From NCBI GenBank assembly GCA_023132875.1, contig JAGLXN010000017.1, positions 22,142 through 86,141 on the forward strand: 64,000 nucleotides of DNA. The letters are read 5' to 3'. Positions within the stretch are counted from its first letter, which is position 1. Each line of letters begins with the position of its first letter. This document shows, piece after piece, positions 1-64,000 of this stretch. Both the position numbers and the translations under genes were made by a program. A model generated the notes under the pieces. The model made no database searches. It was given only the letters and a program-made list of their open reading frames with translations, and was not told the DNA's origin. Origin of the DNA: Candidatus Parcubacteria bacterium (GTDB lineage Bacteria; Patescibacteriota; Minisyncoccia; JAHIHE01; JAGLIN01).

Positions 1-260
1 TTTCTAAGCGTATGTGATATTGGTTTTAGCTTTTTATTGTATTTCAGCATTGTTTATAAATTATTATTTGAAGAAACTTATTTGGAATTTTTGTTATATC
101 AGGTACGAGGAGAAAATCCCCCCAGCCCCCTTTTCCAAAGGGGGAGATATAGTTTTTTCCAAAACTATCTCTTTTAATTTCATAAACAAACGAATCTTCA
201 AATCCTTATCTTTCTTCTATAACTCTAACACACCCCCCAAAAAATACAAGATTTTAAGCA

Positions 261-290
261 AAAAAAGAACCACCGATGGTGGTTTTATTT
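261..290 (-). terminator. Rho-independent terminator downstream of the SIS gene (stem AACCACC/GGTGGTT, U-run on the minus-strand transcript)
   Basis: Perfect 7-bp stem with a 3-nt loop immediately after the stop codon at 289; A-run on plus strand corresponds to a U-run on the minus transcript. Confidence 0.6.
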
Positions 291-894
291 ATTCTAAATT
301 ACGATGCATTTCTCTGAGTTTTTCTGGAGTAATTTTGTCTTTTTTTATTATATATGCATTTAGCACTTCAAATAAAACAAGTGCTGTTAATTCAAATTTT
401 GTTCCCAACGGCATAATATTTTCTGGTTCCTCCGTGTTTCGTCCTGGAACTTCGATAACAATATCAGCTAGTTTTCCAATTGTGGATTCTTCTGGAAAAG
501 TTGTTACTACTATTAATTTTGCTCCTATCTCTTTTGCTGCTTTGGCAATACTTAATTGTCCTTTAGTTTCTCCCGAACCAGTAAACATTATTACTGCACA
601 ATCTTTAGAGATTCTTGGTCTAGTTGTGTCATCAATATAGTAAGCCTTTCCAACTATTTGCAACGCATGAAAAAGACGTTGAACAATAAACTGAGCAATA
701 AATCCAGACCTTCCAGCTCCTGTCGTAATTATAATAGGAGCTTTTTTTATCAACTCATAAATTTTCTCAAATTTTTCTTCTTGAGCAACTGAAATACTAC
801 CCGCATTAAAACTTATTGCGCTTATAAGCTCTTGGGCTATTTCGTGAAAGACTATTTCTTCTTCTGCTTCTTCTGCTTCTTCTGCTTCTGTCAA
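289..894 (-). CDS. SIS-domain sugar-phosphate isomerase (6-phospho-3-hexuloisomerase-like); N-terminal (AEE)n repeat
   Basis: ORF translation has the SIS motif IIITTGAGRSGFIAQ...MFTGSGET; N-terminal AEEAEEAEEE is encoded by a 9-bp tandem repeat TTCTGCTTC x3. Confidence 0.6.
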   Translation of the reverse strand: MTEAEEAEEAEEEIVFHEIAQELISAISFNAGSISVAQEEKFEKIYELIKKAPIIITTGAGRSGFIAQFIVQRLFHALQIVGKAYYIDDTTRPRISKDCAVIMFTGSGETKGQLSIAKAAKEIGAKLIVVTTFPEESTIGKLADIVIEVPGRNTEEPENIMPLGTKFELTALVLFEVLNAYIIKKDKITPEKLREMHRNLE

Positions 895-961
895 AGTACA
901 TTCCTCCTATTCTTATATTACCTTTATCTACACTCTAATCTTTTTATAAAAAATGTCAAAC

Positions 962-995
962 AAAAAACAATTTATACTAGTATAAATTGTTTTTT
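962..995. terminator. Perfect 16-bp palindrome AAAAAACAATTTATAC-TAG-GTATAAATTGTTTTTT, a bidirectional terminator-like hairpin
   Basis: Seen directly; U-runs on both strands; sits between the SIS gene start region and tRNA-Leu. Confidence 0.45.
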
Positions 996-1099
996 CTTAT
1001 GTGCCGGAGGAGGGAATCGCCACAGGGATAAACCCGTGGCGCCCCGTCGAATGACAGGAGCGAACCCTTTATAATTTTATACGATTACAATTTTAATAG

Positions 1100-1181
1100 T
1101 GCCGATGGTGGGAGTCGAACCCACAAGCCTTGCGGCACACGATTTTGAGTCGTGCATGTTTGCCAATTTCATCACATCGGC
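1100..1181 (-). tRNA. tRNA-Leu (anticodon CAA), type II with long variable arm; CCA not encoded
   Basis: Manual fold: acceptor GCCGATG/CATCGGC, anticodon stem CACGA/TCGTG with loop CTCAAAA, variable hairpin GCC-GCAA-GGC, T-arm GTGGG-TTCGACT-CCCAC. Confidence 0.85.
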
Positions 1182-1297
1182 GAATTCGTATAACATGTAA
1201 CGTGTAACTTATAACCTGTAATGCAATTTTTATCACACTCAGGTTACACGTTATACGTTATACGCCAACAATCTAACAATACAACAATTTAATGCTA

Positions 1298-1327
1298 TTT
1301 GTCAATTACAGCTGCATATATTATAAT
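1298..1327 (+). promoter_or_regulatory. Candidate sigma70-like promoter (TTGTCA, 18 nt, TATAAT) ending 6 nt before the parA ATG; a leaderless transcript is possible
   Basis: Hexamers read directly; no SD upstream of ATG 1334. Confidence 0.3.
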
Positions 1328-1333
1328 ATAAAT

Positions 1334-2098
1334 ATGATAATTGCTTTAGTAAACCAAAAAGGGGGAGTAGGAAAGTCAACAACTGCTGTAAATTTGGGGG
1401 CCTATTTGGTCGCGCATGATAAAAAAGTTCTTTTGATTGATATGGACCCGCAAGCAAACGCGACGACAGGACTTGGCTTTAGGCCGGAAAATATAGAAAA
1501 GAATATTTATGATGTTATTTCCGGAAAAACACTTCTTCAAGATGCTATTATAAAAACATCTTTATTGGGCTATAATATTGTTCCCGCAACGCAAGATTTA
1601 GCGGGAGCAACGGTTGAGCTTGTAGAAGCGACAGAGAGAGAATTCAAATTCTATAATGCGATTAAAAACATTAGAAATGATTATGACTATATTTTAATTG
1701 ACTGTCCGCCGAGTTTAGGACTATTAACCGTAAATAGCTTAGCTGCCGCGGACAAAATTGTTATTCCGATTCAATGCGAGTATTATGCCTTGGAAGGATT
1801 AAGCCAATTGTTAAATTCAATAGATTTAATTAAAACAAATCTCAAAGAAGATCTGAAAGTTATGGGCGCGGTTCTGACTATGTATGACAAAAGAAACCAG
1901 CTTGCGCATCAAGTTGAAAAAGAAGTTAGAAGACATTTCCCAGGATATGTTTTTGATGCTGTAATTCCAAGAAATGTCGCACTTGCCGAAGCTCCAAGTT
2001 TCGGAAAAACTATTTTGCAATATGCTCCTGATAGCGCGGGAGCAAGAGCTTATGATTATTTGGCGAGAGAAATGATAAAACTGGAATCTGGAATTTAG
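1334..2098 (+). CDS. parA: ParA/Soj chromosome partitioning ATPase
   Basis: Deviant Walker A KGGVGKSTTAVNLGA; start placed at the internal Met (MIIALVNQKGG); the six-frame ORF begins at 1292. Confidence 0.9.
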   Translation: MIIALVNQKGGVGKSTTAVNLGAYLVAHDKKVLLIDMDPQANATTGLGFRPENIEKNIYDVISGKTLLQDAIIKTSLLGYNIVPATQDLAGATVELVEATEREFKFYNAIKNIRNDYDYILIDCPPSLGLLTVNSLAAADKIVIPIQCEYYALEGLSQLLNSIDLIKTNLKEDLKVMGAVLTMYDKRNQLAHQVEKEVRRHFPGYVFDAVIPRNVALAEAPSFGKTILQYAPDSAGARAYDYLAREMIKLESGI

Positions 2099-2143
2099 AA
2101 TTTTTTCAATTTCAATCAATTTAAATCTTAGCTAATTTATTTT

Positions 2144-3025
2144 ATGATGAAAAAAACAAGCTTAGGAACAGGATTGTCTTCTTTGATTCCAAACAAATTA
2201 AATAAAGAAAATAATACTCCGTTAGAAAAGAAAAAGTTTTCTAGTTCTAATGAAGTGGTTAAAATTCCGATTGAAAATGTTGCTCCTAACCCAAATCAAC
2301 CAAGATATTATTTTGACGAAGATAATTTAAAAGAACTATCAGAATCAATAAAAGAGCATGGCGTTATTCAGCCCATACTTGTTACGAAAATAGGCAATAA
2401 TAAATATGAGCTTATAGCTGGTGAAAGAAGGCTTCAGGCCACAAAACTGGCAGGAATTAAGGAAATCCCGGCAATTGTCCGATTAGCAACAAATCAAGAA
2501 AAATTAGAACTTGCTCTTATAGAGAATGTCCAAAGGCATAATCTTAACCCGATTGAAGAAGCAAAAGCATATAAAAAACTTCAGACTGAATTTAATTTAA
2601 CTCAGGAAGAAATCGCAAAAAAAACGGGAAAGAGCAGGTCTGCGATTGCAAATATAGTAAGACTTTTAGATCTGCCAGTTGAAATTCAGCGGGGAATTAT
2701 TGAAGAAAAAATAACCGAAGGGCACGCAAGAGCAATTATTGGACTTAAAAATCCGGAAAAGCAACGGGCTTTGTATGAATTGATTTTAAAAAATAATCTT
2801 ACCGTTAGAGGTACTGAGAATAAGGCTAGAGAAGTTACCATACATACTCATAAAAGAAAAATAATAAAACAAACCGATTCGTACATCCAAGATCTAGAAG
2901 ACAAAATCCAACAAAAGCTCGGCACAAAGGTCCAAATTAAAAAAAGAGGCACTTCAGGAAAAATTACAATTGACTTTTTTTCAGAGGAGGAGTTTGAAAA
3001 GATAATCAAGATATTAAATCGTTAA
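2144..3025 (+). CDS. parB: ParB/Spo0J partition protein
   Basis: ParB box GVIQPILV...LIAGERRLQA and an HTH region; located directly after parA. Confidence 0.9.
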   Translation: MMKKTSLGTGLSSLIPNKLNKENNTPLEKKKFSSSNEVVKIPIENVAPNPNQPRYYFDEDNLKELSESIKEHGVIQPILVTKIGNNKYELIAGERRLQATKLAGIKEIPAIVRLATNQEKLELALIENVQRHNLNPIEEAKAYKKLQTEFNLTQEEIAKKTGKSRSAIANIVRLLDLPVEIQRGIIEEKITEGHARAIIGLKNPEKQRALYELILKNNLTVRGTENKAREVTIHTHKRKIIKQTDSYIQDLEDKIQQKLGTKVQIKKRGTSGKITIDFFSEEEFEKIIKILNR

Positions 3026-3169
3026 ATAGCAAAATATATCACCCATTACTATCTTTGCTTAATTCTAGCTAAAATTTTGGCTATTGACATATAATCTTAT
3101 TGTGATATTATAATGCTAATAATTTTGCCCGCATAATTTCGGGGCCTTTTTAATTGATAAAATAAAAAA

Positions 3170-3628
3170 ATGGTTAAGCAATTTATAACAGAAGAAGGTT
3201 TAAAAAAATTAAAAGAAGAGCTTAATTATCTTAAAACAGAAAAAAGACAAGAAATATCAAGAAGGATTCAAGCCGCAAAAGAATTAGGAGATTTGAGCGA
3301 GAACGCGGAATATTCAGAAGCAAAAGAACAGCAAGCGCTTAATGAAGGAAAAATCGCAGAAATGGAAGAAACACTTAAAAACGCTCAGACAATAGACAAC
3401 GATCATAATTCTAATATAGTTAGTGTTGGCTCTACTATTACAATAAAAAACGAGGGGAAAAAGCGAACTTATACAATAGTCGGATCAAATGAAGCAAATC
3501 CTTCCGAAGGAAAAATTTCAAACGAAACCCCCCTTGCTATATCTTTTTTAGGACATAAGGTTAGTGAAAAAGTTGAAGTTGAAACGCCAAAAGGAAAAGT
3601 GGAATATAAAATTATTAAGATAGAATAG
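3170..3628 (+). CDS. greA: Transcription elongation factor GreA
   Basis: N-terminal coiled coil with the GDLSENAEY motif; 152 aa. Confidence 0.85.
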   Translation: MVKQFITEEGLKKLKEELNYLKTEKRQEISRRIQAAKELGDLSENAEYSEAKEQQALNEGKIAEMEETLKNAQTIDNDHNSNIVSVGSTITIKNEGKKRTYTIVGSNEANPSEGKISNETPLAISFLGHKVSEKVEVETPKGKVEYKIIKIE

Positions 3629-4066
3629 TCTGATTATTTTTTGATTATAAATAAAAATTTAAGGAGATGAGAATATAAAAAATATAGAAAGCGATCCAAT
3701 TGATCTCTCGAGATTACCGGAGGGAAAATACACAGTAGTCGGAAAAGAAGAGAATTCTTCTTCTACTACTGCTATAGTAGAAAAAGTAAAAGATGGTAAT
3801 TCTTGTATACATAAGATTCGTTTTCCTATGTTTATAGGGTATCGTTTTGCTATGAAAAACACCTTTGAAATTAATGAAGAAGGAAAGTTAATGTGTTCAA
3901 AAAATTTACAAATATAACTCTGTGAAAAATAAAGCAGAGTATTTTTTTGACTAATTCTAAATAAAATAGTATTATTTATAAAGAATGTTGTTGCTTAAGG
4001 ACGACATTTACAAATATCCGCAAATATCATTTTCAGGCGGTTTTTAAAATAAATTTAACCAAACTA

Positions 4067-6145
4067 ATGATAAATGAACTAAAACAAGCTCGGCTTGATA
4101 AGCTGAATAAAATTAGAGAAGCAAGCGTAGATCCGTATCCCGCGAAATGCGGAAAAACGCATGCCATAAAACAAGCTCTTGATAATTTTGATAATTTTTC
4201 TAAATCAGAAAAGGAGATTGTTTTGGCAGGCAGAATTATGGCTATTCGCGGCCATGGTGGATCAACTTTTATTAATATTGAAGACGGCTCCGGAAAAATA
4301 CAGGTTTATTTAAAAAAAGACGAGCTCGGAGAGAAAAAATATCAATTTTTGGAGAATTTTGATTTAGGAGATTTTATTCAAGCAAAAGGCAGTTTATTTA
4401 TTACTAAGAAGGGCGAGAAAACTTTATTAGTCCAGAATTACAAAATTTTAACCAAGTCGTTGTCTCCTCTTCCGGAAAAGCGGCATGGCTTAAAAGATGA
4501 AGAAGAAAGGCTCAGAAAAAGATATTTAGATATTTTATTTGACTCGGAACTAAAAAAAGTATTTATTAAGAAAAGCATTTTCTGGAATTCAGTGCGCGAG
4601 TTTATGGTTGCAAAAGGATTTTTAGAAGTGGAAACGCCTGTTTTGGAAAATACTCCCGGAGGAGCCGATGCGAAACCATTTATTACTCATCATAACGCTT
4701 TAGACATTGATGTATATCTGCGAATCTCAGCGGGGGAACTGTGGCAGAAAAGATTGATGGTTGCCGGATTTGAAAAGACTTTTGAAATTGGAAGAATTTT
4801 TAGAAACGAAGGAATGGATGCTGAGCATTTACAGGATTATACGCAGATAGAATTTTACTGGGCCTACGCCGATTATAAAATGGCGATGGAATTAGTAAAA
4901 GAAATGTATTGCTATGCCGCTGAAAAAACTTTTGGAACTTTGGAGTTTCAAATTAAGGACTTTAAAATCAATCTTGGGAAAGAATGGAAGCGTTATGATT
5001 ATCGGGAAGAAATTAAAAAATTTACCGAAGTAGATATCTTGAAGACAGATTTAGATGAAATCAGAAAAAAATTAAGCGAACTGAAAATTAAATATGAAAA
5101 AAATTTAAATTTAGCGAGAGGAATTGACAATTTATGGAAATATTGCCGTCGAAAAATTGCCGGCCCCGGATTTCTTGTAAATATTCCCGTTATTGTTTCT
5201 CCTTTAGCGAAAAAACTTGAGGATAATCCAGAATTAGCGCAAAGATTTCAGCCTATTATCGCCGGCTCGGAAATGGGTAATGGTTATAGCGAGTTAAATG
5301 ATCCAATTGATCAGACGGAAAGATTTAAAGAGCAAATGAAATTACGGGAGGCAGGCGATGAAGAAGCGCAGATGATGGATAAAGATTTTATAGAAGCGCT
5401 GGAATTTGGCATGCCCCCGACAACCGGATTTGGTGTTTCGGAAAGGCTATTTTCATTTCTAATGAATAGACCGATTAGAGAGTGCCAGACTTTTCCGCTA
5501 ATGCGGCCGAAAGAGCTAAAAGTAAAAAATCATGAATCAGAAAAAAACAAAGTGGAAAATTATAATTTGGGAATTAATTCAAAGCAAGCTGAAAAAATTC
5601 TTGATAAATATATTAAAGATCCCATAACAAAACTTCATTGCATTGAAAGCAAGGCAATAATGAAAAAGACCGCCAAGCAATTAGGTGAAAACGAGGAGAA
5701 ATGGGGGATTGTCGGCTTGCTTCATGATATAGATTGGGAGTTGACAAAAAATAATCCAGGTGAACATTGCGTTAAAGCGATTAAGATATTAAAAAACGAA
5801 GGAGCTAATGATTTTTTAATTGAAACAATTGTTTCGCATGGTTATGGATGCGTAGATAATAAAAAATTTGAAGGCAAGAAAAGAACCACGAAAATTCAAT
5901 ATGCTCTAGCCGCATCGGAAACTTTAACTGGATTGATCATTGCTTCTGCTCTTATACAGCCCGACAAAAAGTTAGACAGCCTTTCTCTCAAATCTCTAAA
6001 AAAGAAGTTTAAAAGCAAGGGTTTTGCGGCTAATTGCGATAGAGAAATAATTAAAGAATGTGAAAAAATTGGAATAAGTCTGGATAAGTTTTTAGAAATT
6101 GGATTGAAAGCGTTACAGGAAATGAGTGAAGAAATTGGATTATAA
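4067..6145 (+). CDS. lysS: Lysyl-tRNA synthetase (class II, about 480 aa) fused in one ORF to a C-terminal HD-domain phosphohydrolase (about 190 aa, YqeK/HDIG-like)
   Basis: LysRS anticodon-binding and catalytic motifs (FRNEGMDAEHLQDYTQIEFYWAYADY; C-terminal ...FPLMRPK). It continues without a stop into H...LLHDIDWE...H...H, an HD signature. Confidence 0.85.
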   Translation: MINELKQARLDKLNKIREASVDPYPAKCGKTHAIKQALDNFDNFSKSEKEIVLAGRIMAIRGHGGSTFINIEDGSGKIQVYLKKDELGEKKYQFLENFDLGDFIQAKGSLFITKKGEKTLLVQNYKILTKSLSPLPEKRHGLKDEEERLRKRYLDILFDSELKKVFIKKSIFWNSVREFMVAKGFLEVETPVLENTPGGADAKPFITHHNALDIDVYLRISAGELWQKRLMVAGFEKTFEIGRIFRNEGMDAEHLQDYTQIEFYWAYADYKMAMELVKEMYCYAAEKTFGTLEFQIKDFKINLGKEWKRYDYREEIKKFTEVDILKTDLDEIRKKLSELKIKYEKNLNLARGIDNLWKYCRRKIAGPGFLVNIPVIVSPLAKKLEDNPELAQRFQPIIAGSEMGNGYSELNDPIDQTERFKEQMKLREAGDEEAQMMDKDFIEALEFGMPPTTGFGVSERLFSFLMNRPIRECQTFPLMRPKELKVKNHESEKNKVENYNLGINSKQAEKILDKYIKDPITKLHCIESKAIMKKTAKQLGENEEKWGIVGLLHDIDWELTKNNPGEHCVKAIKILKNEGANDFLIETIVSHGYGCVDNKKFEGKKRTTKIQYALAASETLTGLIIASALIQPDKKLDSLSLKSLKKKFKSKGFAANCDREIIKECEKIGISLDKFLEIGLKALQEMSEEIGL

Positions 6146-6151
6146 TTTTTT

Positions 6152-6601
6152 ATGTCTCAAACTAAAATTACAAATACAAAGCAGATATCGTACAACAAAA
6201 TTAAAGTGATGACATTTGGAACTTTTGACATTTTTCATCCGGGACATGAAAGTTTTTTGAAGCAAGCGAGAAAGTTTGGAGATTATTTGATTGTTGTTAT
6301 TGCCAGAGATAAAACAGTTGGAATAGTCAAGAAAAGATTTTCACAAAATAATGAAATTAATAGGCAGCGGGCTGTAGTAAAAAGCAATTTAGCAGATAAG
6401 GTAATTCTTGGAAGCTTGAAAGATAAATATCAAGTGATTAAAAAATATCAGCCGGAAATTATTTGTCTGGGTTATGATCAAACAGTATTTATAGAAAATT
6501 TACGGGAGAAGTTAAAAGAGTTTGGCATGGAAAAAACCAAGATTGTAAAATTAAAGCCTTATTGTTCAGAGAAATATAAATCGTCTAAATTGAGAGATTA
6601 A
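6152..6601 (+). CDS. Cytidylyltransferase-like HxGH nucleotidyltransferase (RibL-type FMN adenylyltransferase-like; NMNAT-like not excluded)
   Basis: GTFDIFHPGH motif; the true start is probably at Met 6209 (MTFGTFD). Confidence 0.55.
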   Translation: MSQTKITNTKQISYNKIKVMTFGTFDIFHPGHESFLKQARKFGDYLIVVIARDKTVGIVKKRFSQNNEINRQRAVVKSNLADKVILGSLKDKYQVIKKYQPEIICLGYDQTVFIENLREKLKEFGMEKTKIVKLKPYCSEKYKSSKLRD

Positions 6602-6611
6602 ATTTTTTAAT

Positions 6612-6657
6612 AGCACGTAGACGAGCACTGACTAAAAATGCAAATAAACACAGATAT
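6612..6657. repeat. Repeat family E copy (AACACTGA / AACACAGA 8-mer units) 12 bp after the stop
   Basis: GACGAGCACTGACTAAAAATGCAAATAAACACAGATA; related copies at 8026 and 16757. Confidence 0.5.
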
Positions 6658-6760
6658 TATTACTAACTTAATGGTATTCTAGAAATGATTTACACTGACG
6701 AAATTAAAACAATGCAACCGATTGTTTTAAATGGTGATTTAACAAAAATTAACTAAAATT

Positions 6761-8014
6761 ATGTTAGATATAAAATTTATAAGAGAAAATCTGAATATTG
6801 TAAAGGAAGAGATTAAAAAAAGAGGGATGAAAATTGACTTAGATTCTTTTCTTGATTTAGACGAGCAAAAAAGAGAACTTCAACAGGAAGTGGAAAATTT
6901 AAGAAAAAAACAGAATGAGGCAAATAAAACTATTTCTCAAAGTAAAGATAAAAAGATTATTTCGAAAATGAAAGAGGTTAAATTAAAATTGTCTGAGTTG
7001 GAACCAAGGTTAAAAAATTTAGAGAAAAAACTAAAAGATATTTCACTACAACTACCGAATATAACTCATGAAAGTGTGCCAGTCGGATCGGATGAATTGG
7101 GAAATGTTGTTGTGAAAAAATGGGGAGAAAAACCAAAGTTTGATTTTTCGCCGAAAGAGCATTTTGAAATAGAAAGCGTTAAAAATTTAATTGACACCAA
7201 AAGAGGCGCAAAGGTTTCAGGGACGAGATTTTGGTATTTGAAAGGCGACTTGGCAAGATTGGAATTTGCTCTAATGCAATACGCTCTTGAATTTTATTCC
7301 AATAAAGGATTTGAACCGATGATTGTGCCAATGCTGGTCAGAGAGCCGGCGATGTATGGAACAGGATTTTTTCCGGCGGAGAAAAATGAAATTTACAATG
7401 TTAACGCTGATGAGGATAATTTATTTTTAGTCGGAACAGCGGAAGTTCCACTAGCGGCTTACCATATGAATGAAGTTTTGGATTTAGAAAACGGACCTAA
7501 AAAATATATGGGCTATTCAAGCTGTTTTCGCAGGGAGGCTGGAACTTACGGCAAAGATATAAAAGGGATTTTGCGCGGGCATCAATTTAATAAAATTGAA
7601 ATGTTTATTTTTTGTAAACCGGAAGAATCTTGGAATTTGCATGAAGAATTATTAAAATACGCGGAAGAATTTTTACAGTCTTTGAATTTGCATTATCAAG
7701 TTTTAAATATGTGCACGGGCGATATCGGCGCGCCGAACGCAAAAAAATACGATATTGAAACGTGGATACCGGGGCAAAATAAATACCGCGAGACGCATTC
7801 TTGTTCTAACGATACTGATTTTCAAGCGCGGAGATTAAATTGTAAGTTTACTGATAAGGATGGAAAGAAAAAATTTGTCCATACTTTAAATAACACCGGT
7901 TGCGCTGATCTGCGAGTTTTGATCGCCATTCTTGAAAACTACCAACAAAAAAACGGCACCATTATCGTGCCGGAGGTTTTAAGGAAATGGATAGGAAAGG
8001 ATGTTATTGAATAA
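6761..8014 (+). CDS. serS: Seryl-tRNA synthetase
   Basis: N-terminal coiled-coil arm; class II motifs FRREAG and GTAEVPL. Confidence 0.9.
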   Translation: MLDIKFIRENLNIVKEEIKKRGMKIDLDSFLDLDEQKRELQQEVENLRKKQNEANKTISQSKDKKIISKMKEVKLKLSELEPRLKNLEKKLKDISLQLPNITHESVPVGSDELGNVVVKKWGEKPKFDFSPKEHFEIESVKNLIDTKRGAKVSGTRFWYLKGDLARLEFALMQYALEFYSNKGFEPMIVPMLVREPAMYGTGFFPAEKNEIYNVNADEDNLFLVGTAEVPLAAYHMNEVLDLENGPKKYMGYSSCFRREAGTYGKDIKGILRGHQFNKIEMFIFCKPEESWNLHEELLKYAEEFLQSLNLHYQVLNMCTGDIGAPNAKKYDIETWIPGQNKYRETHSCSNDTDFQARRLNCKFTDKDGKKKFVHTLNNTGCADLRVLIAILENYQQKNGTIIVPEVLRKWIGKDVIE

Positions 8015-8025
8015 TTCGACACAGA

Positions 8026-8122
8026 CGAACACTGACTAAAGGCACTGACAAACACAGATAAAAATTTAAAATAATCAGTGTTCATTTGTGCCTTTGGTCT
8101 GTGTTTATCAGTGTGCTATTAA
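8026..8122. repeat. Repeat family E, full inverted-repeat copy filling the serS-hydrolase spacer
   Basis: Arm CACAGACGAACACTGACTAAAGGCACTGACAAACACAGAT and inverted arm ATCAGTGTTCATTTGTGCCTTTGGTCTGTGTTTATCAGTGTG. Confidence 0.55.
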
Positions 8123-8128
8123 TTTAAT

Positions 8129-9031
8129 ATGGACAATCCCCAAACCAAAATCTCTGAAAAACAAATTCAAATCAATGGTTTGAATATAAATTATAAAACA
8201 ATCGGCGATGGGAAAATCCCGATTGTTTTGTTGCATGGGTGGGGAGTGTCAAGCGATAAATATACAGAATTAATAAAAATATTATACTCAATACTCAATA
8301 CTCAATATTCAATATTCATCCTTGATCTTCCCGGATTTGGAAAAAGCGACGAACCGAAAGAAAACTGGAATTTGGATGATTATGTTGAGTTTGTGGATGA
8401 ATTTATTAAAAAGACAAGTAGAAAAGGCGGATTTGAGTTAGTTAAAAATATATTAGAGAAAATGCAAGAAGGCTCCACAGGGCTATCGCCACAATGGAGC
8501 CAACGATCTTCTTGTCGACAAAAACTAGTCTTAATCGGTCATTCGTTTGGCGGGAGAATTGCGATAAAATATGCTGTGAAATGCCCTGAAAAAATTGATA
8601 AATTGATTTTAACCGGAGCGGCGGGAATTAAGCGTAAATTGACCGTAAAACAGAAAATATTCTTTATTTTGGCAAAAATAGGAAAGAAAATTTTTTCTTT
8701 GCCGTTAATTAATAATTTAGAAAAATACGCGCAAAAAATATTATACAAAGCTACTAAGGAAAAAGATTATTACCAAGCCAGCCCGAGGATGAAAGAAGTA
8801 ATGAAAAATGTTTTAGATGAAGACTTAACAGATTATTTAGATAAAATAAAAAATCACACTTTATTAGTTTGGGGAAAAGAAGACAAAACCACGCCTTTAG
8901 CTGATGGAAAAATTATGAATGAGAAAATTGAGAATTCCAAGTTAATTGTGGTTGATGACGCTAATCATAGTTTGCCATATCAGAAGGCTGAGAAGTTTGT
9001 GAAAATTGTGGAAAAGTTTATAAAAAAATGA
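8129..9031 (+). CDS. Alpha/beta-hydrolase fold protein
   Basis: HGWG oxyanion region and GHSFGG nucleophile elbow; carries two in-frame inserts (a heptamer array and a GC-rich hairpin). Confidence 0.75.
   Translation: MDNPQTKISEKQIQINGLNINYKTIGDGKIPIVLLHGWGVSSDKYTELIKILYSILNTQYSIFILDLPGFGKSDEPKENWNLDDYVEFVDEFIKKTSRKGGFELVKNILEKMQEGSTGLSPQWSQRSSCRQKLVLIGHSFGGRIAIKYAVKCPEKIDKLILTGAAGIKRKLTVKQKIFFILAKIGKKIFSLPLINNLEKYAQKILYKATKEKDYYQASPRMKEVMKNVLDEDLTDYLDKIKNHTLLVWGKEDKTTPLADGKIMNEKIENSKLIVVDDANHSLPYQKAEKFVKIVEKFIKK
8286..8320 (+). repeat. In-frame heptanucleotide tandem array (ACTCAAT x3, ATTCAAT x2) inside the hydrolase ORF
   Basis: Seen directly; encodes ILYSILNTQYSIF. Confidence 0.7.
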
Positions 9032-9050
9032 AGAAGCAGGTTCTGCTCCT

Positions 9051-9278
9051 TCATATAAACGTAAATGGATTTTCTATTGACTCTGGGTCAATTTTAGCCA
9101 ATATTAGCAAATACAGCGCCAAAGCTGCTGCTATTATTACTATTATTGGTATAACTACAAATGTACCAAGTTGATATGACAATAACATATTTGGCAATAT
9201 TAACGATGTTAGTATTCCTCCAATTAAAAACAGGAACGCCAAAATAGTAAAAATCGTATTTTTTATAAGTTCATCCAA
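9051..9278 (-). CDS. Hypothetical small membrane protein (2 TM)
   Basis: Hydrophobic 75-aa ORF. Confidence 0.35.
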   Translation of the reverse strand: MDELIKNTIFTILAFLFLIGGILTSLILPNMLLSYQLGTFVVIPIIVIIAAALALYLLILAKIDPESIENPFTFI

Positions 9279-9317
9279 TTTAAAACCTCCGAATTTAGTA
9301 TATATTAAATAAAATTA

Positions 9318-10898
9318 ATGTCAATTATTTTAATTACAATATTAATATTATTTCTCATCAAAATTGTCCGTGATAGCTTGTTTTGTGTTTGGCTTTGGCA
9401 GGTGAAAGAATATCGGATAGATCGGATGAAATCTTATTTGAGAGACGAGAAAAGTATTATTTATAAAAATATTAATTATTTATTTGTTTTGATTTTATTT
9501 TTTATTTGCATTTTGGTTCCACAGCCATTCGGGACTATGGAACTAATGATTCTTATTTATTTAACGCTTTTATTTTTTACTTTTACTTTTTACCAAATTT
9601 TAATAGAAATAAAAGATAGAATTTTAAAAAGACCAAAGTTGACTTTTAAGATAATTCTAATATTTTTCATAGAAGCCACCTTTTATTTTTCGTTCTTTGT
9701 ATTTTACTGGATTCCCGCATTCGCGGGAATGACAAGACCTGCGGTCTTGATCCTACTATTACTATTTATTTATCTCATCACTCCTTTTTTAATTGCTACA
9801 ATTATTTTGTTAACAAATCCATTTTTTAATTTCCAAAAAAGAATAATAAAAAAAAAAGCCACCGAAAAAATGAAGGGATTGAAAAAAGTAAAAGTTATCG
9901 GTATTACGGGCAGTTACGGAAAGACAAGCACGAAAGAATTTCTATATGCGATATTGAACCAGAAATATAAAGTTGTAAAAACAGAAGGGAATAATAATAC
10001 GAATATCGGCGTGGCTTATACTGTTTTAAATAAAGTGAGTGATAAATATGATTATTTTATCTGTGAAATGGGCGCTTATAAAATTGGCGAAATCGCAGAA
10101 ATTTGTAAAATAGTAAAACCGGAAGTTGGAATTTTAACAGGAATTAACGAACAGCATATTGATTTATTTGGGTCTATTGAGAATACGGTTAAAGCGAAGT
10201 TTGAATTGATTGAGGCGTTGCCAGAGAACGGATTGGCGGTAATAAATGAAAAATTAAAAAATCAAAATGGAAAATTACAATTTAAAATTAAAAATGTTAA
10301 ATATTTTTCTTTGAACAATGTAAATGATATTAAAGTTTGTCAGGATTATGTAGGGTTTAATTATAAGAACTATAAATTTAAAACTAATCTTCTTGGCAAG
10401 CATTATATAGAAAATATTTTATCTGCTATAATGATAGCAGAATGTTTGGGAATAAGTTTGGATGAAATTGCAAAAGCAGTAGAGAAAATAAAACCGACTG
10501 AATTTATGATAAGAAAATTATACGGTCCAAATAATTCTATTTTTATTGATGACAGTTATAGCGCAAATCCTGATGGCGTAATCGCGGCGCTTGATTATTT
10601 AGATGAAGCGTATCAAGATTATAAAAAAATAATTGTTTTTCCAGGGATAATTGAATTGGGAAACAAGTCAAAAGAAGTGCATCAAAAATTATTTAGTAAA
10701 ATAGATAAAATTTGCGACTTTGCTTATATACTGAATACAGAATACAGAATACAGAATACTAATAACAAATTTGTTTTTGAGAAGGATTTTAATAAAGTGG
10801 CGAGAATGCTGAAAAATAATCTCAACGAAAAATCTGTTGTTCTTTTTGAAAGCCGGGGAGCGGGAGTGGCGATGGGAAAAGTAAAAATAGAAAAATAA
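9318..10898 (+). CDS. MurF-like Mur ligase with an N-terminal polytopic membrane domain of about 190 aa
   Basis: Mur ligase P-loop GITGSYGKTSTKE and C-terminal DDSYSANP signature; the N-terminus is strongly hydrophobic. Confidence 0.7.
   Translation: MSIILITILILFLIKIVRDSLFCVWLWQVKEYRIDRMKSYLRDEKSIIYKNINYLFVLILFFICILVPQPFGTMELMILIYLTLLFFTFTFYQILIEIKDRILKRPKLTFKIILIFFIEATFYFSFFVFYWIPAFAGMTRPAVLILLLLFIYLITPFLIATIILLTNPFFNFQKRIIKKKATEKMKGLKKVKVIGITGSYGKTSTKEFLYAILNQKYKVVKTEGNNNTNIGVAYTVLNKVSDKYDYFICEMGAYKIGEIAEICKIVKPEVGILTGINEQHIDLFGSIENTVKAKFELIEALPENGLAVINEKLKNQNGKLQFKIKNVKYFSLNNVNDIKVCQDYVGFNYKNYKFKTNLLGKHYIENILSAIMIAECLGISLDEIAKAVEKIKPTEFMIRKLYGPNNSIFIDDSYSANPDGVIAALDYLDEAYQDYKKIIVFPGIIELGNKSKEVHQKLFSKIDKICDFAYILNTEYRIQNTNNKFVFEKDFNKVARMLKNNLNEKSVVLFESRGAGVAMGKVKIEK
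9709..9753. repeat. Repeat family B hairpin (GGATTCCCGC-ATTC-GCGGGAATGAC plus AGACC-TGCG-GGTCT) inserted in-frame in the murF-like ORF
   Basis: Palindrome read directly; translates to IPAFAGMTRPAV. Confidence 0.6.
10733..10760 (+). repeat. In-frame heptamer tandem array (GAATACA x3, GAATACT) in the murF-like ORF
   Basis: Seen directly. Confidence 0.7.
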
Positions 10899-10933
10899 AA
10901 AAAGAAGTGTAGCTTATTATTTAAACTAAACTT

Positions 10934-11164
10934 CTAATATCCCGAACTTTCAACGCAGCACGAATTATTTAATGGAAAACCTTTTATTTCAGATTCTATT
11001 CTTGAGACCCCATCTTTTGAAAATTCAAACTTTAATTTACATTTTGGACATTTTGGATTTTCACCATTTATTTTGAAGTTTTCGTCTCTTTCAAAATAAG
11101 GTTTTTCTTTTCCTTCTGTATCAATGTGCTGATAGCAATAAGGACATACTATTATCATTTTCAT
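10934..11164 (-). CDS. Small zinc-ribbon protein (CPYC...CPKC)
   Basis: Two CxxC pairs, 76 aa. Confidence 0.5.
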   Translation of the reverse strand: MKMIIVCPYCYQHIDTEGKEKPYFERDENFKINGENPKCPKCKLKFEFSKDGVSRIESEIKGFPLNNSCCVESSGY

Positions 11165-11205
11165 TCAATCTCCTATTATCTTTAATTTAATATATAATAT
11201 ACACT

Positions 11206-12471
11206 ATGTCAATATTCAAAAAATTCCAACCAATCGCATCTGCACTTGCGCCGAATTATACTGTTTGGGATCTTTTAATTTGTGATAAATATCTATTATT
11301 GCCTTGGAATTGGGGGAAACTGCAAGAAGGAAAAAATACCAGAAAACTGGAAAGAAAATTTTGCGAATATATGGATTCAAGGTGGGCAATTAGTTTTGAT
11401 AGCGGACGAAGCGGTTTATATACGATTTTGAAGTGTCTTGAAATTAAAGATTACGATGAAATAATACTACAAGCATTTACAACAGTGGCTCTCCCAAATG
11501 TTATAATGTGGTGCGGAGCAAAACCGGTTTATGTTGATATAGATGAAAAAACTTATAATATAGATCCAGATAAAATCGAAGAAAAAATTACAGATAAAAC
11601 AAGAGTGATTATTGTTCAGCATACATTTGGTAATCCAGTAGAAATGGACAGGATTATGAAAATTGCCAGAAATCATAATTTATATGTCATTGAAGATTGC
11701 GCGCATTCTTTGGGAGGGAAATATAAAAACAAAAAAACAGGGACAATAGGAGATATAGCTTTCTTTAGTTTTGGAAGAGATAAAATTATTTCTTCTGTTT
11801 CAGGAGGAATGGTTATAACGGCAAATCAAGAACTTGGGGGAAAAATAAAAGAATTTAGAGATCAAATGCCATATCCTAAAAAATCTTTAATAGTAAGACA
11901 GCTCTTGCATCCTATAATAACTTTTAAGGCTTTAAAATTATATTATTTTTTCAATATTGGAAAAATCATAATGTATTTATCCAGTAAATTTGAAATTATA
12001 ACAAAAGCTTATAGCAAAGAAGAAAAAATAAACCAAAAACCAGATAATTTTCCCGCAAAAATGCCAAACGCACTTGCCGGAATTGCACTACATCAGATGA
12101 AACTTATTAATAAATTTAATAGCCACAGAATAAAAATTGCAAATTTATATAAAGAAAAATTATCTGATAATATAAACATAAGTTTAACAAAATCAACCCC
12201 CGAATCAAAAAATATATTTTTATGGTATACTATCTTAGTTGAAAATAAAAAAGAACTTATTAAAAAAGCTCGAAAAAAACATATAATTTTAGGCAGTTGG
12301 TTTCCGCAGGCAGTTGGACCGATTGAAGTTGATGTTGAAAAATCTGGCTATAAAAAAGGCAGCTGTCCAATTGCGGAAAAGATAAGCTTGAAGTGCGTCA
12401 ATTTACCGACACATCATAATATAGACAATAAAGATGTTGAGAAGATGGTAAAAGTGATAAATGATTATTAA
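11206..12471 (+). CDS. DegT/DnrJ/EryC1/StrS-family PLP-dependent sugar aminotransferase
   Basis: DCAHSLGG...FSFGRDKIISSVSGGMV pattern. Confidence 0.7.
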   Translation: MSIFKKFQPIASALAPNYTVWDLLICDKYLLLPWNWGKLQEGKNTRKLERKFCEYMDSRWAISFDSGRSGLYTILKCLEIKDYDEIILQAFTTVALPNVIMWCGAKPVYVDIDEKTYNIDPDKIEEKITDKTRVIIVQHTFGNPVEMDRIMKIARNHNLYVIEDCAHSLGGKYKNKKTGTIGDIAFFSFGRDKIISSVSGGMVITANQELGGKIKEFRDQMPYPKKSLIVRQLLHPIITFKALKLYYFFNIGKIIMYLSSKFEIITKAYSKEEKINQKPDNFPAKMPNALAGIALHQMKLINKFNSHRIKIANLYKEKLSDNINISLTKSTPESKNIFLWYTILVENKKELIKKARKKHIILGSWFPQAVGPIEVDVEKSGYKKGSCPIAEKISLKCVNLPTHHNIDNKDVEKMVKVINDY

Positions 12472-12490
12472 TTAATCCTTCTTAGTATTT

Positions 12491-13519
12491 ATGAATATTA
12501 AAGAAATAACAAATAAATCCCAATGGGAAAATTTTGTTCAAGAAAACAAAGAAAGTACTTTTCTGCAATCTTGGAATTGGGGAGAATTCAATAGAAACAC
12601 AGGAGAAAAAATCTGGCGACTTGGAGTTTTTGACAATGAAGAACTTTTAGCAGTCGCGCTAGTTATAAAAGTAAACGCAAGGAGAGGATCATTTTTATTT
12701 GTTCCGCAGGGACCAATAATAAAGGTATTCAGTATTCAGTATTCAGTATTCAGTATATTAAATGAATTTTTTGATTATTTAAAAGATCTTGGAATAAAAG
12801 AAAGGGTTGGATTTATTCGCGTTAGTCCGATTTTAAAAAATACTGAAGAAAATTTGAATATTTTTGAAAAAGCAGGATTTAGAAACGCGCCGATTCATAT
12901 GATGCACCCAGAAACAACTTGGCTTTTAGATATTACAAAAAGCGAGGATGAAATTTTAAAAGGAATGAGAAAAACGCATAGAAATTTAATTCGTCGCGCG
13001 GCAAAAGAAGATGTTAAAATTATACAAAGCACGGATGAAGAATATCTTAAAGCGTTTTATGATATTCATATGGAAACTGTCCGGCGGCATAAATTTGTCC
13101 CGTTCCCCTATGATTATATAAAGAGCGAAACTGACGCGTTTAAAAACGACGATCAAATAAGCATATTTTCCGCAAAATATAAAGGTGAAATAATTTCATC
13201 CGCTATTATAATATTTTATGGAGAACAAGCTTTTTATCATCATGGCTCATCATCGTCAAAGTATTATAAAATTCCATCATCATATTTAAATCTTTGGGAA
13301 GCAATTAAGGAAGCAAAAAAAAGAGGAAAGAAGAAATTTAATTTTTACGGTATTGTTGAAAATAAGCCGAAACATCCTTGGGCTGGATTGTCAAAATTTA
13401 AAAAAGGATTTGGCGGACACCAAGAGGAACTATTACATTGCCAGGATTTGCCGTTGAATAGAAAATACGCGATTACATGGGTTGTTGAAACAATAAGGAA
13501 AGTTAGAAGAGGATATTGA
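12491..13519 (+). CDS. FemAB-family peptidoglycan interpeptide-bridge peptidyltransferase-like protein
   Basis: N-terminal QSW.WGEF signature region; GNAT-like size. Confidence 0.55.
   Translation: MNIKEITNKSQWENFVQENKESTFLQSWNWGEFNRNTGEKIWRLGVFDNEELLAVALVIKVNARRGSFLFVPQGPIIKVFSIQYSVFSILNEFFDYLKDLGIKERVGFIRVSPILKNTEENLNIFEKAGFRNAPIHMMHPETTWLLDITKSEDEILKGMRKTHRNLIRRAAKEDVKIIQSTDEEYLKAFYDIHMETVRRHKFVPFPYDYIKSETDAFKNDDQISIFSAKYKGEIISSAIIIFYGEQAFYHHGSSSSKYYKIPSSYLNLWEAIKEAKKRGKKKFNFYGIVENKPKHPWAGLSKFKKGFGGHQEELLHCQDLPLNRKYAITWVVETIRKVRRGY
12724..12751 (+). repeat. In-frame heptamer tandem array (GTATTCA x4) in the FemAB-like ORF
   Basis: Seen directly; encodes SIQYSVFSI. Confidence 0.7.
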
Positions 13520-13523
13520 TGGT

Positions 13524-13566
13524 GAATCAGGAATCAGGAATCAGGAATTATGAATTAGGAATTAAG
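13524..13566. repeat. GAAT-core heptamer array (GAATCAG x3, GAATTAT, GAATTAG, GAATTAA) right after the FemAB-like stop
   Basis: Seen directly. Confidence 0.7.
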
Positions 13567-13629
13567 AACTTTCTATTTTTATAAAAATGCTTAGATGTTT
13601 ATTAGAAATGTTTATTGTAATAGATAAAA

Positions 13630-13656
13630 GATTCTGAAACAAGTTTAGAATGACAA
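13630..13656. repeat. Repeat family B hairpin GATTCTGAAACAAGTTTAGAATGACAA
   Basis: Same hairpin as at 61007 and inverted at 60857. Confidence 0.6.
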
Positions 13657-13720
13657 AATTTGTAATTTTTAAAATAAATTCCATAGTTTCATATAACATA
13701 CAATCCATAATTCATGATTC

Positions 13721-14752
13721 ATGATCCGTAATTTCAAGTTTAGAAGAAAAAGAATAAAACCATGGCAGCGAAAACCAAGGATTTTTGCGAGTCACAAACC
13801 TATTTTTTTTAAAAAAAATAAAAGCGGTTCTGCTAAAAATCTTAAAAGGGGATTATTGATAGCGTTTGTTTTTTTTGTCGCGTATTTTATTTTTTTCTCG
13901 GAGTTTTTTATAATTAAAAAAATAGATATAAATGGAAACAAAACCATTTCCAATAAAAACATAGAAAAAATCATAAAAAATGAAAACTCAAATCCGATTT
14001 TAGCAATTTTTCCTGGAAATAATTTTTTTCTTACTAACGAGGAAAAAATAGAAAAAAAACTGCTTAGCGAGTTTTCAGAGATCAAAACAATAACAATTAA
14101 AAAAAAGCTTCCAGATACTATAAAAGCGGAGATTGTAGAAAAAAATCCTCTTATTCTTTGGTGCAGAACTGAAAGCTGTTATTATCTTGACACTGAAGGA
14201 ATAGCTTTTATGGCTGAAAGCAGTGATACAGAAGCATATAAAGACAAAAAATTTATAAAAATTATAGAAGAGGTAAAAATTAAAGAAGAGATAGAAGATG
14301 AATTAGAAAGAGAGAAAGAAGAAAAGGAAACTAAGCCAGTGTTTTTAGATAATATTCAAAATACAATTGATTCTGAAATTTCTGATAATCCAGAGCATGA
14401 TGAAAGAGAAAATGATAAAAAAAATGAAGACAAAAATATCATACTAGAACCAATAAAAATAAATGATAAGATCGCGAATGAAGATTTTATAAATTTTGTT
14501 TTTAAATTAGATAATAGCATTAAAAGCGACACTGATATAAAAATTAAATATTATAAGACAAAGGGAGTAAAAACAAGAGAGATAATCGCGTATTCAGATA
14601 AAAACATAAGAATTTATTTTAATACTGCAGATGACGCGAAATTACAAACAACATATCTAAAAGATTTTATGTCTAAAGGAATTGGTAAAAATGAAATAAA
14701 TACATTAGAATATATATACCTTAAATCTGGAAATAAGATTTTTTATAAATAA
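13721..14752 (+). CDS. ftsQ: FtsQ/DivIB-like cell division protein (TM + POTRA) with an acidic insertion
   Basis: TM segment followed by a POTRA-like pattern I.INGN...LPDTIKAEIVEKNPLILWC. Confidence 0.55.
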   Translation: MIRNFKFRRKRIKPWQRKPRIFASHKPIFFKKNKSGSAKNLKRGLLIAFVFFVAYFIFFSEFFIIKKIDINGNKTISNKNIEKIIKNENSNPILAIFPGNNFFLTNEEKIEKKLLSEFSEIKTITIKKKLPDTIKAEIVEKNPLILWCRTESCYYLDTEGIAFMAESSDTEAYKDKKFIKIIEEVKIKEEIEDELEREKEEKETKPVFLDNIQNTIDSEISDNPEHDERENDKKNEDKNIILEPIKINDKIANEDFINFVFKLDNSIKSDTDIKIKYYKTKGVKTREIIAYSDKNIRIYFNTADDAKLQTTYLKDFMSKGIGKNEINTLEYIYLKSGNKIFYK

Positions 14753-16360
14753 TTGAAATTTAAAATAATTAAAATGAAAAAAATACGAACAAGATTTGCG
14801 CCAAGCCCGACGGGATATCTTCATGTTGGAAGTTTAAGAACTGCGTTATATAATTATCTGTTTGCCAAACATAATAACGGCGATTTTATCCTGCGTATTG
14901 AAGATACGGATAAAGCAAGGTTTGTGGAGGGTTCTATTGAAAATTTAGTGAAAATATTGGACCTAATCGAGCTGAAATATAATGAAGGTGTATTTGTAGA
15001 TAATGACGGAAAAATCTCTCAAAAAGGCAATTTTGGGCCATATATACAATCTGAAAGGCTAGAAATATATAAAAAATATGTTGACAAGCTAATAAAAAAT
15101 GATTATGCATATTTTTGCTTCTGTAGTCAAGAACGGCTGGAAGAAATGAGAAAAGAACAGCAAGCGCAAAAAATGGCTCCTAAGTATGACGGAAAGTGCA
15201 GGGGACTGGATAAAAAAGAAATTCAAAGGCTTCTCGATAAAAAAACTCCCTATGTTGTTCGTCTAAAAACTCCGCAGGAAGGATTTACCGAATTTGATGA
15301 TCTAGTTTATGGAAAAATAAAAATTGAAAACAAGGTAATTGATGATCAAGTTTTGATGAAGTCCGATGGATTTCCAACATATCATTTGGCAAATGTCATT
15401 GATGATCATTTAATGGAAATTTCACATGTCATTCGGGGAGAGGAATGGCTTCCATCAACTCCAAAGCATGTTATTTTATATAAAGCGTTTGGGTGGGATA
15501 TGCCAGAGTTTGCTCATCTACCACTTCTTCTTAATCCCGATAAAAGCAAATTGAGTAAACGTCAGGGCGATGTCGCAGTAGAAAATTATCTAAAAAAAGG
15601 ATATTTACCAGAAGCATTGTTAAACTTTATATTATTACTTGGTTGGAATCCTAAAACTGAAGAAGAAATTTTTTCATTTGATGAAATGATAAAAAGATTT
15701 GATTTGTCTGGAGTTAATAAAACGGGAGCTATTTTCAGTGTAGAAAAACTGGATTGGATAAATGGAACGTATATTCGTTGTATGCCGCTTGAAGAACTTA
15801 CCGAACTTTGTGTTCCATATTTGATTGAGGCAGGATTGATAGAAAGAATTATGAATTATGAATTAAGAATAAAGAATAAAATTCAAAATTCAAAATTCTC
15901 CTCCCGAGGCGGATCAGCCTTGGGCTGGAAGATTCAAAATTCTGATAAGGAAGTAGATTTTGATTATTTAAAAAAAGTTATTGCGCTTGAACAGGAACGG
16001 ATGAAGAAATTGAGTGAGATAGGGGAGCTGGTAAAATTTATCTTTGTTGATAAATTAGATTATGATAAAGATTTACTGGTATGGAAAAAAATGAGCTTTG
16101 AAGAGGTAAAAAATAATTTAGAATTAGCTTATGATGAATTAGAAAAAATAGACGAGAAAGATTTTGTGAAAAATAATTTGGAAGAAGTTTTGAGAAATTT
16201 AATGGGACGAGAGGGGATTAAGACGGGAGAATTGTTATGGCCCTTGCGAGTAGCTTTGACTGGCCTGAAAGGATCACCAGGACCGTTTGAAGTGGCAAGC
16301 GTTTTGGGAAAGGGAAAAGCTTTAAAGAGGATCAGAAAGGTAATTGAATTATTGAGATAA
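14753..16360 (+). CDS. gltX: Glutamyl-tRNA synthetase
   Basis: HIGH (PSPTGYLHVGS) and KMSKS-like (KLSKR) motifs; contains an in-frame repeat insertion. Confidence 0.9.
   Translation: MKFKIIKMKKIRTRFAPSPTGYLHVGSLRTALYNYLFAKHNNGDFILRIEDTDKARFVEGSIENLVKILDLIELKYNEGVFVDNDGKISQKGNFGPYIQSERLEIYKKYVDKLIKNDYAYFCFCSQERLEEMRKEQQAQKMAPKYDGKCRGLDKKEIQRLLDKKTPYVVRLKTPQEGFTEFDDLVYGKIKIENKVIDDQVLMKSDGFPTYHLANVIDDHLMEISHVIRGEEWLPSTPKHVILYKAFGWDMPEFAHLPLLLNPDKSKLSKRQGDVAVENYLKKGYLPEALLNFILLLGWNPKTEEEIFSFDEMIKRFDLSGVNKTGAIFSVEKLDWINGTYIRCMPLEELTELCVPYLIEAGLIERIMNYELRIKNKIQNSKFSSRGGSALGWKIQNSDKEVDFDYLKKVIALEQERMKKLSEIGELVKFIFVDKLDYDKDLLVWKKMSFEEVKNNLELAYDELEKIDEKDFVKNNLEEVLRNLMGREGIKTGELLWPLRVALTGLKGSPGPFEVASVLGKGKALKRIRKVIELLR
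15846..15948. mobile_element. Repeat family A element (GAAT heptamers plus GC-rich core CCTCCCGAGGCGGATCAGCCTTGGGCTGG) inserted in-frame in gltX
   Basis: Core matches the copies at 36568, 50467 and 63030; encodes MNYELRIKNKIQNSKFSSRGGSALGWKIQNS. Confidence 0.65.
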
Positions 16361-16393
16361 AAAAAGAACACAGTCTTGCTGTGTTTTATTTTA
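16361..16393 (+). terminator. Rho-independent terminator after gltX (GAACACAG-tcttg-CTGTGTT plus T-run)
   Basis: Seen directly. Confidence 0.6.
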
Positions 16394-16405
16394 TGTTTAT
16401 GATAT

Positions 16406-16675
16406 TTATGGAATTCTGATTTCCATTTCTCTTTCAATCATTATTAATCCTTTTGGATCATCTTCAATTATTCCTATTGCTTCTATTATTTTCATCATTG
16501 CTCCATAAAATTTATTTTCTTTTATTAGGATTACTATTTCCTCTTTTAATTTTTGTATTTCTTCACTCTCTGCTTTTTCCGGGTCCATGACTTCATAAAA
16601 GCCATCTCTGGCTAAAATAGGAAGTTGCAATTCCCTTGCCATCTGTTCTCCTCGTGCTGTTAATTTAACTCTCAT
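16406..16675 (-). CDS. Hypothetical protein
   Basis: 89-aa ORF, no recognisable motif. Confidence 0.35.
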   Translation of the reverse strand: MRVKLTARGEQMARELQLPILARDGFYEVMDPEKAESEEIQKLKEEIVILIKENKFYGAMMKIIEAIGIIEDDPKGLIMIEREMEIRIP

Positions 16676-16756
16676 CTGATCTTATCCTCCTTTTTGTTTT
16701 GTTGTTATCATTATAGTAATGTATAAAAATATGTCAAGATGATTAATTCCAAAATC

Positions 16757-16862
16757 CAAATCAGTGTTTATTTGTATATTTGTCGGCACTTATCGGTATG
16801 CTATTGAATAATTAGACACAGAAAAACACTGACTTCCGGCATTGATGAACACAGATACTAAT
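16757..16862. repeat. Repeat family E copy (AACACWGA units in inverted arrangement)
   Basis: ATCAGTGTTTATTTGT ... GACACAGAAAAACACTGACTTCCGGCATTGATGAACACAGATA. Confidence 0.5.
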
Positions 16863-16929
16863 CTCCCAATTGAACAAACCCAAAAAATATGCTATAATTA
16901 AGACAGTTTAAATAATCATATTCATAAAA

Positions 16930-18270
16930 ATGGTTATAACTAAACACAAAAAGCTAACTATTACATTATTACTATTGGCGTCTTTTGTTGTGTCGCCATT
17001 TTTTGGCATAGAAATAAAGCAAAGCAAAGCAGATCTAGTAGAAGAAATTGAAGACCAAATAAACGAAAAAAGTGAAACAGTAAAAAATCTTGAAAATCAA
17101 GCAGAAGAATATAAAGATCTTATAAGAGGGCTTCGGATAGAAGAACAGAGTCTAGAAAATGAAATTGAGCTTCTTGACGCGCAAGTCGCTCAGCTTAATT
17201 TAGAGATTCAAACAACGCAGACTCAGATAGAACAAACAAATCTTGAAATAAATAATTTACTGCTAAGAATCCAGATAAAGGAAGAAGAAATTGAAAAACA
17301 GAAAGATATTCTGAAAAATTTACTGCGAGAGATAAATGCTTATGATAATGAAACAACGCTTGAAATTCTTCTTAAAAGCAAAGAGTTCTCAGAATTTCTA
17401 AATCAAGCTGAATATATGAACACAGTTGGAGGAAAAATTAAAGATGCTCTTGACGAGCTTAATTCAATAAAGCAAGAATTGGAAGAGAAAAAAGAAGAAA
17501 TGAAAGAAAAGAAAAATCAGCTTGAAGAATTAAGCAAAAAATTGTTGGATCAAAAAGAAATAGTAAACGCGCAAAAAAACGCGAAAGAAGCCTTGCTAAA
17601 AGAAACAAGAGGGAAAGAATATAAATACCAGGATTTACTATTCAATGTCAGGAATCAAAGAAAAACGATTTTAGGCGACATAAACAGGCTTAAAAGAGAA
17701 ATGCAGGTTGAGATCGCAAAAATCGCAGCTATGGCAGAAAGGCCTTCGGAAAATCTTGCGTCCACAAGCTGGTATTTTTCCCAAAATAATTCAAGATGGA
17801 AAGATATGACAATCGGACTTTCAAATTCTTCCGTTGATGATTATGGATGCGCTATTTCGTCCGTAGCAATGGTATTTAAATATTATGGGATAGACATAGA
17901 TCCTGGACGGCTTTCAAAACAGCCTATATTCTATTATGATTTAATTGTTTGGCCCAAACAGTGGAGATTTTTGGATTTAATCAAAAATTCATATCATAAA
18001 TCAGGCGGACTTACTAAGGCTGATTGGAATTTAATAGATCGTGAAATCGCCAGCGGACATCCAGTAATTGTATTTATTAAAGCGCTAGGAAGAGGCGCTG
18101 GACATTATGTCGTAATTCACAGCAAAGACTCAAAAGGATATATTGTCCATGATCCCGTCAGATGGAACGGCCAGAGCGGAGCTAATATATATCTTTCAAC
18201 AACAAGGAAATATATAGGTTCTATATATAAAACAAACACTGTTGTTGACCAAATGATCATTTATCATTGA
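16930..18270 (+). CDS. Secreted coiled-coil protein with a C-terminal papain-like cysteine peptidase domain (C39-like); PcsB/EnvC-like architecture
   Basis: Signal/TM segment, about 250 aa of coiled coil, then DYGCAISSVAMV...GHYVVIHS (Cys/His dyad). Confidence 0.6.
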   Translation: MVITKHKKLTITLLLLASFVVSPFFGIEIKQSKADLVEEIEDQINEKSETVKNLENQAEEYKDLIRGLRIEEQSLENEIELLDAQVAQLNLEIQTTQTQIEQTNLEINNLLLRIQIKEEEIEKQKDILKNLLREINAYDNETTLEILLKSKEFSEFLNQAEYMNTVGGKIKDALDELNSIKQELEEKKEEMKEKKNQLEELSKKLLDQKEIVNAQKNAKEALLKETRGKEYKYQDLLFNVRNQRKTILGDINRLKREMQVEIAKIAAMAERPSENLASTSWYFSQNNSRWKDMTIGLSNSSVDDYGCAISSVAMVFKYYGIDIDPGRLSKQPIFYYDLIVWPKQWRFLDLIKNSYHKSGGLTKADWNLIDREIASGHPVIVFIKALGRGAGHYVVIHSKDSKGYIVHDPVRWNGQSGANIYLSTTRKYIGSIYKTNTVVDQMIIYH

Positions 18271-18681
18271 TTTAGCTTCTTAGATTATAGCTTCTTAGCT
18301 TTTTAGGAATTATTTCAGGAATTTTTCAGGATGACAAAATAGAAATGATTTTTTATATTTTACGACATAAAGTTATAATATTTGAAATTAATAAAAGAAC
18401 TTTATGATAAAGATTTGGGCTTAATAATAAAAAGCAATTAATATAATAAAAAAAGATAAACCTAACAACTATACAGAAAAATTTATCCAGAAAAGGGATT
18501 TATCGTTTTTATTAGAAACTAAAGCTAAATTTAAGAACTAATGTCGTAAAAGCTACCTTGTGCGACATTACCACTAACTTTTTTTATCCGCTTCCCTAGC
18601 GGATTTTATGTATATATAACTGAATTGTTAATGTATGTCTTTATTATAATACTTTTAAAATTTGTGTCAAGAATACATTAT

Positions 18682-19035
18682 TTAAATAAACTTATTTATA
18701 AGTGCTCCAAATACTATAAGCGCTAAAGCGAAAATAAGCGAAAATAGTTTATTTATATTATGTTTAAAAACATCACGATCTGTTTCTTTTATTAAGTTTT
18801 TTAGCCCACCTTTTATTTTTAAATCTTTTTCAATTAACAATAAAAAAGTATCTGAAATCATCTCCCTCATTTTTGTTGCTTTTTCTGCTGTTTCACAAAG
18901 CGTGTCTGCTATTTTTTCGTTATTTCCAAACTTATCTTCTAATTGCTCAATCCTTTTCTTAACATTAATAATATCCTCACCATGTTTATCAAGGGATGTT
19001 GTTAGTTTATCTGGATCAAAATCATTCTTGGCCAT
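18682..19035 (-). CDS. Hypothetical tail-anchored protein
   Basis: 117 aa with a C-terminal TM segment. Confidence 0.4.
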   Translation of the reverse strand: MAKNDFDPDKLTTSLDKHGEDIINVKKRIEQLEDKFGNNEKIADTLCETAEKATKMREMISDTFLLLIEKDLKIKGGLKNLIKETDRDVFKHNINKLFSLIFALALIVFGALINKFI

Positions 19036-19061
19036 AAGGATTATTAATTAAGTTATTACTT

Positions 19062-19328
19062 TTATTCTGGTTTTTTTTTATCTTCAACAATAAGCCCCTC
19101 TCCTGGAATTAAAGCCTTTTTTTCATTTTTTTCTTGAATATAAAGAGTGCTATTTTCTGCTTGAACCATTACAGCAAGAGCAAATCTAAACACACCTTCT
19201 TTATCTTTAAATTTCCATTTTTCCTTAATCTTTTCAAGAACCGACAAATCACCATTATTTATATTAAATAGTAAACCTTCTAATTCTGCGATACTTTTAC
19301 TATCCTTTTTAATTTCATTTATTGCCAT
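19062..19328 (-). CDS. Hypothetical protein
   Basis: 88-aa ORF. Confidence 0.35.
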   Translation of the reverse strand: MAINEIKKDSKSIAELEGLLFNINNGDLSVLEKIKEKWKFKDKEGVFRFALAVMVQAENSTLYIQEKNEKKALIPGEGLIVEDKKKPE

Positions 19329-19459
19329 ATTTGTAATAAAATTAATTATTTATAAGCCAATAACCATGCAATAATTCTTACTAATTTCATTATAACACCT
19401 TTTGTAACACTTGACTATACAATTTTAACATTTTTATATTATTAGTCAATAATAATTAC

Positions 19460-19666
19460 TCATAAAAACATTTTCGCTCTTTTTTCTGCTTCTTTTGAAT
19501 TTAGTCTCAAATAAGAAAAAGCAGATATTGGATTGTTTTCGCTATGACCTAAAATAAATTGAATATCTTTAACTGTTCCGGATTTATCAAGAATATTATG
19601 AGCTTTTGCATGTCGGAATGAATGCGGGCTTATTTTTCTCTCAATCCCCGCTTCTCTGACAAATAT
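19460..19666 (-). pseudogene. Remnant of a tyrosine recombinase/integrase (C-terminal catalytic box only; no N-terminus, no start codon)
   Basis: Minus-strand translation VREAGIERKISPHSFRHAKAHNILDKSGTVKDIQFILGHSE... gives the HxxRH and LGH boxes; an upstream in-frame stop precedes it. Confidence 0.65.
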
Positions 19667-19731
19667 CTATATGAATAAACAATAATACCATTATATAGAT
19701 TTATTTATAATATATTTATCTAAAATAAAAA

Positions 19732-19758
19732 GTTGAGGTTTCATGTTTGAACCTCAAC
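19732..19758. terminator. Hairpin GTTGAGGTT-(9)-AACCTCAAC with flanking T/A runs
   Basis: Seen directly; overlaps the stop of ORF 19741..20160. Confidence 0.35.
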
Positions 19759-20160
19759 AGTTTTTTCTATCCCATATATTTTGGCAAGATCAAAGTACTC
19801 CCCATTAACCCAAAGCTTTACTGTCACATATATTATTTCGTCTCCAGGTATGTTAATAACATTTTCTAAATCACCATTATCATTTTTAGAAAACATTACT
19901 TCCATATGGACACTATTTTTATTAAGTATCTCCCCATAGGTTTTCCTAGTGCTAATTTCTGATATTTTAGCATGTATATTTTGGTTTTCAGAGAATTTAC
20001 CAGACACTTCTATAATAGAATACAACATTGTTCTATTGTCAGTTTTCTCAACTCTTATTGTAAGAGGAAGATCACTGAATTCCTCTTTGTATTTTATTGC
20101 ATCGTTGTTACTGTCTATCCATACCATTACCACGATTGCTAAAATTGCAATAATAGTCAC
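19741..20160 (-). CDS. Hypothetical membrane-anchored protein
   Basis: N-terminal TM segment, 139 aa. Confidence 0.4.
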   Translation of the reverse strand: MTIIAILAIVVMVWIDSNNDAIKYKEEFSDLPLTIRVEKTDNRTMLYSIIEVSGKFSENQNIHAKISEISTRKTYGEILNKNSVHMEVMFSKNDNGDLENVINIPGDEIIYVTVKLWVNGEYFDLAKIYGIEKTVEVQT

Positions 20161-20317
20161 TGCTCCAAGAATATTTTCTGTTTTCTTCTTAATAAGAATC
20201 CCTCCAGCATTAAGATTGTTTCATATATACAATCAATAATATACCAATAACATATTAAATAAAAAACGTCAATCCTATTAAAGTTAATTTAATTTAATAA
20301 ATCCTCCTCTGTAATAG

Positions 20318-21175
20318 TTATTTTTCTACTTCTTTACCTAACATCGCTTGTATTCTATTTTGTTCAACCACATATTCTATGGCTTTTCTGTGAATTTTCT
20401 CTTCAGTTGATTCAGTAATTCCTGCAATTACTTTTTTCTTTCTATCAATATATTCCTCTATCATTTCAAATAATTCTTCTTTATCTTCGTTTTTTTCAGC
20501 TAATTCATTTACATTATTCACCAACTTATTAAAATTCCTTTTTTCTTTTTCCGTAATTGTAAAATATAATATACTTTCTAAATTATTAATACTCGTAATT
20601 GCCTCGCTTTTTTCTTCTGATAATTTTTCTTTTGCAAAAATACCTTCTCTTTTTGTGTTGAAATCTTCTTTGTTAATTTCTTTTTGTTTTGTTATATCTT
20701 TTATTTTTGCTTCTATTTCTTCTTGTATCATTATTAATATTTCTGGATCTTCAATTTTTTCTATTAAGTTCTTCATATTATTCTTTTCTTCGTTTATTTG
20801 CGCGTCCTTTAATATTTTTCTAATTAATTCTTCCTTTTCTTCTACTTTCTGTTCTGAAAAATCATCTGCCATTTCTTCTTTTTTATTATAAGATTCTTTG
20901 AGATCATAATAATTGGCAATATTTTTTCTTGAATTTTTCATTTCTTTTATATAATCTTCTGCCTTATCTATATTACCAGAAAGTTCAATTCTATTAATCA
21001 TTTTTTCTATATCATATTTTTTCAATATTTCAAAATATTCAGCTTCTTTAATTATATTCTCTTTTTCTGATTCTTCTATTATTTTATCAATATCTTTTTC
21101 AGACGAACCACTACCGCCTTCAATATCAAAAGGATCTTCTTTCGGCATTTCATATTTTGGCATTTCATCGTTCAT
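20318..21175 (-). CDS. Hypothetical Glu/Lys-rich coiled-coil protein
   Basis: Low-complexity E/K-rich ORF. Confidence 0.4.
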   Translation of the reverse strand: MNDEMPKYEMPKEDPFDIEGGSGSSEKDIDKIIEESEKENIIKEAEYFEILKKYDIEKMINRIELSGNIDKAEDYIKEMKNSRKNIANYYDLKESYNKKEEMADDFSEQKVEEKEELIRKILKDAQINEEKNNMKNLIEKIEDPEILIMIQEEIEAKIKDITKQKEINKEDFNTKREGIFAKEKLSEEKSEAITSINNLESILYFTITEKEKRNFNKLVNNVNELAEKNEDKEELFEMIEEYIDRKKKVIAGITESTEEKIHRKAIEYVVEQNRIQAMLGKEVEK

Positions 21176-21197
21176 AATTTTTATATAAAAAATTAAT

Positions 21198-22181
21198 TTA
21201 TTTCAACTTAACATAATATTCAAAATAGGGATGTTTTTTAAAATATTCCAACTTTAATTTCCACTCCGGGTTTATGTCGCTCAATTTTTTTACTCTATCC
21301 CCTATCAATATCTTCGGATCTATAAATCTATTTTTCTTTTTCCACCTGTAATCATATTTATCTTTTTTAGGCACAACTCTTGTTTTGTGATAATCCAAGC
21401 TTTTCATTTTTTCTATAAGCTTATCTATGTCTTTATCTCTATTTTTTTCTATAATTTTTGTTATTTGCTCATCATTTTTTAAAAATAAGTCTTCTTTTTT
21501 TGCATATCCCCTATCAATAATTAACCCAATTATATCAGCAAGAATTTTGTGGTTCACGGTCCAAAAAACCGAAGACCAGACATTTTTATTTAAATTGTAA
21601 TAATGATTCGCGAAAAGATTTGCAAAAAAAGAATTATTAAAAACAAATTCCCTGTTTTTAATAACTAAAGAATCAGTAACTTTTCTTATAAGCTGAGGAT
21701 TCATTCCAAGCGGATCTCTCAGCATATAGTCAATTCTATCTGCCGCTATATCCGGAAGCTCTTTATCAAGCATAGTATGGCCGCAATTATTTACAATTTT
21801 TACAAGATCATATCTGCTCTTTTTTAAAACCCTGCCTATATTAGAGTCGGAAATTTTTTCAAGCAAAATACTGTCTGCGTATTCTTCATTTCCATCATCA
21901 GCAAAAACTATGTCCAAAACATGAGAAAAGGCTCCATGCGATATATCATGCAAGAGACCGGCCAGGCGCTCTTCTTCGTTTGCTCTAAACTTTTTCAACA
22001 GATAGTAAACTCCGACACTATGCTCAAATCTATTGAACTCTATTCCAAATAAAAAGGAATGCTTGAAAATTCCAAATTGAGAAATTTTCTTCATTCTCTG
22101 AAAATCTTTATCTAGAATAATTTCTTCGATCAACTTATCTTTAATTTCAATTTCTCCCCAAATTTTATCTTTTATAATCAT
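21198..22181 (-). CDS. HD-domain metal-dependent phosphohydrolase
   Basis: H...LLHDISHGAFSH motif. Confidence 0.65.
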   Translation of the reverse strand: MIIKDKIWGEIEIKDKLIEEIILDKDFQRMKKISQFGIFKHSFLFGIEFNRFEHSVGVYYLLKKFRANEEERLAGLLHDISHGAFSHVLDIVFADDGNEEYADSILLEKISDSNIGRVLKKSRYDLVKIVNNCGHTMLDKELPDIAADRIDYMLRDPLGMNPQLIRKVTDSLVIKNREFVFNNSFFANLFANHYYNLNKNVWSSVFWTVNHKILADIIGLIIDRGYAKKEDLFLKNDEQITKIIEKNRDKDIDKLIEKMKSLDYHKTRVVPKKDKYDYRWKKKNRFIDPKILIGDRVKKLSDINPEWKLKLEYFKKHPYFEYYVKLK

Positions 22182-22183
22182 TT

Positions 22184-23791
22184 TTAATATATCTTATCCC
22201 TTTCTTCTTTTATGTAATAAATCCACTCTTCAAAAACTTCCACAAAAGTTTTAAATGGAGCTTCAATTATGAAATCAAAAATAAAAACAAATACATTTAT
22301 ATTTGAAAGTTTTGTTGAAAGCCATTGTCCCATTCGCAAAATAGGAATCGAAAAAAGGTCCGTTGCGAATGTTATAATCCCCTCTTTCCTTTTAACAACT
22401 ACAAGCTCTCGCGCGTTCTGGCGTATTCTTATTCCAAAATAGCTCACAACGCTTAAAAAGAACAAGAACAGTCCGATGCTCATTATATTAAAATGCAATT
22501 GCTTGAGAAGAAAAATTATAATTCCAAAAGAAGCAAAAAACACTATGACATAAAAAAACTTAAATATTTTGTAAAAAAATGAGCTCCTATGTAAAATTCC
22601 TTTCATTATAAAAGGAGAGCTCGCGTATTTTCCATAGACCATTTCTTTAATTCCCTGCACTATAAGTTCCGTGTTTCTTTTACTCGGAACTTTAATGGTT
22701 ACAACAACTAAGAACATTAAAAGCGGCGGAAATATAATATTTATTCCAAGCGCGATATAATTTATATGGCCAATAATGTATTTATCAAATGGAAGTTCTA
22801 AAATAAACGCGAGGACCATCTTGGTTGTAAAAATATAAATTATACTTCTAATGGCGGCTCTCTTTAATTTTGTTTTTGCTTCCTTGTATTTTTTTACGCA
22901 AGATTCTTTTATCGCATCTTCAATATGAAGATGATGTGAAAATATCTTGTCTATATTATTTATATTTTTCCGGACCGCGTCTTCCATAATAGTAAAATAA
23001 GCAAGATTTTTCTTAACAAATTTTGAAAAATTCTCTCCCAATGGATCATTGATTTGTTTTTCTATATCTCCAATAAATACGTTTATATTCTTAGCCATAT
23101 TTATTATTAATTCTTCTGACGGAGCAAAAAACCATTCGGGGTGCTTTCTTTCAAATAATCTATATTCAATTAAAGACAAGTCGGACTTTATTAGATTGCG
23201 AAGCACCGCAATGTATATTTGAATTTTTCTATCTTCTTCGCTCATTAATTTTTCCGGAACTTTCAGTTTTTCATCAATTATTTTTTGAGCAAATTCAATT
23301 ATTGCGTTTTCTTTTTTATAAGGAGCTATTTTTTCTTCTATTTCACAAGCGGCAATTCCAATTATCCAATTGAATAAATATTCATTATCAATATTGTTTT
23401 CCTTTACGGCTTCTGGGATATTATTTATTAGTAAAGTATATTTTTCAATTATTTCTTTTATTTCTTCTATTCTTTTCTCTGGAATTTTTTCATTAGGCAG
23501 ATATCTTGCTCTTATCAATTCATTAATTAAAAACTTTGAAACATCAAGTTCATTTTTTTCCGTCATCAATCTTCTTTTTAGTATCCTTTCAATCGCGATT
23601 TTTCTAAGAAGATGCTCCTCTTGATAATCTACTGCATTTCTTAATTTCTCATACAAAAAAGCAACCTTACTTGAAACTTGATGAACTTTTACCTTTTCCT
23701 CGTCCGTCTCATTGTAAGTTTTTTCCAGATTTATAGCATCTTTATAATCTCTTATGAATTTTTCCGCTATTTCTGAGGCTTTTTTAGACAT
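22184..23791 (-). CDS. Hypothetical protein with C-terminal multi-TM domain
   Basis: 535 aa; hydrophobic helices in the C-terminal half. Confidence 0.45.
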   Translation of the reverse strand: MSKKASEIAEKFIRDYKDAINLEKTYNETDEEKVKVHQVSSKVAFLYEKLRNAVDYQEEHLLRKIAIERILKRRLMTEKNELDVSKFLINELIRARYLPNEKIPEKRIEEIKEIIEKYTLLINNIPEAVKENNIDNEYLFNWIIGIAACEIEEKIAPYKKENAIIEFAQKIIDEKLKVPEKLMSEEDRKIQIYIAVLRNLIKSDLSLIEYRLFERKHPEWFFAPSEELIINMAKNINVFIGDIEKQINDPLGENFSKFVKKNLAYFTIMEDAVRKNINNIDKIFSHHLHIEDAIKESCVKKYKEAKTKLKRAAIRSIIYIFTTKMVLAFILELPFDKYIIGHINYIALGINIIFPPLLMFLVVVTIKVPSKRNTELIVQGIKEMVYGKYASSPFIMKGILHRSSFFYKIFKFFYVIVFFASFGIIIFLLKQLHFNIMSIGLFLFFLSVVSYFGIRIRQNARELVVVKRKEGIITFATDLFSIPILRMGQWLSTKLSNINVFVFIFDFIIEAPFKTFVEVFEEWIYYIKEERDKIY

Positions 23792-23955
23792 AAAATGAAT
23801 ATTATAGTATTATAGAGTTATATTAGCCTGTTGATTGTGTTCGGTCAATAGGGCTGAAATAAAAGATTTTGTGAAGAATTATATGCTAATTCTTCGAAAT
23901 AAAACAAGTTTGAGATTTATATGGACAGGAATGTTCTAATTGTTAAGATCATATT

Positions 23956-24477
23956 ATGGAAATAATTACATCAATTATTATATTTCTTGCGATGTTAATA
24001 TTAATCCCATTAATGGGATTATTTATGGGACTAATTGCTTTAACCACATTAAATTCATTCGCATGGCTGTATGTTGCTGTGTTGGGATCACTTTTTGCTA
24101 TTCAAATTAAAATTCCAAAAAATATTCGCAATATCACAATAATAGCTTTGTCATTAGGAATCATAATGATATGGATATCATTATTTACTTCATATCAAAG
24201 ATTACCAGATGCTAATAGTCTAAGCAAACCGATAGCAACAGGAGGATTCCCAATTACAGTATTTGAATATCCGCCAGGCGCGTTAGGTAATAATAACCCT
24301 CCGATTGATAGCTGGGGATTATTTTATCTAAATCTAGTCTTTTGGATAATTGTTGGAACTGGCATTGCCATACTATTGCGTAAACACTTGAATAAGCGAA
24401 TATCCTATATCTTTCTTACTATGAGTATTATAATATCAATATATGGACTTGGATATATACTTATAAAATTTGACTAA
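23956..24477 (+). CDS. Hypothetical polytopic membrane protein
   Basis: 173 aa, 4-5 TM segments. Confidence 0.45.
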   Translation: MEIITSIIIFLAMLILIPLMGLFMGLIALTTLNSFAWLYVAVLGSLFAIQIKIPKNIRNITIIALSLGIIMIWISLFTSYQRLPDANSLSKPIATGGFPITVFEYPPGALGNNNPPIDSWGLFYLNLVFWIIVGTGIAILLRKHLNKRISYIFLTMSIIISIYGLGYILIKFD

Positions 24478-24573
24478 TTTACTATGAAAATATTCTTTTG
24501 GAACTTACGACAGAAAGAAAAAATGAGCTTAAAAATATTAGGCGAGATTTCTAATCATTAAAAAACAATTATC

Positions 24574-24741
24574 ATGCTTAGAGCAGTATGGATATTATTA
24601 TTAATCGCACTTAACGGAGCGTTAGTTATAATAATTCCTATAGCTATAATTTATCGTATAATAAAAAAGTGTTGGCCGAATTGGAAAATACTAGCAATCA
24701 CAGGATCTATCGGCGGAATTATCGCCGTATTCTTTTTGTAA
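24574..24741 (+). CDS. Possible small membrane protein (55 aa), below the ORF-track size cutoff
   Basis: ATG at 24574, stop at 24739; hydrophobic. Confidence 0.25.
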   Translation: MLRAVWILLLIALNGALVIIIPIAIIYRIIKKCWPNWKILAITGSIGGIIAVFFL

Positions 24742-24814
24742 TTGTTTTTTTAAAATAATTGACAAATTTTTGCGGGAACTGTTTTGTAAACAGTTCCAGA
24801 TGTTTCCAATAAAA

Positions 24815-24843
24815 GTAGGGACGGGTTTCAAACCCGTCCCTAC
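24815..24843 (-). terminator. Perfect 13-bp stem hairpin GTAGGGACGGGTT-tca-AACCCGTCCCTAC downstream of thiI
   Basis: Seen directly; U-run on the minus transcript. Confidence 0.6.
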
Positions 24844-24905
24844 GATAAAACAAAAGGGATAGATTGTAAATTCGCTCCCATGAAATAATTCTCTGAATTT
24901 TCTAA

Positions 24906-26180
24906 TTAGATCACTTCTGGTTTTATTTCAGCCATAATTCTTTCTGCAATTTCGTCAATCTTCAAATTTTCCTCTTGTTTAATAATATCTCTAAGCTTAG
25001 CTTTTGTTTCCGGATGTTTGGCAATTAAGAAACTGCAACAGTCCTGATATGGAAGAATTGATATTTCATAAGTTTTTATTTTTACAGCCAAATCAATAAT
25101 TTCCTGTTTATTCATCCCGATCAGCGGCGGGAATATTGGCAAGTTAGCGGAATTATAAATAACGCCAATGTTATCAAGCGTCTGCGAAGCGACCTGGCTT
25201 AAGCTATCACCAGTCACAAATCCTTTCGCTTTTTCTTTTTTGGCGATCATTTCCGCCAGTTCAAACATTATTCTCCTATAAATAATCATTCTGTTTTTTG
25301 CTGGAATTTTAGCAATAATTTCCTTTTGAAATTCTTCAAACGGAATTATATATAACTTTGATCTTCCCTGAAAACGGCTTAGTTTTTTAACTAAGCTTTT
25401 TATTTTATCATCGCCAGTATTATTGATAATCTTATTTTTAAAATGGACAAAAACAATTTTCGCTCCTCTCTTCATCATCATATAGCTTGCCACTGGACTG
25501 TCTATCCCACCAGAAAGCAAACTTACTAATTTCCCTGCCGTACCAACTGGCAGTCCGCCAATTCCCTTTATTTTTTCAAAATATATATAGCAATACTTAT
25601 GTCCTATATCTACGACTATTTCTATATCGGGATTATGAACATTAACTTTTAATTCTGTATTTTCCAAAACGGACTCCCCTACTCTAGCATTTATTTCCGG
25701 CGATTTAAATTCAAATTTTTTATCAGATCTTCTTGCTTCTATTTTAAAAGTTTTTATTTTGCCATTCTGATGGTTCGACAGGCTCACCATGACATTATCG
25801 TCATCCTGAGCTTGTCGAAGGATTGTCTTCTCATTCTCTTTTATATATAATCTCAAAAACTCAACTGTCTTTTTATTTATTTTTTCTAAATCTTTTTTTT
25901 CCGAAACCGCAAAATAGAAATTTGAAATCCCTGGAATATTTTCTAAGACCTCTTTTGTTTTTTCTAAATCAGTATTCTTATTTATTTCTATAATAATTTT
26001 CCCTCCGTCTTTATAAATTTTATCATATTTTATATTCTCTAAAAATTCTTTTATATTGCTAATCAACACACGCTCAAAAAAGGGACGATTTCCTCCCTTT
26101 AATGTAATCTCATCGTAATGGATTATTATGTGATTATATATATGAGTATACATAAGAATAATTATAATTATAGTTTCCAA
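24906..26180 (-). CDS. thiI: tRNA 4-thiouridine synthase ThiI (THUMP + PP-loop)
   Basis: PP-loop LSGGIDSPVASY; carries an in-frame family B repeat. Confidence 0.8.
   Translation of the reverse strand: METIIIIILMYTHIYNHIIIHYDEITLKGGNRPFFERVLISNIKEFLENIKYDKIYKDGGKIIIEINKNTDLEKTKEVLENIPGISNFYFAVSEKKDLEKINKKTVEFLRLYIKENEKTILRQAQDDDNVMVSLSNHQNGKIKTFKIEARRSDKKFEFKSPEINARVGESVLENTELKVNVHNPDIEIVVDIGHKYCYIYFEKIKGIGGLPVGTAGKLVSLLSGGIDSPVASYMMMKRGAKIVFVHFKNKIINNTGDDKIKSLVKKLSRFQGRSKLYIIPFEEFQKEIIAKIPAKNRMIIYRRIMFELAEMIAKKEKAKGFVTGDSLSQVASQTLDNIGVIYNSANLPIFPPLIGMNKQEIIDLAVKIKTYEISILPYQDCCSFLIAKHPETKAKLRDIIKQEENLKIDEIAERIMAEIKPEVI
25799..25827. repeat. Repeat family B-like hairpin CGTCATCCTGAGCTTGTCGAAGGATTGTC in-frame inside thiI
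   Basis: GC-rich relative to flanks; encodes RQAQDDD on the minus strand. Confidence 0.5.
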
Positions 26181-26280
26181 TGCTTATAGACACTTTCTTA
26201 CAATTGTGAGAAAGTGTCTATACTTAATTAAAAATTTGCTTTTGAAAAATATTAAAAATTAGAAATTAGAAATTTATCCA

Positions 26281-27459
26281 TTATATCCCTGAAATCTCTC
26301 TCAATTTTTTTACTTTCTCAACCAAAACTTTTAAAACAAAATCAATATTTTCTTTCGTCGCATCTTTTCCTAGGGTAAATCTTATGCTTGAATGCGATAA
26401 TTCAGGAGAAATTCCCATTGCCATTAAGACATGGGAAGGTTCTAAAGAAGGAGATGAGCAGGCAGAACCGGTAGAAACCGCTATCCCTTCCTGATCAAGC
26501 ATTATAAGCAAGCTTTCACCTTCAATTCCCTTAAAACTTATATTGGCGTTATGCGGCAAACGAAATTCTTTTGAACCATTAAGCCTTGTGTCCGGGATAT
26601 TTTTTAAAATCTCAGCAATAAAATAATCACGGAGTTTTTTTATTTCTTCTATTTTTTTTCTGTTTTTAGAAACTAGAGAAATAGTTTTTCCAAGTCCGAC
26701 AATTCCCGGCACATTGTGAGTTCCAGCACGGAGATTATATTCCTGTTCTCCCCCCTGCTGAATAGATTTTATTTTAGTTCCTTGTCTAACATATAAAGCT
26801 CCAACTCCTTTTGGCCCGTAAATCTTATGTCCCGAGATAGAAAGCAGATCAACGCCTAAATTATCAACATTGCAGTCAAGATAATTTACCGCCTGCACCG
26901 CGTCAATGTGAAAATATATCTTTGGCAGTTTATTTTTTTCTCTTTCTGAATTTATTTTTTTTAACATCTCCCCCATCTCGGCAATCGGCTCTATAGTTCC
27001 GACTTCATTGTTCGCATACATAATTGAAATCAAAATCGTGTTTTCTTTAATCGCTTTTTTAAAATCTTTCACACTTACCAACCCATTTCCGTTCACTTTT
27101 AAATAAGTTACTTCACTCCCTTCTTTCTCTACTGCCTTGCAAGAATTTAAAACACAATGATGTTCAATAGAGGAAGTAATTATATGGGGATTTTTAATAT
27201 TGCTTGCTTTTATTATTCCTTTTATTGTCATATTATTGCTCTCTGTCGCACCGCTTGTAAAAATAATTTCACTTGAATTACAACCCAAAAAATCAGCAAC
27301 TTGCTTCCGCGCTTTATCAATTGCTTCCGCCGCCTCTTGACCAAATTGATGAATGCTTGATGGATTACCAAATTTTTGGCTAAAATAAGGCATCATTTCA
27401 TTTAAAACTTCTTCATCTGTCGGCGTAGTCGCCGCATAATCTAAATATATTTTTTTCAT
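26281..27459 (-). CDS. iscS: Cysteine desulfurase (IscS/NifS class V aminotransferase)
   Basis: PLP-lysine region SGHKIYGPKGVGALYV; next to thiI. Confidence 0.8.
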   Translation of the reverse strand: MKKIYLDYAATTPTDEEVLNEMMPYFSQKFGNPSSIHQFGQEAAEAIDKARKQVADFLGCNSSEIIFTSGATESNNMTIKGIIKASNIKNPHIITSSIEHHCVLNSCKAVEKEGSEVTYLKVNGNGLVSVKDFKKAIKENTILISIMYANNEVGTIEPIAEMGEMLKKINSEREKNKLPKIYFHIDAVQAVNYLDCNVDNLGVDLLSISGHKIYGPKGVGALYVRQGTKIKSIQQGGEQEYNLRAGTHNVPGIVGLGKTISLVSKNRKKIEEIKKLRDYFIAEILKNIPDTRLNGSKEFRLPHNANISFKGIEGESLLIMLDQEGIAVSTGSACSSPSLEPSHVLMAMGISPELSHSSIRFTLGKDATKENIDFVLKVLVEKVKKLREISGI

Positions 27460-27487
27460 TGATAATTATTTTAAGAGGTAAAATTTT

Positions 27488-27518
27488 TGTCATTCTCGCG
27501 GATGCGGGAATCCAGGAG
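27488..27518. repeat. Repeat family B hairpin TGTCATTCTCGCGGATGCGGGAATCCAGGAG
   Basis: Imperfect palindrome ATTCTCGC/GCGGGAAT. Confidence 0.55.
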
Positions 27519-27549
27519 AAAAATCGTATAGCTTAATTATTTTTTTATA

Positions 27550-27999
27550 TTAGTTATTTATTTTCTCCCATTTTCTAATTACTTCTAAAGAAGAATCTCT
27601 AAGACTTTTTATTTGAATAAAATTTATTTCCTCTTGAAAAGTTTTAATAATTTCTTGATTTCTTTTATTACTTTCAAAATATTCCAAAGAAACAGACTGT
27701 TTATCGCAAGCAAAAATAATTTTTCTAATTCCAGCCCAGTAAGCAACTGTTAAACACATTAAACACGGTTCCAAAGAACTATACAATACACAGCTCTCAA
27801 GAGAGTTTTTCAATTTACTAAACGCTTTGTCAATTGCTTTTAATTCAGCATGTTTATAGTCTGGATAGACAGTGCTTATTTCAGATGATATAATTTTCCC
27901 ATTTTTTACAATAATTGCTCCGACAGGAAAAAATCCTTTTAAAAAAGATTCTTCTGATTTTTTTATTGCTGATTTTAAGTATTTAATATTTTCTTTCAT
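27550..27999 (-). CDS. CMP/dCMP-type zinc deaminase (TadA-like nucleoside/tRNA deaminase)
   Basis: HAE...PCxxC zinc-binding motif. Confidence 0.65.
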   Translation of the reverse strand: MKENIKYLKSAIKKSEESFLKGFFPVGAIIVKNGKIISSEISTVYPDYKHAELKAIDKAFSKLKNSLESCVLYSSLEPCLMCLTVAYWAGIRKIIFACDKQSVSLEYFESNKRNQEIIKTFQEEINFIQIKSLRDSSLEVIRKWEKINN

Positions 28000-28011
28000 T
28001 TTAAATTATTC

Positions 28012-28494
28012 CTATATTTTTAAAACTCCCAAACTCAACCCCGTCACAATCACGCCGGCAATCATTACTCCTAAAGAAATAAGAGGAAAAGCTTTTTTAA
28101 ACGGAATACCGAAAACAAAAGCAGCGAGAGCACCGCTCCAGCCGCCTGTGATAGGAAGCGGAATGGCAACGAAAGTTATCAGCGCCAGCGCTCCCCATTT
28201 TTCAAATTTTCCGTTATGTTTTTTTCTTGTATGTTCAAAAAGATAAATGAAAAATTTATTGAAAAATTCACACTTGGACATTAAATATTTTGAAACCGGT
28301 TCAATGTATTTTAAAATAAAAATTACGGGAATAATATTTCCGATAACTGCTAAAAAATATGCTTCAATTGGATTTAAATGATAAATACCGATAGCTACGG
28401 GAATAGCACCTCTTAATTCTGAAATGGGAAGCATTGAGATTATAAATGTAGCTATTTCTGGAGGAAAGTTATTAAAAAAAACTGTTAAATCCAT
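28012..28494 (-). CDS. Small membrane protein (COG2426 / small multidrug export-like)
   Basis: 4 TM; LPISELRGAIP motif. Confidence 0.4.
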   Translation of the reverse strand: MDLTVFFNNFPPEIATFIISMLPISELRGAIPVAIGIYHLNPIEAYFLAVIGNIIPVIFILKYIEPVSKYLMSKCEFFNKFFIYLFEHTRKKHNGKFEKWGALALITFVAIPLPITGGWSGALAAFVFGIPFKKAFPLISLGVMIAGVIVTGLSLGVLKI

Positions 28495-28499
28495 AAATT

Positions 28500-28600
28500 A
28501 ATAGTAATTAATTGTAACTTATTGTAATTGATAGTAATTTGTTGTAGAAAAAACTACAATTAATTACTATTAATTACGTGAAGCGAGTTTCCATAAGTTT
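28500..28600. repeat. Imperfect palindrome built from AATTGTA-type units (TAATAGTAATTAATTGTAAC ... CTACAATTAATTACTATTAATTAC)
   Basis: Seen directly. Confidence 0.5.
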
Positions 28601-28655
28601 CTTTACGCAAACAAAATATTTTTTATTGTTTTAATTGTACTGCGCAAGTTATCAA

Positions 28656-29672
28656 TCATTCTCCCAATATCCCCGCCGCTCTTTCTGGAATTATGGAACA
28701 AACCTCTATTCCAGTACTAAGTTCAAGTCCAGCCCATATATTTGTCTTTGGAAATATTTCAAAATGCCAATGATAATGATCGTAAATCTGCCCATTGCAT
28801 GGCGCAGTATGTAAAAATAAATTATAAGCCGGATCATTCAAATTCTTTTTCAATTTTGACAAGCAAAATTTCATTGCTTCCGCCAGTTTTACTTTTTGTT
28901 CATCCGTAATCCTTTCAAAATACGATAAATGCCTCTTTGGATAAATTCTCATCTCAAAGGGAACTCTTGAAACAAAGGGGCAAACAGCCATAAATTCCTC
29001 ATTTTCAAAAAGCAATCTTTTGCCGCTTTCTTTTTCCCATTCAATCATCGCGCAATGCACGCATTCTTTGTGAGCATTAAAATAGCTCTCACTGCCGTTT
29101 ATACTCCTGAAGACATCAGGATCAATTATAGGCATAGCGACTATCTGGCTATGGGGGTGTTCTATTGAAGCTCCCGCGTCATGTCCATAATTTTTGAATA
29201 TGGAAATATACTTTATATGTCTTCTGTTCATTAAGGCTAAATATCTTTCCTGATAAGCGTCTAGAATTTCAGCAACTTGTATAATTTCCATATCAGGAAT
29301 ATCTTTTTTATGATCTTCGGTCACAAGAACTTCATGATATCCGACTCCATCAATCACTTCAAACGGTCCGTGATCTCTTTTGTTTATATCTTTATATTCG
29401 GACGAAAGAGCTGGAAACTTATTTGGAAAAACCTTTAAACTCCAATCTCCGTCCTCTTTCATATACACCAATACATCTTTTTCTTGACTGGTTATATTTT
29501 CTTTACAAAACGGACAGTTTTTTTTATTTTCAACATCTTCTTTCTTTTCCTCTTCCTTTTTAGAAAAATCAGGCCGTTTACTTCTTTTAGTTGAAAACAA
29601 AACCCAGGTTCCGCTTACAAGATCTTTTCTAAGCTGGAAAAAGATACTTTCCCTTTTATTTTTAGTAGTCAT
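28656..29672 (-). CDS. galT: Galactose-1-phosphate uridylyltransferase (GalT, HIT-like)
   Basis: CPFC zinc motif and HPHSQ active-site motif. Confidence 0.65.
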   Translation of the reverse strand: MTTKNKRESIFFQLRKDLVSGTWVLFSTKRSKRPDFSKKEEEKKEDVENKKNCPFCKENITSQEKDVLVYMKEDGDWSLKVFPNKFPALSSEYKDINKRDHGPFEVIDGVGYHEVLVTEDHKKDIPDMEIIQVAEILDAYQERYLALMNRRHIKYISIFKNYGHDAGASIEHPHSQIVAMPIIDPDVFRSINGSESYFNAHKECVHCAMIEWEKESGKRLLFENEEFMAVCPFVSRVPFEMRIYPKRHLSYFERITDEQKVKLAEAMKFCLSKLKKNLNDPAYNLFLHTAPCNGQIYDHYHWHFEIFPKTNIWAGLELSTGIEVCSIIPERAAGILGE

Positions 29673-29795
29673 ATTTTTTCTTAATAAATTTATTTTAAAA
29701 AAATTATCATTCCTTATGGTTTTATTCTATCACAATCAAGCTTAAAACAAAACATATAGATAATATTTTATTTAGGCAAAAATTTCTAAATAATT

Positions 29796-30209
29796 TTATA
29801 TATCTTTATTATCCAAATAATCTTGCAAAATTATTCTTGCCGCCTCCTGATCTATAAATTCTTTTATATTTTCGCTCTTTACTCCCGCTTTTCTTAGATT
29901 TTCTTTAGCCATTTTGGAAGTAAAAATCTCATTTATTTCTATAATCGGTATATCGACATTTTCATTTAACTTAGCGGAAAACTCTCTTATATTTTTTGTT
30001 TGCACGCTTCCTCCCTTAAATCCGATCGGAATACCAAGAATTATTTTTTGAATATTTTTTTCTAAAATAATTTTTTTTATTTTCTCTATTAAATTTTCCG
30101 GAGATTTATTCTCAAGCGTCAAAAAACAGCTGGCCAATTTTTCGTTTTCATCTGAAATCGCCAAACCTATTCTTTTATCACCATAATCTATTGCGAGTAT
30201 TTTTGCCAT
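29796..30209 (-). CDS. ruvX: Holliday-junction resolvase-like YqgF/RuvX
   Basis: N-terminal LAIDYGDKRIGLA. Confidence 0.8.
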   Translation of the reverse strand: MAKILAIDYGDKRIGLAISDENEKLASCFLTLENKSPENLIEKIKKIILEKNIQKIILGIPIGFKGGSVQTKNIREFSAKLNENVDIPIIEINEIFTSKMAKENLRKAGVKSENIKEFIDQEAARIILQDYLDNKDI

Positions 30210-30221
30210 ATTTAGGCTTAA

Positions 30222-31058
30222 TCACTGAAATTTGTTCAAATTAAATAGTAATTTAATTTTTTCCAAACACATAAAATATCCCAAATAAAATTCATAAAGT
30301 CCTGTCCATAGTGAAACTTTTGCTGCAACGATACTTTTTTCTCCTTTTATAAAATTAACAATTGCTTTGTAAATTGTAAATAAAGGAAATAGGAAAAACA
30401 ATTTTCTTCTTATTCTTATTGGAAATGGATAATTATGATAATTATAATTAAATTTAGGAACATCATAAAAATTCTTAAGCAAACATTTTGCATGAGCTTT
30501 GGCGCGTTTTAATTGTTTAGACCTAAAATTACCATAACACCAATTGTTATATAGCGGCTGATGCTCTAATGGAATGCATACATTTTTTGTTTTTCCATAA
30601 GTTTGCATAATGCCATGCGTAACGCCGAGAAAAAACATTTTTGATTTTCTAAACAAAACTGGTTTATATGGCTTATTTTTTGTAATATATATTCGTCCGT
30701 TCCATAAGCGCCAAAGAAAAAAATAACCATCTACATCTTCATTTTTTATCAAACTGTTTATCTTAGAAGCATGTTGCGGCAACAAAAATTCATCAGCATC
30801 AATCTTTAATATCCAATTACCTTTTGCTTTTTGAAAAGCAAAAGGTAAATGTACCTCAGAAAATCCACAATGTTTCTTTTCAAATATTTTATCGGTATAT
30901 TTACGGCATATTTGTTCTGTTTTGTCTATAGATTTACCGTCTAAAACAATTATTATTTCATTGGCAATATTTTTGACACTTTCTAAACAATGTTCAATTA
31001 CCCTATCTTCGTTGTAAACAATAATACAAACACTTAATTTGTTAAACTTTTCATCCAT
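30222..31058 (-). CDS. Family 2 glycosyltransferase
   Basis: GT-A DxD region (ILKIDADEF) and N-terminal Rossmann-like segment. Confidence 0.7.
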   Translation of the reverse strand: MDEKFNKLSVCIIVYNEDRVIEHCLESVKNIANEIIIVLDGKSIDKTEQICRKYTDKIFEKKHCGFSEVHLPFAFQKAKGNWILKIDADEFLLPQHASKINSLIKNEDVDGYFFLWRLWNGRIYITKNKPYKPVLFRKSKMFFLGVTHGIMQTYGKTKNVCIPLEHQPLYNNWCYGNFRSKQLKRAKAHAKCLLKNFYDVPKFNYNYHNYPFPIRIRRKLFFLFPLFTIYKAIVNFIKGEKSIVAAKVSLWTGLYEFYLGYFMCLEKIKLLFNLNKFQ

Positions 31059-31076
31059 AATTACAGTCTCAAAAAT

Positions 31077-31853
31077 TTATTTTAATTCCGTCAAAATCTC
31101 ACACCCATCGTCTGTAACAGCAACCGTGTGCTCAAAATGCGCGGATAATTTTCCATCAGCTGTTCTGATCGTCCAGCCGTCATTATCGCATTTGATATAA
31201 TAACTGCCTTCATTCAACATCGGCTCTATCGCGAAAGTCATCCCGGGGCACAATTTTAAGCCAGTTCTTCTATTGCCGAAATTCGGCACTTCCGGCGGTT
31301 CATGAATTGATCTGCCAACTCCGTGCCCGACTAAATTTCTAACAACGGAAAAACCATTCTTCTCGGCGTATTTCTGCACGGCAAATCCAATATCCCCTAT
31401 TCTATTTCCGGGCTTCACTTGCTCTATGCCTTTAAATAAAGATTCTTTCGTAACCTCAATAAGCTTTCTTGCTTTCCTGTTTATCTTCCCGGCTCCAATC
31501 GTAATAGCGCTATCACTATGAAATCCTTTATATTTTACTCCCATATCAATACTGACAATATCTCCTTCTTTTATTATTTTATCATAAGGAAAACCATGAA
31601 CAATTTCATCGTTTATCGAAAAACAGATTATGGACGGAAAGGGCGCTATATTTTTACTTATTACATAATTCTTAAAAGACGAAATTACTCCATATTTTTT
31701 TACTTCTTTCTCAGTAATTTTTTCCAATTCATCTCCGGAAATTCCCGGCTCAACTTTTGAAGCCAGTAACTGTAAAATCTCCGCGAGAATTCTCCCGCTC
31801 TCTCTCATAATTTCTATTTCCGATTTTGATTTTATGTTTATTTTATTTTTCAT
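31077..31853 (-). CDS. map: Methionine aminopeptidase type I
   Basis: Pita-bread fold motifs (FHSD, GHGVG, EHTV). Start set at MKNKIN because the longer ORF N-terminus reads through the adjacent repeat element. Confidence 0.85.
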   Translation of the reverse strand: MKNKINIKSKSEIEIMRESGRILAEILQLLASKVEPGISGDELEKITEKEVKKYGVISSFKNYVISKNIAPFPSIICFSINDEIVHGFPYDKIIKEGDIVSIDMGVKYKGFHSDSAITIGAGKINRKARKLIEVTKESLFKGIEQVKPGNRIGDIGFAVQKYAEKNGFSVVRNLVGHGVGRSIHEPPEVPNFGNRRTGLKLCPGMTFAIEPMLNEGSYYIKCDNDGWTIRTADGKLSAHFEHTVAVTDDGCEILTELK

Positions 31854-31875
31854 TGTTTTATTTCTTGAATTATAA

Positions 31876-32012
31876 GTCATTGCGAGAAATAAAATTATCC
31901 GAAGGATAATTGAATGACGAAGCAATCCCGTAACTATGCTCCTCGCGTGTAGCCACGGGATTGCTTCGTCGCCTTCTTACTCGCTATGCTCGTTCGGGCT
32001 TCTCGCAATGAC
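31876..32012. mobile_element. MITE-like 137-bp element with 13-bp terminal inverted repeats GTCATTGCGAGAA/TTCTCGCAATGAC and an internal 15-bp inverted repeat
   Basis: Both inverted-repeat pairs seen directly; sits between map and adk. Confidence 0.65.
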
Positions 32013-32024
32013 AGTAATATATTT

Positions 32025-32684
32025 TTACTTTATATAACCAATGATCTCTTCAAAAACACCCTCCGCGCTCTGTTCTCCGTTTATTTTTATTAACATATTC
32101 TTGCTCTCATAATATTCAATAACCGGACTCAAAAGTTTTTTGCTCCATTCAAGACGATTTAAAATCTTTTCTGGCGTGTCATCTTCTCTTCTATAAACCT
32201 CGCTTCCGCAAATCGGACATTTTGTTTCTTCTTCTTTCACATCTTTTCCGACAATCAAGGAATGCCCACCTTCTCTGCATTGTTTTCTAATGGAAAGCCT
32301 TTTTACTGATTCTTCTTTTGAAATGTCCACATAAAAAACATAATCAATATTTCTTCCAACTTTTCTTAATTTTTCACTCCAAAATTCAGCTTCTTCCATT
32401 ATGCGGGGTGTTCCGTCAAATATAATCCCTTTATCTTGATCAAGTTCGTTTAATTTTTGTCCAAGTATTTTTTCTTTCATAAAACTCCACGGAATAATAT
32501 CCCCCTTTATATTAGTAATTTCATTTATTTTTCTGCCAGTGTCAGTGTCTTGTTTTGCTATATTTCTTATAATGGCTCCAGTCTCAAAAATCTGCAAATC
32601 AAATTTTTCCGCAAGCATTCTTGCCTGCGTTCCTTTTCCAGAACCCTGAGGACCCATAATGATAATGTCTATGTTTTTTTTCAT
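32025..32684 (-). CDS. adk: Adenylate kinase with zinc lid
   Basis: P-loop GPQGSGKGTQ; lid CxxC...C. Confidence 0.85.
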   Translation of the reverse strand: MKKNIDIIIMGPQGSGKGTQARMLAEKFDLQIFETGAIIRNIAKQDTDTGRKINEITNIKGDIIPWSFMKEKILGQKLNELDQDKGIIFDGTPRIMEEAEFWSEKLRKVGRNIDYVFYVDISKEESVKRLSIRKQCREGGHSLIVGKDVKEEETKCPICGSEVYRREDDTPEKILNRLEWSKKLLSPVIEYYESKNMLIKINGEQSAEGVFEEIIGYIK

Positions 32685-32706
32685 TTATTATCTCTTAAAA
32701 TATTAA

Positions 32707-32735
32707 TTGTCATTCTGAAATAAATTCAATGACAG
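32707..32735. repeat. Family B-type hairpin TTGTCATTCTGAAATAAATTCAATGACAG
   Basis: Inverted repeat TGTCATT/AATGACA. Confidence 0.5.
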
Positions 32736-32739
32736 ATTT

Positions 32740-33309
32740 TTATTTCCCGCATTCTTTCAAAATAATCCCCTTCACTTCTTCCACCGCCTCATCTAATTTC
32801 CCCTCATAATTAACCACTTGATAATCATAAATATCTTTATATTTCAACCATTCTTTTGCGTAATCCATTCTTCGCTGAATAAATTCTTCGCTTTCTCCGC
32901 GCTTTGATAATCTTTGCTTTAAAATTTCTAGTGATTGAGTTGTGATTAAAATAGAAACGACTCCGGACATTATTTTTTTAACCGTCATTACGCCTTTATA
33001 TTCAATTTTCCAAATTCCGATCTTGCCGCTACTAATAACTCTTTCAATTTCTTCATTAGTTACCCCATAAAATTGATTATTATCTTCTTCCGCGTATTCA
33101 AAAAACTTATTTTCTAAAATTCCTTTTTCAAATTCTTTTTTAGAGATAAAATAATATGGATCTTCAGCAAAAACATCTGAACGCTTTTTTCTGGTTGTTG
33201 TCGTTATTACTCTTTCAATTGAAAGAAATTTCTTTAGTCCTTCAATAACACTGTCTTCTCCCGCCCCCGATGGCCCGGAGATTATAAAAAGTTTATTTTT
33301 GGTTTTCAT
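32740..33309 (-). CDS. gmk: Guanylate kinase-like nucleoside monophosphate kinase
   Basis: P-loop GPSGAGED and TTTRKKR motif. Confidence 0.6.
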   Translation of the reverse strand: MKTKNKLFIISGPSGAGEDSVIEGLKKFLSIERVITTTTRKKRSDVFAEDPYYFISKKEFEKGILENKFFEYAEEDNNQFYGVTNEEIERVISSGKIGIWKIEYKGVMTVKKIMSGVVSILITTQSLEILKQRLSKRGESEEFIQRRMDYAKEWLKYKDIYDYQVVNYEGKLDEAVEEVKGIILKECGK

Positions 33310-33428
33310 TTTGTTTTTTAAAAATAATAGCCCGAAATAAATTCAGGCCGTCAACAAAATATCAATTATTAAAACTCTTAAAAAATAAAATTCTCATATT
33401 ATTATATTTATATCCTTGTTTTATATTT

Positions 33429-33472
33429 AACAATATAGCAATGGAACAATACAACAATTTAAATTACAATTC
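33429..33472. repeat. Repeat family C (ACAATACAACAAT motif cluster)
   Basis: AACAATATAGCAATGGAACAATACAACAATTTAAATTACAATTC. Confidence 0.5.
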
Positions 33473-34738
33473 ATCATAATCTCTCATCGTCAATTGTGAA
33501 TCAATCTGCCTGATTGACTCAAGAACAACACCCACAACGATCAAAACAGAAGCTCCGCCAACAGCTAAAGTCGTTATATTAGTTAATCCCTGCGCAATAA
33601 ACGGAATTACCGCGATTAAGCCTAAAAAAGCGGCTCCAAGAAAAGTTATTCTACCAAGAACTTTTCCAAGATATTCAGCAGTATTTGTTCCAGGCCTCAT
33701 ACCAGGAACAAAACCGCCATGTTTTTGAAGATTTTCCGCGACATTCTTAGGATCAAAAACAATTGATGTATAAAAATATGTAAATAAAAAAACCATAATA
33801 AAATATAGAACGCCATAAGTCAAGTTTCCTGGCTGGAAGATGTTGCTTATAAAAACAGCTGAACTGCTAATAGCTTCATTAGAGTGTCCAATAAAAAAAG
33901 ACGCCACAATTCCAGGAAAAAGCATTATAGACATAGCGAATATAAGAGGTATCATTCCAGCAGAATTAACCTTAAGCGGCAAAAAAGTGGAAACGCCTCC
34001 GGAAGTTTTATTTCCTCTAACACGCCTTGCGTAAGAAACTGGAATATTTCTTTGCGCTTCCGTAATAATTACAACTCCAAGAACCACAACAACAGACATA
34101 ATTAGCAAGCTTATTATACCAGGATATTTATCTGGAGTCATAGTAGCAATAGTCTGGCTTATTGCCATGGGAATACCAGAAACAATGCCGGCAAAAATAA
34201 TTAATGAGATGCCATTTCCAATTTTCTTTTCTGAAATAAGCTCTCCAAGCCACATTAGAAATATAGTTCCAGCAGTGATCAAAGAAATAGCGATAACCAT
34301 GTCAAATCTATCAATATTGCCGATAATCCCCTGATTTTTTAAAAGAGTGATCATCGCAAAACCCTGAAGCATTGCTAATGGAACAGTAGCGTATCTTGTA
34401 TACTGATTGAATTTCTGTCTTCCAGCTTCTCCGGCTTCCTGATACATTTCTTTTATTTGCGGAAATATCATTGTCAAAAGCTGCATTATAATAGAAGCGG
34501 TAATATAAGGACCGACTCCAAGCATTACTAATGAAAAATTCTCCATTCCTCCGCCGGTAAACGCGCTCAAAAGGCCAAGAAGCTGGTTGCTTTTGAAAAA
34601 ATCGCTCAATCTTTCAGCGTCAACTATTGGAATTGGGATATGCGCCGCTAAACGAAAAATAATAAGCATCACAGCTACATAAATTATTTTGTTTCTTAAC
34701 TCCCTGTCCTTAAAGACACGGATTAGTTTTTTGAACAT
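33464..34738 (-). CDS. secY: Preprotein translocase SecY
   Basis: 10-TM profile and conserved SecY segments. Confidence 0.9.
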   Translation of the reverse strand: MFKKLIRVFKDRELRNKIIYVAVMLIIFRLAAHIPIPIVDAERLSDFFKSNQLLGLLSAFTGGGMENFSLVMLGVGPYITASIIMQLLTMIFPQIKEMYQEAGEAGRQKFNQYTRYATVPLAMLQGFAMITLLKNQGIIGNIDRFDMVIAISLITAGTIFLMWLGELISEKKIGNGISLIIFAGIVSGIPMAISQTIATMTPDKYPGIISLLIMSVVVVLGVVIITEAQRNIPVSYARRVRGNKTSGGVSTFLPLKVNSAGMIPLIFAMSIMLFPGIVASFFIGHSNEAISSSAVFISNIFQPGNLTYGVLYFIMVFLFTYFYTSIVFDPKNVAENLQKHGGFVPGMRPGTNTAEYLGKVLGRITFLGAAFLGLIAVIPFIAQGLTNITTLAVGGASVLIVVGVVLESIRQIDSQLTMRDYDEL

Positions 34739-34744
34739 AGAATT

Positions 34745-34847
34745 ATATTGTTAAATTGTTGTATTGTTAAATTGTTGTATTGTTTTGCCTATTGCTTATT
34801 CAACGATTTAATCCAACAATACAGCAATGTAACAATATAACAATAAT
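34745..34847. repeat. Repeat family C, large palindromic copy (ATTGTTGTATTGTT x2 ... AACAATACAGCAATGTAACAATATAACAAT) upstream of secY
   Basis: Seen directly. Confidence 0.6.
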
Positions 34848-34853
34848 TTTTAT

Positions 34854-35285
34854 TTATATGTTTCTTATTTCCCCGCCCGCTTTCTTGATTTTTTCCTCGG
34901 CATTTTTAGATATTGCACATTCTTCAATAATAATTTTTTTAGTCAAATCTCCATTTCCAAGGATTTTAACTCTCGGCTTTATTTTGCTTATCAACCCCTT
35001 TTTTAATAAAATTTTAGCGCTTATAATATCCCCGTCTTGAAAATTATTTTCCAAAGCAGAAACATTAACTACATTATTTTTATCATATATACTCTTAAAT
35101 CCCCTTAGTTTCGGAGTTCTTCTAAAAAGCGGAGTCTTAGTTCCTTCAAAGCTTTTTCCCTTGCCTCCGCCAGACCTTGCTTTCTGTCCTTTTGTTCCGC
35201 GAGTAGCAGTAGTCCCATGGGGTCCGCCGCGACCGACTCGCTTCTTTGCTTTTTTCTTGCTCGGTTTTAATTGATGTAATTGCAT
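34854..35285 (-). CDS. rplO: 50S ribosomal protein L15
   Basis: Gly/Arg-rich N-terminus RVGRGGPHGTTATRG. Confidence 0.9.
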   Translation of the reverse strand: MQLHQLKPSKKKAKKRVGRGGPHGTTATRGTKGQKARSGGGKGKSFEGTKTPLFRRTPKLRGFKSIYDKNNVVNVSALENNFQDGDIISAKILLKKGLISKIKPRVKILGNGDLTKKIIIEECAISKNAEEKIKKAGGEIRNI

Positions 35286-35373
35286 AAAATCATTTTAACA
35301 TATAAACATACTAACATTTTAACATACTAACATTTATTGTTAAAATATTTGATTAAGCAAATAATATAACAAT

Positions 35374-36000
35374 TTATTTTTTCTTCTCTGTTTTTTTAGT
35401 ATTTTCTTCTTTTTTTTCTTCTTTTCCTATCTTTTTAGCCTGCTCTGCTTCCTTTGCTAATTTTTCTTCCGATTCCAACGCAATTTCTCTTGTTTTTTTT
35501 ATAGAAAATTGCTTCAAGGCTTCCATTGTCGCTCTGGCGTTATTTAACTTGCTTTTAGAGCCAAGCATTTTAGCAGAAATATCTTTAATACCCGCTAAAG
35601 AAACAACTGTTCTAACTGCGCCGCCAGCAACAATACCGTTACCTTTTACAGCCGGCTTTAAAAGAATTTTGGCGCTGCCTAATTTTTGATCAACTCGATA
35701 CGGAATTGTATTTCCAGTAAAATTCAACGTTATGAGGTTCTTCTTTGCATCAGCATAAGATTTCTCAGTTGCGATTCTCATATCTTTCCCTTTAGACACG
35801 CCAACCCCTACTCTTCCTTTCCTATCTCCAATAATAACGACTGTCCTAAAACTAAATCTTTTACCGCCTTTAACAACACGCGTTACACGCGCAACATCAA
35901 TAACTTTCTGATCAAATTCAGGCTTTTCTCTTTTTTTTCCTTTAAATGATCCTTTTTTAAATGGAGCCTTTGTAGCTACAGAATCTTCTTTTTTATTCAT
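35374..36000 (-). CDS. rpsE: 30S ribosomal protein S5 with K/E-rich C-terminal extension
   Basis: VTRVVKGGKRFSFRTVVIIGD motif. Confidence 0.9.
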   Translation of the reverse strand: MNKKEDSVATKAPFKKGSFKGKKREKPEFDQKVIDVARVTRVVKGGKRFSFRTVVIIGDRKGRVGVGVSKGKDMRIATEKSYADAKKNLITLNFTGNTIPYRVDQKLGSAKILLKPAVKGNGIVAGGAVRTVVSLAGIKDISAKMLGSKSKLNNARATMEALKQFSIKKTREIALESEEKLAKEAEQAKKIGKEEKKEENTKKTEKKK

Positions 36001-36132
36001 ATTTATTACAAATTAAATAATACAAGTTAAGTTTCACGCATCTCAGAAATCCGGTTATAGAGACACGATTAATCACATCTCTACAATCGGACTCCTGAAA
36101 TGCTCATATTTGAATTTCCTAGCAGTAGATTA

Positions 36133-36489
36133 CTAAAAAACCAATCCCTCTTCACGGGCACCTTCAGCTACTGCTCTTACTCTTCCGTGATATTTATAGC
36201 CTCCTCTATCAAAAATAACTCTGCTTATATTTTTTTCCTGAGCTTTTTTTGCAATTAATTTTCCAACTTCTTTCGCAGCGTCAATCTTTATTTTCTTTCC
36301 TTTAATCTCTTTTTCGCTTGCGCTTGCCAAGGTAATTCCTAAATCATCATTAATCAGTTGAACAAATAATCCCTTATTGCTTCTAAATAAATTTAAACGC
36401 GGAGTTTCTGCTGTACCAATAATCTTAGAGCGAACTCGTTTATGCCTTCTTGTCTTAGCTTGTCTTTTTATTATTTCCTTATTTTTCAT
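36133..36489 (-). CDS. rplR: 50S ribosomal protein L18
   Basis: C-terminal [24 protein letters not shown]. Confidence 0.9.
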
Positions 36490-36545
36490 AAAAATATTTT
36501 GTTATAAAATTCTTAAAGTTTCTAATTTCCAAAATAATTTGAAAA

Positions 36546-36615
36546 TTTTGTCATTGAAAATTGATTGCCGGTCCAAGGCTGGTCCGCCTCGGGCGGAAAA
36601 ATTAGAAATTGAAAA
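36546..36615. mobile_element. Repeat family A copy (TTTTGTCATTGAAAATTGATTG-CCGGTCCAAGGCTGGTCCGCCTCGGGCGG-AAAAATTAGAAATT) in the rplR-rplF spacer
   Basis: Near-identical over about 70 nt to the copy at 50443..50512. Confidence 0.65.
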
Positions 36616-36616
36616 T

Positions 36617-37165
36617 TTACTCTCCTGTTCCCGCGACTTTCTTTCCAACTTTCCTTCTTACATGCTCTCCTAAATACCTTATCCCTTTTCCTTTATATGG
36701 TTCTGGCTTCTTTTTACTTCTTATATCAGCAGCAATTTGTCCTACAAGCTGCTTATTTATTCCAGCTATGGTAATAATATTTTTTTCAACATTAAATTCT
36801 ATTCCTTTTGGAGCTTTAAATATTACTAAATGTGAAAAGCCAAGACTAAGTTCCAGATCATTTCCTTTTTGAACTACCTTATACCCAACTCCTTGTATTT
36901 CAAGTTTTTTTTCAAATCCTTTTTCCGCTCCTTCAATCATATTAGCAATTAATGTTCTAGAAAGTCCCCAAATAGCATAATTTTTTTTTGTATTATTTTT
37001 TACAGATACTATAATATGATTGTCTTTAATCTCAATAGACATTTTTGAATCAATTTTATCAGTAAGCTCTCCTTTGGGCCCCTTGACAATAACTTCATTA
37101 TCTTTACTAACAGAAAATGTGACTCCTGATGGTATGTTTATTGGCTGTTTTCCTATTTTACTCAT
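36617..37165 (-). CDS. rplF: 50S ribosomal protein L6
   Basis: Conserved L6 sequence, tandem alpha/beta domains. Confidence 0.9.
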   Translation of the reverse strand: MSKIGKQPINIPSGVTFSVSKDNEVIVKGPKGELTDKIDSKMSIEIKDNHIIVSVKNNTKKNYAIWGLSRTLIANMIEGAEKGFEKKLEIQGVGYKVVQKGNDLELSLGFSHLVIFKAPKGIEFNVEKNIITIAGINKQLVGQIAADIRSKKKPEPYKGKGIRYLGEHVRRKVGKKVAGTGE

Positions 37166-37211
37166 AATTTAAAATGTTTATATGTTTATATGATTATATG
37201 ATTATATGATT

Positions 37212-37601
37212 TTACCACACTTCAAAAATAACTTCTCCACCAAGCCCTTTTTCTTTTGCTTCTAAATTAGTCATGACACCTTGATGTGTTGAAATAATAG
37301 AAAGCCCATATCCGCCAAGTATTTTTGATACTTTTTTCTTATTAATATATCTTCTTTGACCGGGTTTACTAACTCTTTTAATTTCGGATATTGCATAATT
37401 ATCACCAACTTTTTTTAATACAACTTCTAAAGTTATTTTAACTCCTTTTTTATGTTGAATTACATCTTGAATATAACCTTCTTTTTTAAGGATTTTTGCC
37501 AAGGCTAGCTTAAATTTAGAAGAAGGCATTAACACGGCCATATGATTGGCTCTTTGTGCATTTCTTATTCTTGTTAGCATGTCCGATATTGGATCAGTCA
37601 T
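37212..37601 (-). CDS. rpsH: 30S ribosomal protein S8
   Basis: MTDPISDMLTRIRNA N-terminus. Confidence 0.9.
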   Translation of the reverse strand: MTDPISDMLTRIRNAQRANHMAVLMPSSKFKLALAKILKKEGYIQDVIQHKKGVKITLEVVLKKVGDNYAISEIKRVSKPGQRRYINKKKVSKILGGYGLSIISTHQGVMTNLEAKEKGLGGEVIFEVW

Positions 37602-37607
37602 ATTTTT

Positions 37608-37705
37608 GAATATTGAATTATGAATTTAGAATTACGAATTACGAATTACGAATCGACGATATTTTACAATCTTCATGATTCATAATTCATAATTCATAAT
37701 TCATC
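37608..37705. repeat. GAAT-core heptamer arrays in inverted orientation (GAATTAC x3 ... ATAATTC x3) in the rpsH-rpsN spacer
   Basis: Seen directly. Confidence 0.7.
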
Positions 37706-37706
37706 T

Positions 37707-37892
37707 TTACCAACTACTCTTTTTTAATCCAGGTATTTCTCCGGTACTTGCCAGTTCTCTTACACAAATCCTACACAGATCAAATTTCCGTAAATATCCA
37801 TGTTTTCTACCGCATTTCCAACATCTTCTAACGATACGGCTTGAGTATTTTGGTTTTTTTTGAGTTTTTGCTATTAGCGCAGTTCTTGCCAT
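37707..37892 (-). CDS. rpsN: 30S ribosomal protein S14, zinc-binding type Z
   Basis: 61 aa; CxxC...CxxC. Confidence 0.9.
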
Positions 37893-37944
37893 GTTTGTTT
37901 AGTTTATATTCTTAAAATCTTAAATCTTGTAAATAATTAACTTT

Positions 37945-38499
37945 CTATTTTTCTTCAACAATAGGAAATCCTATATTTTTCAATAATTTATAGCCTTCTT
38001 TATCATTCTTTGCAGAAGTGGTTATATTAATTTCCATACCAAAAATATTTTTTATATCATCTTTCGCCACTTCAGGAAAAATAATGTGTTCTTTTATTCC
38101 AATACTGTAATTGCCGTTTCGATCAAATGATTTTCTGCTAAGACCGCGAAAATCTCGAACCTGTGGAAGAGCAATATTAATTAATCTGTCCAAAAATTCA
38201 TACATTCTCGCCCCCCTTAAAGTTACCATCAACCCAACAGGCATTCCTTTTCTTGTTTTAAAATTTGAAATTGCTTTTTTTGCTTTTGTGATAACAGGCT
38301 TTTGTCCTACAATCGTTTCAATGTCTTTTGCTATTTTTTTTAGATCGTCTTTATTGTCATTAAGAATTCTTCCAAGTCCCAAATTTACAACAACTTTTGT
38401 TATTTTAGGAACAGACATAACATTTTTATAGCCAAATTCTTTGGTCATTTTATCAACAACTTCAATTATATATTTTTCCTTTAATCTTGCTTTATACAT
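37945..38499 (-). CDS. rplE: 50S ribosomal protein L5
   Basis: Conserved L5 sequence. Confidence 0.9.
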   Translation of the reverse strand: MYKARLKEKYIIEVVDKMTKEFGYKNVMSVPKITKVVVNLGLGRILNDNKDDLKKIAKDIETIVGQKPVITKAKKAISNFKTRKGMPVGLMVTLRGARMYEFLDRLINIALPQVRDFRGLSRKSFDRNGNYSIGIKEHIIFPEVAKDDIKNIFGMEINITTSAKNDKEGYKLLKNIGFPIVEEK

Positions 38500-38563
38500 A
38501 AGATCATTTTTAATATTTTAATATTTTAACAATATCATACTAATGTTAAAACGTCAGTGCTAT

Positions 38564-38890
38564 TTACTTCTCAATCTGTATATCAATATTTTCCTTGCAT
38601 TTTTTGCAAATTCTGTGCTTTTCTCCATTTTCTAAAACCAAATATCCAATTCTTGTCTGTTTGTTGCATTTTGGACAAATCATAGAAATATTAGAAATGT
38701 TAATCGGCACGGGAACTGTTATTTTCTGTCCCTTTTCTCCCTGCCTTCTTGCTTTAATATGCTTTTTTATAAAGTTGACACCCTCAACAACAACCCTGTT
38801 TCTCTCAGAAATTACTTTTATAACTTTACCTTTCTTTCCCTTATCTTTTCCAGTAGTTATGATTACTTTGTCATTGGTTTTAATTTTCAT
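38564..38890 (-). CDS. rplX: 50S ribosomal protein L24 (KOW) with a Cys4 zinc-ribbon C-terminal half
   Basis: KOW motif GKDKGKKGKV; C-terminal CPKC...CKKC. Confidence 0.85.
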   Translation of the reverse strand: MKIKTNDKVIITTGKDKGKKGKVIKVISERNRVVVEGVNFIKKHIKARRQGEKGQKITVPVPINISNISMICPKCNKQTRIGYLVLENGEKHRICKKCKENIDIQIEK

Positions 38891-38936
38891 AATCTTATAA
38901 CTTTCTACTTTATAAACTTTATAAACTTTTAACTTG

Positions 38937-39308
38937 CTATAGCACTTCCGGAGCTAGGGAAACTATTTTCATAAAGCCTTCATTTCTTAATTCCCTTGCA
39001 ACGGGTCCAAAAACACGAGTAGCTTTCGGAGTTATTTTATCTTTATCAACAATAACAACAGCGTTATCATCAAAGCGTATATAGGAACCGTCTTTTCTTC
39101 TAAATTTTTTCTTCTGTCTAACAATCACCGCTTTAGCAACTTCACCTTTTTTAACTTGTCCTCTTGGTTCAGCCGCTTTTATCGAAACTACAATGACATC
39201 GCCAATATAAGCATATCTTCTTCTCGTTCCGCCAAGAACCTTGATACACTTTACTAACTTTGCTCCTGAATTGTCTGCGACTGCAAGTTTGCTTCCTTGT
39301 TGAATCAT
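38937..39308 (-). CDS. rplN: 50S ribosomal protein L14
   Basis: [18 protein letters not shown]-terminus. Confidence 0.9.
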
Positions 39309-39379
39309 AAATATTAATTATTTTTATTGTTTATTTTCAAGAAATATATTTCTAAACCAACTTTATGAACTTTACAACT

Positions 39380-39643
39380 TTATGAACTTTTTACTTCTTT
39401 CGCTATCCACTTCTTTTCCTTGCTTATCGGCTTGATTTCAATAATTTTAACCTTATCTCCAATTTTAAATTTATTCTCTGCATCATGCGCTTTGTATTTC
39501 TTGCTTACTTTATATTTCTTTCTGTATATTGGATGCATTTTTAACCTATCAACCTTAACTACAACCGTCTTATCCATCTTGTCGCTTATAACAACTCCGA
39601 TCTTCCCTTTTGTATTATTTTTTTCCTTATTGTCTTTATTCAT
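39380..39643 (-). CDS. rpsQ: 30S ribosomal protein S17
   Basis: OB-fold S17 sequence. Confidence 0.85.
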
Positions 39644-39656
39644 ATATTTAACTATA

Positions 39657-39857
39657 TTATTTTTTGTTATTTACTCTCTTTTCCTTTAAAACAGTTTTTA
39701 CCCTTGCAATAATTTTTTTTGTCTTTTTTATTTCACTATAATCTTTCAATTGCCTATTCGCAAGAGAAAACCTAAAACCTTTAAGCTTCTCTTTACTATC
39801 TTTTACAAGAATTTGCAATTGTTTTTCTGATTGTTCTCTTAATTCTTTAGCTTTCAT
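39657..39857 (-). CDS. rpmC: 50S ribosomal protein L29
   Basis: 66-aa helical protein in the conserved position between rplP and rpsQ. Confidence 0.8.
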
Positions 39858-39885
39858 TTTTACCTTGAATTATGAAATTATAATC

Positions 39886-39975
39886 TTAGTTTACTTAGTG
39901 TAAATATTAGTTTTTTTGTGTTTAATATAGAAAACACGAAAGAAACTAATGTTCACACGAAAGAAACTAATTTTG
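39886..39975. repeat. Repeat family D palindrome (TTAGTGTAAATATTAGTTT ... ACACGAAAGAAACTAATGTTCACAC) in the rpmC-rplP spacer
   Basis: Copies also at 43437 and 44832. Confidence 0.6.
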
Positions 39976-39984
39976 AAAAATTAT

Positions 39985-40395
39985 TTATTGCTCCTTGGAA
40001 ATAAATTTTGTTTTTATGGGAAGTTTATGGCTAGCTCTTCTCATCGCTTCTTTTGCCACTTTCTCTTCAACTCCATCCATTTCAAAAATTATTTTTCCCG
40101 GTTTTACCACTGCCGCAAAATGATCTAAACTTCCCTTTCCACTACCCATGGGAACTTCTGCCGGTTTTCTGGTAATTGGCTTGTTTGGAAAAATTCTTAT
40201 CCATATTTTTCCGCCTCTTTGAACATATTTTGTCATTGCTCTTCTTGCCGCTTCAATCTGACGGCTCGTAATCCAAGAAGTTTCAAGTGATTTCAAAGCA
40301 AAAGATCCAAAAGAAATACTGGCTCCTCTATGCGCTTTTCCTCGCATTCTGCCTTTTTGTTGTTTTCTGTGTTTTACTTTTTTCGGCATTAACAT
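39985..40395 (-). CDS. rplP: 50S ribosomal protein L16
   Basis: [17 protein letters not shown]-terminus. Confidence 0.9.
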
Positions 40396-40421
40396 AAAAT
40401 CATTTTAACATATAAACATAA

Positions 40422-41075
40422 CTATACACTACGATTTTTTTCTTCAAATACTTCACCCTTATATATCCAGACTTTTATGCCGATTGCGCCATAAGTAGTA
40501 CGAGCAGTATATTTCGCAAAATCAATGTCAGCTCTTATAGTCTGTAATGGAATCTTCCCGTCGCTCAACCATTCGGTTCTAGCCATCTCAGCTCCATTTA
40601 ACCTTCCAGCAACTGTGATTTTTATTCCTTGCGCTTGCTTATTTTGCATAGTTCTTTCCATTGCTTGCTTTAATACTCTTCTGAATGGAATTCTTTTTTC
40701 AATTTGTTCCGCGACTGCCTGCGCGACTAATTTAGAACTTAATTCGGAATTTCGAATTTCAATTATATTTACTTTCACTTCTGTTTTTCCGTTTATTTTC
40801 TTGATTATTTCCGCTTTTAATTCTTCCGCGCCAGTACCGCCTCTGCCTATTACAATTCCGGGTCTTGCAGAATATACATTAACAACCACATTATTTGAGG
40901 ATCTTTCAATTATAATATCTTCTACTGCGGCTTTCTTTAATTTTTCCTCTAAAAAACTGCGCAATTCTATATCTTCACGCAAATACTCCCTGTAATTGCT
41001 GGAATTAAACCATCTTGATTTCCAGTCTTTTATTATACCTAATCTATGCAAAAATGGATTTATTTTTTTTCCCAT
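40422..41075 (-). CDS. rpsC: 30S ribosomal protein S3
   Basis: KH domain sequence GRGGTGAEELK. Confidence 0.9.
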   Translation of the reverse strand: MGKKINPFLHRLGIIKDWKSRWFNSSNYREYLREDIELRSFLEEKLKKAAVEDIIIERSSNNVVVNVYSARPGIVIGRGGTGAEELKAEIIKKINGKTEVKVNIIEIRNSELSSKLVAQAVAEQIEKRIPFRRVLKQAMERTMQNKQAQGIKITVAGRLNGAEMARTEWLSDGKIPLQTIRADIDFAKYTARTTYGAIGIKVWIYKGEVFEEKNRSV

Positions 41076-41084
41076 ATTTATAAT

Positions 41085-41573
41085 CTAATCTTTATTTATA
41101 TTATTTTTTCTTGCTGAAGATGTTTTAACTTTTTGGCTTTTGTCAGTTTTTATTTTTTCTTTTTTTTCTTCTTTAATTTTCCCAGTATCTACGTCTTGAA
41201 TAGCTGAATTCTTTTTCTTTTCTTCTTTGACTGTCTTATCTTTAAACTTATCTAAAATTATAGTGATATGGCTTGTTCTTTTGTTTATGCTGGATGCTCT
41301 TCCCATTGCCCTAGGTATCCATCTTTTTAATGTTGTTCCTTCATTTACAAATATCTTTGAAATATATAAATTATTCTCACTTAAATTAAAATTATGCTTT
41401 GCATTTGCAATCGCTGAATTTAATAGTTTTAAAATCGGTTGTGATGATTTTTTATTTATGAATTCTAATTGAATTTTAGCACTATTAATATCCATGCCTC
41501 TTATAACATCAGCAATTAATCTTACTTTTCTTGGTGAAATTCTTAGATTCCTTAAATGTGCTTGAACTTCCAT
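41085..41573 (-). CDS. rplV: 50S ribosomal protein L22 with K/E-rich C-terminal extension
   Basis: L22 core followed by a low-complexity tail. Confidence 0.85.
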   Translation of the reverse strand: MEVQAHLRNLRISPRKVRLIADVIRGMDINSAKIQLEFINKKSSQPILKLLNSAIANAKHNFNLSENNLYISKIFVNEGTTLKRWIPRAMGRASSINKRTSHITIILDKFKDKTVKEEKKKNSAIQDVDTGKIKEEKKEKIKTDKSQKVKTSSARKNNINKD

Positions 41574-41644
41574 ATATTAAAATTAAATATTTCTATATAA
41601 ATTTATAAAACATTATTATCTACAAAGTTAACTAATAACTCTAG

Positions 41645-41926
41645 CTACTTCTTTTCTAATTCTTTCTGCATTTTACCGCCGTGTTTGACAAATTTCTTCG
41701 TTGGAGAAAATTCACCGAGTTTGTGTCCAACCATATCTTCTGTCACAAAAACCTCTATGTGCTGTTTCCCATTATGAACTCCAAAAGTAAATCCCGCCAT
41801 CTCTGGAGAAATTACAGAGTTTCTTGCCCATGTCTTAATAACAGTCTTATCGCCTGTTTTTAAATTACTGATTTTTTTCATTAATTTCTCATCTATATAA
41901 GGGCCCTTTTTTAGTGATCTTGACAT
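41645..41926 (-). CDS. rpsS: 30S ribosomal protein S19
   Basis: [12 protein letters not shown]...HNGKQH. Confidence 0.9.
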
Positions 41927-41932
41927 ATCATT

Positions 41933-42052
41933 TTATTGTTATATTGTTCTATTGCTAAATTGTTATGCATGGCACATATTCACAATTATATTATTATATT
42001 ACAACTATTGAATTACTATGCATAACAATAGAACAATAGAGCAATACAACAA
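41933..42052. repeat. Repeat family C large palindrome (TTATTGTTATATTGTTCTATTGC ... GCATAACAATAGAACAATAGAGCAATACAACAA) between rpsS and rplB
   Basis: Seen directly. Confidence 0.6.
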
Positions 42053-42053
42053 T

Positions 42054-42884
42054 TTATTCTTCTTCTTTCCTTTTCTTAAAATTATTTATACGTTTATTTT
42101 TCTTTCTAGTCTTAAATCCAAGCGCGGGCTTTCCCCATGGAGTTTTTGGATGTTTGAGTCCAATAGGCTGTCTTCCTTCTCCTCCTCCATGAGGATGATC
42201 TACAGGGTTCATCGCGCTTCCCCTAACTTGAGGCCTTTTACCCATCCACCTTGATCTCCCAGCTTTTCCAATTACAATTTTATTATGGCTTATATTACTT
42301 ACCTGTCCAATAGTGGCAAAAGAATTTTCAGGAATTAATTTGACTTGCCCGGAAGACAAGCTTACATGAGCATAACCGCCTTCCATTGCTGTTAGTTTTG
42401 CATATGATCCAGCAGATCTTGCCAATTGACCACCTTTTCCTGGAAATAACTCGACATTGCTTATAATAGTCCCTGAGGGAATATTTTTAAGAGACATCCT
42501 ATTTCCAATTTTTATCGGAGCACTCTCAGAAGAAATTATTTTATCTTCTTTTTTCAATCCTTCTAAAGCAATAACATATCTTTTCTCTCCGTCAGCATAC
42601 GCAACTAAAGCAATAAATGCCGTCCTATTTGGATCATACTCAATAGCTTGAACTTTTGCCGGAATGTCAAATTTATTCATCTTGAAATCAATTATTCTAA
42701 ATCTTTTCTTTGCTCCGCCCCCTCTATGCCTAATTGTTATTTTTCCAGCACTTCCTCTGCCTACCTTTCTTGTTTTTTTCCCAAGCAAACTTTTTTCAGG
42801 ATCTTTTTTGTCTAATGTAGAAAAATCATAACTCATCATTCCTCTTCTACCCGGAGATGTTGGTTTGTATTTTTTTACTGCCAT
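42054..42884 (-). CDS. rplB: 50S ribosomal protein L2
   Basis: [16 protein letters not shown] motif. Confidence 0.9.
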
Positions 42885-42912
42885 ATTATTTAAAATTAAA
42901 TCAAAATTATAT

Positions 42913-43413
42913 TTATTTCGCTTCTTTCATTAGATCAATTGTATTCCCTTTGGCCAACTTAACCATTGCTTTTTTATATCCGCTTTTAACTCCTGGTTTT
43001 CCTTTAAATCTCTTAGGTTTAGATGGAACACTAATAACATTAACACTAATAACCGAAACTCCGTATAAACTTCCAATAACTTTTTTTATTTCCGACTTAT
43101 TAGCTTTGTCAGAAACAACAAAAACATACTGATTTTCATTAGAAAGATTGAAAGTTTTTTCAGAAATATGAGGCTTTTTTACTAAATCAAAATAATGATT
43201 TGGTATTTTATCTTTCGAAATCTTCTTGACTTTTATAATTTTTGCAGACGGTTTACTTTTTTTCTTATCTCCTATTTCTTTCTTGATCGTTTTTTCATCA
43301 ATCGCCTTTTTTTCTTTAGTATCTTTCTTTTCTTTAGTATCTTTCGAAATTACTGCGTCTTTCTTCTCGTCTTTATTATCTTTCTTTTTTATAATTTTAT
43401 TTAAAATACCCAT
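42913..43413 (-). CDS. rplW: 50S ribosomal protein L23 with long Lys-rich N-terminal extension
   Basis: C-terminal L23 core [18 protein letters not shown]. Confidence 0.8.
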
Positions 43414-43436
43414 AGTTTTAAGGTTATGCTATTTCA

Positions 43437-43520
43437 ATTTTAGTTTGTTTAGTGTAGATATTAGTTTTTTTAGTGTCTTCTTCATAAAACACGAAGGAAA
43501 CTAATATTCACACTAATTAA
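43437..43520. repeat. Repeat family D palindrome in the rplW-rplD spacer
   Basis: TTAGTGTAGATATTAGTTT ... AAACTAATATTCACACTAA. Confidence 0.6.
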
Positions 43521-43531
43521 ACGAAGCGCTT

Positions 43532-44164
43532 CTAAATTTTCTTATAAGTTTCTTCTATCTTCTTAATCCCCTCTTTATTGATAACCAAAAATTTATTTTT
43601 TAATAAGTCTGCTACATTCAAAGAATCACTGGCAATCATTGAAATATTAGGAATGTTTTTTACTGATTTAAATATACAATTATCCTTTTTATTTAAAGAT
43701 AGTAAAACCTTTCCATTTATCGGTAATTTTCCAAAAGCGCTACTCATTGATTTTGTTGAAACTTTATTCAATTTTGGATCATCTAAAATTATCAGCTCCT
43801 TATCTCTTACCTTTGAAGACAAAACCATGTAAAGAGCTTTTGTCTTCATTTTCTTGTTTATTTTCTTGCTATAATTTCTTTCTATAGTAGGACCAAAAGT
43901 AACTCCCCCGCCTTTCCAAATTGGAGACCTGGTTGAACCATGTCTTGCTCTTCCTGTTCCCTTTTGTTTCCATGGTTTTTTCCCTCCACCTCTAACTTCT
44001 CCCCTGTCTTTTGTGTCAGCTAAAACTTTTCTTGAATTTGAAATATGCGCTACATACGCCTGATGAATCAAGTCGTCTTTTACTTTCATTCCAAAAATTT
44101 CTTCCGGAAGCTCTACTTCTCCAGTTTCTTTTCCTTCTAGATTGTAAACCTTAATTTTTAGCAT
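43532..44164 (-). CDS. rplD: 50S ribosomal protein L4
   Basis: Conserved L4 sequence. Confidence 0.9.
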   Translation of the reverse strand: MLKIKVYNLEGKETGEVELPEEIFGMKVKDDLIHQAYVAHISNSRKVLADTKDRGEVRGGGKKPWKQKGTGRARHGSTRSPIWKGGGVTFGPTIERNYSKKINKKMKTKALYMVLSSKVRDKELIILDDPKLNKVSTKSMSSAFGKLPINGKVLLSLNKKDNCIFKSVKNIPNISMIASDSLNVADLLKNKFLVINKEGIKKIEETYKKI

Positions 44165-44187
44165 AATATTTATAAACTTACCTTTTT

Positions 44188-44805
44188 TTATCTAGTAACT
44201 ACTTTCATCAATCCGCCTATATTTCCTGGAACTGAACCTTTAATTAACAACAAATTTTTATCTTTGTCAATACTAACGATTTTAAGTCCAAGCTGAGTAA
44301 CCTGTTCTCCTCCCATTCTTCCGGCCATCTTTTTTCCTTTTATTACATGTTCAGGAAACGCGCTTCCGATAGATCCTCCTTTTCTATTACTGTGTTTTTG
44401 TCCATGTGATGCCGGTCCTCCTTTAAAACCATGTCTTTTCATAACGCCTTGAAATCCTTTTGCTTTTGAAACTCCAATCACTTTTACTTTATCTCCCGCT
44501 TCAAATATTGAAATATCTACCTTGTCTCCCAATTTATACTCCTTATCAGAATTCTCTGTTCTAAATTCTTTAATATATCTGAATTTACCTAAATCTTTCA
44601 AGTGTCCCATAAGAGGTTTATTAATCTTTTTCTTTTCCAAAAAACCAATCTGAACTCCTTCGTAACCGTCTTTTTCTTTCGTTATAATTTTTGTCACAAC
44701 ACAAGGACCTGCCTGCACTAAAGTAACAGGAATAACTTCCCTCTTCTTTTCATTGTCCATAAACACCTGGCTTATTCCTATTTTTTTTCCTAAAATAAAT
44801 TTCAT
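44188..44805 (-). CDS. rplC: 50S ribosomal protein L3
   Basis: Conserved L3 sequence. Confidence 0.9.
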
Positions 44806-44831
44806 AGTTTTTTAAATCGCAATTTTTTAAC

Positions 44832-44910
44832 TTTAGTTTTTTTAGTGTAAATATTAGCTTCTTCTGTGTTTTCTATAGAAGACACTAACAAAACTGATAT
44901 TTACACTAAA
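44832..44910. repeat. Repeat family D palindrome in the rpsJ-rplC spacer
   Basis: TTTAGTGTAAATATTAGC ... CTAACAAAACTGATATTTACACTAAAG. Confidence 0.6.
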
Positions 44911-45087
44911 GCAAACCAATCCAGATAGCAAAGTTTAATATAAACAACAAAAAAATCAGATAATTAAACCAATCTTAACCGTTATTATCCGATTTATAAA
45001 TTGGCTAATTCAGTATGCTTAAGACTATTATTTAACCGGAAATTTCTGACAAAGTCCAGCAATAAGCACTTAAACTAGCATATAAAC

Positions 45088-45178
45088 AAATTGTTATATT
45101 GTCAAGTTATTATGCATAGCATAATAACACGCAATGTTACCTGACAATATAACAATTTAGCAATTTGACAATTTAATA
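45088..45178. repeat. Repeat family C palindrome (TTGTTATATTGTCAAG ... CCTGACAATATAACAA) just downstream of rpsJ
   Basis: Seen directly. Confidence 0.55.
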
Positions 45179-45514
45179 TTACATCTTAATTTCTATAGAA
45201 ACTCCTGCTGGCAAATTCAAATTTGTCAGAGAGTCAATTATTTTAGGATTAAGATCAAAAATATCAACAAGTCTCTTGTGAACCCTCATTTCATACTGAT
45301 CTCTGGCATCTTTGTGAACAAATGTTGAACTATTTAACGTGAACTTGCTAATTTCAGTAGGTAAAGGAACCGGACCCCTAACAGAAGCCCCGCTTCTTAA
45401 GGCAGTTTCAACTATTTGCTTTGCTGACTGATCAATAACCTTATGATCATACGCTTTAATTTTTACTCGAATCTTCGGCTTTGATTCGCTTTCTTCATTA
45501 GTTTTTTCTGCCAT
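45179..45514 (-). CDS. rpsJ: 30S ribosomal protein S10
   Basis: Conserved S10 sequence. Confidence 0.9.
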
Positions 45515-45579
45515 TTCGGTTTAAATTGAACTTAATTATTATTTATCCTATTAATTGCTTATTATTAAAACATCTATAA

Positions 45580-45612
45580 AATAAAATAAGAAGATAAAAA
45601 TCTTCTTATTTT
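45580..45612 (-). terminator. Hairpin AATAAGAAGAT-aaaa-ATCTTCTTATT overlapping the tuf stop, followed by U-rich sequence (terminator/attenuator between tuf and rpsJ)
   Basis: Seen directly. Confidence 0.4.
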
Positions 45613-46805
45613 ATAATTTTAGTCACAACTCCTGCTCCAACAGTTCTTCCGCCTTCTCTGATCGCGAATCTCATCCCATCTTCCATGGCCACATTTGAAA
45701 TTAATTTAATAGTCAATTTTACAGTATCGCCTGGCATAACCATTTCTGTTCCTTCAGGTAAAACCACATCTCCTGTCACATCAGTTGTTCTTATGTAAAA
45801 TTGCGGTTTATATCCTGAGAAAAATGGAGTATGTCTTCCACCTTCTTCTTTTGTTAGAATATATACTTCGCTTTCAAACTCTGAATGAGGAGTAATTGAT
45901 CCGGTAGCAGCCAAAACCTGTCCCCTTTCAACCTCTTCTTTTTTAATGCCTCTAAGCAGAACGCCCGCATTGTCTCCAGCCTGACCTTTGTCCAGCTGTT
46001 TATTGAACATTTCAACTCCCGTCACAACTACCTTTTTTGTATCTTTAATTCCAACGAGTTCTACTTCTTCATTTACATTAACAACTCCTCTTTCAATCCT
46101 TCCGGTAACAACGGTTCCTCTTCCTTCAATTGAAAATATATCTTCAATAGGCATCAAAAACGGCTTTTCAATATCTCGTTTCGGTTCTGGAATCTTTTCA
46201 TCAAGAGCTTTAACAATTTCTAGAATAGGATTACATTTTTCGCATTCTGCTTTTCCACAAGAACATTCAAGGGCCTGAAGAGCGGATCCTCGGACAATAG
46301 CAGTATTTTCTCCGTCAAATTCATATTTTGTTAATAATTCTCTAATTTCTTCCTCAACAAGATCAATTAGTTCCGCGTCATCAACTTGATCAACTTTATT
46401 TATAAAAACAACAATTTCAGGAACGCCAACTTGTCTGGCAAGCAAAATATGCTCTCTTGTTTGAGGCATAGGACCATCAGTCGCGGCAACAACAAGAATA
46501 GCGCCGTCCATCTGAGCAGCGCCAGTAATCATGTTCTTGATATAATCAGCATGTCCCGGACAGTCCACATGAGCATAATGCCTTGTATCTGACTCATATT
46601 CCTGATGAGAAGTAGCAATCGTAATGCCTCTTTCTTTTTCTTCAGGTGCGCTATCAATTTCGCCAACACCTTTTTTTGAAGCGTTCTTACCAGACGCGGC
46701 CAAGCAAGCAAGCATAGCTGCTGTTAGAGTCGTTTTGCCATGATCAACATGACCAATTGTTCCTACATTAATATGTGGTTTTGATCTATCAAATACTTCT
46801 GCCAT
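45606..46805 (-). CDS. tuf: Elongation factor Tu, with a CxC-x4-C-x2-C insertion in domain I
   Basis: [10 protein letters not shown]-loop, [12 protein letters not shown]; unusual [11 protein letters not shown] segment. Confidence 0.9.
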
Positions 46806-47164
46806 TTTATAAGTCTCCTTTTAAAAACTAAGATTAGAAAGCTTATTACTCTTGAAACTTAGTTTATAAGATTAATTTTTAAAAATTAGATACTTTAAGT
46901 TAAATTTTAAACAACATATACATATTAGCACATACAAAAAATTTGGCAAGTGCTTAGGGCTTAAGTAAAAATAACTCATTCACTTCACATTCAAATTCAC
47001 ACCATCTAAACTTTTAAAAATTTTCAAAATAGCTTGCTATTCTTCAATTTTTTAAAAGCTTATCTATCGCAAATTTAAACGCGAATTAAACAACTTATTT
47101 TTACTTAAGTCCTTAGATTTATTATCTAAATTATAATACACATTATTAATACTTTTGTCAAATA

Positions 47165-47482
47165 TTATAGCTTCTCAACCACAATTTCATTATTTATTCC
47201 CTTTTTACTATTTTTTTCTTTAAAATCATCAAAATCATTTTTAATCTCAAACTGTTTTAACTTTCTTTCATTTTGTCTAGTTTTCCAAATTTCAACATCT
47301 TTATTTACCTTCTCTTCTACCTTTTTTCCGGGATTAGCAACGGCATGGTCAATCTTATCAAAATTAATATATTCATCAATATCTATAATCACAAAAACCG
47401 GCTCTCCGTCTTCAACTATAATAGCCTTTCCTCCAATGATCTTTATAAGCTTTTTTATTTTATCAAAACTGTTTTCAGTCAT
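47165..47482 (-). CDS. Hypothetical protein
   Basis: 105-aa ORF. Confidence 0.4.
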   Translation of the reverse strand: MTENSFDKIKKLIKIIGGKAIIVEDGEPVFVIIDIDEYINFDKIDHAVANPGKKVEEKVNKDVEIWKTRQNERKLKQFEIKNDFDDFKEKNSKKGINNEIVVEKL

Positions 47483-47837
47483 ATTATAATTTCTAAAATA
47501 ATTTTAATTGCTTAAGCACTTATACAGACTAGCACAAATATTTTTTCTGTCAACCCCGCTTCTAAATTTTACAAAATAGTATAACGAGAGTAAACTATCT
47601 CAAGTAATTAAGATAATTGGTATTAATCAAACGGTTATGTAAAATTTAGAACGGGGTTAAGTGTTTTTATCAGAATTTTATTAGACCAAGACAGACTCTT
47701 AAAAAAAGAGAAAATTATATAGCTTCGCTTTTATAAAAAATCTGTTTAACAGCTAAATTGCGTATGCGCAAAAGGCTTAACTCAGAAGAATGGAACCAAT
47801 ATTATAGTATATAAAACCTATTCAATACCACAAAAAA

Positions 47838-49811
47838 CTATCTAACATTTTCCCCTTTTAAATATAAGCCCAATTCATAGTCCGTAACAATTATTATATC
47901 TTCCCATTTATAGCCGTTGGAGATAAATACATCGGCGCTTGTTATCCATCTTTTATTTCCGTTTTCTATTAAATATACTTTGGGATCGGAGCCTTTTAAA
48001 AGTTTTTTGTCAAAATTGAAATCAGAACTTGTAACATCTTTTCCGTTTGAATACGAATTCAATTCATAATCCGTAACAATTATTATGTCTTCCCATTTAT
48101 AGCCATTTGAAATAAACACGGCAGGGCTTGTTATCCATCTTTTATTTTCGTTTTCTATTAAATACACTTCAGGACTTGATCCTTTTATTAAACTCCCGTC
48201 TGGCTTTAAATCAAAACTTGCTTTTATATTTTCTCCGTTGGGATATAATTCAAGCTCTAAATCTGTAACAATTACTATATCTTCCCATTTATAGCCATTT
48301 GAAATAAACACGGCAGGGCTTGTTATCCATCTTTTATTTTCGTTTTCTATTAAATAGACCCTGCTATCTTTCAGCGATTTTAGAAGAGAATCATTTTTAT
48401 ATTTATTGCTTTTAGCAATTTCTGCAGAAATAGAAAAAGAATATTTATTAATATTATTTCCAAAACCGGAAGTTTTTTTATGGCTTATTGGAATTATTGT
48501 AACAGAAGAGATATTTCTGTCCGAGCAGGAAACATAAAAATCAGAATTTTGCTTATCGTCCAAATTCAATTCGCCGATTTTTTTTGTTCCGTCCTCATAA
48601 GATATAACATAAGAAACAGAAAATTGCCCTATATCTTGTCCGTCAAAATTAATTTTAATTTTATTTTCATTTGCGCAATTTTTTTCCGCTATATCAAGTT
48701 CATAATATCCATTACTCCAATCTTTAATAGAATCATTTATATTTATTGTAACGACGGAGTTTAATTCATAAACATCTTTTGGCTGGATGTGAAAATTTTC
48801 ATAATTAAGATTTTTATTTTGATAGCTATATTTGCTATCCAATGATGTTCCGTTTATATAATTAGTTATAACCCAGTCTTTAAATACAGATTGAAAGGTG
48901 TCATTTTTATAATATAAATCTGATAACGCCTTATTAATGCTTTGAATTCCAACTTTATTATTATCTACCATTCTTTTAAATATTTCTTTCCCGAAACGAT
49001 CGGCTAAGTACTGGGAAAATAAGTTAACGGAAGAATAATCGTATATTTTATTCTGCCACTCCGTAAGCGAATCAACCGGATCAATTTCAAAATTTTTAAC
49101 TCTTGCCCTTAAATTGCTGCCCATATAATCATCGTCATAGCCTATCGCCGTAGAAGCATATTCCGACCTTGCTTCATTCAGCCATATATCGTCTGTAATA
49201 TTTCTTAATTTAGTTTTATGATACCAAGTGATCATATGCTGAAATTCATGCGCGAGAAAACTTTTTATTCTATTATCGCCTATAAAAGATATATTCAAAT
49301 AAACCATCTCTCTTTCGTTGCTTCTTTCGCCGGCTACTTCATCTTTTCTGTATTCATCGCTTGGATTGAAATATCCCCCGATATTTTCTTTTGTCTTTGT
49401 AAAAAGAATTGTAATTTTGCTGTCATTGTCAATCCCTGGATTCCATTCATATCCAAATGCTTCTCTTGTTTTTGGGTACACCGTATTGTCAAAATCTAAA
49501 ACTAAAGAATTTAAATGCGAATTAAATTCTAATTTGGAATTTCTTGATAAATTATTATAATAATCGTCTTCAACATAAAAATATGCGTTTACTCCGATTT
49601 TTTTTAAAGTCGCCGTTATTTCCAAACGCTCGCTGGAATCATAAGAAAGATCAACTAAAAATACTTTATTTTCTTCAAGCTCATTCGCTTTTGCGCTTGG
49701 AATTGCAGTTAATGAAATAATAAATAATAAAACAATACAAAAAAACAGCTTTAATCCTAAAACCGCCAACTCACCCCTCCTGTTAATATTTCTATTTTTT
49801 ATAAATCTCAT
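47838..49811 (-). CDS. Secreted/membrane-anchored putative zinc metalloprotease (HExxH) with three C-terminal tandem repeats of about 62 aa
   Basis: N-terminal hydrophobic anchor; HEFQHMITWYH motif; 3 x VYLIENxNKRWITSxxVFISNGYKWEDIxIVTDxEL. Confidence 0.6.
   Translation of the reverse strand: MRFIKNRNINRRGELAVLGLKLFFCIVLLFIISLTAIPSAKANELEENKVFLVDLSYDSSERLEITATLKKIGVNAYFYVEDDYYNNLSRNSKLEFNSHLNSLVLDFDNTVYPKTREAFGYEWNPGIDNDSKITILFTKTKENIGGYFNPSDEYRKDEVAGERSNEREMVYLNISFIGDNRIKSFLAHEFQHMITWYHKTKLRNITDDIWLNEARSEYASTAIGYDDDYMGSNLRARVKNFEIDPVDSLTEWQNKIYDYSSVNLFSQYLADRFGKEIFKRMVDNNKVGIQSINKALSDLYYKNDTFQSVFKDWVITNYINGTSLDSKYSYQNKNLNYENFHIQPKDVYELNSVVTININDSIKDWSNGYYELDIAEKNCANENKIKINFDGQDIGQFSVSYVISYEDGTKKIGELNLDDKQNSDFYVSCSDRNISSVTIIPISHKKTSGFGNNINKYSFSISAEIAKSNKYKNDSLLKSLKDSRVYLIENENKRWITSPAVFISNGYKWEDIVIVTDLELELYPNGENIKASFDLKPDGSLIKGSSPEVYLIENENKRWITSPAVFISNGYKWEDIIIVTDYELNSYSNGKDVTSSDFNFDKKLLKGSDPKVYLIENGNKRWITSADVFISNGYKWEDIIIVTDYELGLYLKGENVR
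47871..48360. repeat. Three tandem direct repeats of about 188 bp (high nucleotide identity) encoding the C-terminal protein repeats
   Basis: CAATTCATAGTCCGTAACAATTATTATATCTTCCCATTTATAGCC ... recurs at about 47871, 48058 and 48249. Confidence 0.8.
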
Positions 49812-50037
49812 CTATTTTTTATTTTTTGAGACATTTAGAAGTATAGTGTCTTTCAATGCGACCGCATGGAAAAATGCTATATCTAATTTTTATTCATTTT
49901 CATTTCTAACAATCTTGATAAAGAAGGATATTTATAAATAACTTTTGTTTTTAAGTAAACTTTTTTCGTATCTTCAAATGTAAACTTTTGCGGTTTCATA
50001 ATTCATTATTCATTATTCTAAATTCAAGATTCAATCA

Positions 50038-50113
50038 TGGAGCGGGTAACGGGAATCGAACCCGTGTCTTCAGCTTGGAAGGCTGACATAATAAGCCACT
50101 ATACGATACCCGC
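50038..50113 (-). tRNA. tRNA-Gly (anticodon UCC), CCA encoded
   Basis: Manual fold: acceptor GCGGGTA/TACCCGC, anticodon stem TCAGC/GCTGA with loop CTTCCAA, T-arm ACGGG-TTCGATT-CCCGT, 3' CCA. Confidence 0.85.
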
Positions 50114-50184
50114 GGACACCTGTCTATTATAACAAATATATAGAAATTATCAATACGCCCAAAACAATTAAATGTAGATATCGA

Positions 50185-50305
50185 TTCTATGGACAATTTT
50201 CAATTTTCAATTTCTAATTTTTATTGAATTTCTAATTTCTTAATGATTAAATCCAAAACTCAAAGCACCAAATTCCAAATAAATTCAAACATCAAAATTC
50301 TAAAC
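50185..50305. repeat. Degenerate heptamer array (CAATTTT x2, CAATTTC, TAATTTT ...) between tRNA-Gly and the ATPase gene
   Basis: Seen directly. Confidence 0.5.
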
Positions 50306-50442
50306 TATTAAGACTTGCGCGTTTCACAATTCGGAGCGTCCTAACTATTTTAAACTTTGTTTTGAATTTGTTATTTTGGTCATTGTAATTTATTTGTTAT
50401 TTGTGATTTTGAATTTATGATTTATCCAGTTGTTTAAAAATT

Positions 50443-50512
50443 TAGTCATTGGAAATTGATTGTCAACCCAAGGCTGATCCGCCTCGGGCGGAAAAATTAA
50501 AAATTTTATAAT
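50443..50512. mobile_element. Repeat family A copy (TTTAGTCATTGGAAATTGATTG-TCAACCCAAGGCTGATCCGCCTCGGGCGG-AAAAATTAAAAATT) downstream of the ATPase gene
   Basis: About 70-nt match to 36546..36615. Confidence 0.65.
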
Positions 50513-50533
50513 GAGCTAACACTTACTTTTTGT

Positions 50534-53047
50534 TTATAAATTTTGTTTTCTAATGTTGCTCTGAACTGTTGGCTTTACCCTAACCTCCGATCTTTCCAAT
50601 ATCTCCCTCTCTATAATTTCTCTATTTTTGCCAAATTTCAGAGTTGAAAGCTGTTTTATGGCTTCTGCAACTTCCGCGCTTCCTTTTTGCGGCGGATAGG
50701 TTGCCATATTAAATCCTTGGCTTATTGTGCCTCTTATCATCATCTTAATATAAGCGTTAAAATTATCAATATTTATCAGATCCTGTTCGTTAAAAACAGG
50801 CTTGAATTGTTTTGCCATAAACTCAGCGTCTTCCGGTCCAATTCGAAAAGAAATCATTGTTCCAACATTTCCAAATACAGATTTTTGTATTTCTTCAGGA
50901 AGCTGTCCCAAGAACTGATGAGCAATATTCAGCGATAGCCTGTATTTTCTCGCTTCTGAAAGAATTGTTGAGATGCTGTCAGTCGTGAAATTCTGAAATT
51001 CGTCAATATAGAAATAAAAATCTTTTCTTTCTTCCTGAGGCATATCAGTTCTACTGAGCGATGCGACTAAAATTTTTCCAACTATCACAAGACCAAGCAA
51101 ATAGGCGTTCATTTCTCCGATCTTTCCTTTTGAAAGATTGACAAGCAGAATTTTTTTGTTATCCATAATTTCCCTGAAATTGATAGAGCTTTTCTGCTGT
51201 CCGATAATAGGACGCATCGTATCATTAGAAATAAATTGTGTCAGCTTGCTTGTTATATAAGGAACCATATTAGCCAGCGCGGCTTCTCCTCCAGCCTTTT
51301 GAGCTTCTTTTTCCCAGAAATTTTTCACGGTAAAGTTTTCACATTTTGACAATTTGTATTTTCTAAATTCTTCATCGGCAAGCACTTTTGAAATTTCAAT
51401 TAAAGTCGAGCCTGACGCTGGATCATCCATAATTAAAAGCATCGCATTTCTCATATATTGCTCAAACATAGGACCGCCTGTTGCTTTTAAGTCATAAAGC
51501 TTGTCAAATATCTTTATCATTTCATTTATAACGAAAGTTTTTTGTTCCGGATAATTTTCATCATATTCAAGAAGATTTAATCCCATTGGTTTTTGAACAT
51601 TTGACGGATCAAACAGGACCACGTCTTCGGCACGCTCTTTCGGCACGCAGCCTAAAGCGTCTTCCACAAGATCGCCATGCGGATCAATAACGCAGAGCCC
51701 TTCTCCATTTTGTATATCCTGCCTTATTAACTCTCCTAAAAATCCAGATTTACCCGTTCCAGTTTGTCCAATTATATACATATGCCTTCTGCGGTCTTCT
51801 TTCTCTATTTTAATTATTCTATCTTCTCCTCTATGCGTATTATGCCCCAAAATTAAGCCTTCATTTGGAATATCAGAAGGCGCGGAAGCTTGTTTTGCTT
51901 TCAGCCATTTTACTTGCGGAGTAGCGGTCGTAGAAATTGGAAAATGAAACAAACTTGCCAGTTCCTCCGTATTTAAAATTATTTTTCTTTTCTTTTCAAA
52001 ATTTCTAAATATAAAATTATATATGGTTCTGTTTAAAAACCCCGCTTTATTTAAAAATGTTTCTTTAACATTTAGCGAATTAGAATCCGGCAAATTAAAC
52101 TGAGAAAAAGAATTTTCAAGCTCTTTTAACAGAGTTTCGGCTTTTTCTTTTGTTCCAGCTGAAGTAACAAGGCGCACATTGATTTCAAAGCCAATTTTGG
52201 TTGATTTTGCCTCTACCGCTTTCATAACTTCTTCCTGCGATGGCGTTAAATTTACTTTTACCTCCTCTTTTTGCTGATCTTCCGCTGATTTTCCTCCCGC
52301 GCTTATTATTCCTATAAATTCTTTTAATACTTTAACTGGCAAAGAAGGTTTTCCCTGTTCGCCGAATCCTTTGCCTTTTTGCATTAGTTTCATTCTTTCT
52401 TTACTCTCGCTCTGCCAAGAATTGCCGGATGGTTTTATCACAAATTGGAGAGCCGCTCCTTCTCCGATTGGAATCTTGCTAAGCGCGTTTGTCATGCTTG
52501 AAAGCGGATCGGCTTCAAGATGCTGATATGTTTTTATCGGAAAAATGTCATTTCTTTTTAGCATCATATATGAAGCCGCTGATCCTCCATCTGGCACAAA
52601 AATATTATAGTCTTCTATCTGCGTTATTTCCGCGTCGGCATAAAAACTGTGAATTTGTTTTTCTATGATAGATTGAAATTTTTTTGGAACCGAAACATAG
52701 AAAAATATCTCATTGCTGTCAATCGGAGTGGCAATTTCAAAAGACAAATAAAATGGACCATAAATGATTTTCTTAAGCATTTCTTCCCTGATATTGCTCA
52801 AGCTCGCGAAAAGCTGCTCCATTACGGAAATATTCTCTTTTTCTTTTTCGCTTTTATTTTGCGGCTGATCTTCTATTATTCTTGGAACAGAGACTTGCAA
52901 CACGATCATATTAAGAGATCTTGTGATTTTTCCAGTGCTAGAAAGCCTCATTTTTACATAAATAAACACAACTATAAAAATGACCAGTGCGATTGCAAGA
53001 TCTAAAAGACCAATTTCGATTATATAATTGCTTATAAATAGTTCCAT
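50534..53047 (-). CDS. Membrane-anchored VirB4/VirD4(TraG)-family type IV secretion/conjugation-like AAA ATPase
   Basis: N-terminal TM; Walker A IIGQTGTGKSGF; DPHGD; Walker B FYFYIDEFQNF; C-terminal ARKYRLSLNIAHQFLGQL resembles the T4CP/VirB4 C-terminal Q-x-x-x-Q motif. Confidence 0.65.
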   Translation of the reverse strand: MELFISNYIIEIGLLDLAIALVIFIVVFIYVKMRLSSTGKITRSLNMIVLQVSVPRIIEDQPQNKSEKEKENISVMEQLFASLSNIREEMLKKIIYGPFYLSFEIATPIDSNEIFFYVSVPKKFQSIIEKQIHSFYADAEITQIEDYNIFVPDGGSAASYMMLKRNDIFPIKTYQHLEADPLSSMTNALSKIPIGEGAALQFVIKPSGNSWQSESKERMKLMQKGKGFGEQGKPSLPVKVLKEFIGIISAGGKSAEDQQKEEVKVNLTPSQEEVMKAVEAKSTKIGFEINVRLVTSAGTKEKAETLLKELENSFSQFNLPDSNSLNVKETFLNKAGFLNRTIYNFIFRNFEKKRKIILNTEELASLFHFPISTTATPQVKWLKAKQASAPSDIPNEGLILGHNTHRGEDRIIKIEKEDRRRHMYIIGQTGTGKSGFLGELIRQDIQNGEGLCVIDPHGDLVEDALGCVPKERAEDVVLFDPSNVQKPMGLNLLEYDENYPEQKTFVINEMIKIFDKLYDLKATGGPMFEQYMRNAMLLIMDDPASGSTLIEISKVLADEEFRKYKLSKCENFTVKNFWEKEAQKAGGEAALANMVPYITSKLTQFISNDTMRPIIGQQKSSINFREIMDNKKILLVNLSKGKIGEMNAYLLGLVIVGKILVASLSRTDMPQEERKDFYFYIDEFQNFTTDSISTILSEARKYRLSLNIAHQFLGQLPEEIQKSVFGNVGTMISFRIGPEDAEFMAKQFKPVFNEQDLINIDNFNAYIKMMIRGTISQGFNMATYPPQKGSAEVAEAIKQLSTLKFGKNREIIEREILERSEVRVKPTVQSNIRKQNL

Positions 53048-53293
53048 AATAAATTAATTTTATAATTTTTAAATTTTTAAATTTTTAAAATAAATCTTAA
53101 TTTTTAATTTTTAAACACGAAATTAAAATGTTTATTAAATTAAGTAACAGATTAGATATAGCAATTTAAAGATCTTGAACTAAATTCAGAGCCTGTCCTG
53201 AATTCAGTTCAGGAATGACGGATGCTTCGCATCTCGTAATTAAAAATTTAGTCATTAAAAATTATTTAAAAATTATAAAATTTAAAAATTCTA

Positions 53294-53728
53294 TCATATA
53301 TCTTTCAGCTTCCCTTTTTTCACAAGCTCCTCATGAAGTTCCCCTATCAGCCTGTCATGCAGTTCATCCAAAAGATAAGCGTCATTTAAGCTTCTCGCGA
53401 CTTTTATGCTATGGCTTATACCTTTTTCAAACGCTAAAACCGCGAGTTTTTTCACTTGTCCCGCTGTATCTAAGTTTTTTAATTCTTCTATATCCTTTTT
53501 AAAATTCTTTTTATCTTCTTTATCAGCAACTATTGTTTGCGCCTGTGTAGAGCTTGGAACTGTCGGCAAAGATTGCTCTTGGATATTCTCTTTTGTTATT
53601 TCCGCCTCTTTTATTTCAATCCCAGAACCTTCCGCTTCAATTCCAAGAGCCGCCTTTTTCTTAGAAAGTTCTTTCTCTAATTTTTCAATTTCTTGAATAT
53701 TAGGATTTTCATTATTTATTTCAGACAT
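53294..53728 (-). CDS. Hypothetical acidic protein
   Basis: 144-aa ORF. Confidence 0.4.
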   Translation of the reverse strand: MSEINNENPNIQEIEKLEKELSKKKAALGIEAEGSGIEIKEAEITKENIQEQSLPTVPSSTQAQTIVADKEDKKNFKKDIEELKNLDTAGQVKKLAVLAFEKGISHSIKVARSLNDAYLLDELHDRLIGELHEELVKKGKLKDI

Positions 53729-53763
53729 AGTTTTAAAAGTTTAAAGTTTATAAAGTTCATAAT

Positions 53764-54918
53764 TTATTTGCTTTCCTGACCATATTTATAATCCGAAAAA
53801 AACCACGCCCAATCTGGGACTTTCCCAGTTCCGGTAATCCAAGCCATAAAACCGTCTCTTTTTTTTTCATCTATCAAAGTATATCCAGCCATAAGACATC
53901 CTATTATCGCGGCTGATTTGACGGCGCCGGCAAGTTTAAGCATAATTCCGGTTTCCGCTATCACTTCAGCGGCTGGTGCCGCCAAAGAAACAAATCCTAC
54001 CGCCAAGGCAATGAGAGTCGCGTATTTCAATAATTCCGGATGGTCTTTAAGAAATTTAAGAAATTTTTCAAGCAAATCGCCTTCTTCTTCGCCAAGCCTT
54101 TCTAGTCCCTTATCAAAAAACAAAGCTGCCTTTTCAAGATTTTCAATTTCCACAATGCAGTAAGCATGATTCTCAAGCAGTTTATCGGGATTATCAAGCT
54201 TAGCTTCTATATATTCAAGTTTTCTAAGATCTATTTCATTTTTAATGACTGTCGAAAGAGATCCGAGAATTCCCATTAATTCTTCTTTTTCGTCTTTTTC
54301 AAGTAGATTGCAGACTTCGTTCTGACTCAAAAGATTTTTAAATTTTTCTTCCATATCTTTATATTTTTCAGTGCTTTCCTTAACAGCCTTTTTAATTTCT
54401 TTTTTCTTTTTCGCAACCTCAATCCTTGATTCTTCAATCTCTCTTTTTCCTTTTTTGAATTCAAACCTTTCTTTAAATTCAAGATCTTTCTCTTCAATGG
54501 CATCTTCTTTTTTTTCATCATCTTTCGTCTCCCACTCAGCAATTCTCCTATTATTCTTTATATCTTTCTCTACCGCCATCCCAATTTCTTCCACTATTTT
54601 TTCTTCCTTAGACGTTAATTTCTCTTTGTTATCTCCCATCATCTTACTGAGTATTTCTTTATGATCTTCTTCCGATATTTCTGTTTCAAAATCAGACAGA
54701 TTTTCCTCGCTGTCTCTAACGTTTTTTCTTCCTTCTTTTATGATTTCATCAGCTTTAGGATTACCCTGTTCTTCTTCTAAAATTTCTTCAATATTTTTTT
54801 GACTTTCATTTACATTGCATGAATCAGATTTAATTTGAGTTTCTATATCTTCAGCTGTTTGATTTTCCGCGCCTTGCTCTGATGCTGTTTCTAACAGTTT
54901 TTTATCTGGATTTTTCAT
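53764..54918 (-). CDS. Hypothetical Glu/Lys-rich protein with C-terminal two-helix hydrophobic hairpin
   Basis: 384 aa; C-terminus ...LIALAVGFVSLAAPAA...AAIIGCLMAGYTLI. Confidence 0.45.
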   Translation of the reverse strand: MKNPDKKLLETASEQGAENQTAEDIETQIKSDSCNVNESQKNIEEILEEEQGNPKADEIIKEGRKNVRDSEENLSDFETEISEEDHKEILSKMMGDNKEKLTSKEEKIVEEIGMAVEKDIKNNRRIAEWETKDDEKKEDAIEEKDLEFKERFEFKKGKREIEESRIEVAKKKKEIKKAVKESTEKYKDMEEKFKNLLSQNEVCNLLEKDEKEELMGILGSLSTVIKNEIDLRKLEYIEAKLDNPDKLLENHAYCIVEIENLEKAALFFDKGLERLGEEEGDLLEKFLKFLKDHPELLKYATLIALAVGFVSLAAPAAEVIAETGIMLKLAGAVKSAAIIGCLMAGYTLIDEKKRDGFMAWITGTGKVPDWAWFFSDYKYGQESK

Positions 54919-54927
54919 AGTTTTATA

Positions 54928-55122
54928 TTAAAATTTTTTAATTTTATCTCTCGCTTCTTTTATCTTTTTTTTATTAATCAGATTTATCGCTCTTTCAATT
55001 AATTTTGACTGTTTTCTGATTAAAACAAGCATTTTAGAGTGAAATTCATTAAACAGCTTATTCAGCTTTTCATTTTTCCTCTTATCACTGTCTGATTTAT
55101 TGTCCATTTTGATATAATTCAA
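54928..55122 (-). CDS. Hypothetical small basic protein
   Basis: 64-aa ORF. Confidence 0.3.
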   Translation of the reverse strand: MNYIKMDNKSDSDKRKNEKLNKLFNEFHSKMLVLIRKQSKLIERAINLINKKKIKEARDKIKKF

Positions 55123-55128
55123 AGTTTT

Positions 55129-55440
55129 TTATGCTTCAATTTTTAATTTGATATCTAATAATTCGTCCTTGGTTATTTTTACTTCTTCGTCAAAGATTTT
55201 CTTTGCGTCAGGATTTTTCGCAATCAAAAATTCTTCCATTTTTTCAAGATCGTTTTTAGAAACCGCCTCAAACTCCGTGATTTCCTCCTCGCTGAAGTTT
55301 TCCATAATTTTCGCTCCGGCTCTCTCACTTATAAGCTCCAATACTTTTGTCAAAACTTCATTTTTATTTTCTTCCGGCATTGAATCCAAATTAAGAGATT
55401 CAATCAGATATTTTGTTGTTTTTTCATCAATTAGTTTCAT
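55129..55440 (-). CDS. Hypothetical small acidic protein
   Basis: 103-aa ORF. Confidence 0.35.
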   Translation of the reverse strand: MKLIDEKTTKYLIESLNLDSMPEENKNEVLTKVLELISERAGAKIMENFSEEEITEFEAVSKNDLEKMEEFLIAKNPDAKKIFDEEVKITKDELLDIKLKIEA

Positions 55441-55464
55441 ATATGCAATTTATATTATTAGAAA

Positions 55465-58400
55465 TTATTTTTTCGTTTTCACATCTTCAATAATATTTTT
55501 TAGATCAATTATTGATAAATCTTTGTCTTTATTTAAAATATTTTCTATTATCTGTCTATGTTTTTCGTTATTAATTTTATCTTTAATTTCAACAACTTTT
55601 AGTAATTTTTGATTATCTGACGAAACTTTGTTTAATTTCAATTCTAATATTTTTATAATTTTGTCAAGATCTTTTGTTTTTACACCATTTGATAAAAGTA
55701 TTCTTGATATTTCTAATTTTTTTGCAGTTTCAATTTCAACTTGATTATCTTCTGTCTCATCATTTTGATCTGAATCAAGATTATCTCTATAAGTTTTTAA
55801 TTCATCATAAATTTCTTTTACCTCTTTAACTGCCAGATCTTTAATTCCTTCTTTTTCTAATAATTCTTTTAATTTTTTATTATTAATACTGTCTTCCATG
55901 CCATTCTTAATAAGTTTACCAATTTTTTCGCCCTCATTAACAAAACTTGCAAAACCAACCAACGCGCCTAATTCTTGAACTGCTTTTTCGTCATTTTTTA
56001 GTTGTTCTATTATTTCTATCTTAAATTTATTAGAATCGCTATCTTGCTGTTCGTTAGTTTGATTTTCATTAGTTCTTATAGATTCTCCTTTATCTCTAAT
56101 CTTCTCTTTAAAGATATCTTCAACTTTACTGAGCATTTTATTTAGATATTCTTTTGGATTATTCAGATCATCAGGAAGTTTTTCAATTTTTATTCTTGAT
56201 TTTTCAAAAAATAATTCAATATTTCTACGCTTATTTTCAATATCATCTTCAGCATTTATTCTTCTAAGAACATTTTTAATATTTATTGTGTAAGCATCTT
56301 TTATTATTTCTTCGGTTTTATTGTTAAAATCAGGAGAAAGACAATGAATATCTTCTAGCACTGTTTCAAATTCATTCGCCAATCCTTGTTCTGAAATTGA
56401 ATTTAAATCTTTTCTCTTTCCTCTGCTGAACATTTCATTTACTCCAGATATTGTTTTTACTTTTTCTGCTTTTTCCTTCTTTTTAAATGGATCTTTTAAT
56501 CTTTCTCTAACAGCATTTTTAACGGCATTCCCCAATTTTCCGACAGACGGAAATGTTCTTCTTTGCTTTTTGCTTTTTTGCATCTTCATCTCTAGTCCCA
56601 TTTTCAACATTTTAGTCGCGTTTAAAAGCGCAAAGCTATCTTCGCATCGTTCTCGCGCTCCTAAAATACCTTCTTTTACGGATTTTCCGATTTCTTCTTC
56701 TAAACTGCGAACATGATCTGTAAATATAGCAGAGCTCTCATCTAACACTATTCCTATTTCCAATTCTTCAATTCTTTCTATTATTTTTCTTTCTTCGTCC
56801 GTTAAATCTTCCCACGGAATAGAAAGTATGTCTTTATTTTCTTTTCTTAATTTTTCTATTTCAATCGTCTTTCTTAAAGATTCCTTCCTGGCTTCGTTTA
56901 ATTCAAATTTTTTAGGTTCTTTGATTTTATCTTTCGCCGGTTTTTCTCCTGTTTTATCTTCTTCCGGTTTGTCTTCTTGCGATCCCTCCTTAATTTTCTT
57001 CGCGCTTATCAATAAGCCTAAATATTCTTCAAATTCTTGATATTTATCTATTTTAGAAATATCTGCACTTCTACCGTCAGCTTCTTTCTCAATATCTTCT
57101 AAATATTTTTTAATCTTTTCTATTTCCTTGTCCAATTTTTCAGGGCTCATTTGTCTAACGTCTTCTTCACTTTCAGTATTTGGAATTTTTTCAAGTATCT
57201 CTGGCTGTTCTGTTTGGACTGCTTGATTTTTTTCAACAGCAACATTAATGCCATTTTCTTTAAAATCTATATCGATATCATAATAAATTTCATTTTCATA
57301 ATATAAACAAACCAAAACAGAATCTTCGGACTTTTTATGCACATTAAATGCTTTTAAAGAATCTGGCAAATTATAATCTGAACCTATCTCCTCATAAAGA
57401 ATAGTAAGCGCAGTTTTCCAATTACTTTCTATTTTTTCTCCTTTTTCCTCGTTTAAAAAAGATCTCATTTTTTCAAGCCGTTCTCTTTCTAATTCATAAT
57501 ATTTTTCATTATTGTTTTCTGAACCTTCTAAAATTCCTTCTGCTTCTATAGACTGTACTCCGCTTCCTTTTTCTATTTTATCCAAAAGTTCGTCAAATAA
57601 TCCCATAATAATATCATTTATTCTTTTTCTGTTTTCTTTGTTATCTTCAAGCTTAAAGTCTTCAAGTATACTCTTAATATCTTCGTCAATGCTATTTTTA
57701 ACAGATTCTCTAGCTTTTTCTTTTCCCTCGTTTTCATAAACTTCTCTTAATGAACTTCCATCTTCAAATTCTTCCTCTACAGCACCTTTTATAGAGTCCT
57801 CTAAATTTTTCCAATTTTTCTCAATATCTTCTTCTTCGGTTTTTGCAATTATAGTTTTAGGTTTTTCTTGTTCTATTTCTTTAGTTTTTTCAATACTCTC
57901 AAATTTACCCTCCAATTCACTTAAAATCCCATATCCAATCACCTTGTATGATGTTAAAATTTCGTTCTTATTTTCTCTGCTTTTTATTTTGAAATTAAAA
58001 CTGTCAAGCAATTCTTTGTCTTTAGGATCCATATTTTCAATAGTAAGATCTCGAATCTTATTTTTGATTTTTTTAGTATATGATTTTTTGTCACTACTTT
58101 TTTCATATTCTTCTTTCAATATTTCATAAACATTATCTTTAAGCTCATCCCATTTTTCTTCTTCTATTTCATTTTCTGTTTCATTAATTACCGGTCTGTT
58201 TTCTGGTCCTGTTTTTTCTTCTTCTGGTTCCTGAACCGATTTTACATCTTCTGGTTCTGTTGTTTCTTCTTCTAAAGAATCTTTTTCATCAAAAATGCCG
58301 CTACTTTCTTCTAGCGCTCTAATCTCTTTTTCAATCTCTTCTATTCGTTTTCCTGTTATCTCTTTTAAACTGGGACTACCAAGTTCCTCTTTTTCTCTAC

Positions 58401-58836
58401 GCAATTTAGCAAGATCACGGTTTAATTGTTTTAATTTTTCTTCCTTTCTCTCATTTTCTATTTCCAGTTCTTGAACTGATTCTATATTTTTCGGTTCTGT
58501 TTTTTCAGTTTCTACTTCTGGTTGCTCTGTTGATTCATTTGTTGTCACGCTTTTTATATTTCCATTAGAAAACTTTTCCTTCGCCTCGTTTATTTTAATA
58601 ATTCTTTCTGTTTTTAATGTTTCTATTCCTTTCGCCCAGCCTTTTGGTGTTTTTTCTCTTAAATCATCAATTCTTTCATCATATGATTTATTAATTTCAT
58701 ATAATTCTCTATTTAGCTCCTCGGCTTGTTTCGTTTTTATTGTTTCCTTACCTGAAAATTTCTTTTGTAAATCTGAAATATCAAATGTTTTTTCTTTTTT
58801 AGTTTTTCTGGCTGTTTCAAATTGATTTCTTCCCAT
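55465..58836 (-). CDS. Giant (1123 aa) Glu/Lys-rich coiled-coil protein, no signal peptide
   Basis: Continuous ORF with low-complexity heptad-like E/K composition. Confidence 0.5.
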   Translation of the reverse strand: MGRNQFETARKTKKEKTFDISDLQKKFSGKETIKTKQAEELNRELYEINKSYDERIDDLREKTPKGWAKGIETLKTERIIKINEAKEKFSNGNIKSVTTNESTEQPEVETEKTEPKNIESVQELEIENERKEEKLKQLNRDLAKLRREKEELGSPSLKEITGKRIEEIEKEIRALEESSGIFDEKDSLEEETTEPEDVKSVQEPEEEKTGPENRPVINETENEIEEEKWDELKDNVYEILKEEYEKSSDKKSYTKKIKNKIRDLTIENMDPKDKELLDSFNFKIKSRENKNEILTSYKVIGYGILSELEGKFESIEKTKEIEQEKPKTIIAKTEEEDIEKNWKNLEDSIKGAVEEEFEDGSSLREVYENEGKEKARESVKNSIDEDIKSILEDFKLEDNKENRKRINDIIMGLFDELLDKIEKGSGVQSIEAEGILEGSENNNEKYYELERERLEKMRSFLNEEKGEKIESNWKTALTILYEEIGSDYNLPDSLKAFNVHKKSEDSVLVCLYYENEIYYDIDIDFKENGINVAVEKNQAVQTEQPEILEKIPNTESEEDVRQMSPEKLDKEIEKIKKYLEDIEKEADGRSADISKIDKYQEFEEYLGLLISAKKIKEGSQEDKPEEDKTGEKPAKDKIKEPKKFELNEARKESLRKTIEIEKLRKENKDILSIPWEDLTDEERKIIERIEELEIGIVLDESSAIFTDHVRSLEEEIGKSVKEGILGARERCEDSFALLNATKMLKMGLEMKMQKSKKQRRTFPSVGKLGNAVKNAVRERLKDPFKKKEKAEKVKTISGVNEMFSRGKRKDLNSISEQGLANEFETVLEDIHCLSPDFNNKTEEIIKDAYTINIKNVLRRINAEDDIENKRRNIELFFEKSRIKIEKLPDDLNNPKEYLNKMLSKVEDIFKEKIRDKGESIRTNENQTNEQQDSDSNKFKIEIIEQLKNDEKAVQELGALVGFASFVNEGEKIGKLIKNGMEDSINNKKLKELLEKEGIKDLAVKEVKEIYDELKTYRDNLDSDQNDETEDNQVEIETAKKLEISRILLSNGVKTKDLDKIIKILELKLNKVSSDNQKLLKVVEIKDKINNEKHRQIIENILNKDKDLSIIDLKNIIEDVKTKK

Positions 58837-58945
58837 ATTTTTAACTTAAACTAATAAAATTTTATTTAAAATAAACCTCTTAATTTCTAACCCGCGTAAA
58901 CACTAAAGAATATCACAATTTTACAAAAATGTCAATACTTGAAAT

Positions 58946-58985
58946 TATTAACAATTTAACAATACAACAATGAAACAATGCAATT
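58946..58985. repeat. Repeat family C copy (ATTAACAATTTAACAATACAACAATGAAACAATGC)
   Basis: Seen directly; lies between the exchanger stop and the giant-protein operon start. Confidence 0.5.
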
Positions 58986-60007
58986 CAAACCACCCCAAAT
59001 ATCTTAGTCAGAAACAGAATATAAAGTACAAGATACATCATTCCTTCCCAATTATATATCTTTCTTGAGATGCCGGAAAATATATATAGAATCGTGGCGG
59101 CAATCAAAAATGGAATTCCTATGTAGAAAGTTGTGTCATCAACGTTAAGATCTGCTATAATCGCGGGAACGCCAACAACCATTAAAGCGTTAAAAATATT
59201 TGAGCCAAAAACATTTCCAAGAGCGATCTCGTATTTTTTCTTCATTGCCGCTCTGACAGAAACAACAAGTTCAGGAAGAGACGTTCCAATCGCCACAGCG
59301 CTCATAGCAATAACGGCTGTTCCAATATTTAAATTGTCAGCGATATTAATTAAAGATTCTACGGTATATTTTGCGCCGATATATATGAAAAAGGCGCTTC
59401 CTATTAAAGTAATAAAAACCCCAAGTTCTACTTTCGGCTTATAATTCCACAGTTTTTTTAAAAATCTAATTCTGCTTGCTTTTGTTGGAGGGAATATAAA
59501 TTCTTCATGGTTTTTACTAATTTCAGCTTCTTTGTGGTTTATTATAGATCTTTCTTTTCTTGAAGAAATAATATAAAAAAAATATATTCCATATGTCAAC
59601 AATAAAATAAAACCTTCAATTGAACTGACCTTTTTATCCATCAACACAAAAAATAAAATGGCTGTTGCGGTGGCGAGAAGAGGAAGATCAAGATTGATCA
59701 AGCTTCGTTTTATGCTCATTTTTCTTGCGACCACAGAAGCAACTCCAATAACAAGCAAAATATTCGCGATATTAGACCCGACAGCATTCGCAGTCACAAT
59801 TTCAGTCTGTCCCTCAAAAACCGCGATTATTGATGTCGCGAGCTCAGGAAGAGATGTTCCTATGCTAACAATCGCAACTCCAATAATAAAGGGAGAAATC
59901 TTCATTGATAAACCAATTTTCTCGCTGCTTTCCGTAAAAAAATCAGCTGACTTTATTAAAATTATCAAACTTACAATAAATACCGCTATCCAAAATAATA
60001 GATACAT
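58985..60007 (-). CDS. CaCA-family Na+/Ca2+ exchanger membrane protein (YrbG-like)
   Basis: Two alpha-repeats GTSLPEL; 10 TM. Confidence 0.75.
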   Translation of the reverse strand: MYLLFWIAVFIVSLIILIKSADFFTESSEKIGLSMKISPFIIGVAIVSIGTSLPELATSIIAVFEGQTEIVTANAVGSNIANILLVIGVASVVARKMSIKRSLINLDLPLLATATAILFFVLMDKKVSSIEGFILLLTYGIYFFYIISSRKERSIINHKEAEISKNHEEFIFPPTKASRIRFLKKLWNYKPKVELGVFITLIGSAFFIYIGAKYTVESLINIADNLNIGTAVIAMSAVAIGTSLPELVVSVRAAMKKKYEIALGNVFGSNIFNALMVVGVPAIIADLNVDDTTFYIGIPFLIAATILYIFSGISRKIYNWEGMMYLVLYILFLTKIFGVV

Positions 60008-60045
60008 AGTTTGTTTGGTTTATAAAATTTGTTATCAATATTAAA

Positions 60046-60729
60046 TCAAAGAGATCTGTCAGTTTTGCTTGCTGAAGGCGAAGGTGTGTTTCTTAAATCT
60101 GATCCTTTGCTTTTGTACTTATATGGATTACTTTGTCCTGTTATCCCTCTTTTAAGCTTATCAATATCTCTTTTTCCAAATTCTTTTCTCATTTTTTTTA
60201 TGTCAATTCCTTCTTCTGTTACTTTTTTAAATTTAGTTCCTGTAAATCTTTTACTTTTAAATCTTCTTGTAAATTCATCAAAATCCTTCTTTTTTAAAAC
60301 TGACTTTGTCGGATTATAAGCCTTTACGGCTCTTAAGAAGTCCATTTTTTTCTTCAAAGAAACTCCGTGCACTTTATGTAAGGCTTTTTCCATCTTCTTT
60401 GTTCCGCTTAAGCCAAAATCATTAAGCCTGTTATGCCTGAAAACTTTTAATTTATGATCATAGGTTTTTTTCTTTACCATGATTAGCTGGCCGCCTATCA
60501 TTTTTTGTTCTTGTTCGCTTTCTTTCTCCGGCTTTTTTTCTTTTTCCCTATCTTTTCTTGATCTCTCTACTGCTTCTTTTTTTCTTTCTTCATATTCTTC
60601 CCTCTCTTTTTCTAATCTATCTATTTCTTTTTGAAATTCTTTATTTTCCCTGTCCATTTTATTACTATTTTCTTCCTGACTTTCTATTCCACTATCGCTT
60701 TGTTCATTTTTTTTATCATCATCATCCAT
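60046..60729 (-). CDS. Hypothetical Glu/Lys-rich protein with basic C-terminus
   Basis: 227-aa ORF. Confidence 0.4.
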   Translation of the reverse strand: MDDDDKKNEQSDSGIESQEENSNKMDRENKEFQKEIDRLEKEREEYEERKKEAVERSRKDREKEKKPEKESEQEQKMIGGQLIMVKKKTYDHKLKVFRHNRLNDFGLSGTKKMEKALHKVHGVSLKKKMDFLRAVKAYNPTKSVLKKKDFDEFTRRFKSKRFTGTKFKKVTEEGIDIKKMRKEFGKRDIDKLKRGITGQSNPYKYKSKGSDLRNTPSPSASKTDRSL

Positions 60730-60856
60730 ATTTTTAATCTAAGCTATATTTAAGGCTAATTTCTATTAAATTATACCATTTATGGAGAAAAACGGCAATA
60801 GCAAATCATATAAACATTTGAACATATCTGAATGATAACTCATTGTTCCAAAGAAT

Positions 60857-61032
60857 TGTCATTCTGAACTCGTTTCAGAATCTTTCTGTTGCTACATTGA
60901 ACAATCCTATAAAGCATCAAACGCTTTACTAAATTGAAAATACAATAATTGTAATATGATTCTTGGCGTTGTTGCAAATAGGATAAATTATACCTAACAG
61001 AAAATAGATTCTGAAACAAGTTCAGAATGACA
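60857..61032. mobile_element. 176-bp MITE-like element flanked by inverted family-B hairpins (TGTCATTCTGAACTCGTTTCAGAATC ... GATTCTGAAACAAGTTCAGAATGACA)
   Basis: Both terminal hairpins seen directly in opposite orientation. Confidence 0.6.
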
Positions 61033-61050
61033 AAGCTAAATTAATTCATC

Positions 61051-62118
61051 CTATAATTCAATTTCACAGCAAAACTTTTTTAACGCTTCTTCTGAATAAT
61101 ATTTCAGCAATAATTTATTATACCATAAATCAAAAACATACTCTTGATTAGTTTTAGAAATAGCTCGTCCTTCTTTCTCTGAAAGTTCAAAATTAATTTT
61201 AGCCGCCGGAAAATCTTCAACTTTGAGTATTTCCAATCTCAGAGGTAAATTTTTACTAATTTTTCGAAGCTCAAACAAAAAACTTTCCAGTTTTTCTTTC
61301 GCTATTTTTTTATCATAGACATAAGCTGGAACATAAGCATAAAAATCAGCGCCCAAATCAATTAAAAATTTTGCGGCTTCAAACTGATTTTTATAAAACT
61401 TTTCTTTTGCCCCTGTTATCAGGCTAAAATCCTCTTTTACTGTTCCTTTAAAACATCCTACGATCCCGACATTTTTTTGGCTTAAAACTTTTTCAAGTTC
61501 ATTTTTTTGTTCTTTCATAATTTCTATGGCGGATAAATTCGTATCAATCCACAAATACGAGTCTTCAGATTTTTTCATCATCTCATTATAAAGATCAATA
61601 ACAATTTCAGGAATAATCATGCACTCTCCCCCGCTTATTCTTATTACATTCATTGCCTCTTTTGAATCTTTTTTTATTCTTAAAAATTCTTCAACGATTT
61701 CTTTAGCGCTGAAAAATCTTCCGTATCTTTTATCCGCCGAATTAAGTTCGCGAGGAACAAAACAATAGTTGCACGAATAATTGCATCCCGCGACTTGCAT
61801 CGTGAAAACTTTGCTAAATTCCGCAAGGCTTCTTTTTAGATTATAAGCTGCTGAATATGTCGGGTTTTGGAATTCAGTTCTTTTAAATCCATTCTTTCTC
61901 AGCCCCAAAAATTTATCAGACCATTTTTTCTTTTCGCTTGCCTTGACCCATCCCGGTTTATCAATATAATCTTTATATCTGAAATAATCAGTAAGAACTT
62001 TCCGTTCTCCCGGATCCTGCCCCGCTCCGCCAATTTTTGCAAGCAGATATTTATTATCTCTTATTAATTTTTTTCTGAGCATTCGCGCTCTTTGGCTTGG
62101 GTTAAACATAAAAATCAT
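61051..62118 (-). CDS. Radical SAM enzyme of unknown specificity with about 100-aa N-terminal extension
   Basis: CNYSCNYCF (CxxxCxxC) and ISGGE SAM-binding motif; the true start may be the second ATG (62109). Confidence 0.65.
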   Translation of the reverse strand: MIFMFNPSQRARMLRKKLIRDNKYLLAKIGGAGQDPGERKVLTDYFRYKDYIDKPGWVKASEKKKWSDKFLGLRKNGFKRTEFQNPTYSAAYNLKRSLAEFSKVFTMQVAGCNYSCNYCFVPRELNSADKRYGRFFSAKEIVEEFLRIKKDSKEAMNVIRISGGECMIIPEIVIDLYNEMMKKSEDSYLWIDTNLSAIEIMKEQKNELEKVLSQKNVGIVGCFKGTVKEDFSLITGAKEKFYKNQFEAAKFLIDLGADFYAYVPAYVYDKKIAKEKLESFLFELRKISKNLPLRLEILKVEDFPAAKINFELSEKEGRAISKTNQEYVFDLWYNKLLLKYYSEEALKKFCCEIEL

Positions 62119-62319
62119 TTTAACATATAAATAATTGCTATTTCATTTCTTTGGACGAGTCCTTAGTTTCATAAATTGTTCTATAAAATTATTCTGCATG
62201 TATTTGCAATCTGTTTCTTATTCTCCTATTCGCGCGAATTAGAGAATAGAAAACAAGAAATAAATTTTTTTATTGTTTTATTGTGCTAATTATGATATAG
62301 TTATTAAGGAGGGAATAAG

Positions 62320-62637
62320 TTGGCTCTAACCGTAGTAATTGAAAATTATACAAAACCAAAAAAAATAGTAACATTGGAAGATTTTCGTGGTTCAAAAAAC
62401 GATAAAAATATATGCGATCATTGCGGGAGAAAGGTTGATAAGGTTGATGATGAGAACAAACAAGAGCACGAATGTAAAACATGCCATAACAAATTTACGG
62501 GAAGAATATTGACATGTGTAAACCCAAGATGTAATCCAGTAATCTTTTTTTGGGAAGTAAAGGGTTTAACGGTAACAACATGTTCTCAATGTGGATTGAA
62601 TAATTGTAAAGAAGTTCTTCGCAATGTTGAAAACTAA
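62320..62637 (+). CDS. Small cysteine-rich (10 Cys, paired CxxC) zinc-ribbon-like protein with a canonical strong SD and TTG start
   Basis: AAGGAGGG 6 nt upstream of TTG at 62320; CDHC...CKTC...CVNPRC...CSQC. Confidence 0.45.
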   Translation: MALTVVIENYTKPKKIVTLEDFRGSKNDKNICDHCGRKVDKVDDENKQEHECKTCHNKFTGRILTCVNPRCNPVIFFWEVKGLTVTTCSQCGLNNCKEVLRNVEN

Positions 62638-62692
62638 AGTAGAAACATTTTGAAGGGTTTAATTCTACAACATTGGAATTTTAACCCTTTTT

Positions 62693-63532
62693 TTATTTTT
62701 TCAAAACCATCCACCCAAATTTTATCGTCGCGTTATAAATTCGTTTTATTCTTCGCGGATTCAAGATCAATCGCCACAGCCATTCCAATCCCAATTTTTG
62801 GAAAATCAATGGCGCGCGTTTGACTTCACCAGATATAAAATCAAACGATCCGCCGACTCCAATTGCCAGCTTTACGCTTGGCAATTTTTTTAAGTTCTCA
62901 TAAATCCATTCTTCCTGTTTAGGAACGCCAAACGCAACGAGTATTATATCTGGTTTTGTTCTATTTATCCGCTGAATTAATTCTTCATTTAACTTATGAA
63001 ACTTATTATTATAAGAATTTGGAATTTTTCCTCCCAAGGCGGACCAGCCTTTGGCTGGGAATTTGGAATTTTGAGATTTATTTGGTATTTGGTATTTGGT
63101 ATTTGGTATTTCAAACCACATTCCCTCCTCCGCGCCCACGATATTTAAACGATCATACTTTTTAGATAAAACTTTTGCGGCTTCTCCCGCTATCCCTTCT
63201 CCCGCTCCTAATAAATATATCTTTTTACCTTTTATAAGTTCAGATTCACAGATTTTATAAATTAAATTAATACCCGTAATTTTTTCGGGCAATGTTTTAT
63301 GATTTAAAAATTTGTTCGCAAATAAAATTCCTGTTCCATCCGGAATAATAATATCGGCTTCATTTATAATTTTTTTAAAGTGATTATTTTTTCGAGCTTC
63401 AACAACCATTTCTGGGTTTAGTGTTACAATATAATGTTGTTGATCCGATAATAAAAAACTCTTGATTTTTTCAAGAACTTCTTTTGTTGTAATCTTATTT
63501 ACTTTTACATCTAATATTTTTTCATAATTCAT
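62693..63532 (-). CDS. WecB/TagA/CpsF-family glycosyltransferase carrying an in-frame family A repeat insertion
   Basis: N-terminal WecB/TagA-like region IIIPDGTGI; insertion encodes EIPNTKYQIPNKSQNSKFPAKGWSALGGKIPNS. Confidence 0.65.
   Translation of the reverse strand: MNYEKILDVKVNKITTKEVLEKIKSFLLSDQQHYIVTLNPEMVVEARKNNHFKKIINEADIIIPDGTGILFANKFLNHKTLPEKITGINLIYKICESELIKGKKIYLLGAGEGIAGEAAKVLSKKYDRLNIVGAEEGMWFEIPNTKYQIPNKSQNSKFPAKGWSALGGKIPNSYNNKFHKLNEELIQRINRTKPDIILVAFGVPKQEEWIYENLKKLPSVKLAIGVGGSFDFISGEVKRAPLIFQKLGLEWLWRLILNPRRIKRIYNATIKFGWMVLKK
63015..63112. mobile_element. Repeat family A element (core CCTCCCAAGGCGGACCAGCCTTTGGCTGGG plus ATTTGGT x4 heptamers) in-frame inside the wecB-like gene
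   Basis: Core matches 15899, 36568 and 50467. Confidence 0.65.
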
Positions 63533-63556
63533 AATTTATTCTTTAAACCTAAGAAG

Positions 63557-64000
63557 CTAAGAAGCTAGCTCAAAACTCTCAACTAATTTATATTTTTCTA
63601 TGTTCGGCCTAAGCTGGCTTTCTATAATTTCTATGCTTTCGGCTTTAAATTTCATATTTTTTAAAACAATATTCGTTTGCTTTCCTTTGAGCTGATTTCC
63701 CCTGGCGCGCGCAAGAGTGATGTGCGGTTTGAATTCGCGATCTTCCATTTCAAATCCGTAAAATTTTAAGTTTTGTTCCATAGCGCGTTTTAGCTTTATA
63801 AGATTTGCGTCTATCAAAACCGTCGCCCAAAACATTCTTGCTTGAACAGGATCCGGTCCTAAAACTATTCTATCCAGACACATATCAAAAGGCTTAATTT
63901 CCGAAGCGGTTTTTTCAACCGCCAATAAAATTAATTCTAACTCTTTTCTGTCCACTTCTCCTAAAAATCTGACTGTTATATGCAGTTTATAAAAATTTGT
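63557..64000 (-). CDS. 2'-5' RNA ligase / 2H phosphoesterase (LigT/ThpR-like), N-terminus beyond the window edge
   Basis: Second H-x-T-x motif (HITLARARG) inside the ORF; the first (LHITVRFLG) is in-frame upstream of the GTG at 63955, with no stop before the edge. Confidence 0.6.
   Translation of the reverse strand, partial: TNFYKLHITVRFLGEVDRKELELILLAVEKTASEIKPFDMCLDRIVLGPDPVQARMFWATVLIDANLIKLKRAMEQNLKFYGFEMEDREFKPHITLARARGNQLKGKQTNIVLKNMKFKAESIEIIESQLRPNIEKYKLVESFELAS

What the first reader, a model, noticed from the sequence alone, without database searches (positions are those of the whole stretch)
47838..49811. Secreted HExxH metalloprotease with three near-identical tandem repeats of about 188 bp (about 62 aa)
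The repeats VYLIENxNKRWITSxxVFISNGYKWEDIxIVTDxEL are about 90% identical at the DNA level, which implies very recent duplication or concerted evolution. They may be envelope- or host-binding modules. The catalytic region has HEFQHMITWYH, and the N-terminus is a signal anchor. The gene lies between tuf and the tRNA-Gly island, so it is a candidate surface or host-interaction factor.
Basis: seen in the sequence. Interest (0 to 1): 0.5.

Follow-up and report, generated by a model that had tools for sequence, protein, structure and literature searches.

The report
Wall-tethered M30 zinc protease of a CPR bacterium
This gene from an ultra-small Parcubacteria (CPR) bacterium encodes a secreted zinc protease of the staphylococcal hyicolysin/lugdulysin (M30) type, fused to three copies of a widespread, uncatalogued module that otherwise sits mostly on cell-wall-cutting enzymes and probably tethers the protease to peptidoglycan.

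The parts
47838..49811 (-). Whole gene (657 codons plus stop): pre-protein of a secreted M30-type zinc metallopeptidase with three C-terminal repeats
   Evidence: ORF listing. A 100% identical protein, P0001, is annotated 'hypothetical protein KAT63_02000 [Candidatus Parcubacteria bacterium]'.
49686..49811 (-). Signal sequence, aa 1-42: basic n-region, hydrophobic helix at aa 16-34, P38, A40-K41-A42 then N43. Probably cleaved by signal peptidase I; an uncleaved anchor is not excluded.
   Evidence: Sequence. AF2 predicts a helix at 16-34 with low pLDDT around it. A42 is conserved in at least 90% of the family and the family consensus reads AxA. Cleavage is inferred.
48777..49685 (-). Catalytic domain, aa 43-345, gluzincin fold of peptidase family M30 (hyicolysin/lugdulysin)
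49236..49250 (-). HEFQH, aa 188-192: two zinc-ligand histidines and the catalytic glutamate
   Evidence: HE[FL]QH in all 120 listed homologs. H188, E189, Q191 and H192 are invariant in A1. Aligns with HEYQH of lugdulysin.
49173..49184 (-). WLNE, aa 210-213: E213 is the presumed third zinc ligand (gluzincin Glu helix)
   Evidence: W210, N212 and E213 are invariant. Aligns with WLNEA of lugdulysin. The ligand role is inferred from the gluzincin pattern.
48414..48776 (-). Beta-sandwich domain, aa 346-466, resembling PPC, collagen-binding and GOLD domains
48204..48395 (-). Repeat 1, aa 473-536
   Evidence: hmmsearch with repeat profile A2, domain E 1.4e-28. Fold of strands plus two short helices.
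48015..48203 (-). Repeat 2, aa 537-599
   Evidence: Domain E 8.7e-30.
47841..48014 (-). Repeat 3, aa 600-657, ending at the C-terminus
   Evidence: Domain E 8.3e-28.
48280..48356 (-). 77-nt tract in R1 that is identical to 48088-48164 in R2: a footprint of recent gene conversion
   Evidence: Longest exact run is 77 nt. 25 of 26 codons are identical against 14.4 expected. R1 and R2 share derived E..SP codons that are absent from the 89%-identical ortholog L001.
48088..48164 (-). Partner 77-nt tract in R2
50534..53047 (-). Context, functional link inferred only: 837-aa T4SS coupling-protein-like ATPase immediately upstream (apart from the tRNA). It is conserved upstream of the protease gene in orthologous loci.
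   Evidence: Pfam DUF87, TrwB_AAD_bind and TraG-D_C. Same position in L001, L003, L005 and L006. 75% identical to the L003 protein.
53294..58836 (-). Context: conserved upstream genes of unknown function (144 aa, 384 aa, DUF5663 of 103 aa, 1123 aa) that travel with the ATPase and the protease gene

Best explanation
The gene encodes a Sec-exported zinc endopeptidase of the M30 (hyicolysin/lugdulysin) lineage. After export, and probably cleavage after A42, a thermolysin-like catalytic domain would hydrolyse peptide bonds outside the cell. Zinc would be held by H188, H192 and E213, with E189 as general base. A PPC/collagen-binding-like beta-sandwich follows. Three EccB-repeat/PlyCB-like modules at the C-terminus would hold the enzyme on peptidoglycan. 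These are the same modules that CPR bacteria attach to SpoIID, amidase, glucosaminidase, CHAP and M23 wall hydrolases. The wall they bind could be the cell's own or that of a host cell.

In many relatives the gene forms an apparent operon with a giant Amidase_2+SpoIID hydrolase carrying about seven of the same modules and with T4SS pilin genes, downstream of a T4CP-like ATPase. The most likely role is therefore proteolysis at the wall, alongside wall-cutting enzymes of a T4SS-like envelope apparatus. In this genome that linkage is half broken.

The three repeats are an old triplication whose cores are kept alike by recurrent gene conversion.

Shown here: the fold, the motifs, homology to M30, the distribution and domain partners of the repeat, gene order, and the conversion footprints. 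Inferred: secretion and cleavage, catalytic activity, peptidoglycan binding, substrate, and cooperation with the neighbouring genes.
For: Catalytic domain:
- AF2 model with pLDDT 88.6.
- Profile A1 finds lugdulysin at E 2.5e-20, aligning HEFQH with HEYQH, WLNEA with WLNEA, GGYF with GGYF and SN with SN.
- HE[FL]QH in 120 of 120 listed homologs; H188, E189, H192, W210, N212, E213, D258 and Y259 are invariant.

Export: hydrophobic helix plus a conserved AxA.

Repeats:
- Separate model with pLDDT 90.7.
- EccB1 repeats are described as a 4-stranded sheet plus 2 helices, similar to PlyCB (PMC4769845).
- 9,428 representative proteins carry the module.
- Of 59 scanned, 20 have SpoIID, 19 Amidase_2, 3 Glucosaminidase, 1 CHAP and 1 M23. 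Three hit the EccB models over exactly the repeat-2 region (Pfam best E 8.8e-17, NCBIfam 2.6e-19).

Context:
- The order M30, then Amidase_2+SpoIID, then T4SS_pilin, then GT2 occurs in L003, L005, L006 and L007, with genes co-directional and overlapping by 8 nt in L007.
- The L003 and L005 hydrolases carry about 7 repeat copies.
- The T4CP-like ATPase cluster lies upstream in the window, L001, L003, L005 and L006.

Gene conversion.
Against: - No biochemical evidence exists for this family; every member is annotated 'hypothetical'.
- Pfam Peptidase_M30 does not detect the window protein even at E<=10, and reaches only 7 of 77 relatives below threshold.
- The window's own repeats do not hit the EccB models; the link runs through other members of the repeat family.
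- The hydrolase/pilin linkage is absent from the window and from the more distant orthologs L004, L008 and L009. The protease therefore does not depend on those neighbours.
- The loci that do share the linkage are related to each other, so they are not fully independent observations.
- The repeat also sits on non-wall enzymes (S8 proteases, a nuclease, a CAP domain), so it could bind another envelope polymer.
Confidence: 0.7

Rival explanations
1. It is a general nutrient-scavenging exoprotease. The wall-tethered M30 enzyme digests environmental or host proteins to feed an amino-acid-auxotrophic CPR cell. Adjacency to hydrolase and pilin genes is coincidental clustering of envelope genes.
For: Characterised M30 enzymes are broad secreted neutral proteases (established knowledge; 7bb8 is deposited as 'Neutral metalloprotease'). 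The gene occurs without T4SS-like neighbours in L004, L008 and L009, and without the hydrolase in this window. A PPC-like sandwich is common in secreted degradative proteases.
Against: The gene pair M30 then Amidase_2+SpoIID is tight, co-directional and sometimes overlapping, and it persists down to 43% identity. The pair shares a targeting module that is otherwise mostly on wall hydrolases. These point to a wall-focused rather than a bulk-feeding role.
Confidence: 0.2
2. It is a dedicated maturation or assembly protease of the T4SS-like apparatus. It processes the T4SS pilins or activates the giant hydrolase at the wall, and the repeats co-localise enzyme and substrate.
For: It sits between the T4CP-like ATPase and the hydrolase and pilin genes in L003, L005 and L006, and next to the hydrolase and pilin in L007. 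Protease and hydrolase carry the same repeats.
Against: The window genome keeps the protease but has no hydrolase, pilin or GT2 within 64 kb. Distant orthologs sit next to MurB and polysaccharide-synthesis genes instead. No known T4SS uses an M30 protease, and the survey of Patescibacteria T4SS does not list one.
Confidence: 0.12
3. It is a catalytically inactive adhesin: the HExxH domain is a degenerate scaffold and the protein only binds surfaces.
For: None specific. Pfam M30 fails to recognise it.
Against: All zinc-binding and catalytic residues are invariant across relatives down to 36% identity. The active-site helices are modelled with pLDDT above 90.
Confidence: 0.03
4. One reading: the three repeats arose by very recent duplication.
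For: High DNA identity of the cores (82-93%) and a 77-nt exact tract.
Against: Two or three copies are present in all 109 full-length homologs. 152 of 168 repeats are closest to the same-position repeat of another protein. Linkers are only 43-60% identical. Other lineages have repeats only 41-54% identical at DNA level (L004).
Confidence: 0.02

Closest known systems
Lugdulysin (Staphylococcus lugdunensis) and hyicolysin ShpII (S. hyicus), MEROPS family M30, PDB 7bb8
   Different: Only 25% identical, and below the reach of Pfam PF10460. It carries an extra beta-sandwich and three wall-module repeats that the solved staphylococcal chain does not cover. It comes from CPR/Patescibacteria rather than Firmicutes. 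No long propeptide is evident between the signal sequence and the catalytic domain.
EccB repeat domains of mycobacterial type VII secretion (PDB 3x3m; Pfam PF05108, NCBIfam TIGR03919)
   Different: Here the module is a free-standing tandem repeat fused to enzymes, not four repeats packed around a core domain behind a membrane anchor. The window's own copies do not reach the EccB models. There is no T7SS context.
PlyCB and the cell-wall-binding domains of the enterococcal phage lysins LysIME-EF1 and Lys170
   Different: No detectable sequence similarity. Those domains act as oligomeric rings of separate subunits, whereas here three copies lie in one chain. Binding is unproven here.
Multidomain peptidoglycan hydrolases of monoderm T4SS (PrgK, TraG, VirB1-like) and the Patescibacteria T4SS (PMC12102498)
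   Same: The neighbourhood in orthologs combines a T4CP-like ATPase, a large wall hydrolase and T4SS pilins, as in monoderm conjugation-type systems.
   Different: The protein studied here is a protease, not a glycosidase or amidase. No virB4 was seen next to it. That paper does not report an M30 protease as a component.

Membership tests
Peptidase family M30 (hyicolysin/lugdulysin), clan MA gluzincins | HExxH motif plus a downstream Glu as third zinc ligand on the next helix | tested here: met
   HEFQH at 188-192 and WLNE with E213. All are invariant in 77 aligned relatives, and HE[FL]QH occurs in 120 of 120 listed homologs.
Peptidase family M30 (hyicolysin/lugdulysin), clan MA gluzincins | Significant sequence homology to a characterised M30 peptidase unit | tested here: met
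   hmmsearch of family profile A1 against PDB sequences finds 7bb8 lugdulysin at E 2.5e-20 and 75 bits, covering profile positions 35-309. The single-sequence phmmer search found nothing.
Peptidase family M30 (hyicolysin/lugdulysin), clan MA gluzincins | Same three-dimensional fold as a solved M30 enzyme, clearly better than other MA families | tested here: met
Peptidase family M30 (hyicolysin/lugdulysin), clan MA gluzincins | Match to Pfam PF10460 Peptidase_M30 at its gathering score | tested here: not met
   The window protein has no hit at E<=10. Only 7 of 77 relatives hit, with a best E of 2.6e-4. Comparable weak hits go to DUF2268 and Peptidase_MA_2. It is therefore a divergent subfamily outside the curated model.
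Peptidase family M30 (hyicolysin/lugdulysin), clan MA gluzincins | Zinc-dependent endopeptidase activity | not testable with these tools
   Needs purified protein.
EccB-repeat / PlyCB-like wall-binding module | Module of about 55-60 aa with a small antiparallel sheet and two short helices | tested here: met
EccB-repeat / PlyCB-like wall-binding module | Sequence match to the EccB family models | tested here: inconclusive
   The window protein does not hit PF05108 or TIGR03919. Three of 59 proteins that match the repeat profile strongly do hit them, over model positions about 178-249 (best E 8.8e-17 and 2.6e-19; P0127 scores 39.3 bits against a cut-off of 27). The link is transitive.
EccB-repeat / PlyCB-like wall-binding module | Binds peptidoglycan or another wall polymer | not testable with these tools
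   Support is by association only. SpoIID occurs in 20 of 59 proteins, Amidase_2 in 19, with Glucosaminidase, CHAP and M23 also among the partners. Binding is unproven for EccB1 itself.
Component of a T4SS-like gene cluster | Conserved adjacency to T4SS genes (ATPase, pilin, wall hydrolase) | tested here: inconclusive
   The T4CP-like ATPase lies upstream in the window and in L001, L003, L005 and L006. Hydrolase and pilins lie downstream in L003, L005, L006 and L007. Neither is present in L004, L008 or L009. Hydrolase and pilins are absent from the window. No virB4 was looked for systematically.
PPC / collagen-binding-domain-like beta-sandwich | Beta-sandwich of about 100-120 aa following a secreted protease domain | tested here: met

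The most novel reading that the evidence does not exclude
The M30 protease, the giant Amidase_2+SpoIID hydrolase with the same repeats, the T4SS pilins and the T4CP-like ATPase cluster may together form a CPR-specific envelope-breaching machine. In it, a protease would be an integral, wall-docked component, which no described T4SS has. It could clear wall-linked proteins or peptide stems, of the cell itself or of its host, for pilus passage or for DNA and nutrient uptake. As a corollary, the repeat would be a true peptidoglycan-binding domain. That would give the first functional assignment to the EccB repeats of type VII secretion systems.
Probability: 0.15. Interest if true: 0.75.

Novelty: new variant of a known kind. 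Interest (0 to 1): 0.5.

Why it matters
CPR/Patescibacteria have the lowest annotation coverage of any bacterial phylum. This work turns more than 1,200 'hypothetical proteins' into a recognisable M30 protease subfamily.

It also defines a very common tandem module: at least 9,428 cluster representatives at 50% identity. The module has no Pfam or NCBIfam model of its own, is homologous to the EccB repeats of type VII secretion, and marks extracytoplasmic enzymes, most of them wall hydrolases.

That association is indirect but new support for the untested idea that EccB repeats bind peptidoglycan.

The conserved pairing of the protease with a repeat-bearing Amidase_2+SpoIID hydrolase and T4SS pilins gives concrete candidates for how these epibionts remodel or breach cell walls.

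The repeats are also a clean small example of tract-limited gene conversion inside an old protein repeat.

Tried and rejected
- Pfam scan of the protein at E<=10 gave only noise (Phage_CI_C, SCP2_2).
- phmmer of the protein against PDB sequences found nothing.
- The search for homologous proteins with the repeat profile returned only 6 short fragments, apparently because of how candidates are chosen. That search was wasted.
- The repeat profile A2 and the 17-repeat protein P0127 found nothing credible against PDB sequences.
- The AFDB50 fold library was not available.
- The BFVD viral fold search gave mainly uncharacterised actinophage proteins (best E 1.6e-7) and only weak lysin, CHAP and amidase hits, so it is suggestive but not decisive.
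- PADLOC has no defence-system match for the protease or its small neighbours. The ATPase gives only HerA/mad8-type P-loop hits.
- The listing of cluster members gave no taxonomy or names for repeat-bearing proteins.
- The structural paper on lugdulysin is not in the paper library. The hits only cite the name, and these papers were not opened. M30 biochemistry therefore rests on general knowledge and the PDB title.
- No terminator-like sites occur around the gene, so the transcription unit is undefined.
- A beta-propeller or CWB2/choline-binding-type repeat was considered and rejected, because the fold is mixed alpha/beta.
- A first DNA identity matrix was off by one codon in R1. It was redone anchored on the VYLI motif.
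Full report
**1. The observation**

The window has about 31% G+C. The region holds a 657-codon ORF on the minus strand at 47838-49811. A 100% identical protein is in public data as 'hypothetical protein KAT63_02000 [Candidatus Parcubacteria bacterium]' on an 831-kb contig, so the source is a CPR/Patescibacteria genome.

HEFQHMITWYH is present, with HEFQH at aa 188-192. The N-terminus has a basic stretch, a hydrophobic helix at aa 16-34, and A40-K41-A42 followed by N43.

Three tandem repeats are real. TRF reports period 189, 2.5 copies and 82% matches. The repeat finder reports three copies spaced 189 and 192 nt apart. VYLIEN occurs at aa 485, 549 and 612.

The '~90% identical' figure is true only of a core of about 105-111 nt: 90-93% for R1/R2, 82-85% for R1/R3 and 86-89% for R2/R3. 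Whole units are 70-77% identical and the linkers 43-60%.

ARAGORN finds one tRNA-Gly(UCC) at 50038-50113 and only one other tRNA in the 64 kb, so there is no tRNA-Gly island.

**2. The catalytic half**

Pfam gives nothing for this protein. NCBIfam gives only a weak match to 'MXAN_6640 family putative metalloprotease': E 7.7e-6 and 25.8 bits against a cut-off of 140.

The protein belongs to a large family. 1,268 proteins reach E<=1e-3 among the 8,000 candidates scored. The 120 best are listed; where a source names them they are 'hypothetical protein' from Parcubacteria, Andersenbacteria, Pacebacteria, Falkowbacteria, Minisyncoccia or 'Patescibacteria group', and almost none has a Pfam domain.

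HE[FL]QH occurs in all 120 listed members. In a 77-sequence alignment (A1, identities to the query down to 36%), the invariant residues include H188, E189, Q191, H192, W210, N212, E213, S164, N165, D258 and Y259.

An AlphaFold2 model built on A1 is confident: mean pLDDT 88.6 and pTM 0.74.

Homology also shows at sequence level once the family profile is used. A1 against PDB sequences finds 7bb8 at E 2.5e-20. The alignment pairs HEFQH with HEYQH, WLNEA with WLNEA, GGYF with GGYF and the SN motif.

Pfam's Peptidase_M30 model reaches only 7 of 77 family members, all below threshold. Comparable weak hits go to DUF2268 and Peptidase_MA_2.

I therefore file the domain as a divergent subfamily of M30 (clan MA gluzincin). 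By the gluzincin pattern, H188, H192 and E213 are the zinc ligands and E189 the general base. That assignment is inferred; activity was not tested.

**3. Export and the middle domain**

The family consensus keeps an AxA just after the hydrophobic segment, and A42 is conserved in at least 90% of members. This fits cleavage by signal peptidase I. An uncleaved anchor cannot be excluded without a dedicated predictor or experiment.

The catalytic domain starts only a few residues later, so no long propeptide is apparent.

**4. The repeats as a protein module**

A separate model of aa 468-657 is confident, with pLDDT 90.7. Each unit is a small sheet with two short helices.

An exhaustive HMM search with a 60-sequence repeat profile (A2) against 1.84 billion cluster representatives finds 9,428 proteins at E<=1e-3 and 967 at E<=1e-30. 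Copy number reaches 17 per protein, and protein lengths range from 223 to 3,254 aa. Only 3 of 146 top hits contain HExxH, so the module is promiscuous.

Pfam scans of 59 of these proteins show its partners:
- SpoIID in 20 and Amidase_2 in 19.
- Glucosaminidase in 3, CHAP in 1 and M23 in 1.
- Peptidase_S8 in 3, and single cases of a nuclease, a CAP domain, cohesin or Ig domains.

No Pfam or NCBIfam model covers the repeat as such. The only models that touch it are the EccB families. PF05108 hits 3 members (best E 8.8e-17; P0127 scores 39.3 bits against a cut-off of 27; model positions 184-249). TIGR03919 has a best E of 2.6e-19 over positions 178-246. That region matches EccB1 repeat R2, residues 185-241, in the paper.

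The module is therefore homologous to the EccB repeat, and its domain partners are mostly peptidoglycan hydrolases. The best inference is that it targets enzymes to the wall. Binding itself is not shown.

**5. Gene neighbourhood**

In the window the gene is flanked as follows. Upstream are tRNA-Gly and an 837-aa ATPase with DUF87, TrwB_AAD_bind and TraG-D_C domains, which is T4SS coupling-protein-like. Further upstream are ORFs of 144 and 384 aa, a DUF5663 protein and a 1,123-aa protein. Downstream are a 105-aa ORF, tuf and the S10 ribosomal operon.

The same upstream block precedes the orthologs in L001 (89% identical protein), L003 (53%), L005 (55%) and L006 (56%).

In L003, L005, L006 and L007 (43%), the protease gene is followed immediately and co-directionally by a 1,006-1,063-aa Amidase_2+SpoIID protein. 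One to four T4SS_pilin genes and a GT2 glycosyltransferase come next. In L007 the protease and hydrolase genes overlap by 8 nt.

A local hmmsearch shows that the L003 and L005 hydrolases carry about seven copies of the same repeat.

In the window the hydrolase, pilins and GT2 are absent. tblastn with the L003 proteins finds only the ATPase (75% identity), the 143-aa protein (59%), DUF5663 (47%) and a weak match to the 546-aa protein. The hydrolase query cross-hits only the protease's repeats.

More distant orthologs (37-40%) lie in other envelope-related or unrelated contexts. L004 and L008 have Bac_transf, then M30, then MurB. L009 is different again.

A recent survey of Patescibacteria T4SS reports thousands of VirD4-like T4CP genes, mostly away from virB4. 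It notes that other wall enzymes may replace VirB1. It does not mention an M30 protease (PMC12102498).

The link to a T4SS-like apparatus is thus a conserved-neighbourhood inference within one part of the family. It is not a demonstrated dependence.

**6. Age of the repeats and concerted evolution**

Among 109 full-length homologs, 65 have three copies and 44 have two.

Using whole units, 152 of 168 repeats have their nearest neighbour at the same position in another protein. Only 8 have it in the same protein. The triplication is therefore old, and 'very recent duplication' is rejected.

Within-protein identity nevertheless ranges from about 26% to 89% across the three-repeat members of the family. 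At DNA level the 105-nt cores tell a different story from the linkers:
- In the window, paralogous identities (0.85-0.93) equal the orthologous identities to L001 (0.89-0.92).
- Against L005, every window repeat is 0.70-0.72 identical to every L005 repeat, whatever the position.
- L005 R1 and R2 are 100% identical.
- L003 R2 and R3 are 0.87 identical.
- L004 repeats are only 0.41-0.54 identical to each other.

Window R1 and R2 share a 77-nt exact tract. 25 of 26 codons are identical where 14.4 are expected from local codon usage, and the probability that all are identical is 1.4e-8. They also share derived codons (E..SP) that are absent from the 89%-identical ortholog. This places a conversion event after that split.

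Concerted evolution by short-tract gene conversion of the cores is therefore supported. It is recurrent and specific to individual lineages.

**7. Most likely mechanism, and rivals**

The best reading (confidence about 0.7) is a Sec-exported M30 zinc endopeptidase held at the wall by three EccB/PlyCB-like modules. It would act beside wall hydrolases that use the same modules, in many lineages as part of a T4CP, hydrolase and pilin gene cluster.

The substrate is unknown. Candidates are wall-associated or host-surface proteins, peptide stems, or the co-encoded pilins or hydrolase.

Rivals:
- A plain nutrient-scavenging exoprotease (about 0.2). This is compatible with the fold and with the loci that lack T4SS genes.
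- A dedicated maturation protease of the apparatus (about 0.12).
- An inactive adhesin (about 0.03), contradicted by the invariant active site.

These readings differ mainly in substrate and overlap with the main statement.

**8. Novelty and score**

The catalytic fold belongs to a known family, so nothing here is categorically new. What is new:
- A large CPR subfamily of M30 that curated models miss.
- The architecture of M30, beta-sandwich and two or three wall modules.
- Recognition that the repeat is a very abundant module without a model of its own, homologous to EccB repeats and associated with peptidoglycan hydrolases.
- The conserved pairing with a repeat-bearing Amidase_2+SpoIID hydrolase and T4SS pilins.

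I rate it a new variant of a known kind, with interest 0.5.

Noticed in passing
window 50534-58836 (minus strand): A block of five genes: a T4SS coupling-protein-like ATPase (837 aa; DUF87, TrwB_AAD_bind, TraG-D_C), ORFs of 144 and 384 aa with no family, a DUF5663 protein (103 aa) and a 1,123-aa protein with no family. The block is conserved in L001, L003, L005 and L006. No virB4 was seen beside it.
   Followed up: partly
L003 8998-13596; L005 9010-12656; L006 8926-12703; L007 8943-12319: Giant Amidase_2+SpoIID proteins of 1,006-1,063 aa, followed by one to four T4SS_pilin genes and a GT2. The L003 and L005 proteins were checked and carry about seven copies of the same repeat. This unit is missing from the 64-kb window.
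   Followed up: partly
window 47165-47482 (minus strand): A 105-aa ORF between the protease gene and tuf, conserved at the same place and length in L001 and L002. It has no Pfam or PADLOC hit and was not characterised.
   Followed up: no
window 50126-50153 (minus strand): A near-consensus promoter-like site (TTGATA, 16-nt spacer, TATAAT, with TG extension; 11 of 12 matches) just upstream of the single tRNA-Gly(UCC). No terminator-like hairpins occur anywhere in 46800-50600.
   Followed up: no
window about 18000-19000: GC skew and AT skew change sign here: cumulative GC skew peaks near 18 kb. This coincides with the switch from plus-strand to minus-strand genes. It could be a replication origin or terminus, or simply a gene-orientation effect.
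   Followed up: no
proteins P0114, P0116, P0117 (family members, 36-37% identical): Variants in which an IPT/TIG domain (PF01833) sits in the C-terminal region, where the first repeat aligns poorly. This shows module swapping at the C-terminus of the family.
   Followed up: no
repeat-bearing proteins among P0127-P0195: Three subtilase (S8) proteins that carry the EccB-like repeat have the type VII secretion-associated protease mycosin as their best NCBIfam hit (E 2.9e-66). This is a second T7SS-flavoured combination, a mycosin-like protease with an EccB-like repeat, outside any known T7SS.
   Followed up: no
window 60046-62118 compared with L003, L005, L006, L007: A radical-SAM gene (61051-62118) and an adjacent 227-aa ORF (60046-60729, no Pfam hit) lie upstream of the ATPase cluster in the window. 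In the orthologous loci, radical-SAM and Memo/LigB genes lie downstream of the pilin/GT2 unit on the opposite strand. This suggests a rearrangement that removed the hydrolase/pilin unit from this position.
   Followed up: no

What the first reader, a model, noticed from the sequence alone, without database searches (positions are those of the whole stretch)
53294..58836. Operon of Glu/Lys-rich coiled-coil proteins (1123 aa giant plus four smaller) transcribed towards the VirB4-like ATPase
Five co-directional genes (1123, 103, 64, 384 and 144 aa) with tight spacing lie upstream of the ATPase. The products are extreme E/K low-complexity coiled coils with no signal peptides, and the 384-aa protein ends in a two-helix hydrophobic hairpin. 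No homology is recognisable by eye. The gene order giant fibrous protein, small basic and acidic proteins, membrane-hairpin protein, ATPase suggests a single undescribed envelope-spanning or cytoskeletal nanomachine.
Basis: inference. Interest (0 to 1): 0.65.

Follow-up and report, generated by a model that had tools for sequence, protein, structure and literature searches.

The report
Coupling-ATPase gene cluster with novel partners
In this ultra-small (Patescibacteria/CPR) bacterium, a membrane-anchored ATPase of the kind that feeds DNA or proteins into conjugation-type secretion systems sits next to a set of uncharacterised, highly charged helical proteins; two of the small ones travel with the ATPase across dozens of related genomes, so they mark an undescribed accessory module for an ATPase whose role in these bacteria is unknown.

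Summary
The five minus-strand genes exist exactly as described. They are Glu/Lys-rich (29-34% against 15-18% in neighbours), lack signal peptides, and lie 6-35 nt apart upstream of an 837-aa ATPase.

Two labels are wrong.
- The ATPase is not VirB4-like. It is a VirD4/TrwB-type coupling protein (T4CP). Full-length homologues sit at the T4CP position of Bacillus and actinomycete conjugation operons.
- The proteins are not demonstrably coiled coils.

Linkage to the ATPase is strong for two genes. The 144-aa family lies directly upstream of the ATPase in 71 of 77 related loci, and in 3 of 3 reverse look-ups. It has about 1,000 cluster representatives, no Pfam family and no informative fold match. 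The 103-aa protein (Pfam DUF5663) is present in 59 of 77 loci.

The 64-aa protein, the 384-aa protein and the giant are specific to this clade and evolve very fast (18-24% identity where the ATPase keeps 78%). A long acidic protein always occupies their position.

Most likely this is a chromosomal, relaxase-less coupling-ATPase module with novel adaptor proteins and a fast-evolving cargo or scaffold. The mechanism is inferred. No paper in the searched library describes it.

The parts
58907..58935 (-). Promoter-like site (TTGACA, 17 nt, TATTCT, with TG) 71 nt upstream of the giant gene; a possible operon promoter
   Evidence: Consensus scan only. The region holds 60 such sites against 42.5 expected from shuffles, so this is weak evidence.
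55465..58836 (-). Giant acidic protein: 1123 aa, net charge -57, E+K 32%, no membrane segment. It contains a conserved beta-rich module at aa 444-577.
   Evidence: ORF and composition. No hit in Pfam, NCBIfam, PHROGs, PADLOC or PDB. Only 20-24% global identity to the positional counterparts in sister genomes. The aa 444-577 module is found in the L010 giant and in the L011 membrane-hairpin protein.
55129..55440 (-). 103-aa acidic helical protein, member of Pfam DUF5663
   Evidence: Pfam PF18908, E 3.8e-5, 24.6 bits against a cut-off of 23.7. Homologues are present in 59 loci, directly upstream of the 144-aa family in 53 of them. All 25 diverse members match DUF5663.
54928..55122 (-). Small basic protein: 64 aa from TTG, or more likely 59 aa from the ATG at 55107; net charge +12; specific to this clade
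   Evidence: ORF. The public annotation gives 59 aa. Homologues of 54-65 aa lie at the same position in 6 loci only.
53764..54918 (-). 384-aa acidic protein with a C-terminal pair of marginally hydrophobic helices (aa 296-314 and 331-349) and a conserved tail (DEKxRDxFMAWITGTGKVPDWAW); specific to this clade
   Evidence: Only 9 homologues were found in 5.8 billion proteins. Its C-terminal region was found in 6 loci. The AlphaFold model is poor, with mean pLDDT 48. No Pfam or PDB hit.
53294..53728 (-). 144-aa protein: N-terminal helix, disordered linker, and a conserved C-terminal four-helix domain (aa about 85-144, motif Y-x-L-D-x-x-H-D-x-L). It is the constant partner of the ATPase.
53196..53214 (-). 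7-bp hairpin (TCCTGAA-CTGAA-TTCAGGA) inside the 246-nt gap between the 144-aa gene and the ATPase gene. No T tract follows it. Role unknown.
   Evidence: Sequence. A 51-nt fold gives -16 kcal/mol, z = -2.2.
50534..53047 (-). 837-aa membrane-anchored coupling-protein-type ATPase: N-terminal anchor (aa about 12-30), DUF8128 region, then a Walker A/B NTPase domain (aa about 400-800)
   Evidence: Pfam DUF87, TrwB_AAD_bind and TraG-D_C, all above cut-off. DUF8128 comes from precomputed hits. A profile search against PDB gives TrwB 7e-8, DotL/IcmO 8e-6, HerA 6e-4 and no VirB4. Full-length homologues sit in monoderm conjugation operons. G427, G430, G432, K433, E683 and R700 are invariant.

Best explanation
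Shown:
- The window comes from a Paceibacteria-type Patescibacteria (CPR) chromosome.
- The ATPase is a type IV coupling protein (T4CP; the VirD4/TrwB branch of the FtsK-HerA superfamily) of the kind used by conjugation systems of single-membrane bacteria.
- Here it is chromosomal and set among housekeeping genes. No VirB4, relaxase or integrase was found among the ORFs of the 64-kb window that were scanned.
- Its constant neighbour is the 144-aa helical protein. Its frequent second neighbour is the 103-aa DUF5663 protein.
- Upstream there is always at least one long, acidic, fast-evolving protein without a signal peptide. In many lineages one of these carries Gly/Ala-rich membrane helices. 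In this clade that job is split between the soluble 1123-aa giant and the 384-aa hairpin protein, and a 59-64-aa basic protein is added.

Inferred mechanism:
- The hexameric ATPase is held at the cytoplasmic face of the membrane by its N-terminal anchor.
- The 144-aa protein, through its conserved C-terminal four-helix domain, and DUF5663 act as dedicated adaptor or regulatory subunits that dock on the ATPase.
- These adaptors connect the ATPase to the long acidic proteins. Those proteins are either its cargo, handed to the distantly encoded VirB4-type secretion system that these bacteria use at the host contact, or its membrane-tethered scaffold.
- The arrangement works like a type IV coupling complex in which the relaxase and its accessory proteins have been replaced by new, lineage-specific partners.
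For: - Family of the ATPase. Homologues of 23-26% identity covering aa 100-800 lie beside TcpE/PrgI (VirB3-like), VirB4-like ATPase, replication-relaxation and cell-wall hydrolase genes on Bacillus and Embleya plasmids.
- Catalytic residues are invariant.
- Linkage: 71 of 77 loci for the 144-aa family and 59 of 77 for DUF5663, with median gaps of 49 and 31 nt. Reverse look-ups were 3 of 3.
- A long acidic protein without Pfam domains occupies the upstream position in the loci examined.
- A module of the giant (aa 444-577) sits inside the hairpin protein of a sister genome. This ties the two fast-evolving genes together.
- Conservation falls in steps: ATPase 77-79%, 144-aa protein 60-65%, DUF5663 46-52%, 64-aa protein 27-47%, 384-aa protein 18-24%, giant 20-24%. 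This fits a conserved motor with adaptors and a diversifying cargo or interface.
- None of the five proteins has a signal peptide, as expected for cytoplasmic partners or T4SS-type substrates.
- Housekeeping context: EF-Tu and the S10 ribosomal operon lie downstream; radical-SAM, WecG, ParAB and tRNA synthetase genes also lie in the window.
- The literature reports 5,713 VirD4-like T4CPs in 2,918 of 3,035 Patescibacteria genomes, only 148 of them near virB4, with relaxases rare. The authors raise exaptation (PMC12102498).
Against: - No physical interaction was tested, and complex modelling was not available.
- The 246-nt gap with a hairpin and AT-rich promoter-like sequence allows the ATPase its own transcript.
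- The giant and the 384-aa protein are not conserved outside the clade. The Moranbacteria membrane proteins at the same position show no profile similarity to the 384-aa protein (probability about 1%). The 'same role, different protein' claim therefore rests on position and composition alone.
- The T4CP of the one genetically tractable Patescibacterium was not essential for epibiotic growth (PMC12102498), and I did not show that it belongs to this subfamily.
- Cargo and scaffold roles cannot be told apart with these data.
Confidence: 0.4

Rival explanations
1. A self-contained machine that does not depend on the VirB4 secretion system. The exapted coupling ATPase, together with the membrane-hairpin protein and the long acidic proteins, forms its own translocation or remodelling apparatus, for example for DNA or protein transfer at the host contact.
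For: The ATPase is unlinked from virB4 here and in nearly all Patescibacteria. In Moranbacteria the large protein at the same position has a cytoplasmic helical domain, 2-3 Gly/Ala-rich membrane helices, a Pro-rich linker and a C-terminal domain that would lie outside the cell. The module is conserved as a unit.
Against: In this window no component has an extracytoplasmic domain or a polytopic channel-like membrane domain. The only membrane elements are the ATPase anchor and a marginal hairpin. Coupling proteins characterised so far work with a VirB4-type channel (established knowledge of T4SS).
Confidence: 0.25
2. Only the 144-aa protein, DUF5663 and the ATPase belong together. The giant, the 64-aa protein and the 384-aa protein are unrelated, fast-evolving charged proteins that happen to lie upstream, and their composition simply reflects an AT-rich genome.
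For: These three genes are confined to about 7 loci and are nearly unalignable between sister genomes. Another E/K-rich protein (227 aa, 60046-60729) lies nearby outside the cluster. Nothing links them biochemically to the ATPase.
Against: Gaps of 6-35 nt on one strand. The gene order is kept in all clade members. A long acidic protein occupies the position next to DUF5663 or the 144-aa gene in the other lineages examined too. A module moves between the giant and the hairpin protein. E+K is twice the local background.
Confidence: 0.15
3. A cell-division, chromosome-segregation or cytoskeletal module. The ATPase would act like FtsK/SpoIIIE, and the charged helical proteins would act as DivIVA/GpsB/EzrA-like scaffolds.
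For: The ATPase is very highly conserved (52-57% identity between Paceibacteria and Moranbacteria), and the context is housekeeping. The best PDB hit of the DUF5663 profile is the GpsB N-terminal domain, at E 0.027.
Against: The GpsB hit is not significant, and none of 25 DUF5663 members hits the DivIVA family at E<=0.1. The ATPase scores with TrwB, DotL and TraD far above FtsK (Pfam FtsK_SpoIIIE E 0.038, below cut-off), and its full-length homologues are conjugation proteins.
Confidence: 0.1
4. A remnant of a mobile element: an integrated conjugative element or prophage carrying its coupling or packaging ATPase and cargo genes.
For: Coupling proteins are typical of conjugative elements. The ATPase matches PHROG 5156 end to end (E 8e-91) and has 20-24% identical homologues in Bacillus phage G and SPO1-like phages.
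Against: No integrase, relaxase, VirB4 or phage structural gene was found in the ORFs scanned from the window. GC content matches the surroundings. The cluster is syntenic across many genomes between housekeeping genes. The 144-aa family is absent from 2.9 million viral contigs, and only partial or distant ATPase homologues occur there.
Confidence: 0.03

Closest known systems
Type IV coupling proteins of monoderm conjugation systems (e.g. the 'DUF87 domain-containing protein' WP_121549396.1 on B. subtilis plasmid NZ_CP032854.1; WP_331738717.1 on Embleya plasmid NZ_CP108778.1); more distantly TrwB of R388 and DotL/IcmO
   Same: Homology runs over aa 100-800, including the region N-terminal to the NTPase domain (23-26% identity). 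It shares the N-terminal membrane anchor and the Walker A/B motifs. It matches Pfam TrwB_AAD_bind and TraG-D_C, and TrwB and DotL are its best solved relatives.
   Different: In the plasmids the gene is embedded among VirB3-like, VirB4-like, relaxase-like and cell-wall hydrolase genes. Here it is chromosomal, none of these lies among the ORFs scanned in the 64 kb, and it is preceded by proteins that have no homologue next to the plasmid or phage copies.
Orphan VirD4-like T4CP homologues of Patescibacteria (Microb Genom 2025, PMC12102498)
   Same: Same phylum and same kind of ATPase. The paper reports that these genes are nearly universal, mostly far from virB4, usually without a relaxase, and may have been exapted.
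   Different: The paper analyses the virB4 neighbourhood, not the neighbourhood of the T4CP. The passages I read do not mention the 144-aa family, DUF5663 or the long acidic proteins.
Legionella Dot/Icm type IV coupling complex (DotL with DotM, DotN, IcmS, IcmW, LvgA); comparison from my own knowledge of the literature
   Same: It works alike in outline: a membrane T4CP served by small acidic adaptor proteins of 100-200 aa and by a membrane partner, which together recruit substrates that lack signal peptides, some through Glu-rich motifs.
Bacillus phage G gp156, SPO1-like phage homologues, and PHROG 5156 (function unknown)
   Same: The same full-length ATPase architecture (81-84% coverage). 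In phage G it lies next to a gene annotated as VirB-like.
   Different: Identity is 19-24%. It sits in a phage genome, and no homologue of the 144-aa protein, DUF5663 or the 384-aa protein lies nearby.

Membership tests
   There is no VirB4-type family among the Pfam hits at E<=0.1 or the NCBIfam hits. No VirB4 chain appears among the 30 PDB sequences matched by the ATPase profile at E<=1.
Type IV coupling protein (VirD4/TrwB/TraD/TcpA type) | P-loop NTPase of the FtsK-HerA superfamily carrying T4CP signature domains | tested here: met
   Pfam TrwB_AAD_bind 32.1 bits (cut-off 20.5), TraG-D_C 23.7 (cut-off 22) and DUF87 36.5 (cut-off 23.2). PDB profile search: TrwB E 7e-8, DotL E 8e-6. The Walker A residues G427, G430, G432 and K433, plus E683 and R700, are invariant.
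Type IV coupling protein (VirD4/TrwB/TraD/TcpA type) | N-terminal membrane anchor | tested here: met
   The hydrophobic segment at aa 12-30 has a summed insertion energy of -1.6 kcal/mol and is followed by K/R residues. There is one long segment, whereas two helices are usual.
Type IV coupling protein (VirD4/TrwB/TraD/TcpA type) | Full-length homologues occupy the T4CP position of conjugation operons | tested here: met
   The Bacillus and Embleya plasmid homologues lie next to TcpE/PrgI, a VirB4-like ATPase and a replication-relaxation protein.
Type IV coupling protein (VirD4/TrwB/TraD/TcpA type) | Reaches the curated score of a named T4CP equivalog | tested here: not met
   The best NCBIfam hit, the CD1115-family VirD4-like protein, scores 48 bits against a cut-off of 250. 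The TraD models score 19-39 bits against 366-647. It is therefore a distinct subfamily (DUF8128+DUF87).
Type IV coupling protein (VirD4/TrwB/TraD/TcpA type) | Genetic linkage to a T4SS (VirB4) and/or a relaxase | tested here: not met
   Neither was found among the window ORFs scanned. This agrees with 148 of 5,713 T4CPs lying near virB4 in the phylum. The rest of the genome could not be examined.
Pfam DUF5663 (103-aa protein) | Score above the Pfam gathering threshold | tested here: met
   24.6 bits against 23.7, covering aa 12-91 of the protein and positions 1-81 of the 84-position model. All 25 diverse positional homologues match, with a best E of 1.4e-11.
VirB2 pilin or VirB3-like protein (suggested for the C-terminus of the 384-aa protein) | Match to VirB2/TrbC, T4SS pilin or VirB3/PrgI family models, or to solved structures | tested here: not met
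   No Pfam family at E<=0.1, and no PDB sequence at E<=1 with a 9-sequence profile. The structure model is too poor for a fold comparison (pLDDT 48). Only the two-helix topology resembles VirB3.
   No Pfam family above noise; the only hit has E 0.084 and is unrelated. NCBIfam gives none and PDB gives none at E<=0.01. There is no signal peptide.
Coiled-coil proteins | Long stretches with heptad periodicity of hydrophobic residues | tested here: inconclusive
   My own crude heptad scan flags 3% of the giant, 15% of the 384-aa protein and 0% of the three small proteins, against about 1% or less in shuffles. No established predictor was available. AlphaFold gives helices but with low confidence for the 384-aa protein.
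Dot/Icm-type adaptors (IcmS/IcmW/LvgA) | Fold or sequence similarity of the small partners | tested here: not met
DivIVA/GpsB (considered for DUF5663) | Significant match to the DivIVA/GpsB N-terminal domain | tested here: not met
   The best PDB hit is GpsB at E 0.027 over 42 positions. The DivIVA family does not appear among the families listed for the 25 members scanned against Pfam at E<=0.1 (41 families matched, the first 25 shown).

The most novel reading that the evidence does not exclude
The near-universal 'orphan' coupling ATPase of Patescibacteria has been rebuilt into a new machine that does not depend on VirB4. Its own conserved subunits are the 144-aa family and DUF5663, together with a lineage-specific, rapidly diversifying acidic protein that is membrane-inserted or exported. 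The machine would carry out a core task of the epibiotic lifestyle, such as moving DNA or protein across the single membrane at the host contact.
Probability: 0.25. Interest if true: 0.8.

Novelty: new variant of a known kind. Interest (0 to 1): 0.55.

Why it matters
Patescibacteria make up a large share of bacterial diversity, live attached to other microbes, and depend on a conjugation-derived secretion system. Almost every genome carries about two VirD4-like coupling ATPases that are not encoded with that system and whose role is unknown (PMC12102498).

This locus shows that one such ATPase subfamily has a fixed genetic partner. That partner is a family of about 1,000 sequence clusters with no Pfam entry and no informative structural match. 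The ATPase also has a frequent second partner (DUF5663) and a fast-evolving acidic protein next to it.

This turns 'orphan T4CP, possibly exapted' into a defined set of candidate subunits and cargo. They can be tested by complex prediction, pull-downs and metatranscriptomics. The steep conservation gradient singles out the long acidic proteins as candidates for the part that meets the host.

Tried and rejected
1. VirB4 identity of the ATPase: rejected.
2. Homology between the 384-aa hairpin protein and the membrane region of the large Moranbacteria proteins at the same position. Three profile-profile comparisons gave probabilities of 0.4-9%. Only position and architecture are alike.
3. Structure of the 384-aa protein. 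AlphaFold with 9 sequences gave mean pLDDT 48, so I ran no fold search on it.
5. DUF5663 as a GpsB/DivIVA-like domain. The match is marginal (E 0.027) and the Pfam scans do not support it.
6. Phage or defence origin of the five proteins. There are no PHROG or PADLOC hits. The 144-aa family is absent from the viral contigs.
7. Fusions of the 144-aa domain to other domains as a functional clue. The best 150 representatives listed are short (83-277 aa) and no fusion to a large protein was seen.
8. Internal repeats in the giant, or alignment to sister giants. BLAST found only three short segments.
9. Structured RNAs in the window. Rfam found only two tRNAs.
10. Literature on DUF5663, DUF8128, or on DUF87 together with 'candidate phyla radiation': no papers. 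Searches for Patescibacteria or CPR with VirD4 or coupling protein turned up only PMC12102498 as relevant.
11. Whether FtsK is absent from Patescibacteria. The literature search was uninformative, and TM7x papers do mention FtsK.

Full report
**1. What is in the sequence**

The window is AT-rich (GC about 0.28-0.35). The ATPase gene is carried, with the same neighbouring genes, on an 831-kb metagenome scaffold. The closest genomes are MAGs named Paceibacterota, Parcubacteria and Moraniibacteriota, that is Patescibacteria/CPR.

On the minus strand lie, in order of transcription:
- a 1123-aa ORF (58836..55465)
- a 103-aa ORF (55440..55129)
- a 64-aa ORF (55122..54928; the public annotation starts it at the ATG at 55107, giving 59 aa)
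- a 384-aa ORF (54918..53764)
- a 144-aa ORF (53728..53294)
- an 837-aa ATPase gene (53047..50534)

The gaps are 24, 6, 9 and 35 nt, then 246 nt before the ATPase. A promoter-like site lies 71 nt upstream of the first gene. No terminator-like site separates the genes on that strand, apart from one chance-level match inside the giant.

Glu+Lys makes up 29-34% of the five products, against 17.6% in the ATPase and 15.4% in the next gene. None of the five has an N-terminal hydrophobic segment.

**2. Corrections to the description**

The ATPase is not VirB4-like.
- Pfam gives DUF87 (HerA central domain), TrwB_AAD_bind and TraG-D_C, all above their cut-offs.
- NCBIfam gives VirD4-like and TraD models, all below their curated cut-offs.
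- A 12-sequence profile finds TrwB (7e-8), DotL/IcmO (8e-6) and HerA (6e-4) among solved structures, and no VirB4.
- tblastn against plasmids finds homologues of 23-26% identity covering residues 100-800. That span includes the region N-terminal to the NTPase domain, which precomputed hits call DUF8128.
- On a 24.7-kb Bacillus subtilis plasmid the homologue is followed by a replication-relaxation protein, conjugal transfer proteins, a TcpE-family (VirB3-like) membrane protein and a second large ATP-binding protein.
- On an Embleya plasmid the homologue lies between a PrgI-family protein plus an ATP-binding protein on one side, and a replication-relaxation protein plus an NlpC/P60 hydrolase on the other.

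That is the position of the coupling protein (T4CP) in conjugation systems of single-membrane bacteria. It fits the published conclusion that the Patescibacteria type IV system derives from monoderm conjugation machinery (PMC12102498).

The 'coiled-coil, low-complexity' label is not established.
- The five proteins contain 28-34% core hydrophobic residues.
- A crude heptad scan of my own flags 3% of the giant and 15% of the 384-aa protein.
- The giant holds a conserved beta-rich module at aa 444-577.
- AlphaFold models the 144-aa protein as an N-terminal helix, a disordered linker and a four-helix C-terminal domain, with pLDDT 80-85 over that domain.

The hairpin of the 384-aa protein is marginal.
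- Summed insertion energies are +1.7 and +4.0 kcal/mol. Bona fide membrane helices of the neighbouring Na/Ca exchanger give -1.9 to +2.0, and a buried helix of the ATPase domain gives +3.0. The scale values were taken from memory of Hessa et al. 2005.
- Both helices carry conserved charged residues.

**3. Is the cluster a unit?**

I fetched 80 loci around ATPase homologues from one genome per species, called ORFs, and searched them with iterated profiles of each window protein.

- Of 77 loci with at least 700 nt upstream, 71 have a homologue of the 144-aa protein directly upstream on the same strand (median gap 49 nt). Three more have one gene inserted, and three have none.
- DUF5663 homologues are present in 59 loci. 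In 53 of them DUF5663 lies directly upstream of the 144-aa gene (median gap 31 nt).
- In the other six, which are the window's own clade, 1.4-2.6 kb is inserted between DUF5663 and the 144-aa gene. The insert holds the 64-aa gene and a 384-aa-type gene.
- Homologues of the 64-aa protein and of the C-terminal region of the 384-aa protein were found in that clade only (6 loci each; L004 adds a BLAST-level 384-aa-type homologue).
- As a reverse check, three divergent members of the 144-aa family, found by a profile search of 5.8 billion proteins, were looked up in their own contigs. All three lie immediately upstream of a DUF8128+DUF87 ATPase.
- An exhaustive profile search finds 1038 cluster representatives of this family (539 at E<=1e-10). 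The best 150 listed are short proteins of 83-277 aa, and no homologue with precomputed domain data carries a Pfam domain.

**4. The variable part**

Upstream of the small genes there is always a long, charged protein without Pfam domains.
- In Moranbacteria this is a 700-1600-aa family, 49 of 59 loci in one BLAST cluster. It has a conserved cytoplasmic helical domain, two or three Gly/Ala-rich membrane helices, a Pro-rich linker and a C-terminal domain. It is often preceded by a further charged protein of 400-600 aa.
- In more distant lineages it is a 466-535-aa protein with a disordered N-terminal half, a helical stretch and a small C-terminal domain.
- In the window's clade the giant has no membrane segment, and the separate 384-aa-type protein carries the hairpin.

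Profile comparisons find no homology between the 384-aa family and the Moranbacteria membrane region. The equivalence therefore rests on position and architecture only.

Within the clade, the aa 444-577 module of the giant is found in the giant of L010 and in the hairpin protein of L011. This links the two fast-evolving genes to each other.

Identity to four sister genomes falls in steps: ATPase 77-79%, 144-aa protein 60-65%, DUF5663 46-52%, 64-aa protein 27-47%, 384-aa protein 18-24% and giant 20-24%.

**5. Context**

The cluster lies between a Na/Ca exchanger gene and tRNA-Gly. Downstream follow a secreted HExxH-type protein, EF-Tu and the S10 ribosomal protein operon. ParA/ParB, several aminoacyl-tRNA synthetases, Mur ligase, FemAB, FtsQ-like and SecY genes fill the rest of the window.

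No integrase, relaxase or VirB4 was found among the ORFs scanned. GC content does not differ from the surroundings. The 144-aa family is absent from 2.9 million viral contigs, and only partial or distant ATPase homologues occur there. A mobile-element origin of this locus is therefore unlikely.

The ATPase family does reach into phages. It matches PHROG 5156 end to end, and Bacillus phage G and SPO1-like phages carry 19-24% identical homologues.

**6. How it most likely works**

Shown:
- The ATPase is a membrane-anchored coupling-type ATPase with intact catalytic residues.
- It has a constant small helical neighbour and a frequent second one.
- A long acidic neighbour without a signal peptide evolves fast and, in many lineages, is membrane-inserted.
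- The ATPase is genetically separated from the VirB4 system and from relaxases, here and across the phylum.

Inferred:
- The 144-aa protein and DUF5663 are adaptor or regulatory subunits of the ATPase.
- They couple the ATPase to the long acidic proteins, which serve as cargo or as a membrane scaffold.
- In outline this is how type IV coupling complexes work. In Legionella, DotL is served by the small acidic adaptors IcmS and IcmW and by the membrane partner DotM (my own knowledge of the literature).
- I found no sequence or fold similarity to those proteins. The claim is 'works like', not 'is a member of'.

I put this at about 0.4. The main rival, at about 0.25, is that the module is a machine of its own that no longer depends on VirB4. 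Lesser rivals are that the giant, the 64-aa protein and the 384-aa protein are bystanders (0.15), that the module serves division or segregation (0.1), or that it is a mobile-element remnant (0.03).

**7. Novelty**

The ATPase superfamily and the abundance of orphan T4CP homologues in Patescibacteria are known (PMC12102498). The conserved neighbourhood is not described in any paper I could find. It consists of a new family of about 1,000 clusters, plus DUF5663, plus a diversifying acidic protein.

I rate it a new variant of a known kind. It would surprise a specialist moderately. It is useful because it gives concrete candidates for what the orphan coupling ATPase of these bacteria acts on.

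Noticed in passing
window 50534-53047 (-); L083 5851-8328; L084 5881-8412: The ATPase matches PHROG 5156 (function unknown) end to end (E 8e-91). It has 19-24% identical, roughly 81-84%-coverage homologues in Bacillus jumbo phage G (gp156, next to gp155 annotated 'VirB-like') and in SPO1-like phages, where small membrane-protein genes precede it. The DUF8128+DUF87 architecture is therefore shared by CPR chromosomes, Gram-positive conjugative plasmids and large Bacillus phages.
   Followed up: partly
window 57106-57507 (aa 444-577 of the giant); L010 1033-3804; L011 7535-9262: A conserved beta-rich module of the giant ('SVLVCLYYENEIYYDIDIDF') sits in the giant of one sister genome but inside the membrane-hairpin protein of another. 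Modules appear to be shuffled between the two fast-evolving genes.
   Followed up: partly
window 53196-53214 (-), within the 246-nt gap 53048-53293: A 7-bp hairpin (TCCTGAA-CTGAA-TTCAGGA) lies just after the 144-aa gene, with no T tract, and is followed by very AT-rich promoter-like sequence. The fold z-score is only -2.2. In other lineages the median gap between the 144-aa gene and the ATPase is 49 nt.
   Followed up: partly
window 47838-49811 (-): A 657-aa protein with an N-terminal signal or anchor, a weak match to an HExxH metalloprotease domain (NCBIfam MXAN_6640 family, E 8e-6, below cut-off) and three near-identical C-terminal repeats of about 50 aa ('YLIENENKRWITSPAVFISNGYKWEDI.IVTD'). 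It is conserved downstream of the ATPase and tRNA-Gly in the close clade (57-81% identity).
   Followed up: partly
window 60046-60729 (-): A further charged protein (227 aa, E+K 32%, net charge +20) with a stretch that fits a single-alpha-helix pattern (aa 33-66). The Na/Ca exchanger gene separates it from the cluster. Homologues were found in two sister loci only.
   Followed up: no
L012-L082 (Moranbacteria-type loci), e.g. L043 6327-8795, L054 5885-9166, L027 5789-8953: The large protein that precedes DUF5663 in Moranbacteria has a conserved cytoplasmic helical domain of about 140 aa, 2-3 Gly/Ala-rich membrane helices, a Pro-rich linker and a C-terminal domain that would lie outside the cell. 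It has no Pfam or PHROG hit. This is the only candidate envelope-crossing part seen in any version of the module.
   Followed up: partly
window about 18000-19000; parA 1292-2098, parB 2144-3025: GC skew and gene orientation both switch at about 18-19 kb: plus-strand genes with positive skew lie before it and minus-strand genes with negative skew after it. This looks like converging replication. The point maps to about 440 kb of the 831-kb scaffold, yet parAB lie only about 16 kb away.
   Followed up: no
loci L012, L014, L019, L023 and many others (record titles): Many MAGs that carry this typical Patescibacteria module, with ATPases 52-56% identical to the window's, are titled 'uncultured Bdellovibrionales', 'Micavibrio', 'Candidatus Saccharibacteria' or 'Bathyarchaeia archaeon'. 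These are probably mislabelled or mis-binned records.
   Followed up: no
L105 204-482 (IMG/VR contig IMGVR_UViG_3300048050_000023): A 92-aa ORF on a viral contig matches the DUF5663 profile (E 1.6e-4). It lies about 6 kb upstream of a 412-aa protein related to the ATPase domain only. This may be a DUF5663 protein in a CPR phage.
   Followed up: no
window 62320-62637 (+): A 105-aa ORF rich in Cys-x-x-Cys pairs, which looks like a zinc ribbon. It is the only plus-strand gene called in this stretch and lies between the radical-SAM and WecG genes. It has no Pfam hit on record.
   Followed up: no
window, 30 nt upstream of each gene between 47838 and 60729: None of the eight genes examined has a recognisable Shine-Dalgarno sequence. 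The leaders are almost pure A/T.
   Followed up: no

What the first reader, a model, noticed from the sequence alone, without database searches (positions are those of the whole stretch)
63015..63112. Second in-frame family A element, in the WecB/TagA-like transferase; palindrome symmetry yields the same peptide in either orientation
The core CCTCCCAAGGCGGACCAGCCTTTGGCTGGG and (ATTTGGT)x4 lie inside ORF 62693..63532. Read on the gene's strand it encodes ...PAKGWSALGGK..., while the gltX copy, inserted in the opposite relative orientation, encodes ...SSRGGSALGWK.... The near-palindromic core therefore gives a similar G-(W)-SALG-(W)-K peptide in both orientations. That would be a built-in tolerance mechanism for insertion into ORFs.
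Basis: seen in the sequence. Interest (0 to 1): 0.65.

Follow-up and report, generated by a model that had tools for sequence, protein, structure and literature searches.

The report
30-base double-hairpin insert inside genes
A 30-base GC-rich DNA element made of two small hairpins has inserted, codon-aligned, into a glycosyltransferase gene of an ultra-small (CPR/Patescibacteria) bacterium, adding ten amino acids to a floppy surface loop; the same element is scattered through many CPR genomes, and its similar peptide on both strands follows from its geometry, with no evidence here that it is an adaptation.

Summary
At 63029-63058 a discrete 30-nt unit (TCCTCCCAAGGCGGACCAGCCTTTGGCTGG) lies inside the WecG/TagA gene, next to a perfect (TATTTGG)x4.7 array. 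The gltX copy (15899-15928) has the opposite orientation relative to its gene. Orthologs about 80% identical lack exactly these 30 nt and show no target duplication.

The unit is a dimer of two 15-nt hairpins of the form TC(C/A)GCC-NNN-GGC(G/T)GA. Compensatory changes support both stems. Each hairpin is five codons, so a codon-aligned insertion reads [S/P]-A-x-G-[G/W] twice on either strand.

"Built-in tolerance" is only partly supported:
- A length of 30 nt and the lack of target duplication keep the reading frame.
- Six open frames are expected by chance (48% of shuffles).
- The T-variant carries TGA and is filtered out of ORFs (5/38 inside versus 47/84 outside).

The exact core occurs in more than 116 genome contigs, mostly CPR, and in none of 2.9 M viral contigs. 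About 31% of copies lie in ORFs, including housekeeping genes. Copies are enriched next to tRNA genes.

The best reading is a selfish miniature hairpin element. It behaves like Rickettsia palindromic elements and resembles mitochondrial double-hairpin elements. The mobilising machinery is unknown.

The parts
63029..63058 (+). 30-nt double-hairpin unit 'A4' (TCCTCCCAAGGCGGA + CCAGCCTTTGGCTGG). It lies on the strand opposite the WecG gene and is translated as PAKGWSALGG (residues 159-168). It is a phase-0 insertion.
   Evidence: (clean 30-nt indel versus L117/L118)
63015..63028 (.). Left flank GAATTTGGAATTTT. This is part of a pre-existing heptamer array and is not a target-site duplication.
   Evidence: direct repeat, spacing 44 = 14+30. 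One search shows both heptamer dimers already adjacent in core-less orthologs.
63059..63072 (.). Right flank GAATTTGGAATTTT, from the same pre-existing heptamer array.
63079..63111 (.). (TATTTGG)x4.7 perfect tandem array, encoding IPNTKYQIPN on the gene strand. It is polymorphic: L117 has (GAATTTC)n at this place.
62693..63532 (-). Host gene, a WecG/TagA/CpsF-family glycosyltransferase (279 aa). Residues about 143-182 form a lineage-specific variable segment.
   Evidence: TagA 7mpk aligns to residues 6-142 and 183-275; pLDDT below 50 for residues 141-174
15899..15928 (+). 30-nt unit 'A1' on the gltX gene strand, translated as SSRGGSALGW (residues 383-392), phase 0. It is a T-variant whose last base is G, giving TGG instead of TGA.
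   Evidence: (absent from 83%-identical ortholog P0122)
15843..15898 (.). Heptamer arrays (GAATTAT / AAAGAAT / AAAATTC) upstream of A1 in gltX. (AAAATTC)3 reads KIQNSKF.
14753..16360 (+). Host gene gltX (glutamyl-tRNA synthetase). The insert lies between the catalytic and anticodon-binding domains.
   Evidence: (domains at 10-335 and 401-531)
36568..36597 (-). 30-nt unit 'A2', intergenic between the ribosomal protein L6 and L18 genes. The 3' stem is partly decayed (GGACCGG).
   Evidence: No terminator-like site was found.
50463..50492 (-). 30-nt unit 'A3', intergenic, just downstream of the TraG/VirD4-like gene 50534..53047 (-). It is a T-variant.

Best explanation
The feature is one copy of a small, non-coding, selfish DNA element of exactly 30 nt, widespread in Patescibacteria (CPR). 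The element is two adjacent 15-nt GC-rich hairpins: TCCGCC-CRA-GGCGGA followed by YCAGCC-TTK-GGCTGR.

It inserts as a block without duplicating its target, usually after a T-rich site, and in either orientation. It is found between genes, next to or inside tRNA-like sequences, and inside protein-coding genes.

Because it is 30 nt long and adds no duplication, it never shifts the reading frame. Because it is GC-rich, it rarely contains stop codons. ORF insertions therefore survive when they fall in permissive loops and in a stop-free frame.

In the WecG gene it landed codon-aligned inside an AT-rich heptamer microsatellite that already formed a disordered surface loop. It is translated as PAKGWSALGG.

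Shown: the discrete 30-nt indel, the hairpin covariation, the recurrence, the filtering of stop-bearing variants, and the loop location. Inferred: that it is mobilised in trans by an unidentified hairpin-recognising activity, and that copies have no function for the host gene.
For: 1. Clean 30-nt presence/absence. The window has AAAATTCCAAATTC[30 nt]AAAATTCCAAATTC, while orthologs L118 and L117 have the two halves abutting, with no target duplication. The same applies in gltX versus P0122 and in Tgt versus the solved enzyme: IGF-SAQGGPALGW-DGY is an exact 10-residue gap.
2. Three independent hits in one WecG hotspot: the window (reverse, C-variant, phase 0), L122 (forward, T-variant, phase 2) and L123 (reverse, 7 nt away, decayed by 6 substitutions).
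3. The exact 24-nt core occurs in more than 116 genome contigs with unrelated flanks and sharp borders.
4. The two-hairpin structure is supported: 96.4% of cells paired, 5 pairs with double compensatory changes, 0/500 shuffles as good. Positions 14 and 28, of which position 28 was outside the search pattern, co-vary: C-G 70, T-A 50, T-G 2, C-A 0.
5. ORF hosts are real housekeeping genes: PolA, MetRS, ArgRS, Mur ligase, TsaD x3, GalT, an aminotransferase class-V enzyme (Pfam PF00266) and Tgt.
6. The TGA-bearing T-variant is depleted in ORFs (Fisher p=8.6e-6) and phase-0 insertions are preferred, so copies are translated and filtered by selection.
7. There is no orientation bias relative to flanking genes: tandem same 23 / opposite 21, convergent 11 / divergent 9.
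8. The insert lies in a segment with pLDDT 33-38, between a strand and a helix of an otherwise confident model (pLDDT 85, pTM 0.81). This segment replaces a 2-residue connection in TagA 7mpk.
Against: - No transposase or other mobilising gene was identified. No parent element with separated hairpins was found in 0.78 Mb of loci.
- Insertion cannot formally be told apart from precise deletion at any single site.
- The apparent near-identity across lineages is partly an ascertainment effect, because copies were retrieved with an exact pattern.
- 33 of 116 host contigs carry non-CPR labels that I did not verify.
- The strong association with tRNA genes and tRNA-end fragments is not explained by a simple random-insertion model.
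Confidence: 0.72

Rival explanations
1. The codon-compatible palindrome is an evolved adaptation of the element. Its length, its 15-nt (5-codon) hairpin period and its stop-free, Gly/Ser/Ala-rich reading on both strands were selected so that insertions into ORFs are tolerated.
For: - The unit is 30 nt and each hairpin is 15 nt, both multiples of 3.
- The C-variant is open in all six frames.
- The phase-0 frames, which give small flexible residues, are the most used (20 of 38).
- 33 of 38 ORF copies are the stop-free C-variant.
Against: - 48% of shuffled 30-mers of the same composition are open in six frames, and a length divisible by 3 has a prior of 1/3.
- The T-variant with TGA in both phase-0 frames makes up 56% of the copies outside ORFs (47/84), so the family as such is not stop-free.
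- The basic and proline-rich frames are also found in ORFs.
- Only about 31% of copies are in ORFs.
- ORF copies decay (L123).
- All of this is what a selection filter on random insertions would give.
Confidence: 0.13
2. The core is a host-functional cis element kept by selection. Candidates are a binding site for a conserved CPR protein, a DNA-uptake sequence for natural competence, or an RNA hairpin that stabilises or terminates transcripts. ORF copies would be a side effect.
For: - The sequence is highly conserved, with structure-preserving covariation, across many CPR lineages.
- Copies A2 and A3 sit just downstream of genes.
- It is absent from 2.9 M viral contigs.
Against: - There is no orientation bias relative to transcription and no avoidance of divergent (promoter) spacers.
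- No hairpin plus T-run terminator was found, and no Rfam family matches.
- Density is only 4 per 64 kb here. From my own knowledge, uptake sequences occur at roughly one per kb.
- Presence and absence differ between relatives that are 80-95% identical.
- Copies decay (A2 in the window; L123).
Confidence: 0.1
3. The 30 nt are removed from RNA (a minimal intron-like or processed element), so ORF and tRNA-associated copies are not expressed as extra residues.
For: - Patescibacteria are unusually rich in introns in tRNA and rRNA genes (PMC13011429).
- Copies occur within tRNA-like sequences at D-, anticodon- and T-loop positions.
Against: - If the unit were removed, neither frame nor stop codons would matter. 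Yet stop-bearing T-variants are depleted in ORFs, and only one such case was seen in their stop frames (L017, where the TGA ends the upstream open stretch); codon phase is also biased.
- The tRNA-like sequences that carry it are fragments or decayed copies beside an intact tRNA. ARAGORN finds no tRNA after removing the unit, with one marginal exception (L065).
- 30 nt is too small for any known self-splicing RNA (own knowledge).
Confidence: 0.03
4. It is an artefact: adapter or contaminant sequence, an assembly chimera, or independent local origin by slippage.
For: None beyond the short length and very high similarity of copies.
Against: - Copies are found in assemblies from many projects and are always embedded in unique flanks.
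- ORF copies are codon-compatible with the gene continuing on both sides.
- Variation is structured, with compensatory changes.
- Decayed copies exist.
Confidence: 0.01

Closest known systems
Rickettsia palindromic elements (RPEs)
   Same: Both are palindromic repeats of a reduced, AT-rich bacterial genome that insert in-frame into unrelated housekeeping genes and are translated. The reported compatibility of RPEs with protein fold (PMC10969869) matches the disordered-loop location seen here.
   Different: RPEs are about 150 bp, occur in ten families and are restricted to Rickettsia (PMC10969869). This unit is 30 nt, consists of two minimal hairpins, is found across many CPR lineages and is used in all reading frames. 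I made no sequence comparison with RPEs.
Mitochondrial double-hairpin elements (Allomyces DHEs), sponge repetitive hairpin-forming elements, and yeast mitochondrial GC clusters
   Same: - All are short GC-rich elements in AT-rich genomes that fold into one or two stem-loops.
- They are dispersed in spacers and sometimes lie inside rRNA or protein genes.
- Substitutions concentrate in loops or are compensatory (PMC4478555, PMC2800124).
- Allomyces DHEs, like this unit, lack flanking duplications (as summarised in PMC2800124).
- The mobilising machinery is unknown in all cases.
   Different: Those elements are organellar, lineage-specific and variable in length (yeast GC42 is 42 nt with an AG target duplication; PMC4478555). 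This one is bacterial, has a fixed length of 30 nt with no duplication, and spans many CPR lineages. Homology was not tested and is not expected.
REP / BIME elements mobilised by RAYT transposases
   Same: Both are 20-40-nt GC-rich imperfect palindromes in many copies, with conserved borders and hairpin-preserving variation (PMC3733652).
   Different: REPs are extragenic and carry a GTAG or CGTC tag at one end (PMC3733652). This unit starts with T-CCGCC, about 31% of copies are inside ORFs, and no RAYT gene was looked for or found.
MITEs and IS200/IS605-derived palindrome-associated elements
   Same: They are non-autonomous, structured and dispersed. IS200/IS605 relatives also insert without target duplication next to a short specific sequence (own knowledge).
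   Different: MITEs have terminal inverted repeats and target duplications and are usually 50 bp or longer (PMC10969869). Minimal IS200/IS605 ends are much longer than 30 nt (own knowledge). No transposase link was established here.

Membership tests
Rickettsia palindromic elements (RPE) | In-frame insertion into unrelated protein-coding genes, translated with the host protein | tested here: met
   38 of 122 copies lie within long ORFs. The hosts checked by Pfam or PDB comparison are housekeeping genes. Clean 10-aa gaps are seen in WecG, GltX and Tgt.
Rickettsia palindromic elements (RPE) | Element of about 100-150 bp belonging to one of the described RPE sequence families of Rickettsia | tested here: not met
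   The unit is exactly 30 nt. The hosts are Patescibacteria. I made no sequence comparison with RPE consensus sequences.
REP/BIME (RAYT-associated) | Extragenic location | tested here: not met
   About 31% of copies are inside ORFs.
REP/BIME (RAYT-associated) | Conserved GTAG or CGTC tetranucleotide at one end (PMC3733652) | tested here: not met
   The logo shows T at -1 and T-rich -4..-2, followed by CCGCC. The 3' end is GGCTGR. There is no GTAG or CGTC.
REP/BIME (RAYT-associated) | A RAYT (Y1 transposase) gene in the same genomes, often flanked by the repeats | not tested
   No gene-content survey of host genomes was possible with 8-kb loci.
MITE | Target-site duplication flanking the element | tested here: not met
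   Filled versus empty sites differ by exactly the 30 nt. tRNA-fragment comparisons give the same result. The 14-nt direct repeats at A4 pre-exist in empty orthologs.
MITE | Terminal inverted repeats derived from a parent IS | tested here: inconclusive
   The two hairpins are internally palindromic and similar to each other, so the ends are weakly inverted (TC.GCC...GGC.GA). No parent IS was found in the loci.
Mitochondrial double-hairpin elements / GC clusters | Short GC-rich sequence in an AT-rich genome folding into two stem-loops maintained by compensatory change | tested here: met
   The window is 31% GC and the unit about 70% GC. The two-hairpin model has 5 pairs with double changes and beats all 500 shuffles, while the single long hairpin is no better than shuffles.
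Mitochondrial double-hairpin elements / GC clusters | Organellar (mitochondrial) host and lineage-specific sequence | tested here: not met
   The host is a bacterial chromosome carrying a ribosomal protein operon, aaRS genes and similar, and the element is found across many CPR lineages.
DNA uptake sequences (DUS/USS type) | Very high genomic density (about one per kb; own knowledge) and accumulation by point mutation | tested here: not met
   There are 4 copies in 64 kb. Copies appear as discrete 30-nt blocks.
Intrinsic terminator / Rfam RNA family | Hairpin followed by a T-run on the sense strand, or a match to a curated covariance model | tested here: not met
   No terminator-like site at A2. 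Rfam gives only tRNAs at gathering score and chance hits at E up to 10. There is no orientation bias.

The most novel reading that the evidence does not exclude
This is a previously undescribed family of 30-nt double-hairpin mobile DNA found across many CPR lineages. As far as I know it would be the smallest discrete mobile unit reported in bacteria. It would move without target duplication through an unidentified hairpin-specific activity, preferentially into exposed loops of tRNA-gene copies and AT-rich microsatellites. It would repeatedly add decapeptide loops to essential proteins, and may also drive duplication, truncation or chimerism of tRNA genes.
Probability: 0.4. Interest if true: 0.72.

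Novelty: new variant of a known kind. Interest (0 to 1): 0.55.

Why it matters
CPR/Patescibacteria have tiny, streamlined genomes, so selfish DNA inside essential genes is unexpected there. Examples here include aminoacyl-tRNA synthetases, PolA, TsaD and Tgt, where the insert sits inside the conserved IGF|DGY motif.

If the family is confirmed, it would matter in several ways:
- It gives a simple, recognisable marker for lineage-specific 10-aa insertions that confuse alignments, annotation and structure prediction of CPR proteins.
- It offers a natural experiment on which protein loops tolerate insertions.
- It gives a handle for finding a hairpin-specific DNA-mobilising activity in organisms that cannot yet be manipulated genetically.
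- It extends the Rickettsia in-frame selfish-DNA phenomenon and the mitochondrial double-hairpin phenomenon to a third, very large group of reduced AT-rich genomes.

That would point to a general link between genome reduction, AT-richness and GC-rich hairpin parasites.

Tried and rejected
1. tRNA insertion or intron idea. Flanks of several copies looked like tRNA halves, but ARAGORN finds no tRNA spanning the site after removing the unit, apart from one marginal hit in L065. The copies are fragments or decayed tandem copies beside an intact tRNA.
2. RNA/retro origin of those fragments. L050's fragment carries a CCA that the adjacent gene lacks. Three further T-loop cases from metagenomes (L119-L121) have no CCA, so this is probably chance.
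3. Single long hairpin. It is thermodynamically favoured for the consensus (DNA -13.5, RNA -25 kcal/mol). Covariation rejects it: 401 of 500 shuffles do as well.
4. The flanking 14-nt direct repeat as a target duplication. Rejected because empty orthologs already have both copies.
5. The shared flanking peptides (QNSKF...KIQNS) as evidence of a larger composite element. They are simply (AAAATTC)n read through. In gltX they derive from expansion of a native segment. Only about 8% of cores elsewhere have period-7 flanks.
6. Parent element with the two hairpins separated by an ORF. None was found in 0.78 Mb.
7. Phage origin. There are 0 hits in viral contigs.
8. Rfam. No family matches.
9. Literature. 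Searches for the sequence string and for CPR combined with palindromic, MITE, REP or hairpin terms found no prior description. Absence from this library is not proof of novelty.
Full report
**1. Observation.** The window is AT-rich (31% GC). The quoted core occurs once exactly, at 63030-63059. It lies in ORF 62693..63532 on the minus strand, a WecG/TagA/CpsF-family glycosyltransferase (PF03808, E=6.8e-54). Tandem Repeats Finder gives a perfect period-7 array at 63079-63111 (4.7 copies).

A scan for GC-rich islands found four related cores:
- A1 at 15899-15928, on the gene strand of gltX.
- A2 at 36568-36597, between the L6 and L18 genes.
- A3 at 50463-50492, downstream of a TraG/VirD4-like gene.
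- A4 at 63029-63058, in WecG, on the strand opposite the gene.

The coordinates were verified.

**2. It is a discrete 30-nt insertion.** Pfam's 168-position WecG profile spans 208 residues of this protein. The solved TagA structure 7mpk aligns to residues 6-142 and 183-275, leaving about 40 extra residues.

In an alignment of 28 homologs, the 95%-identical P0001 has the same insert. The 78-80%-identical P0002-P0004 keep the flanking low-complexity peptide but lack exactly PAKGWSALGG. Distant homologs lack the whole segment.

At the DNA level the window reads AAAATTCCAAATTC[30 nt]AAAATTCCAAATTC. The syntenic L117 and L118 have the two halves abutting. The indel is therefore exactly 30 nt (T+29 in core orientation), with no target duplication. 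The 14-nt direct repeats that flank it are pre-existing heptamer units.

The gltX copy behaves the same way. The window and P0121 read ...NSKF-SSRGGSALGW-KIQNS..., whereas the 83%-identical P0122 reads ...NSKFKIQNS.... The flanking peptide shared by the two genes is simply (AAAATTC)n read through (AAA ATT CAA AAT TCA AAA TTC = KIQNSKF). In gltX this array is an expansion of a native segment.

**3. Anatomy.** The flanks are unrelated and the borders sharp. T at -1 is present in 118 of 122 copies, and GGCTGR continues beyond the search pattern.

Position 14 (Y) co-varies with position 28 (R), and position 28 was not part of the pattern: C-G 70, T-A 50, T-G 2, C-A 0. On 33 distinct variants the two-hairpin model gives 96.4% paired cells and 5 pairs with changes on both sides, and no shuffle out of 500 does as well. 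Examples of compensated variants are L053 (TGCGCC-CAG-GGCGCA CCAGCT-TTG-AGCTGG) and L070 (TCGGCC-AGA-GGCCGA).

The single long hairpin is the minimum-free-energy fold of the consensus. It is nevertheless no better than shuffles (401 of 500), so I reject it.

With T1 pairing to A15, the unit is a dimer of two 15-nt hairpins of one form, TC(C/A)GCC-NNN-GGC(G/T)GA.

**4. Why both orientations give the same peptide.** Each hairpin is five codons. In a codon-aligned (phase-0) insertion, codon 1 is the reverse complement of codon 5, codon 2 is the reverse complement of codon 4, and codon 3 is the loop. The opposite strand therefore reads the same pentapeptide apart from the loop codon.

The forward reading is TCC GCC CGA GGC GGA | CCA GCC TTG GGC TGG = SARGG PALGW. 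The reverse reading is CCA GCC CAA GGC TGG | TCC GCC TCG GGC GGA = PAQGW SASGG. Both window copies are phase-0. This is a necessary property of any near-palindrome of 3n nt inserted at the same codon phase.

**5. Test of "built-in tolerance".** Of 122 copies, 38 lie in long open frames. The hosts I checked are real housekeeping genes: Wzy_C, PolA, GalT, MetRS, Mur ligase, ArgRS, a class-V aminotransferase and three TsaD genes. In Tgt the alignment to structure 6yfw shows IGF-SAQGGPALGW-DGY against IGF----------DGY.

Frame use is F0 4, F1 3, F2 13, R0 7, R1 9, R2 2. This corresponds to phase 0/1/2 = 20/12/6 (p=0.02).

Having six open frames is not remarkable, since 48% of shuffles of the 30-mer show it. 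The T-variant (TCA...TGA) has a stop in both phase-0 frames. It makes up 56% of the copies outside ORFs (47/84) and only 13% of ORF copies (5/38) (Fisher p=8.6e-6). It never occurs in frame R0. It occurs once in F2, in the window's gltX copy, whose last base is G (TGG).

In one case (L017) the element's TGA ends the upstream open stretch, although the same frame is open again for 119 codons downstream, so this may be a broken gene. The in-ORF copy in L123 has decayed by six substitutions.

Together these results show that copies are translated and then filtered by selection. The features that truly preserve the frame are the 30-nt length and the lack of target duplication. An evolved design is not needed to explain the data, although it is not excluded.

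**6. Recurrence and targets.** The same ~40-nt heptamer region of WecG was hit at least three times:
- The window: reverse orientation, C-variant, phase 0.
- L122/P0010: forward orientation, T-variant, phase 2, giving FPPEANQPWADN.
- L123/P0005: reverse orientation, 7 nt away, decayed.

TsaD has a similar hotspot in three loci. Period-7 arrays flank about 8% of cores against 0.5% of random positions. The heptamer context is therefore a favoured target but not part of the element.

Copies are enriched within 70 nt of tRNA genes: 21 of 118 against 3.5 expected (p=6e-11).

**7. Location in the protein.** An AlphaFold2 model built on the 28-sequence alignment is confident overall (mean pLDDT 85, pTM 0.81). 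The exception is residues 141-174 (pLDDT 33-38), a loop between strand 130-136 and helix 172-192. The decapeptide occupies residues 159-168. In GltX and MetRS the insert lies between the catalytic and anticodon-binding domains.

**8. Function.** Copies outside ORFs show no orientation bias relative to neighbouring genes (tandem same 23 / opposite 21) and no avoidance of divergent spacers (convergent 11 / divergent 9). No terminator-like site was found at A2. No Rfam family matches. There were no hits in 2.9 M viral contigs.

This argues against a strand-specific RNA role and against phage carriage. It fits a selfish DNA element. No mobilising gene or parent element was found. The mechanism of movement is inferred, not shown.

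**9. Distribution.** Of the 116 host contigs, 59 carry explicit CPR names: Patescibacteria, Moran-, Pacei-, Uhr-, Falkow-, Magasanik-, Kuenen-, Nomura-, Wolfe-, Wildermuth- and Taylor-bacteria. A further 16 are labelled Saccharibacteria. Another 33 carry third-party-assembly labels such as Gammaproteobacteria or Bdellovibrionales, which I could not verify. Five are unnamed and three are labelled with other phyla. Homolog names place the window itself in the Pacebacteria/Paceibacteria.

One caveat applies. Copies were retrieved with an exact pattern, so conservation within the 24 pattern positions is by construction. The borders, the 14-28 covariation and the fuzzy search (134 copies within 6 mismatches, 35 distinct sequences) are free of that bias.

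**10. Comparison with known elements.**
- In behaviour it is closest to Rickettsia palindromic elements, which insert in-frame into housekeeping genes (PMC10969869).
- In anatomy it is closest to mitochondrial GC clusters and double-hairpin elements: GC-rich hairpins in AT-rich genomes, with structure-preserving variation and, for Allomyces, no flanking duplication (PMC4478555, PMC2800124).
- It fails defining features of REP elements, which are extragenic and carry a GTAG or CGTC tag (PMC3733652).
- It fails defining features of MITEs, which have target duplications and are larger.
- It fails the features expected of uptake sequences (density) and terminators.

Literature searches for the sequence and for CPR with repeat-related terms found no prior description. 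I class it as a new variant of a known kind.

**11. Unexplained.** Many tRNA-adjacent copies sit inside a partial copy of the neighbouring tRNA's own end. The partial copy covers positions about 1-22 or about 49-76 and is interrupted at D-, anticodon- or T-loop positions. It lies 40-60 nt outside the intact gene. Its acceptor-stem sequence matches its own neighbouring tRNA in different organisms.

Some of these are clearly decayed or chimeric tandem tRNA copies (L038, L086, L065, L014, L121). Others lose similarity abruptly. An origin from mature tRNA is not supported, because three further cases show no CCA.

Noticed in passing
L044, L116, L085, L107, L057, L074, L055, L038, L004 (5' type); L008, L050, L119, L120, L121 (3' type); L006, L047, L073 (anticodon-loop type): Cores sit inside a partial copy of the neighbouring tRNA's own end. 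An example is GGGCACATAGCT-[30 nt]-CAGTTGGTAG, lying 50 nt upstream of an intact tRNA-Lys that starts with the same 22 nt. The acceptor-stem part matches its own tRNA in different organisms. Cores are about 6-fold enriched within 70 nt of tRNA genes (21/118, p=6e-11). L121 looks like a chimera of two tRNA-Thr copies joined at the core. The anticodon-loop type was read by eye only. The mechanism is unexplained.
   Followed up: partly
window 8284-8318, 10728-10759, 12725-12756 (also 15843-15898 and 63079-63111): Perfect or near-perfect AT-rich heptamer arrays (ATACTCA, ATACAGA, GTATTCA and similar) lie inside at least five ORFs of this window. They are read through as low-complexity peptides such as ILNTQYSI, ILNTEYRIQNTNNKF and VFSIQYSVFSI. 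Other arrays are intergenic (13523-13568, 37615-37704, 49995-50221).
   Followed up: partly
WecG homologs P0006, P0007, P0008, P0014, P0016, P0017, P0050 (alignment A1, columns about 100-160 and 270-310): The same variable loop, and a second loop of WecG, carry quite different inserted peptides in other CPR lineages. Examples are LRQAIKRIGKVCGYRKKILNPPAGGQ, ECHSELVSESTKII and SPPDKGACLSGRQGWGV. This suggests further families of small inserts that use the same permissive sites.
   Followed up: no
L053, L080, L095 (TsaD site GHIYANFI...), L079 (second TsaD site): TsaD is hit by the core in four loci. Three hits are at the same loop, in different frames (LRPRRTSLGLA twice, SPPEADQPWAG once), with heptamer-type flanks. 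This is a second insertion hotspot like the one in WecG.
   Followed up: partly
L025 positions about 6042-6110: Two tandem copies of the unit, 38 nt apart start to start, lie inside one ORF. They are read in two different frames (PAQGWSASGG, then QPKAGPPRAE).
   Followed up: no
L017 around 6698-6727: A T-variant copy in the phase-0 frame has its TGA where a 168-codon open stretch ends. The same frame is open again for 119 codons downstream, so this is either a broken gene or an element-donated stop.
   Followed up: no
window 36598-36640 and 50420-50462; L001, L013, L114: A2 and A3 share a conserved extension, CAATCAATTT(T/C)CAATGAC, next to the core. The same motif occurs beside cores in other genomes, and in L001 it lies on the other side in inverted orientation. 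Either the core flips relative to this flank, or the flank is a separate repeat that is a favoured target.
   Followed up: partly
window 47881-48356: A 189-nt tandem repeat (2.5 copies, 82% match) lies inside the 657-aa ORF 47838..49811 (-).
   Followed up: no
window 33429-33458, 34743-34845, 35291-35336, 37174-37211, 40391-40420, 41934-42053, 45144-45176: Period-8 AT-rich arrays (AACAATAT / TTATATTG type) recur in spacers between ribosomal protein genes, often as oppositely oriented pairs.
   Followed up: no
window 106-144 and 31922-31964: There are other GC-rich palindromes unrelated to the core: CCCCCTTTTCCAAAGGGGG and GCAATCCCGT...ACGGGATTGC. They may belong to further small hairpin-repeat families.
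   Followed up: no
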